This document shows, piece after piece, positions 1-64,000 of a stretch of DNA of 64,000 bases (positions are counted from its first letter, which is position 1; each line of letters opens with the position of its first letter). The stretch is from Eledone cirrhosa (taxonomy: Eukaryota): the NCBI GenBank assembly GCA_964016885.1, contig OZ024743.1, positions 183,830,001 to 183,894,000 on the forward strand, written 5' to 3'. A model generated the notes under the pieces. The model was not told the origin of the DNA, made no database searches, and saw nothing but the letters and a program-made list of their open reading frames with translations. A program made the position numbers and the translations under genes.

Positions 1-3000
1 CCAAGGGTGTGGTATATGTTGGAATGTGTATAGGTAGCAGTGAGTAGACCAAGGGTGTGGTATATGTTGGAGTGTGTATAGGTAGCAGTGGGTAGACCAA
101 GGGTGTGGTATATGTTGGAGTGTGTATAGGTAGCAGTGGGTAGACCAAGGGTGTGGTATATGTTGGAATGTGTATAGGTAGCAGTAAGTAGACCAAGGGT
201 GTGGTATATGTTGGAATGTGTATAGGTAGCAGTGGGTAGACCAAGGGTGTGGTATATGTTGGAATGTGTATAGGTAGCAGTGGGTAGACCAAGGGTGTGG
301 TATATGTTGGAATGTGTATAGGTAGCAGTGAGTAGACCAAGGGTGTGGTATATGTTGGAGTGTGTATAGGTAGCAGTAAGTAGACCAAGGGTGTGGTATA
401 TGTTGGAGTGTGTATAGGTAGCAGTAAGTAGACCAAGGGTGTGGTATATGTTGGAGTGTGTATAGGTAGCAGTGAGTAGACCAAGGGTGTGGTATAAGTT
501 GGAATGTGTATAGGTAGCAGTAAGTAGACCAAGGGTGTGGTATATGTTGGAGTGTGTATAGGTAGCAGTGAGTAGACCAAGGGTGTGGTATATGTTGGAA
601 TGTGTATAGGTAGCAGTGGGTAGACCAAGGGTGTGGTATATGTTGGAATGTGTATAGGTAGCAGTAAGTAGACCAAGGGTGTGGTATATGTTGGAGTGTG
701 TATAGGTAGCAGTGTGTAGACCAAGTGTGTGGTATAAGTTGGAATGTGTATAGGTAGCAGTAAGTAGACCAAGGGTGTGGTATATGTTGGAGTGTGTATA
801 GGTAGCAGTGAGTAGACCAAGGGTGTGGTATATGTTGGAATGTGTATAGGTAGCAGTGGGTAGACCAAGGGTGTGGTATATGTTGGAATGTGTATAGGTA
901 GCAGTGGGTAGACCAAGGGTGTGGTATATGTTGGAATGTGTATAGGTAGCAGTGGGTAGACCAAGGGTGTGGTATATGTTGGAATGTGTATAGGTAGCAG
1001 TGGGTAGACCAAGGGTGTGCTATATGTTGGAATGTGTATAGGTAGCAGTGAGTAGACCAAGGATGTGGTATATGTTGGAATGTGTATAGGTAGCAGTGGG
1101 TAGACCAAGGGTGTGGTATATGTTGGAATGTGTATAGGTAGCAGTGAATAGACCAAGGGTGTGGTATATGTTGGAATGTGTATAGGTAGCAGTGGGTAGA
1201 CCAAGGGTGTGGTATATGTTGGAATGTGTATAGGTAGCAGTGAGTAGACCAAGGGTGTGGTATATGTTGGAATGTGTATAGGTAGCAGTGAGTAGACCAA
1301 GGGTGTGGTATATGTTGGAATGTGTATAGGTAGCAGTGGGTAGACCAAGGGTGTGGTATATGTTGGAGTGTGTATAGGTAGCAGTGAGTAGACCAAGGGT
1401 GTGGTATATGTTGGAGTGTGTATAGGTAGCAGTGAGTAGACCAAGGGTGTGGTATATGTTGGAATGTGTATAGGTAGCAGTGGGTAGACCAAGGGTGTGG
1501 TATATGTTGGAGTGTGTATAGGTAGCAGTAAGTAGACCAAGGGTGTGGTATAAGTTGGAGTGTGTATAGGTAGCAGTGGGTAGACCAAGGGTGTGGTATA
1601 TGTTGGAATGTGTATAGGTAGCAGTGGGTAGACCAAGGGTGTGGTATATGTTGGAATGTGTATAGGTAGCAGTGAGTAGACCAAGGGTGTGGTATATGTT
1701 GGAATGTGTAAAGGTAGCAGTGAGTAGACCAAGGGTGTGGTATATGTTGGAGTGTGTATAGGTAGCAGTAAGTAGACCAAGGGTGTGGTATAAGTTGGAG
1801 TGTGTATAGGTAGCAGTGGGTAGACTAAGGGTGTGGTATATGTTGGAGTGTGTATAGGTAGCAGTAAGTAGACCAAGGGTGTGGTATAAGTTGGAGTGTG
1901 TATAGGTAGCAGTGGGTAGACCAAGGGTGTGGTATATGTTGGAATGTGTACAGGTAGCAGTGAGTAGACCAAGGGTGTGGTATATGTTGGAGTGTGTATA
2001 GGTAGCAGTAAGTAGACCAAGGGTGTGGTATATGTTGGAGTGTGTATAGGTAGCAGTGGGTAGACCAAGGGTGTGGTATATGTTGGAATGTGTATAGGTA
2101 GCAGTGAGTAGACCAAGGGTGTGGTATATGTTGGAATGTGTATAGGTAGCAGTGAGTAGACCAATGGTGTGGTATATGTTGGAGTGTGTATAGGTAGCAG
2201 TGAGTAGACCAAGGGTGTGGTATATGTTGGAATGTGTATAGGTAGCAGTAAGTAGACCAAGGGTGTGGTATATGTTGGAATGTGTATAGGTAGCAGTGAG
2301 TAGACCAAGGGTGTGGTATATGTTGGAATGTGTATAGGTAGCAGTGAGTAGACCAAGGGTGTGGTATATGTTGGAGTGTGTATAGGTAGCAGTAAGTAGA
2401 CCAAGGGTGTGGTATAAGTTGGAGTGTGTATAGGTAGCAGTGGGTAGACCAAGGGTGTGGTATATGTTGGAATGTGTATAGGTAGCAGTGAGTAGACCAA
2501 GGGTGTGGTATATGTTGGAATGTGTATAGGTAGCAGTGGGTAGACCAAGGGTGTGGTATATGTTGGAGTGTGTATAGGTAGCAGTGAGTAGACCAAGGGT
2601 GTGGTATATGTTGGAATGTGTATAGGTAGCAGTGGGTAGACCAAGGGTGTGGTATATGTTGGAGTGTGTATAGGTAGCAGTAAGTAGACCAAGGGTGTGG
2701 TATATGTTGGAGTGTGTATAGGTAGCAGTGGGTAGACCAAGGGTGTGGTATAAGTTGGAGTGTGTATAGGTAGCAGTGGGTAGACCAAGGGTGTGGTATA
2801 TGTTGGAATGTGTATAGGTAGCAGTGGGTAGACCAAGGGTGTGGTATATGTTGGAGTGTGTATAGGTAGCAGTGAGTAGACCAAGGGTGTGGTATAAGTT
2901 GGAGTGTGTATAGGTAGCAGTGGGTAGACCAAGGGTGTGGTATATGTTGGAATGTGTATAGGTAGCAGTGGGTAGACCAAGGGTGTGGTATATGTTGGAA

Positions 3001-4378
3001 TGTGTATAGGTAGCAGTGAGTAGACCAAGGGTGTGGTATATGTTGGAATGTGTATAGGTAGCAGTGGGTAGACCAAGGGTGTGGTATATGTTGGAGTGTG
3101 TATAGGTAGCAGTGAGTAGACCAAGGGTGTGGTATATGTTGGAATGTGTATAGGTAGCAGTGGGTAGACCAAGGGTGTGGTATATGTTGGAGTGTGTATA
3201 GGTAGCAGTAAGTAGACCAAGGGTGTGGTATATGTTGGAGTGTGTATAGGTAGCAGTGGGTAGACCAAGGGTGTGGTATATGTTGGAGTGTGTATAGGTA
3301 GCAGTAAGTAGACCAAGGGTGTGGTATAAGTTGGAGTGTGTATAGGTAGCAGGGGGTAGACCAAGGGTGTGGTATATGTTGGAATGTGTATAGGTAGCAG
3401 TGAGTAGACCAAGGGTGTGGTATATGTTGGAGTGTGTATAGGTAGCAGTGGGTAGACCAAGGGTGTGGTATATGTTGGAATGTGTATAGGTAGCAGTAAG
3501 TAGACCAAGGGTGTGGTATATGTTGGAGTGTGTATAGGTAGCAGTAAGTAGACCAAGGGTGTGGTATATGTTGGAGTGTGTATAGGTAGCAGTGAGTAGA
3601 CCAAGGGTGTGGTATATGTTGGAATGTGTATAGGTAGCAGTAAGTAGACCAAGGGTGTGGTATATGTTGGAGTGTGTATAGGTAGCAGTAAGTAGACCAA
3701 GGGTATGGTATATGTTGGAATGTGTATAGGTAGCAGTAAGTAGACCAAGGGTGTGGTATATGTTGGAATGTGTATAGGTAGCAGTGAGTAGACCAAGGGT
3801 GTGGTATATGTTGGAGTGTGTATAGGTAGCAGTGGGTAGACCAAGGGTGTGGTATATGTTGGAGTGTGTATAGGTAGCAGTGAGTAGACCAAGGGTGTGG
3901 TATATGTTGGAATGTGTATAGGTAGCAGTGAGTAGACCAAGGGTGTGGTATATGTTGGAATGTGTATAGGTAGCAGTGAGTAGACCAAGGGTGTGGTATA
4001 TGTTGGAGTGTGTATAGGTAGCAGTAAGTAGACCAAGGGTGTGGTATATGTTGGAATGTGTATAGGTAGCAGTGGGTAGACCAAGGGTGTGGTATATGTT
4101 GGAATGTGTATAGGTAGCAGTGAGTAGACCAAGGGTGTGGTATATGTTGGAGTGTGTATAGGTAGCAGTAAGTAGACCAAGGGTGTGGTATATGTTGGAA
4201 TGTGTATAGGTAGCAGTGAGTAGACCAAGGGTGTGGTATATGTTGGAGTGTGTATAGGTAGCAGTAAGTAGACCAAGGGTGTGGTATATGTATAGGTAGC
4301 AGTGGGTAGACCAAGGGTGTGGTATATGTTGGAATGTGTATAGGTAGCAGTAAGTAGACCAAGGGTGTGGTATAAGTT
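1..4378. repeat. 48-bp minisatellite array (~91 copies, continues past window start)
   Basis: Tandem unit ccaagggtgtggtatatgttggaRtgtgtataggtagcagtRRgtaga; variation concentrated at three sites. The long minus-strand ORFs are by-products of the 48-bp (16-codon) period. Confidence 0.98.
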
Positions 4379-4554
4379 CTGACATTTCAGTTTCTTCAGA
4401 CTTTCAGTAGACATCAAACAAGAACAATCTGTTTAGTTTTAATCTGTCATATTTAATCTCTACTTCTGTCTTTATTCTTCCTTCTCTCTTGTTTTCTTAT
4501 AGCTATTTCATTGTTCTTGCTACACAGTCTTTCAAATCATATTATGGCCAGCCG

Positions 4555-4830
4555 CAGCTGTGAGCCTCACGAGTTGGAATGGCTCTTCCAGCGCATCTCC
4601 CTTACCATCCTCCAGGGAAACGCCTTCTCCATTTTGTCCGCCAGGGCTGTGGGGAGGCCAGCACGTGCGACCTCATTTGCTCACCATACGGAGAGATGGG
4701 GAGGGCGAGAGAGATGGAGGTGATGACAGTGGGAGTTTGGCTCTTTCACGTTCGAACCATATTCTTGTGGTTGTGTTCATCAAGCCCTAGTGCAGTAATA
4801 AAATAAGTAATTGTGTGAGATATTAAGTGA
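4555..4830 (+). mobile_element. 3' remnant of a CRE-like non-LTR retrotransposon
   Basis: Translation LEWLFQRISLTILQGNAFSILSA resembles the CRE C-terminal 'LFQRLSxxIQRGNAxSIL' motif; followed by probable 3' UTR. Confidence 0.6.
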
Positions 4831-5247
4831 ATACGGTGACACACCCCTATGACAGAGTTTGTGGTAGCATATAAGAAGGAATTGGGATAATGTTCAACAC
4901 TGTATTCTTCATCAGCTCTTTGTGAACATTTTCTAAGTTCCTTTTCACTGGAACTTACATTTAAACCTCCTGTGACCAATTCTTTCTCTGACATCATTTT
5001 AGCAGAATATCAGGAGGTCATTCAGCTAATGTGCCCTAAGCAACCATTCAAACATAACATCTACAACCAAATAGTATTTCAAATAGTACACAAGAAATCA
5101 GGAGATTGGTGACTGTGGAAACTCTAGAGCATTCAGTCAACTTACTAACCTTCATTGCTACCCTATACCTTATACCCATGACATCGCATTATAATTAATG
5201 TGTCTGTATATTTGTATGTATGGGTATGTGTGTATGTGTATATATAT

Positions 5248-5310
5248 CATCATCATCATCATCATCATCATTTAACCTCAATTTTCTATGCTACCATGGG
5301 TAAGACCGTT
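5248..5310 (-). mobile_element. SINE 3' tail fragment with (GAT)n end
   Basis: Reverse complement resembles the tail at 6675-6713 (acccatgctagcRtRgaa...); ends in (gat)n. Confidence 0.5.
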
Positions 5311-5323
5311 TTGTTTCATTAGA

Positions 5324-5372
<49 letters not shown>

Positions 5373-5470
5373 AGGGAGTGTAACTTGGAGTTACTGTAGG
5401 TTCACCCGAGTGAGCACTCGATGTTTAGGTTCACTTGAGTGTCGAGGTGTAGAGCTAGCAGAGTGTATTA

Positions 5471-5694
5471 TAGTGAAAAAAATAACAAGGATGATTGGTT
5501 ACTCCTTCATTACATTTATTGGTTGGTGATGCGCGTTTCGCCACTGATCAGCTCAGGGTTCGATCTGTATCGATCTTCCCCGACTCTGTAATCTGCGGCG
5601 CGATCCTCCCCGACTCTGTAATCGGCAAAACACGCATCACCAACCAATAAATGTAATGAAGGAGTAACCAATCGTCCTTGTTATCTTTTCACTA
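5471..5694. repeat. Inverted repeat, probable Penelope pLTR remnant
   Basis: 5471-5542 is the reverse complement of 5624-5694; contains a degenerate 'gaaacgcgcatc' hammerhead 3' half. Confidence 0.7.
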
Positions 5695-5857
5695 TATATA
5701 TCTTTTGTCGCATCACTAGTCTGAGGAGTAGATCGAAACTGGAGTCGGGTCCATAACTCCTATGGATCACCTTCAGCTAATCCTTTACGAAACTCGCGTG
5801 ACAGGTCGGTACACAAGAAATATTTTTCATATGTAAACGAAACTTCTTCGTTTTTTC

Positions 5858-5910
<53 letters not shown>

Positions 5911-6191
5911 TATGCTTATATACATTTTTTCTTCTAACTTTGATTTTATATCTAATTGTGTATGGTTGACAATATATTTAATTGATTTCCACGTGCTATT
6001 AGAAATGCTGGGTAAATATTCTATAGCTGTTGATCGCGGATAGATAGCTGTCGTTTATTTATCTATTATTTCTTCATAGGTGCCTTTTAATCTTATAGCC
6101 TTGTTTAATTGGTTTTTTGTGTTGTTGATTATACTGATTGGGAGAGGAGATGAGGTATATATTTAATCAAATGATTCTATGGACATACTTT

Positions 6192-6250
<59 letters not shown>

Positions 6251-6333
6251 ATAATGATAAATTTGAAGACTAAAATCCAAAGAGGGCTCGATAAGGATAA
6301 ATATATATCAAATATATAAGAACCGTAGAGCAA

Positions 6334-6448
6334 ATATTTATTAAAATAACAGATTAAAGTTTAAGCAAAGAATCGCTGCTTTCACCCTTAAGATCCCGTT
6401 AAGGGTGAAAGCAGCAATTCTTTGCTTAAACTTTAATCTGTTATTTTA

Positions 6449-6456
<8 letters not shown>
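6334..6456. repeat. Near-perfect hairpin palindrome
   Basis: atatttattaaaataacagattaaagtttaagcaaagaa...ttcacccttaa followed by its reverse complement after a short spacer. Confidence 0.85.
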
Positions 6457-6484
<28 letters not shown>

Positions 6485-6539
6485 GTACAAGCCAAAGCTG
6501 AAACATATAGACAGTATACCCTCCTCCTCCTCCCACTGT

Positions 6540-6713
6540 AAAGTGGTCATGTAGGCACCACAAAAATACACCATCCAGTACTCACTGGTAATTAGGTTGG
6601 TCTTAGGAAGGGCATCCAGCTGTAGAAATCAAGCCCAAATCAGTTCTGAATGTGCAAGACATGGTCACCTGACAACCCGTCTAACCCATGCTAGCGTGGA
6701 AGAATGGACATAA
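6540..6713 (+). mobile_element. Octopus-type SINE (3' portion)
   Basis: Contains ggttgg..ttaggaagggcatccagctgtagaaa and aacccgtctaacccatgctagcgtggaa, recognised from memory as an abundant octopus SINE body/tail. Confidence 0.6.
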
Positions 6714-6716
6714 CAA

Positions 6717-7020
6717 CTAGTTAGGAAACTACAAGTACAATCCATTAATGGAACAGTAAAAATATGTAAAACATTCCAAAAATTTTGCATCTAATAACTG
6801 CATATACACATGTACAGATACAAAGCATATACACATGCACACATACAACTCAAAACATACATATCCACACATACAATAACATCCATATCTACACATGCAT
6901 ACATACATATCTACCTAGTTGATGTTGTGTAAATTCCAATGAGAGAGTCTTGTGTCTATGTTAGAAACCGACTCTCTCTCTCTATTGGTAAAACTTTGTG
7001 AAATTATAAAACCAGAAGAA
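6717..7020 (+). mobile_element. 3' remnant of a diverged R4/Dong-clade RLE retrotransposon (copy A)
   Basis: 6717-6794 reads LVRKLQVQSINGTVKICKTFQKFCI*, aligning to the C-terminus of copies B/C (LIHSLQMAAIAGTFKICKTFLRFKG*); different 3' UTR; ends directly at (CATA)n. Confidence 0.8.
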
Positions 7021-7044
7021 CATACATACATACATACATACATA

Positions 7045-8919
7045 TTAAGGCTTTACAGTTAGCTAAAGTCCCACAACCATTGGTAGCTGCTGTTGAACGC
7101 CTGACCAAGAACTGGTACACCAATTTGATCCTTAGAGGTGAGAAGGAGCAGGTTAAGACTGATAAGATACATTACCAGAAGGGCATCTTTCAGGGTGATA
7201 GCTTGTCAGTGCTACTCTTCGTTCTCTCACTGAATCCACTATCTTACCTACTCAGGAAACAAGGTGGACAAAGAAGTGGGCCCAGAAGTATCTCCCATCT
7301 TTTCTTTGTTGATGACCTGAAGCTGTATGGGCCAAAAATCAATGACATCAAGAAACAATTGGACCTCATTACACAATTTTCAACCGACATCAAAATGAAA
7401 TTTGGTGAGTCCAAGTGTGCATATTTGGCAGTAAAACGTGGAAGAGCTGTGCCCTCCTCTAGAAATCTAGAGATGAACGGCCTGACAATACAACCTCTGC
7501 AGTCAGGTGACAACTACAGATATCTTGGACAGGATGAGAATGTCAGATATGATGGACCCATAAATAAGGAGAGAACCAGAACTGTATACCTCAGAAGAGT
7601 AAAGAAAATATGGTCATCAGAACTGTCAGCATACAACAAATACATTGCCCACAATACTTATGCTGTGCCAATTCTAACGCCAACATTTGGCCTGCTGAAC
7701 TGGTCATTGCAAGAACTAAGTGAGATGGATGTTAGAACTCGCAAACTTCTCAGTGTTACTGGGAACTTTAACATCAATGGTGATGTTGATAGGCTATACT
7801 TCTCATGCAAGGAAGGTGGTCGGGGTCTAAAATCAATATTAACAACATATGAGACCCGGATAGTAACACTGAAGCAACACCTTCAACAGAGGAAAAAGGT
7901 TGGCAACCATCTTGCCCAGGTTTATGACCATGAAAAAAGAAATATCATTAGAATAGTGACTGATCTGGAGGAGAGATATGGAATAAAGCCTGATATAAAT
8001 CTCTCACCAAGAGAAATCGGAAGATCCTATTCAATGTTCAAACAAGATAATAAAATTGACCAATTTACAGAAAAAGTTGTGCATGGATACTTGAGGCGTA
8101 AAACACAGACCATAGAGGGGATAAACCACTCAAAAAGCCTGGCATGGAGTTCCGACAAGTTTATGACATCACACCTTGAGGGATATCTCTATGCAATACA
8201 GGAACAAGAACTCCCTACCAAATATCTGCTGCACAAAAGAGGAGGGCCAGCAGCTGACAATAAATGTAGGCTATGTAAAACAAAGATCGAGGATGTAAAC
8301 CACATTGTTGCCAGCTGCGAAAGAATGTCATCTCGTTACTACCTCCCCATGAGACACGATGGGATAGCTAGAACCATCTGGAACGCACTTCGGAAAACAA
8401 AATTAACAACAAACGAGGAAGAATATATTGAGACAGATGGCACTAAGGAATACTGGTGGAACCTGAAAATAAAAACTGCCACCAAATTAAAGCACAACCG
8501 GCCTGATATTGTTGTTTGGGACCACACATTGAAAACGTGTTCTGTTGTGGAGATCAGCTGCCCACTTGATGTAAACGTTGTCAGAAAAATACAGGAGAAG
8601 GAGGACATCTATGGACCATTGATGAGGAGTTTACAAATCCAGTATCCAAGATACACCTTTAGCTTCATACCCACTATTATTGGAGCTATGGGTTATATAC
8701 CAACCCTCTTGGACCAAAGTATGACTGAACTTGGATTTGCGGACAAAAAACGCAGCTCCCTAATTCATAGTCTACAAATGGCTGCGATAGCTGGCACCTT
8801 CAAAATTTGCAAAACATTCTTGCGATTCAAGGGATGACAATTTCTTTTCTTTTACAAACCTTGCCACCAGGAAGGTGGCCGGTCAAAAAAATATACTCGA
8901 AATTAAGAGAAAGAGAAAA
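7045..8919 (+). mobile_element. 5'-truncated R4/Dong-clade non-LTR retrotransposon (RT + CCHC + RLE), copy B
   Basis: Open frame to 8837 with GIFQGDSLS, FVDDLKLY, YRYLG, CRLC..H...C, RHD, RPDIV..D..VEISCP..K..Y; (CATA)n on both sides. Confidence 0.95.
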
Positions 8920-8973
8920 CATACATACATACATACATACATAAATACATACATACATACATACATACATACA

Positions 8974-9354
8974 TGGTGGCTGCCAACTCATTTTCGAGTA
9001 CGGCCACTACTTTATATCCATGTAGGAGAACCCCTACCGATGCGCTGAACGAGTGTGACTTTTTAGTCCAGCCAGCGACTTGAAAACTTTGGTACAAACA
9101 CTACACTTGTGACAATTACTGACACATAGTGCTGGGCCCATGGTACCATGTGACGACAAGTGCAGAGAAATCTCCAGATAGAAAGCAATGCCTGTGCCGT
9201 GAAGCTTTTATAGTGAGCAAAGGCACTGCACAAAGCCAGTCCCACTCTCTTAACCAAGATGATATTTACCAAAAAGAAGAACAAGTCAACATCATTGGAT
9301 ACCATCAGGGTTGCAGGTGTTATATCAGAGTTTTCCTTCTCCTAGAATTCTGCC
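8974..9354 (-). mobile_element. 5'-truncated non-autonomous RTE-related element
   Basis: Near-identical to 31191-31571 and to the copy at 59115; splits a (CATA)n tract. Confidence 0.85.
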
Positions 9355-9412
9355 TACATACATACATACATACATACATACATACATACATACATACATA
9401 CATACATACATA

Positions 9413-12392
9413 GTTGGCAGTTATCTGAAGGCTATACGATCTAAAGGTGTAGAAACGACATTTGAAACGCTTAATGTTTTGTTATATGTTTCAGCTGTCA
9501 CATTGCTATCATATAACACACATCTAAAACCACGCAATCAAGATACAAGCAGAAAGCCTGAACCAGCGTGGATGCGAAATTTAAAAACCAAAATTTTGTC
9601 CCTGAGACGAAGTATCTCACACATCGCAGTCGCTATGAAATGCAACATAGAGAGCAACTTCACACGACACCAGGAAGACCCAAAGAAAAAGTTAGAGAGA
9701 CGATTTGGAGATACAAAATTTAAAACTTTGAACTCCAAATTACACCAGTTGAAACAACAACTCACAGCTACAACAGAAAGACTAAAATATAAGTCAACAG
9801 CACATAAACGACAAGTGCTAAATAGATTGTTTGCCAGAGATCCTAAATCAGTTTATCGCAGCTTCGGTGGCAAAAGCTCAATCTCTGTAAATGACACCCC
9901 TTCAAAAGAACAGGTTGAGAGCTTCTGGAGATCTGTATGGGAAACGGATGACGGATTCAATAGACAAGCTAATTGGCTAAAAGAACTGGAACAGGACTAC
10001 TGCCAACATGTCCAGACAAAACAATATGACATAGATGGGTCAATACTGGAAACAGCTCTACAGAAAATGTCGAATAGGAAATCGCCAGGCCCAGACCTCA
10101 TTACAGGATACTGGTTGAAGAATTTCACTTTCTATCGGCAAGATCTCATACGGCTGTTTACAGAAACCATTAAGGGCACACAAGAACTGCCCAGATGGTT
10201 ATCAACTGCCTCTACTCTCCTCATTCCCCAAAATAGCCAAACCACCCTTGCTAAAAATTACCGCCCAATTGCCTGCCAAAACATCATGTATAAATTATAT
10301 ACTGGGTGCCTTCACCTGTTCTTACAGGATCACTGTGCTACCAACAACATCATAACACCTGAGCAAGCTGGTGGAAAGAGGGAGGTGTGGGGTTGCATAG
10401 ATCACCTACTAACTAACAAAATGATTCAGGAAAAAACAACAAAGAATCGCAGAAACATGACTGTCGTGTGGCTGGACTATCAAAAAGCATTTGATAGTGT
10501 ACCTCATGGGTGGATTGTTAAGGCTTTACAGTTAGCTAAAGTCCCACAACCATTGGTAGCTGCTGTTGAACGCCTGACCAAGAACTGGTACACCAGTTTG
10601 ATCCTTAGAGGTGAGAAGGAGCAGGTTAAGACTGATAAGATACATTACCAGAAGGGCATCTTTCAGGGTGATAGCTTGTCAGTGCTACTCTTCGTTCTCT
10701 CACTGAATCCACTATCTTACCTACTCAGGAAACAAGGTGGACAAAGAAGTGGGCCCAGAAGTATCTCCCATCTTTTCTTTGTTGATGACCTGAAGTTGTA
10801 TGGGCCAAATATCAATGACATCAAGAAACAATTGGACCTCATTACACAATTTTCAACCGACATCAAAATGAAATTTGGTGAGTCCAAGTGTGCATATTTG
10901 GCAGTAAAACGTGGAAGAGCTGTGCCCTCCTCTAGAAATCTAGAGATGAACGGCCTGACAATACAACCTCTGCAGTCAGGTGACAACTACAGATATCTTG
11001 GACAGGATGAGAATGTCAGATATGATGGACCCATAAATAAGGAGAGAACCAGAACTGAATACCTCAGAAGAGTAAAGAAAATATGGTCATCAGAACTGTC
11101 AGCATACAACAAATACATTGCCCACAATACTTATGCTGTGCCAATTCTAACGCCAACATTTGGCCTGCTGAACTGGTCATTGCAAGAACTAAGTGAGATG
11201 GATGTTAGAACTCGCAAACTTCTCAGTGTTACTGGGAACTTTAACATCAATGGTGATGTTGATAGGCTATACTTCTCATGCAAGGAAGGTGGCCGGGGTC
11301 TAAAATCAATATTAACAACATATGAGACCCGGATAGTAACACTGAAGCAACACCTTCAACAGAGGAAAAAGGTTGGCAACCATCTTGCCCAGGTTTATGA
11401 CCATGAAAAAAGAAATATCATTAGAATAGTGACTGATCTGGAGGAGAGATATGGAATAAAGCCTGATATAAATCTCTCACCAAGAGAAATCGGAAGATCC
11501 TATTCAATGTTCAAACAAGATAAAAAAAATTGACCAATTTACAGAAAAAGTTGTGCATGGATACTTGAGGCGTAAAACACAGACCATAGAGGGGATAAAC
11601 CACTCAAAAAGCCTGGCATGGAGTTCCGACAAGTTTATGACATCACACCTTGAGGGATATCTCTATGCAATACAGGAACAAGAACTCCCTACCAAATATC
11701 TGCTGCACAAAAGAGGAGGGCCAGCAGCTGACAATAAATGTAGGCTATGTAAAACAAAGATCGAGGATGTAAGCCACATTGTTGCCAGCTGCGAAAGAAT
11801 GTCATCTCGCTACTACCTCCCCATGAGACACGATGGGATAGCTAGAACCATCTGGAACGCACTTCGGAAAACAAAATTAACAACAAACGAGGAAGAATAT
11901 ATTGAGACAGATGGCACTAAGGAATACTGGTGGAACTTGAAAATAAAAACTGCCACCAAATTAAAGCACAACCGGCCTGATATTGTAGTTTGGGACCACA
12001 CATCGAAAACGTGTTCTGTTGTGAAGATCAGCTGCCCACTTGATGTAAACGTTGTTAGAAAAATACAGGAGAAGGAGGACATCTACGGACCATTGATGAG
12101 GAGTTTACAAATCCAGTATCCAAGATACACCTTTAGCTTCATACCCATCATTATTGGTGCTACGGGTTATATACCAACCCGCTTGGACCAAAGTATGACT
12201 GAACTTGGATATGCGGACAAAAAGCGCAGCTCCCTAATTCATAGTCTACAAATGGCTGCGATAGCTGGCACCTTCAAAATTTGCAAAACATTCTTGCGAT
12301 TCAAGGGATGACAATTTCTTTTCTTTTACAACCTTGCCACCAGGAAGGTGGCCGGTCAAAAAAATATACTCGAAATTAAGAGAAAGAGAAAA
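9413..12392 (+). mobile_element. 5'-truncated R4/Dong-clade retrotransposon, copy C (frameshift near 11525)
   Basis: KSPGPD, NYRPIAC, WLDYQKAFDSVPH, GIFQGDSLS, FVDD, CCHC and RLE motifs; nearly identical to copy B; frameshift in an A-run; (CATA)n on both sides. Confidence 0.95.
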
Positions 12393-12426
12393 CATACATA
12401 CATACATACATACATACATACATACA

Positions 12427-12457
<31 letters not shown>

Positions 12458-12490
12458 CAGCTCTACCCTCCCTCTGCCGTGGCTACCGTA

Positions 12491-13257
12491 ACTATTGGTA
12501 TGAGTCATAAATAATTTTCATATTTTAAAAGCAAGTTGTAATTACGCAGCATTTCAAACTTCCAGCGTTTTACACGTAACCGGAAATAACCTGATTAGAG
12601 AGAGAGTCTTCAACAGTCATTCTTATTTCATTAGTGAAAGGGTGCGTATCATAATTTAATCTATGATTTCACACCCCTAACATGGAGGAACTGAAAGTGC
12701 ATATTCGACTCGTAATGTTGTGGGAGTTTAAGAATAACAAAAATACCACAGAAGCAGCTGAGAAAATGTGTAGTGTTTATGGCCAAGGTGTCATTACTGA
12801 CCGCCAAGTCTGAAACTGGTTTTCAATGTTTAATTCTGGGGATACGTTATTGAGAGATGAATCCAGACCAGAACGCTCATCAGACCTCGATCAAGATGCT
12901 TTAAGAGAATTGGTGGAATGCAATCCGCGCAAAAGTACTCAAGAATTAGCATTTGACCTCAACACATCCCAATCCACAATCTGCCGCCATTTGGAAAAGA
13001 TAGGAAAAGTGAGCAAACTGAGTGTTTGGGTTCCTCAAACTCTTAGTGAGAAGAATAAGGAAGATCACATATCCATAGTGACATGTCTTCTTTCAATGCA
13101 GAGAAATGATCCGTTTCTTGAGAATATCATCACAGGTGATGAAAAATGGGTCTTTTATGACAATGTTCAATGCAAAAGACAATAGATTGACATGGATGAA
13201 TCTCCGCAGTCTACTCCAAAGGCGGAGCTTCGTGGAAGAAAAGTTATGCTATGTATC
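12491..13257 (+). mobile_element. Truncated mariner transposon (transposase pseudogene, ATG at 12682)
   Basis: MEELKVHIRLVMLWEF...WVPQTL...IITGDEKWV...KVMLC with internal stops; C-terminal half absent. Confidence 0.9.
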
Positions 13258-14683
13258 ACAGGTCAAATGGTATGTATGTTTATCATACTTGTTTCTTGAC
13301 AGAGCGATCGTGGGAAACTCGCGATAATGGGTGGTCTCAGAGGCGAGAAACCACCGGTAAAACATAGGAGTATTCCGTTATACAGTCATTACCCAAGATT
13401 CATAAGCCTAGGTAAGGGTTGGCACGAATACCGAATTGAAGATAGCGAGTTTGGCTTTTACACCTACCTCTCTTTTTTTCTGATTACTGACTGCTGAAGC
13501 TGGCGCATTACTGCCGTACGTAACATAGACATATTTTCAACAATATCACCGATACCCTTTAGAAAACTAATTCTAGTACTTACCATGCCTTGAATATAGA
13601 AGCAGAAGAAATAGATACCAGTTTTACCATAGACGATAGAGTAGAAACTTTGGCGCTTCAAAAGTTGCATATTAGATTAAAAAGTCATAAAGATAGTTTT
13701 ATTACCAAACCCAAATGTACATGAATAAATCCAAGGAAAAATGATATAACTAGGGTAAGTAAAATTATTTTAGATTTCATATGTGATAAGCCTTTCTCTT
13801 TCGTTATGGAATCATAGCTTATCAATAGTTATCATGTATTTCATGGTATAGATAATAATATTTATGTTGTTCGATATACTATCTAAATATATCTGAGATT
13901 AACGGATTAATTTATTATAGAACAATTTGTCTATCATGGTATTTCAGTAGGCCTTAGAAGGCTTGTGGGGGTGTCCATCTCCTCTCCAGGCATTAAGTCA
14001 CTCACTAAGTTTTGCCTGCCAGCAAAAGCAGTTTCTTGGGTGTGGCTACAACAATTTTCGGAGCCAATAGTAAGAGTCAGGTGAAAACCAATGTATCCGT
14101 CTATCGCTAAGGATGTCGTAGACATCAAGGTATTCTCTCTACCCGAACACCTCAACAACTTATTATTATAGAACAAGCGTTCACCTACACTAATAGCTTC
14201 AGAATAAAAGGTCGAAATTGGTGAATTCTTGCAGACATTGATATTTGTCGAGGAATTTTCCGTAACCAAACTGGCTAAAATAGTTTATTTTCCACACCAT
14301 GAATTTTCTATTCCCTGAAAGATAGTTAGTATTTTGGGGGAAAATATCCAGATATTCATCACCAGTAAAGCTTTAGTAACAATAGCCACGTTTGTTTTTG
14401 ATATTGTGTCTATTACACATATGTTACTGAAGAAAGGAAAATATGTGTTCTTTGTATCACAATTAAAAAGACGGACACGTGATGTATTTTCAAAAGGTTT
14501 TTCGCAACCGATCAAATATCGATGTTATCACATTTCGATTTATTTATGAATAATTGTGCTTATACACAGTCATGCTGCTTCCCTTCTTTAGTCGTTCGAA
14601 TAATCGGCAATGTAATACTCAGACAAACGATTCAATTTTCAGCTTCTAATAATAATGCTGTGTCTCTTGGAAATGATGATGAG

Positions 14684-14847
14684 GGTTTCTGATTCAGCAA
14701 TTTTTGGGGGAAGGGAAAGTCGATTAAATCGACCCCAGTACGGCATTCGAACTCATAACGCAAAGGGACATAACTACATGCCACAAAGCATGTTATGCGA
14801 TGCTCTACCGATACTGCCAATTCATAATAATAATAATAATAATAATA
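14684..14847 (-). mobile_element. tRNA-derived SINE, internally deleted
   Basis: Minus strand shows A-box-like tggcagtatcgg and B-box-like gagttcgaatgc; same family as 37646. Confidence 0.7.
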
Positions 14848-15449
14848 ATTTTTTTTCTTTAAGCTGTAAATTATAATCAATTTGTTGTGTTAACTGGCTT
14901 ACCAATGTATGCAGTGAGTTTATTTGCCCTAAGTGTCAGGAAGACACTCGGCATATAACAGAAACACTACCGAAGGAAAAGGAAAAAAAACAATAAAAAT
15001 AGTGATTTCTTTATTAACCTCAAAGAGTTTACAAAAAATACATTAAGGACCGTACAGGGCGGTACAAATATGGGTTTCTGCGTGTAAAAAAAGGAAACAA
15101 AAACAAAAGACGTAACAAAAAATGGAAACAAAAGAAAAATCTTCAATAGAGGGAGACCACTGAGGGTTACTCATGGAGAAAGCCCACAAAAGTCACGGTC
15201 ACTCTGACCGCTAGGGAAAGCGCCTTCTCCCAGTTTTCCTCCTACAATACTGCAGGCACACGCTCAGAGCAGGCCTATTCACAATGACCATTCTTGCCTC
15301 TCTCACTTTTTAATAAAAACTAGATTAAAAGTTAACCCAATAAAAAGGGATTTAGAAATAGGTGTGTTTGAAGTAAAGGACATTGTAAGAAAGTTATGTC
15401 AAATAATCATAACTATGAATAAGGTAAAAGAAGCAGTTAAGTGAGGTAC

Positions 15450-17533
15450 CAAATTGGAAGAGCCCCGGCCCAGATGGTGTCCAAAAATATTGGAAGGAGG
15501 ATTTGAAATGTTTCCATTTAAGGGTTGTCTATGGGATCAGACAGTTCCGGAATGGATGACAACAGGAAAGACGTTATTCTGTCTTAAAGATACAGAAAAA
15601 GATAATGTATGAAACTTTTGGCCCTTTATAGGAGCATTGACCGAGGAATTTGTGTACCTTAAATAAACAAAGTTGCTGCTAACTGAGCAGAAGGGATGTA
15701 GAAAGTGAAGTAGGGGAACGAAAGACCAACTTTTGATTGATAAGATGGTAATTTGGAATTGCAAAATGACACATCTATTTAAGCATGGCTTGGATTGACT
15801 ACGGTAAAGAATAGGATTTTAATCCACATTCATGAATAGAAAGGATTATGAAAATGTAAAGTGTGGCAGAAAACATGAGAGATTTAATGTGCAGTAGTTC
15901 AGAAACATTAGCTTATGTACGAATTAAACGAGGAATATTTCAAAGTGATAGTTTATCACCCGTTCTATTTGTACTGGTAATTGTTCCTCTAAGGGATATC
16001 TTAAAGAAAACAAAGCTAGGATATGACTTGGGAAATGAAAAAGGGAAGCTGAATAATCTATTATTGATGGATGACCTAAAGTTGCGAAGAATGTGAAAGA
16101 ATTGGAGACTTAGTGTATACAGTAGAAGATATTAAAATGGAATGTTGTCTCTCAAATGATGCGACAATGGTCATGAGGAAAGATCAAAAGGATGGAGAAA
16201 GCAAAAATGCCTAAAGGGGAAATGATGAGATATATGGAACCAGGGACAGGTTACAAATACCTAGGGTTGTTGGAGGCTGGTGGCATTAAACAATAGACGA
16301 TGAAGGAGATGACACAGAAAGTGTATCTTAGGAGAGTGCGGAAAATACTTGGATCAAAACTGAATGTGAGAAACATGTTATAGCAGTTACAACTGTGCTA
16401 TAGAGGGAAGGAGGGGACAGATGGTGAATTGAAGGATTTAGATAAACACAAAAATTACTGACAATATATGGAACACAGAGAGATTACACATTAAACTGGC
16501 AAACTGGTGCAGGGGGTTGTAGAGGATTGTGTTAGGGTTGAGGAGGATTGCTTATTGAAATACTTGTCTGAAAGCAATGAAATATTGTTGGTAACAGTAT
16601 GAGAGGAAACGCCCTTTAAAGCTAGCGACAGAGAAAAAACTAAATATGGGATACAAGAGGAACATACAAAAGCAGCGCTTAACAAAGAACTACACCAACA
16701 ATTTCACAGTGTGACAGTTGAAGTAACAGAATAACGAAGATGGAATTCGTTAAAAAAAAAGCGCACTGAAAAAGGAAACTGAGAGTACGATCTTTGAAGC
16801 TGAAGATCATGCACTGGTCACTGACTGTCATGTTGACAAAAGAAACTAACAAGTATCTCCTTTGTGTAGATTGTGCAATGAGTACGATGAAACAATATCA
16901 TATTGTTTATGAATGTTCTAAACTTGTGGAAAACCAATACAAGCTGCGGCAGCATGATGAGTTTGTAAAGATAATACACTGGAAGTTGTGTGAGAAATGG
17001 GAATTTGAAAGAGGAAAGACCTTGCATGATCATAAGACCCAAAGAGAATTGAATCAGAAATGTGTTGAACTTTTAGGATTTTCCAATACAGACTGACCAA
17101 AAATTAGAACACAATAAATCAGACAAAACAGTGGTTGACAAGGTTAACAAGATATTCCTATTAGCTGATGTGGTTTACCCATTTGATTGAAGAATAACAT
17201 TGAAAGAAGCAGAAAAGGAAGAAACTTACAACTTCTTGAAATAGGAGTTGCACTGATATGGAATATGAAGTATTTCGAGATAGTAGCGGTACTTGTGGGA
17301 GAATTGGGAAGACAAAAAATATGGAAAGACACCTAAGGAAAATTACCATTATATGTCCAGTTAAACTATTGCAGAAAAGATGGCTTCTTGGAACAACCAA
17401 GATAACCAGAGAAATTCTTGACAATTGGACGGTATATGTACATCATGGTATTGTAGGCTGCAGGCAGCAAGCTTGCTACCCATGCTAATATCAGGATTTA
17501 CATCTAAGCCAGAGTAAAACCATAATAATAATT
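15450..17533 (+). mobile_element. Decayed R4/Dong-like RLE retrotransposon
   Basis: Fragments NWKSPGPDG, GIFQSDSLSP, LMDDLKL, YKYLG, RQHD and LLQKRWLLGT with many stops and frameshifts; ends in a short (TAA)n. Confidence 0.85.
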
Positions 17534-17895
17534 GTTTCTACTTTTGGCACAAGGCCAGCAAATTACTCAGTACATTACTGGTACTTTATTTTATCGACCC
17601 CATAAGGATGAAAGGCAAAGTTGATCTCGGCAGGATATGAACTCAGAATGGAAAGGGCCGTAACTCTATGCGTCAAAGCATGACGTCCGACCCTCAACCG
17701 ATACTGCCAATCCACAATAATAATGGTTCCTGATTTAGGCACAAAGCCAGCAATTTTGGGGGAGAGGTAAGTCGATTAAATCGACACCAGTGCGTGACTG
17801 GTACTTTATTTTATCGAGCCCCTAAGGATGAAAGGGAAAGCGAACCTCAGTGGGATTTGAACTTATTACGTAAATGGATGTAACTCTATGCCATG
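17532..17895 (-). mobile_element. Two adjacent tRNA-derived SINE copies (17532-17716, 17724-17895)
   Basis: Both carry the reverse complement of gagttcaaatcc...tttcatcctta.ggg.tcgataaaataaagtaccag. Confidence 0.85.
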
Positions 17896-18362
17896 CGAAG
17901 CAACATTACCAACAACAGCTACACACACACATATACGCATATATATTATTTGTATATTTGTAGTAGTAAACATCTTTGAAAGGCTGTTAGAATTAGCTTA
18001 GCTGAGTAAAAGAAACAATTATTGACACCCACTCATGTATGTGTGAGTGCGTATGAATGTGTGTGAGTGTGTGTGTCTGCGTGTGAGTGTACGTGCATAT
18101 CTCTCTATCTACATCTTGGCAGCTACATGTGGAGTGTATATATTCCTCAGTGGCTGGTCGATGTATATATATATATATATATATACACCCACACACACAT
18201 ATATATATATATGAGGGGATGTATGTGTGTGTGTTTTTCCAAGTGGCCGGGAGTGTTCACGAGCGTGTATTCCTTTCAGTGAAACTCAAGCCTTCTTACA
18301 TCAATACCCATACCTCAATCAGTTTCATTGATGCTTCACCGAATGTTTTTACTTATTTCCTA

Positions 18363-18447
<85 letters not shown>

Positions 18448-19933
18448 TATCTATTTATCTATCTATCCATCCATCTCTCTCTCCTGCTATCCCATTTTCT
18501 GCCTCTCTCTATCATTCACTACTTTTATCAGTTTTTATTTATTTATTCCCGCCCTTTTTCTTTTTGCTTTCTTACATTCTTTTCCTCGTTTCTTTCTTTA
18601 TTCTCTTTTTTCTTTTGCCATACGTTTCACTTTATTTACTTATTCTTATCTTTCTCTCTCGTTCCTACGAAGTTTACAGTAGTATTTAAACTTCTCTACC
18701 AGACTGGCAGAGGAGCTTTACGGACGTAACTTTAAACAAAATTATCAGCTGAACTGACATTAACTAAACGAGGTGCGTGTTTATAGGAATTCTGGGATTG
18801 CTTTCTTACAAGTCATGGCGAACAAGTCGTCTGCAAGCTACACATGTTTTTGTAAAAGGCGTTGTTAAAACAATGCTGCATTATAGAATATATTGTTGGT
18901 GTTATTTTGAATTAGTTGTCAGTAAGTATTTGCTTCAATCTTTTTTTCTTTCTCGTTTCCTTGATACATTTGTATGGAGATAATATGTGCAACTAAATGT
19001 CTAGCATTCTATGTTGTAGGCGTGTGTGTATGTACGGGAGTGTGTATATGTGTATATACCGGTGCATGCATTGGCTTGTATGTATGTACGAATGTACATA
19101 TGTATGTATGTTTTTATATCTACATATATATATATATATTCAAATTTATTTAAAGAAAATCAATCTACTGTCATTAAAAACATTTTTAATCACTTTCATT
19201 TGTTTCGGATGGACTGTGAAATGAGCTCGCCTAAGTATTGTAAACGATCAACTTGTTTTCGTTAGTGCTTCGAGCTTGTCATAGAGAAACAAAATATCTT
19301 CTTCAGAGTGGTATAAACTAATGTCAGTTTATAGTCTCATAAAACATTGATCACATCAAGCAATAGAAGTTAACGAACCCCATAATTTGAATTTACAGAA
19401 AATAAGTAGAAAGACATTTTTTCCGGGTTTTTATGAATTTGTGGAATATGTCTTTCACCATGTTTACTTATTGTAGTTTAATCGACAGTATGATGAAAGG
19501 AAGATGCTCTGCTTGTTTCCTAAATGCAACATTTTTTCCACGCTTTAACCAAACTCTTCTCTTAACACTTATTTTGCATGATATAAACATTGAGCAATTG
19601 CTTCTTTCCGAGGCTGGCAATTTCAATCTATAAGTCTGTCTCTACTCTCCTTTGAGAATTGATTGCTCGGTTTGTTGTTGTTTTTTTCGCTGTTTTGTTA
19701 CTGTTTTCTCTTTTCTTCCCCTTTGCTTTCCTTCCCTCCTTCCTTCGTTTTCCCAATAACTTATCCAGTTATTGGCGCCCTGGGCGGTAGATATCTTGTC
19801 TTTAAAACGTAGAAATATCCTAGACCCCCAGTAGATAACTGATGAGGACCCCCCTCCCCTGTTCTTAATTTCTTCGTATTCCCACTGCATTTTAAGTTAC
19901 CTTAAATAGCAACTACACAGCCATTTCTATTCT

Positions 19934-20049
<116 letters not shown>

Positions 20050-20626
20050 GGTATAAATCGAAGCTGTAGCCGCAATATAGCAGATACCAATCGAATTGTT
20101 TGTGTCAGTCACAAAGCAGTCGATGGTGCAAAAAGCTAATACATTTTCGTCGAGAGTAAACAAAGTTAAGAAAGTATGACACCATGAATGAAACGACCAA
20201 GTGCATGTGTCCATATATTATAACCACAACAACGTCAAATACAAACAGGTATTTATATATAGTTCAAAGTGACAAACAAACAAATGCAGGAGTGTACATA
20301 GTTTTATTAGCTTCAGGTTTGGAGTGTACATAGTGTTATTAACTTCAGGTATGGATGAGAGTGGGGGAGGTTACGACGTTTCGGACATAAAGCCTTCATC
20401 AGGAAAGTAGGGTGGAACTCTCGGAGGAGAGGAGTTAATAGGAAAAACATGAAAGAACGGGAAAAATAGAAATAAAAATTAACATGAAAATCAAAATAAA
20501 TAAAAGCAGAATATGCATATATATTTTCATTGTAAATTTGTAACAAAAATTATTCATTATATTTCATATATATGTGTGTGTAAGCGTGTAGACACAAACT
20601 GATTATATATATAAGTATATATATAT

Positions 20627-22877
20627 ATTGTTATACTTGGGGAGGGTCATATTTGTGTAATATTGCCAGAATTAATAACAGAACACACTCACTGTTTGGT
20701 TGGTTTTCGCTTCTCGCTGTCTTTTATATCGGTAATCTAACTTACTCGGTCCTCAATGTTGCCATTGACTGACCGACGGTCAAAAATAATACAGATACAA
20801 TATAGACACAAACACATATATATAGTTTATCATAAATCTTTCGTTGCACATCTGCCATGACCTTAGATGTTTCTGCCCTAGTAGACCTATAAGAGGTAGA
20901 CCCCCTACCATAACCTCAATGGCAAAAAAGACTCCCATGGGAAGGTGGATTGGGTGGACCAAAGCTATACGGACCCCCCAAAACAATGATCGGGTAAGAA
21001 AAATGGTCGCACATGCAATAGGGGCTAGTATCAAAACTACCCTAAAGGACCACATATTTAAGTTCAACGAGAAAATCTACACCCAAAATGAGGGAGCAGT
21101 CATCCGCGTCAGCATAGCTGGTGATGTTGCCAACCTTTTCATGGTATGGTGGGAAAAGAGACTTAAAGATCTCCTTGATGAAAGCTACATAGACCTCATC
21201 ATGTACTCTCGTTATGTAGACGATATCAATATAGTTATAAGAACACCCCCACTAGAGAGCACTAACAAGTTTGATTTAGAACGTAGCATGATGGAAAGCA
21301 TCCAGCAGATAGCTAATTCCATACACCAGAGTATAACTGTAACTATCGACTTCCCTTCCAAACACCCTAACAATAGACTACCTGTATTAGACACAGAACT
21401 CTGGATTAACACTATAGACGAGAGAGCCCAAATTCTCCACTCACACTATGCTAAACCCATGGCCTCCAAATACCTGATACTCAAAAACTCAGCAATGTCC
21501 AGTAGTGCTAAGTTTAATATTCTGATCGCAGATTTGGTACGACCCAACAGAAATGGAAAGACACATCCAACACTTCATCAACCGCATGCAGTTCTCTGGC
21601 TACAACCAAAGAGACAGAGTCAGAGTATACGAAGAAGCCATGGAAAAGTATAAGACCCTCATAGAACTGGACATGAAAGGAATTTGCCCATTATACAGGA
21701 GCAAATCATGGAATAGCTTAGATAGGGCTAGACATAAGATAGGGAAAGCCACCTCATGGTACGACAACCAGAGATACCAGAGTGTCATGTTTGTGGACGC
21801 CACCCCTGGAGGGAAATTAGCTAACCAGTGTAGAAAGGCCCTGAGAAAGACCCACTTAAAAATAAAGGTGGTAGAAAAGCCAGGAATCACCATAAAATCC
21901 CTGATCAGCAAAACCTACCCTTTTAAGAAAACACACTGTACCAATAGGAAATGTATCATATGTAAGGTGAACCCCCGGATAAACTGTAAAACTAGAAACG
22001 TAGTCTATAGCATAAGATGTACAGAGGGTACTTGCAGAAACATGACAACAACATACATAGGTGAGACAGCTCGTAGCATAGGTGAAAGGATAGACCAACA
22101 CTGGGGGGAACTAAAAGGACGAACAAACGGGTCAGTACTATACGAACATGCTAGACAACAACATGACGGTAACATAGACAACATAGAAATTAGAATAATA
22201 TCTAAACATAGAAATGACCCAGCAGATAGGCAAATCAGAGAGGCCAGTGAAATATAAATTAGAAGACCAAAGCTAAACAGAAAGAATGAATGGAATAACA
22301 ACACCCAAACAAACAACACTGACCTAAGAGAAGTATAAATAAATAAATAAAATAAGATAAATAAATAAATAAATACATACACAAGCACAATAACAACAAG
22401 CACATAAACACACACTAGTCACCCATCACACAGCAAACATAACACTATACACACACGCAAACGCATGCGCAAAGAAGACGAAATAAAATAAACAAACAAG
22501 CAAATAAATAAATAAATATATAGACAGACTGAATAAAAATGGCGTAGACATACAACACAACAGGAGGAAAATATAACACCACTGACGATGTTGCAGATGT
22601 GCAACGATAGATTTATGATAAACTATATATATGTGTTTGTGTCTATATTGTATCTGTATTATTTTTGACCGTCGGTCAGTCAATGGCAACATTGAGGACC
22701 GAGTAAGTTAGATTACCGATATAAAAGACAGCGAGAAGCGAAAACCAACCAAACAGTGAGTGTGTTCTGTTATTAATTCTGGCAATATTACACAAATACG
22801 ACCCTCCCCAAGTATAACAATATTTGTTTCGACACACGATTTCATATAAAAAACCTCGCAAAACTAATTCATCGCCG

Positions 22878-22878
<1 letters not shown>
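20627..22878 (+). mobile_element. Penelope-like element, 5'-truncated, with inverted pLTR copy at the 5' junction
   Basis: RT (AGDVANLFM, YSRYVDD) and GIY-YIG endonuclease (NVVYSI...TYIGETAR, REA) in two frames over 20856-22257; 20627-20855 is the reverse complement of 22593-22822. Confidence 0.92.
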
Positions 22879-22935
<57 letters not shown>

Positions 22936-23206
22936 ATATATATATATTTGATATATATTGATATATATATATTTGATCATGCCTTTATTTTTAATTTCAT
23001 TTGCACCGTTTCCTCTCACTCCCTTTTTGCTATATGTCTCTCCACCACTCCCCTACACACCCTTTGAACTCTCTTCCCACACACTTTTCACCCGAAGAAG
23101 GGTTTATGCCCGAAACGTCGTTCCCCACCACCACCCCACTCTCAAGAGCGTGAAACTAATAAACCTTTGTTCGTACTGCCTATCTGTTTTGTTCCCGTTC
23201 AATTTT

Positions 23207-23265
<59 letters not shown>

Positions 23266-23270
<5 letters not shown>

Positions 23271-26200
23271 CAGGTTATCAATAATGTAGTGATAATATAT
23301 CGTCACGTTAGAGATGAACAGCGTACGTGTAGGTTTGCTCAACAAGTATAAATTATATTCCGGAGAAAATGTAGAAAAGATGAATATAAAATGAAAGTGC
23401 TTTTTTTTTAAAAGGAATTTATTAGGTATTGACATATGTTTCTGTAACAGACGGAATACCTATGTATCGCTGCTTGCGTAATCATATAATGTTAGCAAGT
23501 ATTCGATAGCAAATGTATAATCAGTTGTTATTTCTTCAGAGATATTGGATAAATTGGAAAAAATCAGAAAAATTGAAGTATTTATATTAGTTGTAATAAA
23601 GGAAGAAGAGAGGGGATAGTATATGACAGATGGCAATTCAATTTACTGGTAAACAAGTATATAAAGGGTTTCTAATGAGAATACAATAAGTATATGGTTT
23701 ATTTTATCTAAATAAGAATTTTTGGGACTGCCTATTTTAATCTATACTTGACCAATTGAACAATGGACAGGGCTGGTCGTTTGGTGTAGTAGTATTAATT
23801 ATAAAGTGTCAATTAAGGAAGAGGGAGATTTTCACTGCTACTGAATAACAACAATTCTGGTAGCCTGCTGGTATATGCATTAGGGAATTGAATTAAGAAA
23901 TCTCATTTTATCTATAGCAGTTTATATTAAATGGTAAAGAATAGAAGAGTTGATAGAATTAAGACTAATAGAGAATGTTAATATGTATTTTGACAATCAA
24001 ACGGAGATGGAGACAGGCGTTCAATCCTGGTAGTGTTTTTAATATGAAAATGTAAATTTTAAGCGATGGTTACAGTATAACGATCGCTCTATTCTGTTAT
24101 TTAATAAAATATTTTTGGATTTCATAATACAAAATAATTCCATATTACACAATTTACAAAATTCTTGTCCGTGGGATATGGAAGGGCAGTACTATTATAT
24201 CCCATTTTAGGTTAAATTGTTGGTTATTTTCGCGCAGCTGCCAAGCCTTGTCTGCGAGTGTTGTTACATAACGCTGGTTTTCATGTTTTATCGAGTAACG
24301 ATGTCTATAAAGGCGAGATTTGAAGGAGGTGGCTGTAGACCCCACATAGTACCACTTCTGGCTATCCGATTCGATAGTACATTTGTATATGATGTTGCGT
24401 TCAAGACACTGATTGTTCAACGGACACATTCCTGGTTGGACACAGTTACAGTTATAATTTTGCGTTGTTGTATTGGCATGGATGGGTTGATGAGGTTGCT
24501 TAGGCAGGACGGGATGTTTTTTGTTGTTTTGTGATGTTATAGCTGATGTTTTACGTGTATTGTTATGTGTTGGAAGGCGTTTATACAACCGTTTTGCGTT
24601 AAGCTTTTTTATATGTTGTTCAATATTAGGGGCGGTTGAATATGAAAGTCGAATAGTGTTAGGGTTTAAGATTTTATTATATTTATGTGATGTTGGAAAG
24701 TGTTTTTTAACTAATTGAAAGAATTGTGAGGGTAGATTGGTTTTAATAGAGTTGTTATAGACCGGGTTGTACCATATATACTCTTTACATCGCCTTCTGT
24801 TTGGTGGTGTGCGACTATTAGTGTGTCTATTGCGGTAGTGTATGTATGGTGGTGATTCTATGCTATTTCTACCTCTATGAGATTTATTTTGGGTGTTTTG
24901 GTGATCGTCGACTATATACTCTATATTATCTAGGTGTCCAGCCTTCCTAAGTGCATCATCATAATATTCGGCATGTTCTTTGAAGGTTTGCTGGTTGGAC
25001 GACAGGCGGGAGATTCTAAGGGAAATATTTCTAGGGATGGATTTAATAATAGAGGGTGGATGGTTAGAACTCGTATTTACATATTTAAGGTTCTCATTTA
25101 GTTTATGGAACGGTTTAATCGTTTCTGTATTGAGATTCAAAGTAACATCAAGGAAATTAACCTCTTTGAGGTTATATTCAAATGTAATATTTAATCCTAG
25201 TTCCTTAAAGAGCTTTCTGATATTTTTACGCATCCTTTCTAAATTCTGGTTATTCATATGCTTAACTAATAGGAGCGCATCGTCACGGTAGATTCCACCG
25301 TGGAGATCCTTGAATTTTCCTTGTAGTCTGTGGGTGATATAAATTCCCACAGGATCAGTTACTTCCGCCGAATCATTGGAACCCATAGTAATATCAAAAT
25401 TAGAAGGTCTATCTTTGCGAACCCAGTAGCTATCATCAAATTTAATAGTTTTCCTCGCTTCCATAATAATATTAATTTCAGCATCCGTAAGGTCGGAATT
25501 AGCCTTAGCGAACGAAAGAGCTTCATGTAGAGTATCAGGTGAAATTGAGGAATAATATTCATCAATATCAAACTGAATAAATTTTGATTTTTTTCTTATC
25601 AGTAATGCTATTAAACCATCTTATTGCCTCATGGGTGTTACCCCATAGTTTAATATCTACTTTAGCCTTAACTTGGGGGATAATTCTGTCTAGTATATAT
25701 TTGCTAATTTTACCTATATCAGATTTAGAGGAGCATATAAGTCTAATTTTAGGGTCAGTATCGAAGTTTACCTTGTGGTCCTTCAGGTTGAAGGATGGTG
25801 TAGCTGGTGTTAAGGGTTGCGTTCTATCGTCAATACAAAGTTTTTTAACAATTTCACATGCCGAGTTGTTGATGTTTTTAAGTGTAGCTTCATTAGTTTT
25901 CTTGTATTTTTTATGCAATTCCTTACGGATGAAGTTATTGTAAGTGTCCACATCCATGGTATATACGTTTGATGCTTTGTCTGCTCTAACAATAATTCCA
26001 TTGGCGTTTTTTAGATTATTGAGCAGTGCCGTGATGTCATTCTGTAGTTTATTGTTTTTCTCTTTTGTAAATTTGATCTCCATGATCATATCCATTAGGT
26101 CTTGTTCAAATGCATCCAAAAGTGGGTTTGAAGGTGGGTTTTTGTAAGATTTAAATCCAAATTTATCCTTGTTAAGATCCGATGTTTGGTTTATACGGCT

Positions 26201-26587
26201 TTTGTCAAAATTGAATGTTTTCCATCTGATTCGTCGAATAAAATCATTGGTCCTTCGTATCATACCTAGAATATATTCCTTTTTTGCCTGAATAGGTATG
26301 TTTTTTAACGACATATCCAATTGGTGCCTTTCCATTTTAGAGGCGTATGCTGAATTAGTTGCTCAACTGTATAGGAGATTATTAAAATTTCAGGTTATCA
26401 ATAATGTAGTGATAATATATCGTCACGTTAGAGATGAACAGCGTACGTGTAGGTTTGCTCAACGAGTATAAATTATATTCCGGAGAAAATGTAGAAAAGA
26501 TAGGTATTCCGTCTGTTACAGAAACATATGTCAATACCTAATAAATTCCTTTAAAAAAAAAAGCATTCATTTTATATTCATCTTTTT
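23266..26587 (-). mobile_element. Full-length Penelope-like element (Naiad-like), frameshifted
   Basis: ATG at 26335 (SLKNIP), RT GIYRDD, YNPVY, CNC..CPL..C, IIY...YVG, and CKLC/C.H in an alternative frame ending near 24040. Direct pLTR repeat 23266-23381/26386-26501 plus inverted segment 26501-26587. Confidence 0.93.
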
Positions 26588-27764
26588 TATATTTTTATAT
26601 ATATATAAATATTTCTCTCTCTATCTCTCCCCCTCTCTCTCTTTGTCTCTCTCTCTCCATCCCCCCACTATAAACAATTTAATTCTCTTTAACTCACCAC
26701 ACTCTAAATCGACGACATCATGTCTACATATATCAAAACTGATCAAAGAATCCTTCCACCTCTACCTCTCCCTCCATCTCAGTTTGTCACCCTACTTCCT
26801 AATTCTTCTCCCCCTTCCTCTCTCTCTATACTACTCCCTTTGTCACTCCACTTTCTAATTCCTTTTCCTCTCTCTCTCTATACTAGCAAATACAATTCCA
26901 AAAAATGTTTTTCTCTATATTAAGAACTTGTTAAGAGTAACTTATTCACTATTTTGAAAATTTGGAGGTGTACAACAATTATTATTGAGTGGCTGCTATT
27001 TGCAGTATAGCAATATAAGGTTGCACTTACCAATGAAACGGTCGTAAATACCTGGATAAAATCCTTTTTTTAATGCTTACCTGTGTTTTCTCTTTTATCC
27101 TTTACATTCCAAGATTGAACGTGATTCTTACAAACTTGTGGAGTTACCCCTAACCATACGTCGAAACCGTCCATGAAACTGGCTGTCTTAACCACGAACT
27201 GGATTACAATAAGCAATTTTCTGCTTCCCTAACTATATATATATGTATATATGTGTGTGTGTGTGTGCGTATATCAACTTATTAACCTGTAATTGTAAGA
27301 TAGCATTGTGATTTTTTTTATTCATTTCTCACTAATTTTATATATTTTTTTATTTATTTTTTTATTTATTTCTATTATCTTTTATTGTCTCCTACTCTCA
27401 TTCGATTTACCTAGTCTATAACCTGCCTCCTCCACTTCATACACTATCCTGAGAATCTGCTGTATACATATCACTTTCAACGCATGACCGCTCCACTCAC
27501 TCCTCTATTGTTCTACAGGCAAGTCCAGCCACCCCTACCTCCCACCAAATGCCATGATAGACTTATTTGTGTTTACAAGAAATTTTAACCAATCCTCTTG
27601 ACAACTACAATCTTCCCATATAAGGAAGTACCCCTTGACAAGTTCGGCTATTTATTCACCAGACTAAACATTATAATTTATCCAGAAATAGCCCTCGAAA
27701 CGGCTTGAGCTCTGCCGTCGAGGTCATACATTTTCCTATATGTATATATATATATGATGGCTGC

Positions 27765-27845
27765 CCCCTCGTTATCGAGTATGGCCATTGCACAAGAAAA
27801 AAATAATAATAATAATAAATAAATAAAAAAAAAAAATAAAAAAAG

Positions 27846-27912
<67 letters not shown>

Positions 27913-29350
27913 CATACATATATACATACACACATACATACACATACACTCACACATATATACACACATACATTAATAACAACAATAATAATAATAAAAA
28001 TAATAATAATAGCAATAACACACACCACACACACATACACACACGATAGCAACTAACAGTGCTGCGATCGAATGTGGCTTTTTAGCCCAGCCAATGATCT
28101 AAAATGTCTTGCACAGAGTCGGCAACCAAAACATTCACTGGGAATAGTCGGCTGTGGTTGGAGTTCGTGTACTTTTGCATGTCGCTTGAGACCTCCTGCT
28201 GATTTACATTCTCTACCACATGTTTGGCAAGCATGATGAGTAGCATCTCCAACAGCAGCCTGGTAGTCAACCACTGGTCTTACTTTATGACTGCGAAGAT
28301 GACTTTCGAGTCCAGCTTTGCTTAGGCAGAGTCTCGCACAGACGCTGCATGTCAGAACCATAGGAGGACCCTCGCCGTCTGGAAGTGCAACAGCAATGCC
28401 CTTCCCCACGTCCCGCTTTACTTTCTCGTGTGCGATTCGAGATGCCTCAAAGGCAACTTTTCCCTCATATACAGTCTTTCTCCATTTATTACGATCAGCA
28501 GCAATATTTTCCCGTGTATCAGCAGAGATGTTAGCGTCTTTCAGAGAGGCTTTCAAGGAATCCTTATACCTCTTTTTTGGTTTATGTGGCGGTCGTTTTC
28601 CTTTAACCAACTCTCCATAGAGGAGTTGTTTTGGTATTCTAGAATCCTTCATCCTGACAAGGTGACCACTCCAACGGAGTCGTTGCTTAAGCACAAGAGC
28701 TTCTATACTGTCACACATAGAGCTTTCCAAAATCTCGACATCACTGATGTGGTCCCTCCAGTGAACGCCATGGATCCGTCTGAGACACATCTGATGTAAA
28801 CGCTCCAATTGCTTAAGGTGGCGTCGATATGTGACCCAGGTCTCGCAGGCATAAAGAAGACAAGAGAGTACACATGCCCTGTACACCTTTACCTTTGTCC
28901 TCCTGCATATGTGTCGCCGACCCCAGAGTCGCCTTTCCAGCTTTCCGAAAGCATCACTTTCTTTCCTAATCCTAAGTGAGATTTCACTGTCAAGGTTGCC
29001 GTATCGATTGACAGTGCTTCCCAGGTAGACAAACTGATCAACCACTCCAAGTCGTTTGCCATACACATAGATGTTTGGTTCAGTGTACTGCTTACTAGGG
29101 GCAGGTTGGTACATGACGACGGTTTTCTTGAGACTGACAGTCAAACCCAGGGCAGTGCAAGCGTCAGAAAATACATTCAAAATGTGCTGCATATCACTCT
29201 CTGTGTGCACTACAAGATCGCAATCATCTGCATACAAGAGGTCTCTTATGACTGATGTAAATACTTTTGTCTTCGCAGCAAAGCGCCTGATGTTAAATAT
29301 GCTGCCTGAGGTTCGATATCGGATGTAAACACCATGCTCGCAATTCCTGA
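27765..29350 (-). mobile_element. 5'-truncated RTE-clade LINE with three C-terminal C2H2 zinc fingers
   Basis: ORF to stop at 28053: LLYADDC, FVYLGS, CLLYACETW, RLRWSGHLVRM..RIPKQLLYGEL, three CxxC-x12-HxxxH motifs; 3' terminal hairpin ctcg-ataa-cgag. Confidence 0.93.
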
Positions 29351-29440
29351 ATGCAATACAGAAAACCATTGGTACTCTCTTTTGTTGACTCCGTGGACAG
29401 CCATAACTCTATGCTGTAAAGCAATTATAGTAATACTGGA

Positions 29441-29480
<40 letters not shown>

Positions 29481-29485
<5 letters not shown>

Positions 29486-30492
29486 TATGTATACGTACAT
29501 ACATATATGTATACAGACGTACAGTAGTATGCATATATATACATACATGCACACATATATATACGTACGTATCGATTCACCGAACATTTATTATAATGCT
29601 CGGTGTGTTTGTAAACAAACATCCCAAATTAAGCCGTACAGTGTCTAGCAACCATCGTTGCTCATTTGTTCAACACTGACAAAGGAACGCTCTACTAGTT
29701 TCAAGCTTATTAGCTATCATCAGCAACGTATACCTCCCTGCCAGATGATTGAACGTTTGAAAGTATATACTTTCCTTATGCATATTAACGGCTGAGCAGC
29801 CTAATTTGCATATCGAGTGAGTTAATCGGCCGGAGGTACCGAAAACGATAAATGGAAAAAATGAAATGAAATTTCATTTCTCACTCTTAGTACGGCTGTT
29901 ACTTAAATATTAGTATGTATACGTACATACATATATGTATACGTACAGTAGTATGTATATATATATACATACATGCACACACATATATATGTACGTATGG
30001 ATTCACCGAACATATATTATAATGCTCAGTGTGTTTGCAAACAAACATCCCTAATTTTTCCGTTTATCGTTTTCGGTATCCCGGCCGATTAACTCACTCG
30101 ATATGCAAATTAGGCTGCTCAGCCGTTAATATACATAAGGAAAATATATACTTTCAGACGTTCAATCATCTGGCAGGAAGGTATACGTTGCTGACGATAG
30201 CTAATAAGCTTGAAACTAGTACAGCGTTCCTTTGTCAGTGTTGAACAAATGAGCAACGATGGTTGCTACACACTGTACGGCTTAATTCGGAATGTTTGTT
30301 TACAAACACACCGAGCATTATAATAAATGTTCGATGAATCCATACGTACATATATGTGTGCATGTATGTATATATATATACATACTACTGTACGTCTGTA
30401 TACATATATGTATGTACGTATACATACTTATATTTAAGTAACAGCCGTACTAAGAGTGAGAAATGAAATTTCGTTTCATCTTTTCCGTTTAT
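29481..30492. repeat. ~430-bp unit in partial tandem plus inverted copy, carrying hammerhead motifs (retrozyme/pLTR-like)
   Basis: 29481-30054 holds ~1.3 direct units; 30055-30492 is one inverted unit. Confidence 0.85.
30185..30227 (+). ncRNA. Minimal type I hammerhead ribozyme motif
   Basis: acgttg-CTGACGA-tagctaataagctt-GAAA-ctaGTA-cagcgt: stem I acgttg/cagcgt, stem II agct/agct, palindromic stem III actagt. Second copy at 29687-29729 (-) with CTGATGA. Confidence 0.75.
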
Positions 30493-30828
30493 ATATATAA
30501 TCAGTTTGTGTTTACACGCTTACACACACACACACATATATATATATATGAAATATAATGTATAATTTTTGTCACAAATTCACAATGAAAATTTGACTGA
30601 GGGACTCTGTAAAAAAGATTGTTGTATTGTGTAAAGACAGTCCCCAAGTCAGTCAGATTTTCATTTTTCCATTTTTCAACTTGCTATTCTCTTTTCCCTT
30701 TCTTTCATGATAAGTATGGGTTCTACGTAATCCCGTTTTGTAATTCTGATGAGACCGTCCTGTCTTGCACCATAAATGGATGATGGAGCTGGGCCATTGA
30801 AATATGTATAGTGATTTCACGGAATTAA

Positions 30829-30988
30829 AATTTACAACATATCTTCCCGTCCGGCCTTCTGTTGTCGTTTTAAATATATTTATATGTGTGTGTGTGTGTG
30901 TGTGTGTATATATACACACACACACACACACATATATATATATTTAAAACGACAACAGAAGGCCGGACTGGAAGATATGTTGTAAATT
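30829..30988. repeat. Inverted repeat around a (TG)/(CA) centre
   Basis: aatttacaacatatcttcc.gtccggccttctgttgtcgttttaaat and its reverse complement. Confidence 0.85.
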
Positions 30989-30994
30989 ATATAT

Positions 30995-32145
30995 ATTAGA
31001 ATTGGAGCTCTGAAATAGCAATATATATATGGATGTATATATAATGTATTTTGTAATACACTTTATGCTTAATTAAAAGCATTTTGAAGACCGTATGCTA
31101 TTGTTTTAGAGTAGTGACAAATTCACTTACTTTAATCTCAGCAAACAGGGGAGATTTAAGCATAAAGTGTATTGCAAAATACATTATATATGGTGGCTGC
31201 CAACTCGTTTTCGAGTACGGCCACTACTTTATATCCATGTAGGAGAACCCCTACCGATGCGCTGAATGACTGTGACTTTTTAGTCCAGCCAGCGACTTGA
31301 AAACTCTGGTACAAACACTACACTTGTGACAATTATTGACACATAGTGCTGGGCCCATGGTACCATGTGAGGACAAGTGCAGAGAGATCTCCAGATATAA
31401 AGCAATGCCTGTGCCGTGAAGCTTTTATAGTGAGCAAAGGCACTGCACAAAGCCAGTCCCACTCTCTTAACCAAGATGATATTTACCAAAAAGAAGAACA
31501 AGTCAACATCATTGGATACCATCAGGGTTGCAGGTGTTATATCAGAGTTTTCCTTCTCCTAGAATTCTGCCTTGACAAAGGCTAAGGGGTCATCTCTCCC
31601 GGTGATTTTGGATGGCCATTGACTCTTAAGAGCTCCTTTGCCCTTTGACAGGTTTTGTTTTTAGTCCTGCAGGATGTCCAAAGTCACCCTCCTCACCAAG
31701 AAACCTTGGTGGGGTTGCCAGTTTAGTCGCCAACGACCCGACCATGAGACAGGTTGTACTGGGATACATGTTACCAGTAGCACCAACTGGTGACCTGACA
31801 TAAAACATTATATATACATCCATATATATATTGCTATTTCAGAGCTCCAATTCTAATTTTTAATTTCTGCCTGACCAACAATCGCTCTGTATAATCAGCT
31901 CCTGATTATTTATTAGAATTCTATAAGAATATAACATCAGTAATCTCAGTAGACAGGAGGGGTAGTTAGCCTTGATAAGCTTCAACAAAAGCGAAACAAG
32001 CCCCTTGTCGGCTTATCTCCCCTGTTTGCTGATATTAAAGTAAGTGAATTTGTCACTACTCTAAAACAATAACATACGGTCTTCAAAATGCTTTTAATTA
32101 AGCATAAAGTGTATTACAAAATACATTATATATACATCCATATAT
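30995..32145. repeat. pLTR-like tandem/inverted repeat with degenerate hammerhead (31968-32013), interrupted by the RTE-related element
   Basis: 30995-31155 is inverted relative to 31806-31857 and 32015-32145; motif agcc-TTGATAA-gctt..aagc-GAAA-caagccccttGTC-ggct. Confidence 0.7.
31191..31800 (-). mobile_element. Full ~610-bp non-autonomous RTE-related element
   Basis: Three copies in window; flanked by a putative target duplication acattatata; minus strand has RTE 5'UTR-like ggagaaggaaaactctga and a 3' end matching the RTE end at 27765. Confidence 0.85.
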
Positions 32146-32182
32146 ATATATATATATATATATATAATTCTTATTGTCACTT

Positions 32183-32299
<117 letters not shown>

Positions 32300-33041
32300 A
32301 GTTATAGTAAATAAAATACCTCCACGCTACAATTCTTTCCGTGGATTAAAGATGGGTATTTATTCCCTGAGGAGGTTCTAATTTGTTTAAACTGGTTAGA
32401 TCGATTCTATTTAACAGATCACTTTTATTCATTAACTTCGATCTCATTACTTTTCATAGCAAGCAGAAATGTGTATGTTATTAAAGCAGGGCTTTCCTCG
32501 AGGGCTGGTTTCCTTCTAGAGTCAGCTGAATATTGTCACCCCGATGTTTATAAGGGTCATGTATGAACAGTCCCTATTTATTTTGGAATAGACATTGGCA
32601 TATGTTGCACAAGAGTCTAGGAAGAGGGCGTAGCCTATTCATCATCACTCTCCTTTCGGTGCATTGTTGATCATCATGGAGCCCTCCTCGGTGTTTGAAC
32701 CCTTAAAAACAGCTTTCGTTCAAGTTTTACTATTTGCAGCTGATTTCTGCCAGGATCAATGATGACTCTAGTTGATCCTAAAAAAGATCGCTTGGTTACA
32801 CAGCGGGATTATAGTGAACAAATCATCACATCAAACCCAGGAAACTAATATTCAATCTACTGCTACTATGTGTCGGTGACGGCTCCTTATAGAAGGAGGA
32901 GAATTTGAAGTTGGGGGACACAGAGCCATATCAGATACACTAAAGTATTCAGATATTACTATAGTTTTAGCAATGCTTCTCCACCTAGATACATGTATTA
33001 ATGTACATACACACATACATACATGCACACACACACACAAG

Positions 33042-33144
<103 letters not shown>

Positions 33145-33164
33145 CAAAATATATATATATAACA

Positions 33165-36100
33165 AAACTTGTTAAACGTAATGCATATATCACCCTTAAA
33201 GATCACAAACCTGACTTTATTAATCGTCCTAGTTGTAGATTAATCAACCCTGCTAAGACTGATATTGGTCTCGCCAGCAAAAAAAAATTTTAAATAATAT
33301 AAATACACATATTAGAAGTAAGTCTAAATTACTCCAATGGATAAATAGCTCTTCCGTAGTACATTGGTTTAATAAAATTAATAACAAAAATAGTTCTAGA
33401 TTCACCCAATTTGACATTGTAGATTTCTACCCATCTATCACTCAGACTCTTTTAGCGAAAGCTTTAAATTTCGCTAGTGAGTTTACCAATATCTCTGATA
33501 TTGAAGAGAATGTCATCTTGCACGCTAGAAACACTCTACTCTTTACTGATAATGACACTTGGGTAAAAATATCTAACCCAGAGAGCCCATTCGATGTCTC
33601 AATGGGCTCTTATGACAGTGCTGATGTTTGTGATTTAGTCGGCCTATTCCTCCTACACACACTTAAAGTAAAATTCCCTAATCATATTTTTGGGCTTTAT
33701 CGTGACGATCGTCTAATACTTTCCCATACTACCATAGGCCATAACTTAGATAGATTAAGGAAAGACCTAATAAAAACCATTGCTAGTTTTAATCTTAAAA
33801 TTACTATTGACACTAACCTTTCTAATGTAAATTTCCTAGATATAAACCTATATTTGCCTACTGCTTCTTATAAACCATACCATAAACCTAATGAAAATTT
33901 AAAATATATAAATAAAGGCTCTTGCCATCCTCCTATAGTTTTTAAAAACTTTATCCCTAATATTAGCCGTAGGATCTCCACCCTCTCTTCCTCATAAGCT
34001 ATTTTCAATAAGGCATCCCCCTACTATAATAAAGCCCTCCAAAATAGCGGTTTTAGCGAACCGATTAAATACATACCCAACTATACTAACTCTAATAAAC
34101 ATAATAACAGGAAAAGAAAAATAATCTGGTTCACACCCCCCTACTCTCTAGCAGTTAAAACTAATGTAGGCAAAAAATTCCTAGAGCTCTTAGATAAACA
34201 TTTCCCTAGAACACAAAGATACTATAAGATCTTTAACAGAAACTGTGTCAAAATTAGCTACTCCCGCGGTCCCCCCTATTAAATCTTATATAATCAACAA
34301 AAAATCACCTAGAGAACATCAAAATTACTCCTGTAGAATCAAAAGTGAATGCCCATTACAAGGTAAATGCAACACCAAAGCCATTGTATATGCGGCTAAA
34401 GTGACAACCATCAGCAACAACCAACCAGCCACCAGTGAACGATATGTGGGTATGACGCAAGACAAATTCAAAACGCGTTATTACTCACATGTCGCATCCT
34501 TTCGACACCCAGAAAAAAGATTTACAACAGCTCTGGCTAGCAGAATATGGGATTTGAAAGACCAAGGTATCCAATATAAATTGGATTGGTCAATTTTGAA
34601 CCAATCTAAAGAATATGCAAGAGGAACAAGAAAATGCACGCTCTGCATAAATGAAAAATATTGGATTTTACAAAACCTTAAATCACCAAAGACCTGCCTA
34701 AACACAAAGACAGAAATTTTCACCAGTTGCCCACACATGAAATCACACCTGCTTTCCAGCTCATATAAACTTAACACACTTTCAGATACTTATCCTCCAT
34801 AAGCTCTTATTCTTCACTCAAATTATTCTCTTTAAGTTTACCTTTTCTGATTTATTTTTATTTTTATTTTTATTTTTATTTTTATTTTTATTTTTATTTT
34901 TATTTTTACTTCACACACACCCCACTACCCCCTCCCCTACACACTTTACTCTCCGATTCACTACCTAATATCTTCACTTTCCACCTTTTACTTCCCTATT
35001 TTCTTCACTACCTGATTACACAAGTCATTTGCGTTTTCCACTCCAGATATTTTCTGTTATTTAGCAGCCAGTTTTATATTTTTATATTTGCACTCACTCA
35101 TTCATAAGGCTGTTTTTACACCCTGTATCTATGTGTCTGAGCGTCTTTACGTGTGTATACTTTCTGTATATGTACACGAACGCCTCCGTATGTACGCGCG
35201 CGTGCGTGTGTATATATATATATATATATATATGTGTGTTTGTATGTGTGTTTTTATATCTGTGTCTTTACATCTATGTTTTTGTACATTCTTATTTTTA
35301 TGTGCGTGCATGTTAGCGGGTCAACGTGCGTGAGTGTATATATGTGTGTGTGTGTGAGTGTGTGCGTACTGCATATATGGATGTGTATGTGTGCGTATGT
35401 ATATATATATGTGTATATATGTATTTATGTGTGTGTATGTGTTGTGTGTGTATACAGTCGCGTACGTATGCGTATTAGATATACACGGGGCGATGTATAT
35501 GTATATATATATGTGCATCCTATGTGTGTATGTACGTTTGCATACGCTTTTGTCTGCACCTTTTGCGTGTGTATATATATATTTTTTTTATAGATATGTT
35601 TCTTTTAGATATATGTATGTATGTACGCGTGTACCTTGTTTGTTTTCTTTTCTTTACTTTGCAAATTTATTGTTCCATTTTTATAATTATATTGATATTG
35701 ATACTTTCTTTTTACTATTACATTCCCTTACCTCTTTTTCTTCCGCATATAAGTGTACGCGCGTGCGTGTGTGTTTATACGCGTGCCCTCATATTCTTAT
35801 AATGTATCTAACACCCTGTTTTCTCTGTATACCTGTCAAACAGACACTTATATCATGTGTGTGTCTATCGTTACATATATACATATATTTACGCACACAT
35901 TTTCACTATACACACGCATTCGTACATATATACATATGTATATCTGTGAGTCTATATACATACATATACACACACCTAAATATATTTCTTAAAATATTTT
36001 TTTTATATATTTTATATTTTATATGTCTATTGTATTACCTTCATCTATATATATATAATTTTTCTTACATTTCTTGAGGAGACTTTCAAAATATTTATCT

Positions 36101-36285
36101 ATGTTTTATATTGCCTCGTCCGACGAACGAATGAAGACGTCTCTTTCGTATTCGTCTTATTCGGGAAACCTCTGGTAATGAGGTAATTATTTTGTATTGA
36201 TTTTTATACATTAAATTTTGCTCTGGTACTTACATAGAGCACTCTTCACTCCTATGATTTTTTTCTATTTTCAACGGAAACTTCA

Positions 36286-36290
<5 letters not shown>
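33165..36290 (+). mobile_element. 5'-truncated Penelope-like element (Naiad-like) with long microsatellite-rich 3' UTR/pLTR
   Basis: [67 protein letters not shown]; stops and frameshifts; coding ends at 34802. Confidence 0.92.
36111..36186 (+). ncRNA. Type I hammerhead motif in pLTR (core variant CCGACGA)
   Basis: ttgcctcgt-CCGACGA-long stem II-GAAA-cctctgGTA-atgaggtaa; 9-bp stem I including G-U pairs. Confidence 0.65.
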
Positions 36291-36338
<48 letters not shown>

Positions 36339-36589
36339 TCTATATCCAACATTGATGAAGGAGATGATTGAGTCGGTTGACAATTTCTGGTAAAGAATAA
36401 TGATCATTCTGCATAAAAATATTAACCACAGTTCGTGTGTGTGTGTGTGTGTATGTATATATACACCTATGTGGTTGGCGGCTGAGAGAAAAGAGTACTC
36501 AATACCGAAGTAGAGTTTTAATATTAATTTTATTAAGGCTAAATAGTGAGTTTTTTTTTACTTTGGAGTTTCGCCTGTTTATCACAGGG

Positions 36590-36657
<68 letters not shown>

Positions 36658-36662
<5 letters not shown>

Positions 36663-37102
36663 ACGTCAAAACGGCCTGTCTCAAAAGTGAAACTAATTTT
36701 TGACAGTTACGTACACGTTATAAGAGTTATTTAAATTTATATATATAAAATAAAGGAGCAAATAAGAGCATGATATGAAGTCAGTCATGTGTGTGTGTAT
36801 ATATGTGTGTGTGTGTGTAAACGAATGTAAAATAATATAGGTAGGGCATAGATAAGGTTTCCTAGAATTTTACACACACACGTGTATAAATTATAGTGTG
36901 TATGTGTGCATATATAAGTGTATATGTGTGTGTACTTTTACATTCGTTTCCACACATATATACACACACACACATGACTGACTTCATATCATGCTCTTAT
37001 TTGCTCCTTTATTTTATACATATAAATTTAAATAACTCTTATAACGTGTACGTAACTGTCAAAAATTAGTTTCACTTTTGAGACCGGCCGTTTTGACGTA
37101 TG

Positions 37103-37104
<2 letters not shown>
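36658..37104. mobile_element. MITE/foldback element with ~175-bp TIRs in (TA)n
   Basis: Ends ggcatacgtcaaaacggcc / ggccgttttgacgtatgcc; second copy at 62749. Confidence 0.85.
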
Positions 37105-37162
<58 letters not shown>

Positions 37163-37645
37163 CTGACCTGGAAATCCCTGAATTTAACTTATTTAACTTG
37201 AAAACCACCAAATTCGACAGTCAAATTTTTTTCATTTTCAGAGGCCCTGAAGTTAAACATAAACATTAAATGACCACATACAGTTATAAACAAACAAACG
37301 GTTTCCCAAGGCAAGGGAGATACTTTGAGATTGTAATGGTTTCATCAATTTACTTACTACAAAAAACAAAAAAAATATTTGTTCCAAAAATATTTAGATG
37401 CCATGTATGCATAGCCGAACTTTTGGACTGTCACGAAGCGTTGATGGGATAAAGTTAATATAAAGTGTGGTGTGCTCATCAACGGAGATGCTATAAAATA
37501 GAGTAGATACCCTTAAAGACTGAAAAAGAAGTCTTTAAGGGTCTACAGCCTAATTTACTAGCTATTTTATATTTATATTAACTTTATATTAATTCTAGAT
37601 GTTAATTTAACTATTAATAATACAATATACATATCACTATTAATG

Positions 37646-37829
37646 GTGAATTGGCAGTATCGGTAGACGGTCGGACGCCATGCTTTGACGCATAGAGTTA
37701 CGGCCCTTGCCATTCTGAGTTCAAATCCCGCTGATGTTAACTTTGCCTTTCATCCTTACGGGGTCGATAACATAAAGTACCAGTAATGAACTGGAATAAT
37801 TGCTGGCCTTGTGCCAATAATAGAAACAA
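37646..37829 (+). mobile_element. tRNA-derived SINE (Octopus OR-like)
   Basis: A box tggcagtatcgg, B box gagttcaaatcc, conserved core gcctttcatccttacggggtcgataa. Confidence 0.85.
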
Positions 37830-38027
37830 CTATCAATGTAAGTAGTGCTTCTAATGTAGCTATTTATAAAGATTATAAGCTCAACTATATCATTTTCTAC
37901 TATTAGCTGAAACTTCGAAGTCACTGCCATTTTTCTACCAAGAAAATAACATTTCTTCACTCTGCCTACCGGTATTGAGTGCCCAGTTAGTTAATGTTTG
38001 CATGTTTTAAGTACTACATTCATACAT

Positions 38028-38065
<38 letters not shown>

Positions 38066-38070
<5 letters not shown>

Positions 38071-39467
38071 ATCAAAAGATGGTTAAAAGAGTTCCATGTA
38101 TTTTATTATGCGCATTTCAAAAACAAATATCATCATGCGATAACATTTGCGTTTTCGTCAGATAAAATAGGGAGACATGATATGAAGGTTAAAAAACACT
38201 TGTGAATAGTGCAGTTTTAAATCAACATATGAAAAGTAGTTTTAGATTGATGTGTGATATTGGGGAAAAATTGAGGGGGGGGGGGGTGAAAAAGAGGAGG
38301 AGATGAGAGTAAAACATGGAGGGGGAAGAGTATAATGAGAAAGGATGAGATAGGAGGAGAGATGGGTGATAGAGAGAGAGAGATAGCTTTTATAACTGAG
38401 AAAAATATATTGTTTTACATAGAGAAGTTAAAAAACCGTTGGAAGATAATATATAAATTAAAAGAATTTGAAAATTAACGAAGAGAAAAATTTTAGAATA
38501 ATGTTAAATTAAGGTTTGTATATTGAAGGGTTTAATAATATGTGCGATGAAAAGAAATTGTTAATATGTATTAAGAATAATATTTAAGGGTTTAATAATA
38601 TGTGCGATGGAAAGAAATTGTTGATATGTGTTATTAAAAAAATATAAAAATATAACAATAGTAATGTAATTAAGGATATATTGTGAAAAGAAGTAGAAGA
38701 GTGGATGAAAAAGTGTAATATGTATAAGTTAGATGAGCATGAAAGGGAGAAAAAAATAATGAATTGAGGATAAATAATCTAACGTCAAAAAAATGTTTAT
38801 GTTTACGAAGGATTTTTCAAGGTGATATTATAAAGTAAGGATATATTGTGCTGAGTAATAATGAGAATTGAGAAGTATCTAGGAAGAAAAGGTACAGATT
38901 AGAGGTTAGAAATTAAAAGAAAAAGAAAAAAGGAAAAAAGAAAGAAAGGGAAGTGATAAATAGTAGTGATATAGAATGAGTAACTAGTATTATATAATGT
39001 ATAATAAATAACATTGAAATAAGGTAGAAAGATGGGTATATTTTTAAAGAAATATATATGTATATATATATATATATATATATGTGCCTTTGAGAAAAGG
39101 ATTTTAAATTGGTAAAGTATTAGATATTAGCTGTATACTTTATGGAATGTTCTGTGGAATTTATGCAAGCAGAGAGAAAACAAGTCAGTGCGTCTATTTA
39201 TTATAGAATCCAAATTAGATATAATGGTAAATTTTTCACATAAACAGAGATTGCATGTCTTGGATAGAGAACCATTCAAGTATGGAGAAGCAGAACAAAC
39301 CTTCTTCCAAGAGATGTTATAGTTAATATTTTTGTCTTTCAAGGACCACATGAGTTCTGAGAGTGCCGTGTTGGTTCTTTTAATTTGGTATTTAAAAGAC
39401 GAATGATGATTATAAAGACGAGCTTTATTGTACTACTGCTTTATTGTACTACAATAAAACTCACCTC
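38066..39467 (-). mobile_element. 3' fragment of a Naiad-like Penelope element with pLTR
   Basis: 39127-39420 encodes TALSELMWSLKD..ISW..CNLCLCEK..CLH; pLTR 38066-38231 is inverted relative to 43733-43898; 39422-39467 is an inverted pLTR-end piece. Confidence 0.85.
38100..38168 (-). ncRNA. Minimal type I hammerhead motif
   Basis: attttat-CTGACGA-long stem II (gcat loop)-GAAA-tgcgcATA-ataaaat. Confidence 0.75.
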
Positions 39468-39469
39468 GT

Positions 39470-39508
<39 letters not shown>

Positions 39509-39537
39509 GTTATGTAATAAACAACATAAGATAATTA

Positions 39538-39598
39538 TTTCATTTACCAGTGGTTTCTTGAAAGCAAGCAAAATTTGCTTTCAGTCATCAGAATGAAA
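39538..39598 (-). ncRNA. Type I hammerhead motif in solo pLTR
   Basis: tttcatt-CTGATGA-c tgaaagca..tgctttca a-GAAA-ccactgGTA-aatgaaa. Confidence 0.7.
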
Positions 39599-39726
39599 AA
39601 ATCCTGGTGTATTTATTGACAGTGGATAACACACACACGCACACACACATATACATACACACATATATTCATATATACACATATACATATATATATACAT
39701 ACACACATATATACATACACATACAA

Positions 39727-39786
<60 letters not shown>

Positions 39787-40112
39787 ACATACACATACAC
39801 ATAAACACATACACATATATATACACACACATATACACGCATACATACGCACACACATATATAGATATATATACACACACCTACATACGCACATACACAA
39901 TTAATTATTTTTAAAAAAACAATGAACAAACATATAAGGCAATAGGCCGTCACATAAAAATAAAAAATATACGACCTAAGAAAATAAAAATTATTATAAA
40001 GTTGACAGCGATACAGGAAAGGACACAAATAAATAAACAAACACACGTGGTAAGCAATACACACATCTACACATACACATACATACATATAAATATATAC
40101 ATACACACACAC

Positions 40113-40171
<59 letters not shown>

Positions 40172-40527
40172 CATACATATACACACACATATATATATAT
40201 AAGAAAATACATAAATATTATATATATATAAAAATAAAAATAAAAATAAAAATAAAAAGGTGGAAGGAGTAAACAAATAGTTGGGAATACGACAAATAAT
40301 AAATAAATAAATAGATAAAGGTATAAATGTTTATAGCTGATTTAGAGCACTCAACAAGTTCCTGGAGAAAATAATCAATGACAATTAAATCACTCTGTAT
40401 GTAATTATGCATATACATTCACATATATACATACACACACACACACACACAACCATACAAATATATATATATATATATATAGGAAAAAGTATGACCCCGA
40501 CGGCAGAGCTCAAGCCGTTTCGACGGC

Positions 40528-40566
<39 letters not shown>

Positions 40567-40710
40567 TATTTAAAGGTTAAACAAGGTTCAATGAATTAAT
40601 CAAAGAATTAGTTTTACAATAGATTGGAAGCACTCAACAGTGACGGTTTTCCGGAGTTATTAATATTAATTCAAAATATTAACAAAAATAGACATTCGTG
40701 TGATCAAGTA

Positions 40711-40777
40711 TATTTTATTATACATATTTCAGAGGTACTGAGCTATCTTCAACAGTATGTCCTCATCAGATAAAATA
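40711..40777 (-). ncRNA. Type I hammerhead motif
   Basis: tattttat-CTGATGA-ggacatactg..cagtacctct-GAAA-tatgtATA-ataaaata; perfect 8-bp stem I. Confidence 0.7.
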
Positions 40778-41682
40778 AGATGATGCATGACATACCCTGA
40801 CATAGTAGATGGTTAAGATTCAGTCATGGTAGTGAATATGATATGACAAGACTCAATATTTATATACCTTAAGATTGTGACATGAAAAAACTTACATATA
40901 ATACAGAGGGTGCGTGTGAGAAAGCTTAAAAATACATAATAGCAATTTACATAACTGTTAGAGATTCAAATAATTTAAATTATTGAAAAAGGAAGAAAGA
41001 AAGAAAGAAGAAAGACAGGGAGAAACAGATGAGGAAAAGATATAGTTACTAGAAGTATAGAAAGCAAAAGAGAATTGATCAAGGATAGAGAGACAAAAGG
41101 GGAATAATTTTTATAGTATAAAGCATAGATAGATATACATTTGGGCATAGCTTTGTGAAAGAGTAAACTCAAATCTTTGAATTATCTAGAAGTATCCATC
41201 TATCTAAATATTAAATATATCTCGGTGTAATTATATGAGGGTTTAATTTCGAGTCCTCAATTAATAAGAAATATACTAACAATTATTTATACACCATATA
41301 TATCCAAACTTATTCGGCTGACCGTTAAATTTCAAATTCCTTATGTTAGTTCAGAATAATGGATTAAACTAAAGGTATAATATTTCAGGCTATAAAAGTT
41401 TATAAATGTCTATATTAATATTAAAGTATACTAACATATTTAATTTATAAAATCATATTTAAAGTATTTTCAAACATGAGAAAGAAACTTAGTATTTTCA
41501 TCCACATGAAGGTATTAATAATATAAGATATTAAATTATATTATCTTATATTATTTTCCCATACTAAAATAATTCTCACTATATAATTTAGAAAATAATT
41601 ACAGTTATAACTTTAAAAATTTAAAATTAACAATTAGAATGTCCTAAAGCATCTAAAGGTGCAAGAAGAAGCGGCCGGACAA

Positions 41683-41948
41683 ACTCCGGTATTTGTTTAT
41701 TTTACGTTCTTCTGCGAGGTGGGCCGCGATGCCAGGGTTTGTGGCCGAAGCGACTAAGTTGGAGGCAGAGAACGTATCGCAGCAGGTGGCATCCCAGATG
41801 AGGGATCTACCTCCTTCGGATGGGAAGAGGGTGATTCCGTCGGCGCGCTTGCCATCTTCACGGTCTAGGCCTGCTGGCTCCAGTTGAGACGGAAAGCCAG
41901 CTGCGTCCAGGGTCCTTCTCAGTATGACGTAGAGAGCGGCGTGTCGGG
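41683..41948 (-). mobile_element. CRE-like retrotransposon RLE fragment
   Basis: Minus translation RHAAL..LEPAGLDREDGKRADGITLFP..GRSLIWDATCCDT..ERKINKY. Confidence 0.85.
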
Positions 41949-41949
41949 A

Positions 41950-43728
41950 TAAATAACATTACTAATTGTTCACAATTCTTTCAGAGGGAAAGGGAAAACA
42001 GGGGAAAAAAAAGAAAGGCAAAGAAAGAGAAAAGAAAAAAAAAACACAGAAGCGGTTAGCACACATATCCGGGACCACATACAACAAAGGACAGGCGAAA
42101 GGGGTGGACAACTGAGTCGCTACCAGAGTAAAAGATAACAGTATCGCGAGGAGCACTGGGAAACCTCTCTAATGATTTTTGAGCCAAGCCAGCACGCTAG
42201 CAACGTTATCTCGGGTGATAGCGAGGCTGAGGTGCTGGAACAATCAAGCGCCCCCACGAGCTTCACCAGTTACCTCTGTTTGGCGAGCTACCAGTGAAGA
42301 TAGGAATCTCGCAGTCAGTAGCCCGACTCCACCAAATACCTCGAACGCCACAGGCTGAAAAATGTAATTGGCCGACAGATTACGGTATTTTAGGATTTTG
42401 TTCCGTTTGGCTGCGGAAGCTGTGGCTCTCGCCCTAACCGTAGCATCCAGGATGCGGGAAGAAGCAAAAGAGTCACTAACTGTGATGTCCCAGACAAGGG
42501 ATCTGCCTCTCGACCAGGGGCACAGGGTAAGTCCGTCAGGTCTTTTCCCATCAATTCTGGATAATCCAGATGGTTCCAAGATTGAGGGATATTTGCCCGG
42601 ACCAAAGATCTCTTGAGAATAAGGTTTAGCCTCACGTGACGCCCGAAGCGACCGGCATTCAGGCAGCAAGAAAGACCGTGGAGTTGAGGAGTTTGCTACA
42701 TCGACATCTCAGACCCGTACAGACGTCAGCTCACACTCTGAGGGCAATGGAAACGCGAAGTTCGTCCAAGCTGAGTGGGCCACCAATGTTAGCCACGGGT
42801 AGGGCGTCAACCCAGTCGCCTGAGTATTTGGCGCTGGCAGACAGTAAGCGGCACCTTGAAAACTGATCTGACTAGTCGAAGAGGGAGTCGAAGGTGGCCT
42901 TCGAACTTATGCTGTCCCAAGCTCTCTGACTTTGACTGTCCTCCACCTTGTCAGGAATAGATAAACCCAACTCACTCCATTGTTGGAGAGGTTCATCCAA
43001 CTCCCTGTTGGAACTAGTCCATGTTGGAGAGGAGAGGATGCTGCTCACCCGGGTGGAGCAAGCGTGGGTGGAGGAAAGGAAGCAGGGGAGAGAGAGGGAC
43101 GAACATTTACGAAGACCAAGACCCCCAAATCGCTTTGGCAACGCAGCCTGATCGCGGGACTCTGGAGAGAGTCTGACATTGACCAAACACTCGAGTCTCT
43201 CGAAGATTAGGTCGTTGAAGCGTTGGAGGCAGGACGAAAATCTGATCCTGAGCATATATAGAAGCTTAGGAATCGAAAGGTAGTTTCTGAGTATGAAAAA
43301 ACCTTGATGGGGTTCGATTGCTTCAATATTCTTTAGCAACTGTTCAAGGCCAACCATCTTCGATTGGAAGATTGACTCGAAGGCAAGGTCTGTAATTGGG
43401 GATCCTAAGGAGTATCAAACCGACGGGGGAGGGCAGTAATGGAAGAGAAGGACTTTGTTAAGAGGTCAATTGTCTGTTGAGGTTGAGAGGCCGACTGGTT
43501 GAGGATCCAGAGCTCACATTTGGCGCTATTAACCTGGAGACCTCCAACAACCAAGCTCCTCAACCATTTTAGTGATGTCATCAATACCCAGTGCAAATAG
43601 AGCGGGTCTGAGTGGGTCGCTCTGTTGGACTCCTGAGGCAGAGGTGATCATTTTGACACCAAAAGAGAGGTAGGAGGGCTCCTGATAAGCCTGCCAAGAA
43701 AAGTGGTACAGCTGTGGACCTTCTCTCT
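41950..43728 (-). mobile_element. 5'-truncated, decayed CRE-like retrotransposon (RT to RLE)
   Basis: GVQQSDPL.PALFAL, GLQVNSAKCE, QAALPKRFGGLGLR, DGKRPDGLT..WDITVSD, KILKY, FQPVAFEVFG. Confidence 0.9.
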
Positions 43729-43732
43729 CAAC

Positions 43733-43986
43733 ATATGTTGATTTAAAACTGCACTATCAACAAGTGTTTTTTTAGCCTTCATATCATGTTCTCCTGTTTT
43801 ATCTGATGAAAACACAAATATTATTGCTTGATGATGTTTGTTTTTGAAATGCGCATAATAAAATATATGGAACTCCTTTAACCATCTTTTGATCTTATAT
43901 TATGCATACTCCAGTCCCACAAACTGTAGAGTGCTTCTTATCCGATATCTGCATTGCTTTATTGTACTACAATAAAACTCACCTCC
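43733..43986 (+). mobile_element. Solo Penelope pLTR
   Basis: Reverse complement of 38066-38231; terminal 31 bp identical to 39437-39467. Confidence 0.75.
43797..43863 (+). ncRNA. Minimal type I hammerhead motif
   Basis: ttttat-CTGATGA-long stem II-GAAA-tgcgcATA-ataaaa; predicted cleavage after 43857. Confidence 0.75.
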
Positions 43987-44085
<99 letters not shown>

Positions 44086-44150
44086 ATGCGTGCGTGCGCG
44101 TGCGTGTGTGCGTGTACGTTATACATGAGAATGCATGCACACATACAATA

Positions 44151-46109
44151 ATGCTCATTGTAACTCTTTACTTTGTATCCGCAGTTCTTCTGGTGAGACC
44201 AACTGGACGACGTGTTAACCGTATCAACATCAAAGAAAGATTACATTACAATTACCGACAGAACAAAGCAAATACACTTCCAGATATCTTTGGTCTGATG
44301 CCACCGAATAACTTCGATGTTGTGGATCAATTCAACACAAGCCAGGGCCTCCAGATCTTAAAGCTGCAACAATTATACAAAAACATTCCAATCTACGATG
44401 GAACACTTTCAGTTGTAATCGAATCGAACGGTAAGCTGACCAGTTTGGCAAGCGGTTCTGCTATTCAAGGATTGAGTTCCTATTATTACTGGGATAGGTT
44501 ATTGTCAGCGACATTAACAGAAGTAGAAGCGTTAGACATTGCTATCAACTCTGCACAACACAGCCATCTTAGAAACTATATTTATAATTATAGTTTACAC
44601 AGAAAGATTTACGTTGATGATTTCGGTGACGTAAGTTTAATATACGAAATTGATTATTTAATATATACTGATAGTGTGGTTAAGCGGCCAGCATTTCTTG
44701 TAAACGCTCACACTGGAGGTATTTTGCTTCAGTGGTCGAAACTAAATACTTTGGCTGACCACCATTTACTCACTGGTCACGGTGGTAACGAGAAAAGTGG
44801 TACGTTTGTTTACAGCAGAGACGATAGGAAAGTTTTTGTGAAGAGGAACCATGGAAATACCTGCTTTCTGGAGAACGAATACGTCAAAGTTCTCAACCTT
44901 AGTGAACGGTCAAGTTACAGAGATACTAACAATGTCGTCAGCTATAAATGCTTCGATAATTTCAACGATTCAGTCAATGGCGCTAAGTCGCCAGCTCGAG
45001 ATGCCTTGTATTATGGTAGCGCGCTTTTTGAAATGTTTCTCTCCTGGTACGGGACTGAAATTTTGCGAAACAAATTGATAATTGGGGTATACTGTAATAT
45101 TGACAATGCATTCTGGGACGGAAAACAATGCAATTTTGGCAACGGAGGAGATCTTTCTTATCCTTATACAGTTGCTGATATTATAGGTCATGAAGTGGCA
45201 CACGGCTTCACCGAACAGCATTCATGTCTTTTGAATTTTGGACAGTCAGGATCTATGGATGAATCATTCTCCGACATAACAGGTGAAACTTTAGAAGCAT
45301 ATCTCGGACAAAATGACTGGTCAATAGGAAATTTTATAACGAAATCTGACGACAAAGGATTTAGATTTTTGGATGATCCTTCAAAGGATAACATTTCTGT
45401 AAACCATTATAATAATTATACAGAGAACTTAGACCCTCATTTTGGTTGTGGTATCTATAACAAAGCGTTCTACTATGTAGTTCAGGATTATAAAGTTCCA
45501 ATCAAAGACGCCTATCACGCATTTATGTTAGCTAATCGTTTGTATTGGCATCCAACATCGAATTTCTCAACAGGAGCCTTTGATATTTTGCGGGCGGCTT
45601 ATTATATTGGTCTTGATGTTAACCCATTTAGAATGGCTTTTCACCTGGTGGGCATTAAAACTTCTATTCTAACGAACGACATTTATTTACTGGACACAAA
45701 CAAAACATTTTCTGATATAAAAGTTGGTGACGGTAAAACTCCACTTTTTTCTTTCAATCCTTCATTTTGTATATCTGCTATGGTAATTCAAGCAAATTCT
45801 AACAATCACCACACTATTCATATTAAAGTAACTAAGCCAGACGACATTATTTTTCATTTTAACATTAATAAAACAGATGATACAACCTTCCATATTAAAG
45901 TTCATAAACCGGACCTTGTACTGAATAATACGTGCTTCCTAATTGAAGGTGTTAATAGAATCAAACTGTTCGGAGACTTGCCTATGATAAATCGAATTCA
46001 CATTGAACTTATTTCAAAGACATTTCTTTTGACTGACGTTACTTTAAACGTTTCCTGTGAGTACAAATACTATTATAATCAAGAAGGTCATACAAACCTT
46101 GTAAAGTGA
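44151..46109 (+). CDS. Peptidase M4 family (thermolysin/pseudolysin/vibriolysin-like) zinc metalloprotease preproprotein
   Basis: Open 652-codon frame: hydrophobic N-terminus, FTP-like LQQLYKNIPIYDG, PepSY-like RPAFLVNAHTG, GHGGNEKSG, VNGAKSP, NAFWDG, HEVAH, GSMDESFSD, DPHFGCGIYNKAFY, ANRLYW. Start uncertain (ATG 44151 or splice acceptor at 44183-44184). Confidence 0.92.
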   Translation: MLIVTLYFVSAVLLVRPTGRRVNRINIKERLHYNYRQNKANTLPDIFGLMPPNNFDVVDQFNTSQGLQILKLQQLYKNIPIYDGTLSVVIESNGKLTSLASGSAIQGLSSYYYWDRLLSATLTEVEALDIAINSAQHSHLRNYIYNYSLHRKIYVDDFGDVSLIYEIDYLIYTDSVVKRPAFLVNAHTGGILLQWSKLNTLADHHLLTGHGGNEKSGTFVYSRDDRKVFVKRNHGNTCFLENEYVKVLNLSERSSYRDTNNVVSYKCFDNFNDSVNGAKSPARDALYYGSALFEMFLSWYGTEILRNKLIIGVYCNIDNAFWDGKQCNFGNGGDLSYPYTVADIIGHEVAHGFTEQHSCLLNFGQSGSMDESFSDITGETLEAYLGQNDWSIGNFITKSDDKGFRFLDDPSKDNISVNHYNNYTENLDPHFGCGIYNKAFYYVVQDYKVPIKDAYHAFMLANRLYWHPTSNFSTGAFDILRAAYYIGLDVNPFRMAFHLVGIKTSILTNDIYLLDTNKTFSDIKVGDGKTPLFSFNPSFCISAMVIQANSNNHHTIHIKVTKPDDIIFHFNINKTDDTTFHIKVHKPDLVLNNTCFLIEGVNRIKLFGDLPMINRIHIELISKTFLLTDVTLNVSCEYKYYYNQEGHTNLVK

Positions 46110-46174
46110 ATATTATTGCAATATTAACAATGTTCATCTTTCTTCAAAAATATTTCTTATTGAAAATCAGAGCC

Positions 46175-46180
46175 AATAAA
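46175..46180 (+). promoter_or_regulatory. Candidate polyadenylation signal of the M4 gene
   Basis: AATAAA 66 nt after the stop, with further copies near 46200 and 46216; weak evidence in AT-rich DNA. Confidence 0.35.
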
Positions 46181-46285
46181 AATATAAAATGAAGCTGAGA
46201 ATAAAAAAAAATGGAAATAAAAAGAGAAGATAAAAGTGTAATAGTGTATGCTCAGTAGTTTTATTTACTCTAATATTTCGTGTGT

Positions 46286-46478
46286 AGTGGATTGGCAGTG
46301 TCGGTAGAACGTCGGACAACATGCTTTGCGGCATATAGTGACGGCCTTTTACGTTCTGAGTTCAAATCCCGCCTTTCATCCTTACGGGGTCGATAAAATA
46401 AAGTACCCGAAATGCACTGGGACGATTTACTTTCCCCTCCTCCAAAATTGCTGGCCTTGTGTCTAAATCAGAAACCAA
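46286..46478 (+). mobile_element. tRNA-derived SINE
   Basis: tggcagtgtcgg, gagttcaaatcc, gcctttcatccttacggggtcgataaaataaagtacc. Confidence 0.85.
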
Positions 46479-46724
46479 TATTTCATGTGTGTGTGTGTGG
46501 GGGGGGGGGGTATAAACTGAACAACTTTAGTTTCCATGATTCTTAATTACAGATGATTTCCGATGTTGTATACCGTTCCTTACGACAGGACAAACACTTA
46601 ACTCTACTGGGTAAATAGATAATTTGCTTTACACAAACAGATACACACATACACATACACACATACACATACATACATACACATACTCTTTCACGCAAAC
46701 AGATGCACACATACATATACCCAT

Positions 46725-46757
<33 letters not shown>

Positions 46758-46819
46758 TACAGACACACACACAACACAAACAGGCTTATACACATACACT
46801 CTCCCTAATGAGGAAAGAG

Positions 46820-48680
46820 TATACACACAAGAACTGTCTCCCAGTTGTAGTAAGAGTAATCACACATAAGAACTCTCTCCCAGTTGTAGTATGAGTATAC
46901 ACACATAAGAACTCTCTCCCAGTTGTAGTATGAGTATACACACAAGAACTGTCTCCCAGTTGTAGTAAGAGTAATCACACATAAGAACTCTCTCCCAGTT
47001 GTAGTATGAGTATACACACACAAGAACTCTCTCCCAGTTGTAGTATGAGTATACACACATAAGAACTCTCTCCCAGTTGTAGTAAGAGTAATCACACATA
47101 AGAACTCTCTCCCGGTTGTAGTATGCGTATACACACATAAGAACTCTCTCCCAGTTGTAGTATGAGTATACACACATAAGAACTCTCTCCCAGTTGTAGT
47201 AAGAGTAATCACACATAAGAACTCTCTCCCAGTTGTAGTATGCGTATACACACAAGAACTCTCTCCCAGTTGTAGTATGAGTATACACACATAAGAACTC
47301 TCTCCCAGTTGTAGTATGAGTATACACACATAAGAACTCTCTCCCAGTTGTAGTAAGAGTAATCACACATAAGAACTCTCTCCCGGTTGTAGTATGCGTA
47401 TACACACAAGAACTCTCTCCCAGTTGTAGTATGAGTATACACACATAAGAACTCTCTGCCAGTTGTAGTATGAGTATACACACACAAGAACTCTCTCCCA
47501 GTTGTAGTATGAGTATACACACATAAGAACTGTCTCCCAGTTGTAGTATGAGTATACACACATAAGAACTCTCTCCCAGTTGTAGTATGAGTATACACAC
47601 ATAAGAACTCTCTCCCAGTTGTAGTATGAGTATACACACATAAGAACTCTCTCCCAGTTGTAGTATGAGTATACACACATAAGAACTCTCTCCCAGTTGT
47701 AGTATGAGTATACACACATAAGAACTCTCTCCCAGTTGTAGTATGAGTATACACACATAAGAACTCTCTCCCAGTTGTAGTATGAGTATACACACATAAG
47801 AACTCTCTCCCAGTTGTAGTATGAGTATACACACATAAGAACTCTCTCCCAGTTGTAGTATGAGTATACACACATAAGAACTCTCTCCCAGTTGTAGTAT
47901 GAGTATACACACATAAGAACTCTCTCCCAGTTGTAGTATGAGTATACACACATAAGAACTCTCTCCCAGTTGTAGTATGAGTATACACACATAAGAACTC
48001 TCTCCCAGTTGTAGTATGAGTATACACACATAAGAACTCTCTCCCAGTTGTAGTATGAGTATACACACATAAGAACTCTCTCCCAGTTGTAGTATGAGTA
48101 TACACACATAAGAACTCTCTCCCAGTTGTAGTATGAGTATACACACATAAGAACTCTCTCCCAGTTGTAGTATGAGTATACACACATAAGAACTCTCTCC
48201 CGGTTGTAGTATGAGTATACACACATAAGAACTCTCTCCCAGTTGTAGTATGAGTATACACACATAAGAACTCTCTCCCAGTTGTAGTATGAGTATACAC
48301 ACATAAGAACTCTCTCCCAGTTGTAGTATGAGTATACACACATAAGAACTCTCTCCCAGTTGTAGTATGAGTATACACACATAAGAACTCTCTCCCAGTT
48401 GTAGTATGAGTATACACACATAAGAACTCTCTCCCAGTTGTAGTATGAGTATACACACATAAGAACTCTCTCCCAGTTGTAGTATGAGTATACACACATA
48501 AGAACTCTCTCCCGGTTGTAGTATGAGTATACACACATAAGAACTCTCTCCCGGTTGTAGTATGAGTATACACACATAAGAACTCTCTCCCAGTTGTAGT
48601 ATGAGTATACACACATAAGAACTCTCTCCCAGTTGTAGTATGAGTATACACACATAAGAACTCTCTCCCAGTTCTAGTTA
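46820..48680. repeat. 39-bp minisatellite array (~47 copies)
   Basis: Unit cacacataagaactctctcccagttgtagtatgagtata; shorter variant units on the left, homogeneous on the right. Confidence 0.98.
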
Positions 48681-49833
48681 GAAACGTGCAAACCGTATCA
48701 GCAAAATGATCTTTAACGTATATCTTTGACAGGCTGCGCTCTATTACAACGAAGAACCACCAAAATAATACATACTTGATTTTATAGCGACATTACCCAG
48801 TGTTAGAACAATGCTGTGCTTCAATTCCGTGTTATTTGCACATCGATATCTCGTGTCGCTATAGCGTAAACCAGTTGATGCCCTTCTTAATACATTACTT
48901 TCTTCATTTCAAGTTTCACTTTATCGCATCTAAAATAACTGGTTGGCTTTAGTACCAAGAAACAGTTTCATAATGCCAAACTATCTTTTGCAGAATCCTC
49001 ATCCCCTTTGTTGTTTGAAACATAAAATTGAGAATTTTGTTTTCTAAAGATGCATGTCAGGTTCTGCCGTCTTGTGGGAGACCTCGCTGATCAGGGTGTG
49101 GCTGGAGGAGATCAAATGTAACAATAAACCCAACTTAAAATTAAAATTTAAAAAAGTGCTGCTTCAGACATAATCCTGTCTGGCCCTCTGGGACTATAAC
49201 AATTATTGGGGTTTATCTTACTCACGTTAATATGTAGCTCGGGGGAAAAAATTACTATATGATAATTCAAAATAGGTAACAGGATTAGTGAAAGCTGGGA
49301 TAGCAAGAGGAAGAATGGGATCTGGGAGCCACTGTACCAAACTATATAATTCTTGTTGCTAACCAGTCTGTATGTATTTATATGTGCGTAGTTTGCGTGT
49401 GTGCAAGTGAGAAGGGGGCTTTCTTTCTTTCTAACTTTCTTTCCATCTCATTTCAAGATGGGCCCGTGTCAAGTTGTAAAGCCGCATGGCAATAGTTATT
49501 AGGGTATTCGACTCCCAATGGAACACTCGTCGTCGTAACCGACAGAGTGCCAGTTTAAAAAATAAAAACACACATATATGTATAGGTAAACATACACACA
49601 CACACACATATATATATGCATACATACACACTTTATATATATGTATGTATGAGAATGTATGTATACGTGTGTGTGTGTCTGAATATACAACATACTTAAC
49701 GTAGCTCCTAAGTCAAAAACCATCATCACAATTTATAAATTATACATAATGGTTGGGTGAAAACTCTATTCTAAGTTACATGTTTTTTCTTATGTCAATA
49801 GATACAATTACCAAATAATAAATCTATCTGCTG

Positions 49834-49866
<33 letters not shown>

Positions 49867-50073
49867 ACATTTATTCCACCTCGCCCGTCTCTTCAATCTA
49901 GCTTAATTCTCATTCTTTCTTCTGATGAAAGACTAACATCGGAAACGTTAAGACCCTCTTCCTTCTATTTCAAGCGATAACCTAATATATTCCTTCCATT
50001 TACTGTACCGATTGTGTTGTTATTTCTGTTTACCTTTTACACAGACACACACACACATATATATATATAATTA

Positions 50074-50389
50074 TAGTGGAACCCCGGTTCACGAACTTAA
50101 TTCGTTCCTGAAGGATGTTCGTAAACTGGAAATATTTTTATCGTGCGAAACGAGAAATACAGTGGGAGAGAGAGAGACTGTGTGTGAAAGACAGGTAGAT
50201 ATCGCCATAGTAACTAACTACACAGCAAGTGATACTTTCCCGCCGATACACCCAGCTTGTCGCCAACCATTGTCGTCGGCTTGCGTGTTTGTTACTCGAG
50301 ACACCGTTCGTCAACCGAGGCGTTTTATGTTCGGAAAAATTGTTCGTAAGCCGATTTGTTCCGATGCCAGGCGTTCGTGAACTGAGGTT

Positions 50390-50395
<6 letters not shown>
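50074..50395. mobile_element. Tigger/pogo-like MITE
   Basis: Imperfect TIRs tagtggaaccccggttcacgaac / gttcgtgaactgaggttc in a TA context. Confidence 0.65.
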
Positions 50396-50437
<42 letters not shown>

Positions 50438-50441
<4 letters not shown>

Positions 50442-52445
50442 CGATGAAATGCCTGGGACGGTTGGAGGGTCACTGATGAAGGACTCGCCCCCTTTTTTAT
50501 ATGTAACCCATTTGCAACGCCGCAGCTCCATTATTATCATATTTACACATATTTTTTCCTCTGCTGCCACCCGTCTGTTTCCCTCTTTGTATCTTTACCC
50601 TTTCTAGCAGTCTCTCTCTCTGTTAGCCTCTTCCTCAACTTTCACTCACTCATACCCTGTCACTACCTCTCCTCCACTCCTCTTTCTTCCCGCTTGACCT
50701 GTCCGATTTCTTTTCTCGCGCACTCTTGGCCAAGCCGGTATGAATTTTTTTTCTCTCTCTCTCTCGTCTGCGTCTTCACAGAACTTATGTTTACCGAATT
50801 CGCAGACCAGACCCCTTCTTCTTCTTCCTCCCGTTAGACCTGTGCGAAATTCCTTCCTTGCTCACATTTCAACCAGGTCTGATGGTCTTTATTCTCTAGT
50901 AGTTCACGATTTTATCGAGTTTATATTCATAGAAATCTGGGACTTGTCTCTTTCCTCTCACTTTCTGTTGCTTAAACCATTTTGTTTGTTCACCCTAACG
51001 TTCTCTTTATTTACGTGTCCCAACGACTTTTTTTAGCTGTTGTTCGCACCAACCTGAGGTATATGGCCCTTAAAGCGATGAAATGCCTGGGACGGTTGGA
51101 GGGTCACTGATGAAGGACTCCCCCCCTTTTTTATATGTAACCCATTTGCAACGCCGCAGCTCCATTATTATCATATTTACACATATTTTTTCCTCTGCTG
51201 CCACCCGTCTGTTTCCCTCTTTGTATCTTTACCCTTTCTAGCAGTCTCTCTCTCTGTTAGCCTCTTCCTCAACTTTCACTCACTCATACCCTGTCACTAC
51301 CTCTCCTCCACTCCTCTTTCTTCCCGCTTGACCTGTCCGATTTCTTTTCTCGCGCACTCTTGGCCAAGCCGGTATGAATTTTTTTTCTCTCTCTCTCTCG
51401 TCTGCGTCTTCACAGAACTTATGTTTACCGAATTCGCAGACCAGACCCCTTCTTCTTCCTCCCGTTAGACCTGTGCGAAATTCCTTCCTTGCTCACATTT
51501 CAACCAGGTCTGATGGTCTTTATTCTCTAGTAGTTCACGATTTTATCGAGTTTATATTCATAGAAATCTGGGACTTGTCTCTTTCCTCTCACTTTCTGTT
51601 GCTTAAACCATTTTGTTTGTTCACCCTAACGTTCTCTTTATTTACGTGTCCCAACGACTTTTTTTAGCTGTTGTTCGCACCAACCTGAGGTATATGGCCC
51701 TTAAAGCGATGAAATGCCTGGGACGGTTGGAGGGTCACTGATGAAGGACTCCCCCCTTTTTTATATGTAACCCATTTGCAATGCCGCAGCTCCATTATTA
51801 TCATATTTACACATATTTTTTCCTCTGCTGCCACCCGTCTGTTTCCCTCTTTGTATCTTTACCCTTTCTAGCAGTCTCTCTCTCTGTTAGCCTCTTCCTC
51901 AACTTTCACTCACTCATACCCTGTCACTACCTCTCCTCCACTCCTCTTTCTTCCCGCTTGACCTGTCCGATTTCTTTTCTCGCGCACTCTTGGCCAAGCC
52001 GGTATGAATTTTTTTTCTCTCTCTCTCTCGTCTGCGTCTTCACAGAACTTATGTTTACCGAATTCGCAGACCAGACCCCTTCTTCTTCTTCCTCCCGTTA
52101 GACCTGTGCTAAATTCCTTCCTTGCTCACATTTCAACCAGGTCTGATGGTCTTTATTCTCTAGTAGTTCACGATTTTATCGAGTTTATATTCATAGAAAT
52201 CTGGGACTTGTCTCTTTCCTCTCACTTTCTGTTGCTTAAACCATTTTGTTTGTTCACCCTAACGTTCTCTTTATTTACGTGTCCCAACGACTTTTTTTAG
52301 CCGTTGTTCGCACCAACCTGAGGTATATGGCCCTTAAAGCGATGAAATGCCTGGGACGGTTGGAGGGTCACTGATGAAGGACTCCCCCCTTTTTTATATG
52401 TAACCCATTTGCAATGCCGCAGCTCCATTATTATCATATTTACAT
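50438..52445. repeat. ~632-bp tandem repeat, ~3.2 near-identical copies
   Basis: gcgatgaaatgcctggg recurs at 50441, 51075, 51706 and 52339; flanked by (TA)n. Confidence 0.97.
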
Positions 52446-53179
52446 ATATATATATATATATATATATCTATATATATATATATAATATATATAAATATAA
52501 ATTCAGCGAAAATCGCATTTCGGCGGGTAGAAAAAGCGAAACGAAACGCAAAAATCAGAGTTATGCTGGCAAGCGCTCCATGGTTTAAAAACAAACAGAG
52601 CTAAACAATATGTACAAACTGAAAAAGTGGTCAAGAAGGCATTAACCACCTAAGCCAAAAAACAAATCAAGCTAGACAGGTCAAACAAAATAAATGATAA
52701 AAACAGACATGGACCCATTGGAATTGATGGTAAAATCCAAATGCAGGGTTTCTATGACACCTAAATCAATAATACTGTCTGCTTAAAACTATAAGCTTTT
52801 GGTATAATGATCGAACAAGGAATATCACGTTATCAACAGGTATTTTGCTCTGTACCAACATTGTGAATGACGTAGAGCTTTGTAAAAGCACATGTGTAAT
52901 TCACAAGGGGAAAACCCCCAGATTTTGGCAAATGAATTCAGTATGTGTATATCATGCCAAAAAATGTATAAATAGCACAAATCGAATAAGCACTCAACCG
53001 GGTAGTTTTAAAAATAAACTTATGTAATTAATCTGTCAATAGAATTGTTTCATCCTAGCACGAGACCGACACCATCGGAGTTGATAACAAAACTTAAACA
53101 CAAATATAAGATCAAGAACATTTGGAGGATATATAATAATAGGAGATTAGATAAGCACAAACATTAATATTTATATAAG

Positions 53180-53520
53180 TCACTGTGTGGTGCCAAAGGT
53201 CTTATCTTCCACATCTAGAATAAGAGGCAGATATTGAAATAGCCCGGGGTTCAAAGGCCCCCAGTCTTCAACAAGCTGCCAAGGAATTTGAGAGATCTGA
53301 ATGGTGTGGACATGGATGTTTTCAAGGAACATCTTGACACCCTGCTATGCAGGATCCGTACGAGTCCACTGCACGGTACGAAGTTAATCTAAGGGCAGCA
53401 GCAACGAACTCCCTCTTACACCAATGGCCAACCAACACAGGCTGGAGATAGATTGTGTAACAACAAAGGCGGTGCCCCAGCATGGCCTCATCCGGATGGC
53501 TGGAACAAGTAAAAGAGTAT
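53180..53520 (+). mobile_element. CR1-like LINE 3' fragment
   Basis: FNKLPRNLRDLNGVDMDVFKEHLDTLL...RAAATNSL resembles the CR1-type ORF2 C-terminus. Confidence 0.65.
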
Positions 53521-53526
53521 ATACAT

Positions 53527-53587
<61 letters not shown>

Positions 53588-53588
<1 letters not shown>

Positions 53589-54345
53589 TAGCTGACGTAC
53601 CCAGCTTCGCCGGGTAAACAGCTGATAAGAGAAGATAGGTAAAAGAGAAAATGACTGTATTGGATGTTTGTCTGGTTACAGTATGAGGTGAGTCCGTGGT
53701 GTCTGTGTGATACAAAAAACAGTAAAAAAAAATCTTCCAGGTATACCACATTCTTCGATGTACCGTTTGTGCATAGTATATGAACAATTCTAGGTGCTCC
53801 CACCTAGAATAGTGACCTCTAGGAGATGGTTCATCTTCTGCCTGACTGTAAAACGTGTATCATTGCATAGACGTGGTTGTTCCACGTTTCTCAAAAGGAT
53901 GATGGAAGTTCCAATCTTTTATATTATATGTAGATTTAGATATAAATAATTAATATAAAAGATGCCTGTCAATGTAAAAAAAAAGGTCCCTATTTACTCC
54001 CTTCACAACTCTGTGTATGTTAGACTGACAGACAGGCACACAGACAGATAAACTGCGTGGCGATTGTGGGATGCCGCACGTACACACACATACACGCATG
54101 GAAACGCGCACACGCATGCAAACTTGCACACACTCACACATGTTGATAGCTTTTACTTTCTGTGGAACGCTGCACGCACGCACACATGTTAATAGTTATT
54201 GCTTTCCTTCCCCTCTTATTTCCACACACATCACACACACACACATGTCTCTACACTGACACATATACATAGTGAATCCAAACACAGCGTTCACTTTGCC
54301 TCTTTCTCACACGGAATAATGACATTGTTGAAATTAATATATAGA
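53588..54345 (-). mobile_element. Non-autonomous Helitron-like element
   Basis: Minus strand starts a|TC and ends CTAG|t, with subterminal hairpin cccggc-gaa-gctggg; no target duplication. Confidence 0.6.
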
Positions 54346-54357
54346 TATATATATATA

Positions 54358-54497
54358 TAGGAAAAGGGTCAGGACCCCGACGGCTGAGTTCCGGCCATTT
54401 CGACATCTAGTTCCGAACGGATCTAGAGTCTAGAGTTCGGATCTAGCTGTCGAAACGGCCGGAGCTCAGCCGTCGGGATCCTGTCTCTTTTCCTATT
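54358..54497. repeat. Short pLTR-end palindrome with hammerhead 3' half
   Basis: gaaa-cggc..gccGTC and its inverse; same family at 27690-27740 and 40480-40530. Confidence 0.7.
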
Positions 54498-54590
54498 ACC
54501 CATTCTACTACCCTAAATATCGAGTACACTAGCGCGTTATGGTCCACCTGGTTTTTTACCACATTTTCTTTGTTATATATATATTTTTTT

Positions 54591-54995
54591 TTATACTTTG
54601 GGAGGGTCATGTTGCCAATAAGAAACACACGCACCAGTTGCTTTCACTCCAATTTATTATAAATTTAAAAAAAAATTTTTTTTTAATTTTTTCAAAAAAA
54701 TTTATAAATTTCCGGTTGGTTGGTTGGTTCCACAACCGGACGGTTGTTCATATATTGTCAAAGTTCTTTCGTCACACATTCTGTGACCTCTTCAGTGACT
54801 GGGGATTCTTTTCTTTGTTTTGTGCCTCTCCTTTGTTCTGTCCTATGCCATCTTGTTTTTGTGTGACACAATTGGAGTGAAAGCAATGGTGCGTGTGTTT
54901 CTTATTGGCAACATGACCCTCCCAAAGTATAACAATATCGGTTTCAACACACGTTTTCAGATAAAGAATCTTACTAAACAAATTCAGAAACGAAA
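54591..54995. repeat. pLTR-end inverted repeat related to the 20627 Penelope terminus
   Basis: 54591-54654 is inverted at 54870-54932; shares gaccctccc.aagtataacaatat..gtttc.acacacg with 22799-22840. Confidence 0.7.
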
Positions 54996-55002
54996 TATAT
55001 AT

Positions 55003-55284
55003 ATATTAATAAAAGGAATTCCAACTTTGTCTGATTTACTCGTTTTATTTACAATCCTTTAAAATTTATAATGGTATTAGAATGAAATAGTATGGTAGAA
55101 TATTAAATGTTAAGTGTTAATTGAACTATTAAATGTTAATTGAAATATTAAATGTTAAGTGTTCAATTAACACTTAACATTTAATATTCTACCATACTAT
55201 TTCATTCTAATACTATTATAAATTTTAAAGGATTGTAAATAAAACGAATAAATCAGACAAAGTTTGAATTCCTTTTATTAATAT
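55003..55284. repeat. AT-rich palindrome
   Basis: ~120-bp arms that are near-perfect reverse complements. Confidence 0.85.
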
Positions 55285-55327
55285 AATCTTCTATACACAA
55301 TCATACACACCCGTGTATATTTATCTA

Positions 55328-55402
<75 letters not shown>

Positions 55403-55542
55403 TGAGAAAAACCACAGACCCTCCATCTCAACTCACCTTTTGAAAAGCAGAAGAACTGCGAAACCGGTAAAGGAACCAAATAAATATATATATTTTTTTT
55501 AAAAATAAGACCCCAGTTGCATTTTCGATTTCATCTCTTTTT

Positions 55543-55629
<87 letters not shown>

Positions 55630-55933
55630 TATATACATACATTGGACAAATTCTTTCAAGAAATCCCGGATAAACCTCCTACATCCGGATATGTCACCGT
55701 AAACAATAAATCTCTACTTGAGTGGGCCATGGTGTCCTAATCCTGATTTGAAAGACTTCGCCAGGCGGTGCTGTTAAGTTAGACATCGCCCGGCCCAATA
55801 CTGGTCGAAACCTATCAAAGTTATATATATAACTATATAAATCTATCAAAGTTATATATATATATGAATGAAGTAATTCCGTCGGAAAAGTCCAGGAAAA
55901 AAGACTGCTCTATGTAGGTAACAGAGCTTAATA

Positions 55934-56244
55934 GTTATGTAATAAACAACATAAGGCAATTATTTCATTTACCAGTGTATTTATTGGCGTTGGATTTTAA
56001 AAACAAAAATGCAATCTATATGAAAGTGAGGCTGGAAAAGGAAGAAGGAAAGGAAAAATAAAATAAAAACACACATGCAAACACACACACACACAATTAT
56101 ATACACATACACATATATATATATATATATACATACACACATACATACACACACACATACATACACACACACATATACACACACACACACACACATATAT
56201 GTGTATACATACACACATAAATATAAACATACACATACATATAT

Positions 56245-56313
<69 letters not shown>

Positions 56314-57037
56314 CACATATACATACACATACATACACACAATCATACGTATATACACACGTACATACATACACACATATATACACGCATACATACGCAT
56401 GCACAAAAATAGAAATATATACACACACCTCTACATACTCACACACACAAATAAATATAAGTGTATAATATAATTATTTGTGTGTGTGAAATGTAGAGGT
56501 GTGTGTATATATTTCTATTTTTGTGCATGCGTATGTATGCGTGTATATATGTGTGTATGTATGTACGTGTGTATATACGTATGATTGTGTGTATGTATGT
56601 ATGTATGTATGTGTATGTATATGTATGTGTATGTGTATATATATATATATATATGTGTGTGTGTATATATGTATGTGTATGTATGGATATGTTGATATTT
56701 ATGTGTGTATGTATGTATGTGTATGTATATATATACACATATTATGTGTGTGTGTGTGTATATATGTGTGTGTGTATGTATATATATATATATGTGTGTA
56801 TGTATATAATTGTGTGTGTGTGTGTGTGTGTTTGCATGTGTGTTTTTATTTTATTTTTCCTTTCCTTCTTCCTTTTCCAACCTCACTTTCATATAGATTA
56901 CATTTTTGTTTTTAAAATCCAACGCCAATAAATACACCAGGATTTTTTCATTCTGATGATTGAAAAAAAATTTTTTTTGCTTTTTAAAAACCACTGGTAA
57001 ATGAAATAATTGCCTTATGTTGTTTATTACATAACTA
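55934..57037. repeat. ~1.1-kb pLTR-derived palindrome
   Basis: 55934-56448 is inverted at 56474-57037; same pLTR family as 39509-39620; the left arm lacks the hammerhead core. Confidence 0.85.
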
Positions 57038-57043
57038 TATATA

Positions 57044-58634
<1,591 letters not shown>

Positions 58635-58743
58635 TATAACTTTGATAGGTTTCAGCCAGTATTGGGCCGGGCGATGTCTAACTTAACAGCACCGACTGGC
58701 GAAGTCTTTCAAATCAGGATTAGGACACCATGGCCCACTCAAG

Positions 58744-58789
<46 letters not shown>

Positions 58790-58797
58790 TGTATGTA

Positions 58798-58883
<86 letters not shown>

Positions 58884-59049
58884 ATTATGTAATAAACACA
58901 ATATAATTTCATGGAATAATTATATTGTGTTGTTTATTACATAATTAAATAGCTCTGTACTATACATGGAGCACTCATCTTTCCTTTATCTTTTCCACAG
59001 AAATACTTAACACACATACACACACATATATATATATATACACACATAC

Positions 59050-59114
<65 letters not shown>

Positions 59115-59115
<1 letters not shown>

Positions 59116-59721
59116 GGTGGCTGCCAACTCGTTTTCGAGTACGGCCACTACTTTATATGCAGGAGAAACCCTACCGATGCGCTGAACAAGTGTGACGTTT
59201 TATTCCAGCCAGCGACTTGAAAACTCTGATACAAACACTACACTTGTGACAATTACTGACACATAGTGCTGGGCCCATGGTACCATGTGACGACAAGTGC
59301 AGAGAGATCTCCAGATATAAAGCAATGTCTGTGCTGTGAAGCTTTTATAGTGAGCAAAGGCACTGCACAAAGCCAGTCCCACTCTCTTAACCAAGATGAT
59401 ATTTAACGAAAAAGAAGAACAAGTCAACATCATTGGATACCATCAGGGTTGCAGGTGTTATATCAGAGTTTTCCTTCTCCTAGAATTCTGCCTTGACAAA
59501 GGCTAAGGGGTCATCTCTCCCGGTGATTTTGGATGGCCATTGACTCTTAAGAGCTCCTTTGCCCTTTGACAGGTTTTGTTTTTAGTCCTGCAGGATGTCC
59601 AAAGTCACCCTCCTCACCAAGAAACCTTGGTGGGGTTGCCAGTTTAGTCGTCAACGACCCGACCATGGGACAGGTTGTACTGGAATAAATGTTACCAGTA
59701 GCACCAACTGGTGACCTGACA
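59115..59721 (-). mobile_element. Non-autonomous RTE-related element, third copy
   Basis: Co-linear with 31191-31800; lies in TA/CA microsatellite. Confidence 0.88.
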
Positions 59722-60108
59722 TAATACACATACATATATATATATACACATACATATATATATATACATACATATATATATATGTATTATATATATATAT
59801 TATAAATGTTATATATATATATACATATATATATACATATATATATATACATATATACACATACATATATATATGTGTATACATATATACACATATATAT
59901 ATATATAAGAATTAAAATACTAGAGTGTGTTGGAGTTAAAAACCCTCTTCATATTATAGAAATGATAGTATAAGATATAGCTCAATGTAATTAAACAGAG
60001 CCGAAGAATTATAAAAAATAAACCAAAGAAGCCTTCAATACATCAACAGTCTTTATTAGCCAACAATATATATATATATAGGTATATATATATACATATA
60101 TATATATG

Positions 60109-60160
<52 letters not shown>

Positions 60161-60578
60161 CATATATAGATATATATTTATTTACGTAAAGTTCGGAGCG
60201 TATGTGTATAAAGTCTTACTCACCGTACTGTATTATTGCAGTATTGTGTTAGCTCAATGTATCTTGTTGAATCCAATTGTACCCTGGTATTTTGCAGTGA
60301 TGCTTAGTAACCCAAACATGAACCTCTTTGTTAGCTATCTCCAATCCCCATATTATTTTTTCTGATTGTTCATGTGACTAAGTTATTGTGTAGCTTATAC
60401 TCAACACGGTATTTGTTGAGCTCTGATGATTCCTGCCTAAAGGTGAGGATGAAACATTGTTAGTGAATAAAGACTGTTTGAGTATGTAAGCGTTCTTTGG
60501 TTTCTTTTGCATATATAGATATATATATACATATATAGATATAGATATTTACATATATATATATATATATATATATAT

Positions 60579-60615
<37 letters not shown>

Positions 60616-60663
60616 GTATATAAACATATATATATACACACACACACGCGTATATATATATAA

Positions 60664-60695
<32 letters not shown>

Positions 60696-60811
60696 CATAC
60701 ACACACATACACAAGATTTCTCTCTCAACAGGAATATATGTTGCAGCTGGGATAACATCAGACCAACTTTAGCAACAAATTTCTATCTGGCGTCTTTTGT
60801 TAATATCAACA

Positions 60812-61050
60812 AAACCACCAACACCACCACTTCTACTAATACCACTACTACCAACACCACTACCACACCACCACCACCACTAACACTATTACAGCCGCCA
60901 CCACCACCACCACCATTACAGCCACCACCACTATCACTACTACTACCAACACCACCACCACCAACACTATTACAGCCACCACTACTACCACCACCACCAC
61001 CACCACCATTACAATCATCACCACCAACAACGCTACCGCCATCACTACTT
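60812..61050. repeat. (ACC)n-rich low-complexity tract
   Basis: Degenerate acc/act trinucleotide repeats. Confidence 0.85.
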
Positions 61051-61509
61051 CTTTCTCTCATTCTATTTTCTGATAAAAGATTAACATCCAAAACGTTAAA
61101 ACTCTTTTCCAACTATATCAAGCGTTAAACTAATAGGTATCATCATACTATATTATTCTCCTATGTTGTTTTTCCTTGTTGTCTTTTCGCACACACACAC
61201 AATCAAACACACACACACACACACACTCGCACGCACGCGCACAGTGTGTATGGATGTGCATGTTTGTGTGTGCCTATATGCGTTTATGTGTACAAACTGG
61301 AGAAAATGTATCGAATAAATACTGGTGAGTGGTAATGTTTTCGTTATCAACTCATGAGTTACTTCAATAAAACTCGGAGTAGCAACGGAGTGGCTCTTCA
61401 AGTTCAAACAAATCCACATACACATACGCACTCTCACACATAAACACATATGCGTATTTGTGTGTGTGTGCTTGTCAGTGAGTGAGCGTGTGTACGTATG
61501 TGTGGGGAA

Positions 61510-61618
<109 letters not shown>

Positions 61619-62469
61619 GTTTATCTATTTCTGTACCGAGATTTTTTTGCAGATATACAAAACCATTAGGAAATCTAAATAAAAAGTGAAATAGGTGTAA
61701 TTCTGGCTCTATCTACCTGTATATTTTATAGCCACTGTTTATATAGAATTGTATGTAGACATGTTCATCACCCAATCCTGATTCCCTCAAGAAGTAAACT
61801 CTAATTTCACCTGCGACTCTCTCTGCTCCCCCCTCTCTCTCTCTATTTACCTATCTTAGTGTACACACACACACACACGCATGAAACAACGCTAGCCTTA
61901 ACATTTTAAGTTAAAGAAGGATTTAACAATCCATTTCCCCGGTTTTCACCTTTGTTGCATGTGAAAGAAAAGTAAAGTAAGAAGACGTGTTATACTTTAG
62001 TTTCAATGTTTGTATTTCTGTATGTAAGATGGCTATGAGTGTTGATTTCAGAAGTACGTTCCATATGTTGACGGCCAACTTCGTAATGAGTAACTTTTGG
62101 CAAGTAGTGTAGAATTAAAGTGTGTGCGTGTTTTATGCACAGCGACAAATAGTCTCCATTTCATTTTATAACGCTGTTTATACAAGAACAAAAAAAAAAC
62201 TTTTGCTTTAAATCATAGTGTATACTGGATTACATTATGCATTGTATCTGTTTCCTAAAATAGTACGATGTAGTTTGAAGGATATTTAGCTGCTGTGTTT
62301 AGAAGATCAAGCGTCCGTTTAAAGGCTCTATAGCTGCTCTGTCTATAAAGTCTTTATCAGATTGTAGGAGACTATTGGTAGGTGAGACTAATCTGTCAAG
62401 TAGTGACTGTTCTTCTAAAGGGAATATTTACTATAGTATACCATTTCTTGTTACTGATAGTTGCAATAC

Positions 62470-62700
62470 TGGGGTCTAAGTACTTCCTCATTCTACCGGT
62501 TTCAGTCGAGACCTCTGGTGTCCTGGCTTCCCGCACTGCTGATTTCCTCCGTAAAAATCGGAAATATAGTAGTCCGTTTGAGGACAGAGCCCCGTGGGGT
62601 GGTGTGGTTGTTGCAACCTTTGCCATTTTGTCGGCGGGGCGTCACTGAGGCACCACTCAGACTGGGGTGTAGCATCTGCCGCTCCCTCCCACTACATTTC
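62470..62700 (+). mobile_element. CRE-like 3' fragment
   Basis: ILPVSVETSGVLASRTADFLRK...FAILSAGRH*, similar to the C-termini at 4555 and 42244. Confidence 0.6.
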
Positions 62701-62748
62701 TTTTGTTGCTTGATTATTTTATCTTTTTCTTATTTTCATTTCCATTTT

Positions 62749-63134
62749 GGCATACGTCAAAGCGGCCGGTCTCAAAAGTGAAACTAATTTTTGACAGTTA
62801 CGTACACGTTATAAGAGTTATTTAAATTTATATATATAAAATAAAGGAGCAAATAAGAGCATGATATGAAGTCAGTCATGTGTGTGTGTATATATGTGTG
62901 TAAACGAATGTAAAAGTACACACACATATACACTTATATATGCACACATACACACTATAATATATACACGTGTGTGTGTGTAAAATTCTAGGAAACCTTA
63001 TCTATGCCCTACATATATTCTTTTACATTCGTTTACACACACAGACACATGACTGACTTCATATCATGCTCTTATTTGCGCCTTTATTTTATATATATAA
63101 ATTTAAATAACTCTTATAACGTGTACGTAACTGT
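62749..63134. mobile_element. Second MITE copy (opposite orientation, right TIR truncated)
   Basis: Same arms as 36658-37104 with the central spacer reversed. Confidence 0.85.
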
Positions 63135-64000
63135 AGCAGTAGCCTCCCTTGTTGTGACTCACAACCCCAATAGATTAACATCTAGACGGGAAGTAGAACC
63201 CTTTCTGTAACTTCCGGCAGAGCCCTATAAAACGAATAGCTTTCGGCTCTCTCCCTCTCATTTGCCCTTCCGGCGCCTGGCCTTCGCCAGGCGTCTTCTG
63301 CCAGCCGCGTTTGCCTGGCAATCAAAACGGTAACTACTAACTTTGCCTCATTCTTTCGTTTATTCATTGACATGTCAACTATACTGTTAAATTGTTGATT
63401 AAATATTATACACACCAACCATGTCTCCTTGTTACATTCATACAACCCAGTATCTTCGCTATATTGGTAACCCTGACGTGATACGAACACGCAGCCGTTC
63501 ATCGCTATAAGTGGTCACCCCCCCAAAAAGAAAAAAAATAGCAGAATCTGGTGTTGTGTGAGTAACATTACGAATACACAGCAAATTTATTGACAAACTA
63601 TGAAAATACTCAGTCAAAGAAACGAACACACCACTCACATGTGAAATTTTCGCACAGACAGACTTTTTCTCTCACGCATCAACTAACTGTCGCATTTCAC
63701 GATATATATATATGTTTCTCGTTTCTTACAACGAACACTTTCAAAACAAAAAAAGAGAAAAAAAAAAGAAATTTGATATTTTTAAACCTAACTTAACCTT
63801 GTATTGGCACGTGTAGGCAGCACATATTCTCGACTCACAGAGATATCTCTACTCACAGAGATAGCCGCACGCCAGAGATAACGTTTCTCGCCAAGGATTC
63901 TTCAGTCTTAAGCTATATTCTCCTATTTACCGGTTTAAAAATTTACCACGTAAATTTGCCGTTGAAAACTGCGCATTTATTCAGAATGCTTATTTCTTTG

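Follow-up and report, generated by a model that had tools for sequence, protein, structure and literature searches.

Three R4/Dong-type retrotransposon copies of Eledone cirrhosa, here called A, B and C, sit in arrays of the microsatellite (CATA)n and all point in one direction, most likely (at a probability of about 0.88) by way of a protein that binds this repeat, makes a nick in the TATG strand and from there copies the element RNA in.

Organization of the stack

The window is the whole stretch of DNA that was analysed, 64,000 nt of E. cirrhosa (GCA_964016885.1, contig OZ024743.1, positions 183,830,001-183,894,000, forward strand). In window coordinates, its relevant features are the following:

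6713..7019, + strand: A, 3'-terminal 305 nt of a second Dong-type family (ORF end and a 3' UTR of about 230 nt); young, 5'-truncated
7020..7044, + strand: (CATA)6 array in the gap between A and B
7045..8919, + strand: B, 5'-truncated copy of family BC, from family position 2351 to the end
8920..8973, + strand: (CATA)n array, ~14 units and a single impurity, lying 3' of B and on the tail side of D
8974..9355, - strand: D, 5'-truncated copy (positions 227-608) of a non-coding, RTE-derived element of 608 nt that has a (TGTA)n tail
9356..9412, + strand: (CATA)14 array in the gap between D and C
9413..12392, + strand: C, 5'-truncated copy of family BC, from family position ~1243 to the end
12393..12456, + strand: (CATA)16 array, 3' flank of C
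15450..17532, + strand: relic of an old, broken Dong-type element from a different lineage, outside the stack (~30-50% amino acid identity in short pieces, by internal comparison)

The initial annotation had described three same-strand insertions, each with (CATA)n immediately on its 3' side, and this holds for A, B and C alike, as does its statement that B and C also start directly after (CATA)n. The near identity of B and C is likewise confirmed (98.8% over 1876 nt, with 21 substitutions and 2 single-base indels). B keeps an open frame (7047-8837) that covers the end of the reverse transcriptase (RT), a CCHC knuckle and a restriction-like endonuclease (RLE); the RT of C is whole, and its frame is shifted by one extra base near 11522. 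The gap between B and C had been overlooked as a site of insertion: it contains the fourth element, D, on the minus strand. Seven perfect CATA arrays of at least 4 units occur in the 64-kb window, five of them at stack junctions. The relic (15450-17520) does end, as had been reported, in a short TAA run (17522-17532), which also terminates an adjacent SINE-like repeat.

Two young families

B and C, both truncated at the 5' end, belong to one young R4/Dong-type family with RT, CCHC and RLE; A, likewise young but short, represents a second family. The proteins of both families are about 50% identical (56% between A and the end of B). The view that A is a diverged, decayed remnant is contradicted by its 97.7% identity to a full-length copy (L144) and its 97-99% identity to the 39 other best genome matches; the 40 best matches together span 97-100%. 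The 5' flank of A itself contains a single CATA unit. A 1169-aa ORF is present in 18/18 retrieved copies, which were selected for long open frames. The closest pair among them is 0.07% apart, which supports the recent activity that had been proposed. Copy L137 has a 1163-aa ORF (RVT_1, E = 5e-24). The closest named protein comes from Argonauta hians (60%).

Insertion junctions

Genome-wide, the 5' junction lies directly after (CATA)n in 79 of 96 BC copies and 43 of 59 A copies, in agreement with the suggestion that both families share their target. The initial annotation had pointed out that, if (CATA)n were only a templated 3' tail, most copies should have unrelated 5' flanks. Among 5'-truncated junctions, the array is found upstream in 57/74 (BC, 72 distinct breakpoints) and 36/52 (A), against a background of 1.04% CATA 24-mers (8313/798080, from 40 stretches of 10 kb), that is, an enrichment of about 70- to 80-fold exactly at the junction. 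Reverse-sense (TATG)n 5' flanks are absent (0/96 for BC, 0/60 for A). Since CATA junctions are far above background, involve more than 100 different breakpoints across both families and are never of the (TATG)n sense, an explanation by tails only fails. An independent sample picked with an outgroup protein gave (CATA)n 5' flanks in 20/20 BC and 9/13 A copies, and all 15 located 5' ends of the youngest intact copies follow an array. One exception to the direction is L351, whose A-like 3' end stops 9 nt short and is followed by the reverse repeat. The 33 array-less 5' junctions of BC and A comprise 16 that are immediately preceded by further BC, A or D sequence (breaks or joins) and 17 that are not, only 2 of the latter being seen as internal breaks. 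Microhomology at the 5' junction averages 2.0 nt (n = 61) vs 0.8. Full-length copies and randomly truncated ones alike have arrays on either side, and insertion inside arrays masks any target-site duplication.

The 3' register is fixed: the element end is followed by A-CATA. A run of A before the (CATA)n had been described at this point; the junction to the array stands, and the run is reduced to 2-4 bases that depend on the subfamily (the last bases of 75 BC ends are AAA in 36, TAA in 26 and other in 13). Being so short and variable, it is not a poly(A) tail.

An element on the opposite strand

D is an RTE-derived non-coding element that occupies these (CATA)n arrays in reverse orientation. 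It is 99.2% identical to a full copy, has 40 matches at 98% or more, and mirrors BC and A in its flanks (TATG at the 5' side in 73/96, CATA in 0). It carries the remnant of a C2H2 finger that is 46% identical at the amino acid level to the RTE of the window (E = 3e-9), and its RTE-type 3' end, with 85% identity to that RTE over the last 33 nt, bears a microsatellite tail (TGTA). The 5' part of D may, to judge by resemblance, come from an RTE 5' end. No partner LINE of D was found. An alternative assignment of D to the 5' end of some Dong family was dropped, as its copies are cut at the far end and the RTE finger lies on the minus strand. In the portions of the literature consulted, bipartite non-autonomous RTE elements are, like D, short and non-coding, with an RTE-end 3' part and a microsatellite tail (PMC5786205).

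The encoded protein

The BC protein is encoded by a single long ORF with a non-LTR RT, on which Pfam recognizes only RVT_1 and zf-RVT; N-terminal zinc fingers and an APE domain are absent. The C-terminal CCHC knuckle (C-x2-C-x8-H-x4-C, plus RH) and the PD..D..K motif of a PD-(D/E)xK restriction-like endonuclease are conserved, with C974, C977, H986, C991, R1003, H1004, P1053, D1054, D1075 and K1085 retained in 47 aligned proteins. The N-terminus is predicted to form three helices (model pLDDT 79) and a disordered linker, and a basic RRxNRxY-type motif precedes a Myb-like tryptophan. The top VIA matches of this domain include TRF1, Zeste, GT-1, NgTRF and ISWI, with Z scores of 5.1-5.7 that lie under the trust level of the tool; Foldseek and Pfam gave nothing significant for it. 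The best PDB matches of the protein are R2 (sequence E = 1e-27; Foldseek E = 3e-35, TM 0.58; less than 20% identity), and no R4-clade structure was returned by the sequence and fold searches of the PDB.

Bombyx Dong is described as having an HDV-like ribozyme (PMC3774820), whereas none was found at the BC 5' end with Rfam nor in BC, A and L247 with a descriptor scan, both being tests of low sensitivity. D alone yielded a loose parse in the scan, without a significance test, and Rfam matches on the stack and the BC 5' end were repeat-driven only.

Probable mechanism of targeting

The BC and A proteins would bind (CATA)n, nick the TATG strand and copy their own RNA in from the nick, presumably by target-primed reverse transcription by analogy with R2. 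The RLE and the N-terminal Myb-like three-helix domain may read the target jointly, perhaps aided by a CATA unit or two at the 3' end of the RNA, and a microsatellite-specific endonuclease, as the initial annotation had suggested from the sequence, would fit this scheme. Each insertion would split the array, and since target would be left on both sides, stacks could build up. D uses these arrays too, on the opposite strand, its (TGTA)n tails probably adding further target.

Alternatively, targeting could depend mainly on base pairing: the nuclease would be loose, the (CATA)n 3' end of the RNA would anneal to the nicked TATG strand, and only nicks within arrays would prime. In family A, agreement with the CATA phase is 0.91-1.00 over the first 9-11 nt past the 3' end, and conservation there equals that of the element itself, so the RNA may have supplied some of the 3' array; D, of unrelated origin, also shows similar targeting with a matching tail. 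Nevertheless, the BC 3' flanks are more variable (0.76-0.95 at each position beyond the first base), several copies (L005, L137 and L065) have a long 5' array with almost no 3' array, and RLE clades are mostly target-specific according to the account consulted (PMC4640811). Pairing seems unlikely to be the main determinant. It is compatible with targeting by the protein, and both can act together.

It is far less probable that the elements themselves wrote the arrays as tails and that the 5' arrays belong to upstream copies, joined on by template jumping. This would account for the upstream arrays that directly follow another Dong 3' end (18/79 for BC and 11/44 for A, 29/123 together) and for a triple tandem with one shared breakpoint. 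Yet 86 of the 123 arrays follow other sequence (8 are too long to tell), and the stack comprises three families in two directions. Moreover, the same type of impurity occurs on both flanks in 18/91 pairs, against 9.8 +/- 2.4 in shuffled pairs (p = 0.0013); these shared impurities argue that the arrays are older than the insertion. Two observations weigh against this: 12 of the 18 are TA runs, and the impurity levels of the two flanks are uncorrelated (rho 0.14, p = 0.17). The proposal that each insertion provides the target for the next holds in part, for the arrays that directly follow a Dong 3' end.

A doubling of one copy into B and C, by assembly error or tandem duplication, is suggested by their adjacency and 98.8% identity, but it is very improbable: C is equally close (98.9%) to L136 on another contig, the 5' breakpoints differ (2351 vs 1243), each copy has its own array, and D lies between them. 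Reads from four runs over 6500-12700 contained no bridging piece, which favours neither view. Finally, random insertion followed by survival or accumulation of copies in arrays, or by later growth of arrays alongside them, would suit a microsatellite-rich genome and resembles the passive build-up proposed for Drosophila Waldo in the part of the source consulted (PMC3812793), but is largely refuted by the enrichment exactly at the junction, the strict direction and the position of the youngest intact copies.

Relationship to known elements

Microsatellite targeting by Dong and the presence of Dong in octopus are already known. As described in the sections consulted, Dong elements (R4 clade) have a single ORF with RT and RLE, no N-terminal zinc fingers, a divergent Myb-like N-terminal domain and microsatellite insertion (PMC7998251, PMC3812793), with (TAA)n as the target in most insects, molluscs and cnidarians (PMC7998251). 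Bombyx Dong, DongAg, the snail DongBg and the ostracod Dong1/2, as far as these accounts go, resemble BC and A in ORF architecture and in having a microsatellite target. Dong-R4 LINEs of Octopus are reported as recently active (PMC13282606, PMC9115989, PMC8967140), with 5 families and 1129 recent insertions in O. vulgaris (PMC13282606) and a full-ORF consensus in O. bimaculoides (PMC9115989); they share recent activity with BC and A, and the portions of these reports consulted give no target site for them. What is new here is the same repeat-seeking habit with a four-letter instead of the three-letter repeat reported for relatives.

BC, A and two (CTTA)n-flanked elements fall within one branch (support 100/100) in a tree built without named R4, Dong or Rex6 references; protein searches and a cluster look-up returned none. 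The branch comprises 17 rows, its (CTTA)n reading coming from the two members besides BC and A with visible flanks and 10 P-numbered rows standing outside the flank count. Unlike Dong, the branch is separate and long-stemmed and has the RRxNRxY-type motif; its sister group consists of TAA-flanked elements and lepidopteran relatives, and most relatives outside it lie in (TAA)n. Their (CATA)n flanks place BC and A outside Dong in the narrow, (TAA)n sense of the sources cited above. The relic (163 aligned residues) was left out of the trees. L306 and L315, which we take to be 'rDNA' elements, have long branches and serve the drawing only. No CATA/CTTA branch was found in the literature searched, Repbase being outside the search.

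Tentatively, the N-terminal basic arm and the Myb-like domain may have enabled an old undescribed sister branch of Dong to switch from (TAA) to C(A/T)TA repeats. This branch would still be active in octopods and share its arrays with an opposite-strand RTE-derived parasite whose tails resupply target, (CATA)n being a landing pad renewed by retroelements. The related RLE proteins form a natural TAA/CATA/CTTA series with many intact, very young copies, which lets one ask how an R2-like enzyme that lacks zinc fingers recognizes a short repeat and shifts to another repeat length. The finding also bears on the richness of octopod genomes in microsatellites and nested repeats, and octopod (CATA)n markers call for caution, as they often have repetitive flanks.

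R2, the best solved relative of the BC protein and the model for its mechanism, differs in its rDNA target and in having N-terminal zinc fingers plus Myb. WaldoAg1/2 and WaldoFs1 (R1 clade, APE) target ACAY microsatellites, including (ACAT)n, in the account consulted (PMC3812793). Their target overlaps that of BC and A, whereas nuclease and clade are unrelated, and the common target is convergent.

The stack in the window

Three plus-strand pieces of R4/Dong type (A, B and C) make up the stack, together with a minus-strand element (D) lying between B and C:

6713-7019, plus strand: A, (CATA)n directly 3'
7045-8919, plus strand: B, (CATA)n directly 3' and directly 5'
8974-9355, minus strand: D, the last 382 nt of an element 608 nt long
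9413-12392, plus strand: C, (CATA)n directly 3' and directly 5'

The junction coordinates confirm the initial annotation in that three same-strand insertions end at (CATA)n and that B and C also start after it, but D, a fourth insertion, had been overlooked. An alignment of B and C across 1876 nt shows 21 substitutions and 2 indels, and C has a frameshift near 11522. A duplication had been considered possible; since B is no closer to C than is a copy on another contig (98.9% identity to C), and the 5' breakpoints of B and C are not the same, they represent separate insertions. Sequencing reads aligned to the A-B-C locus yielded no bridging piece.

Architecture, age and classification

The family of B and C (BC) is about 4.2 kb long, as measured on one copy (L140), and has one ORF with RVT_1 and zf-RVT Pfam domains. 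Its protein carries a CCHC knuckle and the nuclease residues RH, PD, D and K, kept across 47 proteins; the best match of its predicted structure (pLDDT 85.7) is R2, and among named proteins the nearest comes from Argonauta hians (60%). By our own count, a 1174-codon open frame occurs in 28 of the 135 matches listed by a genome search with an outgroup protein as query. The presence of a 1169-aa ORF in all 18 copies examined from among these 28, the pairwise distances of 0.07%-1.7% among 14 intact copies alignable end to end, and the location of the closest intact pairs on different contigs indicate that BC is very young. Intact copies (L357-L373) have two 5' UTR lengths, approximately 200 nt apart.

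Family A is about 4.0 kb long (full-length copy L144), and its protein is 42-57% identical to that of BC in most segments of the reverse transcriptase (RT) and restriction-like endonuclease (RLE), with 27-44% identity over the N-terminal part. Piece A had been described as a diverged remnant, which was wrong as to age: the best-matching genome copies are 97-99% identical to it, so A is a second young family and not a decayed one.

Both families appear to work like Dong and are placed by architecture in the R4/Dong clade, although they lack the (TAA)n insertion feature of Dong proper. Published work already reports Dong targeting of (TAA)n (PMC7998251), Dong activity in octopus (PMC9115989, PMC13282606, PMC8967140), Waldo targeting of ACAY (PMC3812793), an HDV-like ribozyme in Bombyx Dong (PMC3774820) and mostly target-specific RLE clades (PMC4640811). 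Searches of the open-access literature listed no paper in which R4/Dong elements have CATA or CTTA as their target; these families may be among those in the supplements of PMC13282606 or in the alignment figure of PMC7998251.

CATA arrays as target or tail

If the arrays were templated tails, CATA would be expected only at the 3' end, next to unrelated 5' flanks. In a flank survey whose queries left out the repeat, 5' junctions were scored by a CATA phase covering at least half of the preceding 24 nt. They followed a CATA array in 79/96 BC and 43/59 A copies, counts that take in those of the window itself and a few that arose by local duplication, against a background of 1.04% under the same scoring in 40 stretches of 10 kb at round coordinates of the 3.0 Gb genome. 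The 5'-truncated copies alone had upstream arrays in 57 of 74 BC (72 breakpoints) and 36 of 52 A cases (45 breakpoints). An independent locus set gave 20/20 and 9/13, respectively, and intact BC copies 15 of the 15 5' ends located. The tail case is thus contradicted, and the flank data support CATA targeting by BC and A.

Intact 3' ends scored for CATA in 64/81 BC and 36/48 A copies, the remainder having mostly short arrays. The direction is strict at 5' junctions, where the reverse repeat (TATG)n was upstream in none of 156 (BC and A); the exception is one shortened A-like 3' end with the reverse repeat. Both flanks of a copy had an impurity type in common in 18 of 91 pairs (shuffled null 9.8, p 0.0013), while their overall impurity levels showed no correlation. 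The 5' microhomology averaged 2.0 nt, compared with 0.8. Among 33 array-less 5' junctions, 16 had other BC, A or D sequence immediately upstream and 17 did not. At least 0.28 of the element's words were present in 11 sequencing runs from 8 organisms; four of these (X1, X3, X7, X8) were examined, and in X7, from another organism, the consensus beyond the BC 3' end likewise enters CATA. Flanks with CCTA, CTTA or CATC units (L177, L178, L340) hint at a target tolerance for variants.

The proposal that each insertion leaves target for the next holds for the upstream arrays lying straight after another Dong 3' end (18/79 in BC, 11/44 in A), but 86/123 arrays follow other sequence. Stacks are therefore compatible with array splitting by insertion and are not required to explain the 5' array. 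Two loci (L374-L375, G000:C3:199889000-199908000; L056-L058) hold three BC copies head-to-tail with a single common 5' breakpoint, probably local tandem duplications of element, array and D fragment. At L124:479-620, a BC copy apparently sits in a CATAC within the first 75 nt of another, producing a doubled 5' end.

Relatives

Among 80 metagenome loci, the 43 with long matches were examined. IQ-TREE (33 of 74 rows) recovers a single branch (100/100) made up of BC, A, four relatives (L246-L249) and ten proteins from databases, and FastTree on all 74 rows agrees. Within this branch, L247 has (CTTA)n at both flanks and L249 at the 3' side, evidence consisting of two contigs with a single copy each; L246 and L248 show no array up to the contig ends. 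Outside the branch, (TAA)n-type flanks occur in 20 of 39 metagenome loci; since single loci have CAA, TTA, AT, CT, AG or ATG runs, Dong-like flanks are not limited to TAA. The window's old broken Dong-type copy (15450-17532) is a member of an old family, with 72-80% identity among the best matches listed. At 8 of the 14 loci of that family having the 3' region there is a clear TAA run, often continuing into one SINE-like repeat common to them.

Possible mechanism

In R2, the element's protein cuts the DNA strand from which reverse transcription is primed. By analogy, the BC/A protein would nick the priming strand, presumably the TATG strand, given the fixed 3' register; priming may be aided by a small number of CATA units in the RNA. 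Predicted N-terminal helices (17-69) resemble, with weak Z, Myb/SANT and telomere-repeat-binding domains, and a basic motif ahead of the Myb-like domain is common to branch members. This domain may set the target, and the resemblance is in line with the Myb/SANT-like N-terminus described for Dong (PMC7998251).

Element D and other features

D ends in (TGTA)n and retains what is left of a C2H2 finger of RTE type, 46% identical to that of the window's RTE; its last 33 nt also resemble the end of that RTE:

28053-29408, minus strand: RTE-type LINE 3' part, several C2H2 fingers, 3' end like D's
31191-31798 and 59115-59719, minus strand: full-length D, arrays short or TA-rich, no adjoining Dong copy

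D fits the bipartite non-autonomous RTE type (PMC5786205). Its junctions mirror those of Dong, being TATG-sense in 73/96 5' and 62/89 3' flanks and never CATA-sense. At loci chosen independently of Dong, (TA)n is also used (14/49), so its targeting is looser than that of Dong. A 400-kb random sample held three full and four partial copies at ≥94%.

Elsewhere, 20826-22257, 24154-26362 and 33263-34802 are presumably Penelope-like RT and GIY-YIG frames; Pfam gave no match on the two frames scanned. The window also contains:

1-4378: tandem satellite with a 48-bp unit in 91 copies (95% matches) and a strong GC skew
12760-13260 and 57358-58305: transposase remnants resembling Mariner and Tc1
44151-46109, plus strand: unbroken 652-codon frame whose Pfam matches are a thermolysin-like M4 metallopeptidase and an FTP propeptide
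46805-48792: long tandem repeat, several frames of which are open on the minus strand

The M4 metallopeptidase frame represents a bacterial-type family within an animal genome.

What the first reader, a model, noticed from the sequence alone, without database searches (positions are those of the whole stretch)
44151..46109. Intact bacterial-type M4 metalloprotease in an animal genome: candidate horizontally acquired secreted protease
Seen: a ~2 kb uninterrupted ORF with HEVAH, the downstream zinc ligand in GSMDESFSD, DPH and a Cys pair in the mature N-terminus. It is embedded in animal microsatellites, SINEs and PLEs, and is intact while the neighbouring transposons are truncated or decayed. 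Known: M4 proteases with signal-FTP-PepSY-catalytic layout are mainly bacterial; from memory the motif series parallels Pseudomonas LasB and Vibrio vibriolysin (GPGGN, VNGAYSP, NAYWDG, HEVSH, ANRYYW). Inference: a domesticated horizontal transfer, possibly with a digestive, salivary/venom or hatching role. I recall M4-like predictions in other molluscs, so the transfer may be ancient rather than unique.
Basis: partly seen in the sequence, partly recalled or inferred. Interest (0 to 1): 0.8.

Follow-up and report, generated by a model that had tools for sequence, protein, structure and literature searches.

The report
Ancient bacterial-type protease family in molluscs
This is a real, spliced and conserved octopus gene for a zinc protease of the type made by marine bacteria, one of eight copies in the genome, and its family was likely taken over from a bacterium before the main mollusc groups split, although its job in the animal is untested.

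Summary
The protease is real, but the gene model needs correcting. 44151-46109 is an open frame of 652 codons for an M4 zinc peptidase of the LasB/vibriolysin subgroup. It is exon 2 of a spliced gene. Exon 1 (18873-18921) is joined to 44185 across a 25,263-bp GT-AG intron in one contig of a public run, so the ATG at 44151 lies in the intron. Contamination is excluded: Octopus orthologues have the same 657-aa length, dN/dS is about 0.14, and GC matches the host. Eight copies exist. Candidate first exons of three paralogues give the same phase-1 intron site. Relatives in chiton, gastropods, bivalve and Argonauta form a clade at 100/100, so any transfer is ancient, not octopus-specific. A bacterial origin is likely, but the donor and nesting are unresolved (AU p=0.30). 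The octopod orthologue has lost the conserved active-site Tyr and gained a private Cys pair. Tissue and substrate are unknown. Databases already annotate the orthologues as 'elastase-like'; 10 paper searches found no study of animal M4s.

The parts
18873..18921 (+). Exon 1, coding part: ATG, 16 codons plus 1 base (phase 1), encoding most of the predicted signal peptide; followed by a GTAAGT donor. The 5' UTR may reach about 18700 if the 222 loose bases are unspliced (inferred).
   Evidence: The loose end of contig X4 matches 18892-18921 and its 21-mer is unique in the genome; the translation matches the N-termini of the Octopus orthologues.
18922..44184 (+).
44165..44184 (+). Polypyrimidine tract and CAG splice acceptor
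   Evidence: sequence; contig X4 alignment begins at 44185
44185..46109 (+). Exon 2: end of signal region, propeptide, catalytic domain, C-terminal domain and stop; spliced product 657 aa
   Evidence: same length as XP_014782361 and XP_036357344
44310..44447 (+). FTP propeptide motif (residues 54-99)
   Evidence: Pfam PF07504, E 1.4e-8
44502..44744 (+). PepSY-like second propeptide domain (about residues 118-198), by homology; predicted self-cleavage near residues 205-207
   Evidence: aligns to pro-elastase; PepSY not hit in this protein, hit weakly in the C2 paralogue (0.0012) and in relatives
44766..45659 (+). M4 catalytic domain (residues 206-503): Zn ligands H347, H351, E371; catalytic E348; H430; R405; Ca-site D343/E379/E382/D389; disulfide pair C238/C267
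   Evidence: the roles of residues follow the LasB alignment, with LasB numbering recalled
45225..45449 (+). Octopod-specific active-site changes: C359 (45225), N362 in place of the conserved Tyr (45234; LasB Y155 equivalent), C433 (45447)
   Evidence: C359 and C433 occur in 5 of 342 distinct rows, all orthologues; Tyr in 329 of 342, Asn in 7 of 342
45660..46070 (+). All-beta C-terminal domain, likely a diverged PPC (pre-peptidase C-terminal) domain with an insertion
   Evidence: a profile of mollusc C-termini hits bacterial PPC regions at 1e-8 among 482 sequences; paralogues hit PPC below the cut-off; model; no direct pairwise or PDB hit
46175..46221 (+). Candidate polyadenylation hexamers at 46175, 46200, 46216
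   Evidence: use not shown

Best explanation
This is a spliced, conserved two-exon octopus gene for an M4 zinc protease of the LasB/vibriolysin type, likely descended from a marine-bacterial gene acquired before the mollusc classes diverged, and predicted to be secreted as a self-activating zymogen that digests extracellular protein. Shown: exon structure, domain order, intact Zn ligands and catalytic Glu, purifying selection, eight paralogues, and a pan-mollusc clade. Inferred: the short exon 1 supplies the signal peptide; the FTP/PepSY propeptide chaperones and inhibits the enzyme until self-cleavage near residue 206, as in bacterial M4s (PMC10017501, section 4.3); the PPC-like tail binds insoluble substrate; and the enzyme most likely works on food, mucus or matrix protein outside cells. 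The Tyr-to-Asn change and the private Cys pair likely give this orthologue altered or reduced catalysis.
For: Splice junction and exon 1. Orthologues of identical length in O. bimaculoides and O. sinensis; identity 89% in the catalytic domain against 74-77% in pro and tail regions. dN/dS 0.14 against organism B: 13 nonsynonymous and 23 synonymous changes over 198 codons, P=7e-8. Exon GC 36.7% against window 36.6%. Eight loci on four chromosomes, all with open catalytic frames. A phase-1 acceptor 11 codons before the same N-terminal motif in all 7 other copies, and a candidate exon 1 with donor in 3 of 4 copies searched. Mollusc clade with chiton, Haliotis, Patella, Pomacea, Pinctada and cephalopods at 100/100, 98 and 99. 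All sit in the LasB/vibriolysin group, split from thermolysin-type outgroups at 100/99. Of 30 clusters looked up, 9 were named molluscs, 2 bacteria, 19 had no taxon, and none was a named fungus, plant or protist. Confident model, pLDDT 86.
Against: Nesting inside proteobacteria is not established (AU p=0.30). Monophyly of all animal-like rows is only not rejected (p=0.48); it had 87 support and was broken by two bacterial rows. The splice rests on one contig of depth 3.8 from a run not on record as RNA, with only 30 loose letters shown. Paralogue first exons are predictions, none was found in 10 kb upstream of one C27 copy, and signal-peptide introns could arise independently. The signal peptide is atypical and no predictor was run (hydropathy only). 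dN/dS uses 36 of 117 differences, propeptide only. No tissue, substrate or activity data exist.
Confidence: 0.72

Rival explanations
1. The family was inherited vertically from an early eukaryote (or through the mitochondrial ancestor) and lost in most eukaryotes.
For: The AU test does not reject animals lying outside the proteobacterial rows (p=0.30). 15 unnamed eukaryote-like rows branch near the base, and their taxa could not be named.
Against: No named non-animal eukaryote appeared among 30 clusters looked up or among the named rows of three homologue searches. The domain order, including PPC, is the one seen in the gammaproteobacterial hits. The one arthropod entry is flagged as contamination and falls among bacteria.
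Confidence: 0.12
2. There were two or more independent transfers (for example, the window/C2 lineage and the C25/C27 lineage separately).
For: The two lineages are deeply separated, and their union has only 80 support and is unresolved.
Against: Both lineages have a phase-1 acceptor and candidate exon 1 at the same position. One clade is not rejected.
Confidence: 0.1
3. This orthologue is now a weak or non-proteolytic protein (binding or regulatory) kept for another job.
For: The Tyr equivalent to LasB Y155 is Asn (Tyr in 329 of 342 rows), two new Cys flank the cleft, and this species has also lost both Cys of the C-terminal disulfide that its orthologues keep.
Against: All Zn ligands, the catalytic Glu, His430, Arg405 and the Ca site are kept, and the catalytic domain is the most conserved part.
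Confidence: 0.15
4. It is a venom or salivary component, or a hatching enzyme.
For: It is a predicted secreted protease. The O. vulgaris posterior salivary proteome contains metalloproteases (PMC7693380, passages).
Against: No entry for the orthologue accession, 'thermolysin' or 'neutral protease' in that paper's supplement (file cut). No mention in PMC7656900 main text. The family is shared with abalone, limpet, chiton and pearl oyster.
Confidence: 0.15
5. It is bacterial contamination, or a recent octopus-specific insertion.
For: Exon 2 is a 1.9-kb intron-free block with bacterial best structural matches.
Against: It has a 25-kb spliceosomal intron, a DNA contig running from the gene into the host repeat, orthologues on 168-182 Mb chromosomes, host-like GC, and a pan-mollusc clade.
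Confidence: 0.01

Closest known systems
Pseudomonas elastase LasB / vibriolysin / MCP-02 / Legionella ProA (peptidase family M4, Gram-negative subgroup)
   Same: Signal-FTP-(PepSY)-catalytic order, HEXXH plus Glu 20 residues on, His, Arg, Ca site and N-terminal disulfide; a PPC-like tail as in vibriolysins.
   Different: It is a nuclear animal gene with a phase-1 intron in the signal region and 11 N-glycosylation sequons. Y155 is Asn, the S1' positions differ (F129 to Ser, L132 to Tyr), there is a private Cys pair, and the tail is strongly diverged.
Database-annotated mollusc M4 proteins (XP_014782361 'elastase' O. bimaculoides; XP_036357344 O. sinensis; Haliotis 'elastase-like' and AJF36072 'metalloprotease'; Liolophura 'neutral protease-like')
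   Same: Direct orthologues (about 81% identity) and family members.
   Different: These are automatic names. No paper on origin, gene structure or function was found in 10 searches. This copy lacks the C-terminal disulfide pair that the Octopus orthologues keep.
Other ancient bacterium-to-animal enzyme transfers (bilaterian alpha-amylases PMC7003070; msp130 PMC11878542; search listing and start of abstract only)
   Same: An old, patchily distributed animal gene family of proposed bacterial origin.
   Different: A different enzyme class; here the donor is unresolved.

Membership tests
Peptidase M4 (thermolysin family) | HEXXH motif with two Zn-binding His and catalytic Glu | tested here: met
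   H347, E348, H351; invariant in 342 of 342 rows
Peptidase M4 (thermolysin family) | Third Zn ligand Glu about 20 residues downstream (gluzincin) | tested here: met
   E371 and D375
Peptidase M4 (thermolysin family) | Pfam Peptidase_M4 and M4_C above the curated cut-offs; beta N-domain plus helical C-domain | tested here: met
   67.3 against 22.4 bits and 77.9 against 24.4 bits; model secondary structure
Peptidase M4 (thermolysin family) | Preproenzyme: signal peptide plus FTP/PepSY propeptide | tested here: inconclusive
   FTP met; PepSY by alignment only; signal peptide judged by hydropathy only
Peptidase M4 (thermolysin family) | Transition-state His and Tyr (thermolysin H231/Y157; LasB H223/Y155; numbering recalled) | tested here: inconclusive
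   His430 kept; Tyr replaced by Asn362. 13 of 342 rows lack the Tyr, so it is not strictly defining
Peptidase M4 (thermolysin family) | Zn-dependent endopeptidase activity and autoprocessing | not testable with these tools
   needs a biochemical assay
Vibriolysin/LasB subgroup | Groups with Gram-negative M4s apart from thermolysins; N-terminal disulfide | tested here: met
   100/99 split from Bacillus and Streptomyces outgroups; C238/C267
Vibriolysin/LasB subgroup | C-terminal PPC domain (vibriolysins) | tested here: inconclusive
   no Pfam hit in this protein; profile link 1e-8; paralogues 6e-4 and 0.023, below the cut-off; Atlas 0.84, a lead only
Horizontally acquired animal gene | Integrated in the host genome and domesticated (intron, host composition, purifying selection) | tested here: met
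Horizontally acquired animal gene | Nested with support inside a bacterial clade | tested here: inconclusive
   nested in the best trees, but the alternative is not rejected, p=0.30
Horizontally acquired animal gene | Absent from non-animal eukaryote outgroups | tested here: inconclusive
   none named among 30 clusters looked up, but 19 carry no taxon

The most novel reading that the evidence does not exclude
An early animal ancestor captured a vibriolysin-type protease from a marine bacterium once, fitted it with its own signal-peptide exon through a phase-1 intron that all octopus copies still share, and expanded it into an undescribed animal protease family. Its members are still changing specificity: the C27 tandem copies differ almost only in the catalytic domain, including S1' pocket positions, and this orthologue has rebuilt its active site with Tyr-to-Asn and a private Cys pair.
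Probability: 0.45. Interest if true: 0.7.

Novelty: new variant of a known kind. Interest (0 to 1): 0.52.

Why it matters
M4 proteases are treated as bacterial nutrition and virulence enzymes, including those of Vibrio pathogens of molluscs (PMC9785129, abstract and passages). A host-encoded family of the same subgroup, present in chitons, gastropods, bivalves and cephalopods, would add a protease class to the mollusc repertoire and would date a bacterium-to-animal transfer to before the mollusc classes split. It would also mean that 'vibriolysin/elastase' reads in mollusc data are not automatically bacterial. The shared intron gives a testable marker of a single origin. The active-site variants are natural experiments on M4 specificity. 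Interest is held down because the orthologues are already annotated in databases, ancient transfers into animals are a known kind of event, and function is unknown.

Tried and rejected
The longer 735-aa ORF from 43902 runs through a microsatellite and is chance. An in-frame ATG and apparent signal peptide in the C2 paralogue is probably also intron, since a better exon 1 lies about 13.9 kb upstream. No exon-1 candidate was found in 10 kb upstream of one C27 copy (L026); copies L003, L004 and L008 were not searched for one. Sequencing-run search: no RNA holder listed; parts of exon 2 lack X4 cover; neither is evidence on expression. The search for related loci in prokaryote genomes found nothing (pattern-based, close relatives only). 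The search meant to name the non-mollusc eukaryote-like rows returned no taxa. The careful 96-row tree did not finish, so the quick tree was used; 6 of 360 sequences were dropped for short coverage, and several rows labelled bacterial are unnamed. Direct comparison of the tail to PDB or to a bacterial PPC gave nothing. No fold search was obtained and the model gives no coordinates, so a C359-C433 disulfide is untested. Positive selection in the C27 copies: pN/pS 0.7-1.5, none of 6 pairs significantly above 1. Paper searches found no study of animal M4s. Term look-ups in PMC12773714, PMC7656900, PMC7693380, PMC5995198, PMC12756402 and PMC5736985 (passages; supplements for two) were negative. 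Subscription papers and bioRxiv supplements are not covered. Earlier scan findings: nothing on this protein.

Full report
Observation. Pfam gives FTP, Peptidase_M4 and Peptidase_M4_C above their cut-offs. Among 25 PDB sequences matched, Pseudomonas pro-elastase is best (1e-65), followed by other Gram-negative M4s, with thermolysin far behind (4e-19). An AlphaFold model from an 86-row alignment has mean pLDDT 86, with propeptide, beta-then-helical catalytic domain and an all-beta tail. The window lies on a chromosome-scale contig of a 3.0-Gb genome whose closest named relatives for this gene are Octopus species.

The gene is spliced. Bases 44165-44184 read as a polypyrimidine tract plus CAG. 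A 359-nt contig from run X4 matches 44185-44321 without error and then leaves the stretch for 222 letters. The 30 loose letters shown match 18892-18921, and a 21-letter part of them occurs once in the whole genome. That position ends an ATG-initiated exon of 16 codons plus one base, followed by GTAAGT. The intron is 25,263 bp, GT-AG, phase 1. The spliced product is 657 aa, the length of the O. bimaculoides and O. sinensis orthologues, whose N-termini match exon 1. Organism B has a 2-nt deletion at 44167 and only 3-nt indels inside exon 2. Caveat: X4 is not on record as RNA, and the joint rests on one contig of depth 3.8.

It is a maintained host gene. A DNA contig of run X1 runs through the gene into the downstream high-copy repeat. 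Exon 2 GC is 36.7% against 36.6% for the window. Of 117 differences to organism B the tool listed 40; the 36 coding ones, over 198 propeptide codons, are 23 synonymous and 13 nonsynonymous, dN/dS about 0.14, P=7e-8. Identity to Octopus orthologues is 89% in the catalytic domain and 74-77% elsewhere.

It is one of a family. Two searches found 8 loci on C2, C4, C25 and C27 (four clustered within about 56 kb plus one more), all with open catalytic frames. All 7 other copies have an AG acceptor in phase 1, 11 codons before the same N-terminal motif. It was flagged by script for five, seen in the extended frame for L008, and seen by eye for the C2 copy, where the O. sinensis model departs from the genomic reading at that point. 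Candidate first exons of 15-16 codons plus one base, with GTGAGT or GTAAGT donors, were found for 3 of 4 copies searched, at about 4.0, 5.2 and 13.9 kb. These are predictions. They span the deepest split among the copies, which argues for one intron gained once, though signal-peptide introns could recur.

Age and origin. Of 30 clusters looked up from the top 150 representatives, 9 are named molluscs (Octopus, Argonauta, Liolophura, Haliotis x3, Patella, Pomacea, Pinctada), 2 are bacteria and 19 have no taxon. Trees of the catalytic domain put the window gene in a mollusc clade at 99 (FastTree, 360 rows), 98 (IQ-TREE quick, 96 rows) and 100/100 (careful, 43 rows). The C25/C27 copies form a second clade. 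Fifteen unnamed rows that look eukaryotic (many paralogues on megabase contigs) branch nearby, so the family may extend beyond molluscs; I could not name them. All lie in the LasB/vibriolysin group, split from thermolysin-type outgroups at 100/99. The base is unresolved: one clade of all animal-like rows is not rejected (p=0.48), and neither is a tree with them outside the proteobacteria (p=0.30). Presence in chiton, gastropods, bivalve and cephalopods is shown. Bacterial origin is inferred from the bacterial domain order and from the lack of named non-animal eukaryotes; no donor can be named.

How it likely works. By homology to ProA and LasB (PMC10017501, first part of section 4.3 read), the protein would be exported, folded with help from its inhibitory propeptide, and self-cleaved near residue 206. 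Zn ligands, catalytic Glu, His430, Arg405 and the Ca-site acids are kept (LasB numbering recalled). The tail is likely a diverged PPC domain: a profile of mollusc tails hits bacterial PPC regions at 1e-8 among 482 sequences and paralogues hit PPC below the cut-off, but direct comparisons fail. A C-terminal pro-domain is said to help vibriolysins hold substrate (PMC9785129, passage). I commit to extracellular digestion of food, mucus or matrix protein as the most likely job, at about even odds against the rivals. The orthologue group is unusual: the Tyr present in 329 of 342 rows is Asn, and Cys359 and Cys433 occur together in exactly the 5 octopod orthologues. This species has also lost both Cys of the C-terminal disulfide. 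Altered specificity or lower activity is likely, but untested.

Function evidence is thin. No tissue is known. The O. vulgaris salivary proteome supplement had no matching entry (file cut when stored), and an octopod venom-genomics paper does not mention M4 in its main text. These are weak negatives.

Novelty. Orthologues carry automatic database names such as 'elastase-like' and 'neutral protease-like', and one abalone member is deposited as 'metalloprotease'. Ten literature searches found no study of animal M4 proteases; the library lacks most subscription papers. Ancient transfers of enzymes into animals are a known kind of event (PMC7003070, PMC11878542; listings and abstract starts only). 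Verdict: a real member of family M4, best described as an apparently undescribed animal variant of the vibriolysin type, of ancient and probably horizontal origin; interest 0.52.

Noticed in passing
L003-L006 (G000:C27:5.22-5.28 Mb): Four tandem M4 copies are nearly identical in propeptide and tail, but in 5 of 6 pairs 26-43 of 29-48 differing codons fall in the catalytic domain, including S1' pocket positions (LasB 129 Y/E, 132 L/F, 137 I/M) and the residue after the catalytic His (Y/H/E); pN/pS 0.7-1.5, not significantly above 1. This suggests diversifying specificity with homogenised flanks.
   Followed up: partly
L008 (G000:C27:8972805-8976455): An M4 paralogue with a long Asn/Asp/Glu/Lys-rich tandem-repeat insert (about 350 aa) at the propeptide/mature junction, frame still open.
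   Followed up: no
window 1-4378 and 46817-48678: Minisatellite arrays: 48-bp unit x91 and 39-bp unit x48, giving long chance ORFs.
   Followed up: no
window 7395-12311: Two adjacent partial copies of a non-LTR retroelement (RVT_1 2e-24 for 9572-11530), one nearly full RT.
   Followed up: partly
window 28053-29369 (-): Non-LTR RT remnant with C-terminal C2H2 zinc fingers inside the M4 intron.
   Followed up: partly
window 57772-58224 (-): Tc1/Sleeping-Beauty-like transposase N-terminal fragment.
   Followed up: partly
window 43770-43990 versus 38090-38230 (inverted) and 39420-39470: The stretch just upstream of the acceptor recurs, inverted and in part, elsewhere in the same intron; probably a dispersed repeat (seen by eye).
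   Followed up: no
   Followed up: no
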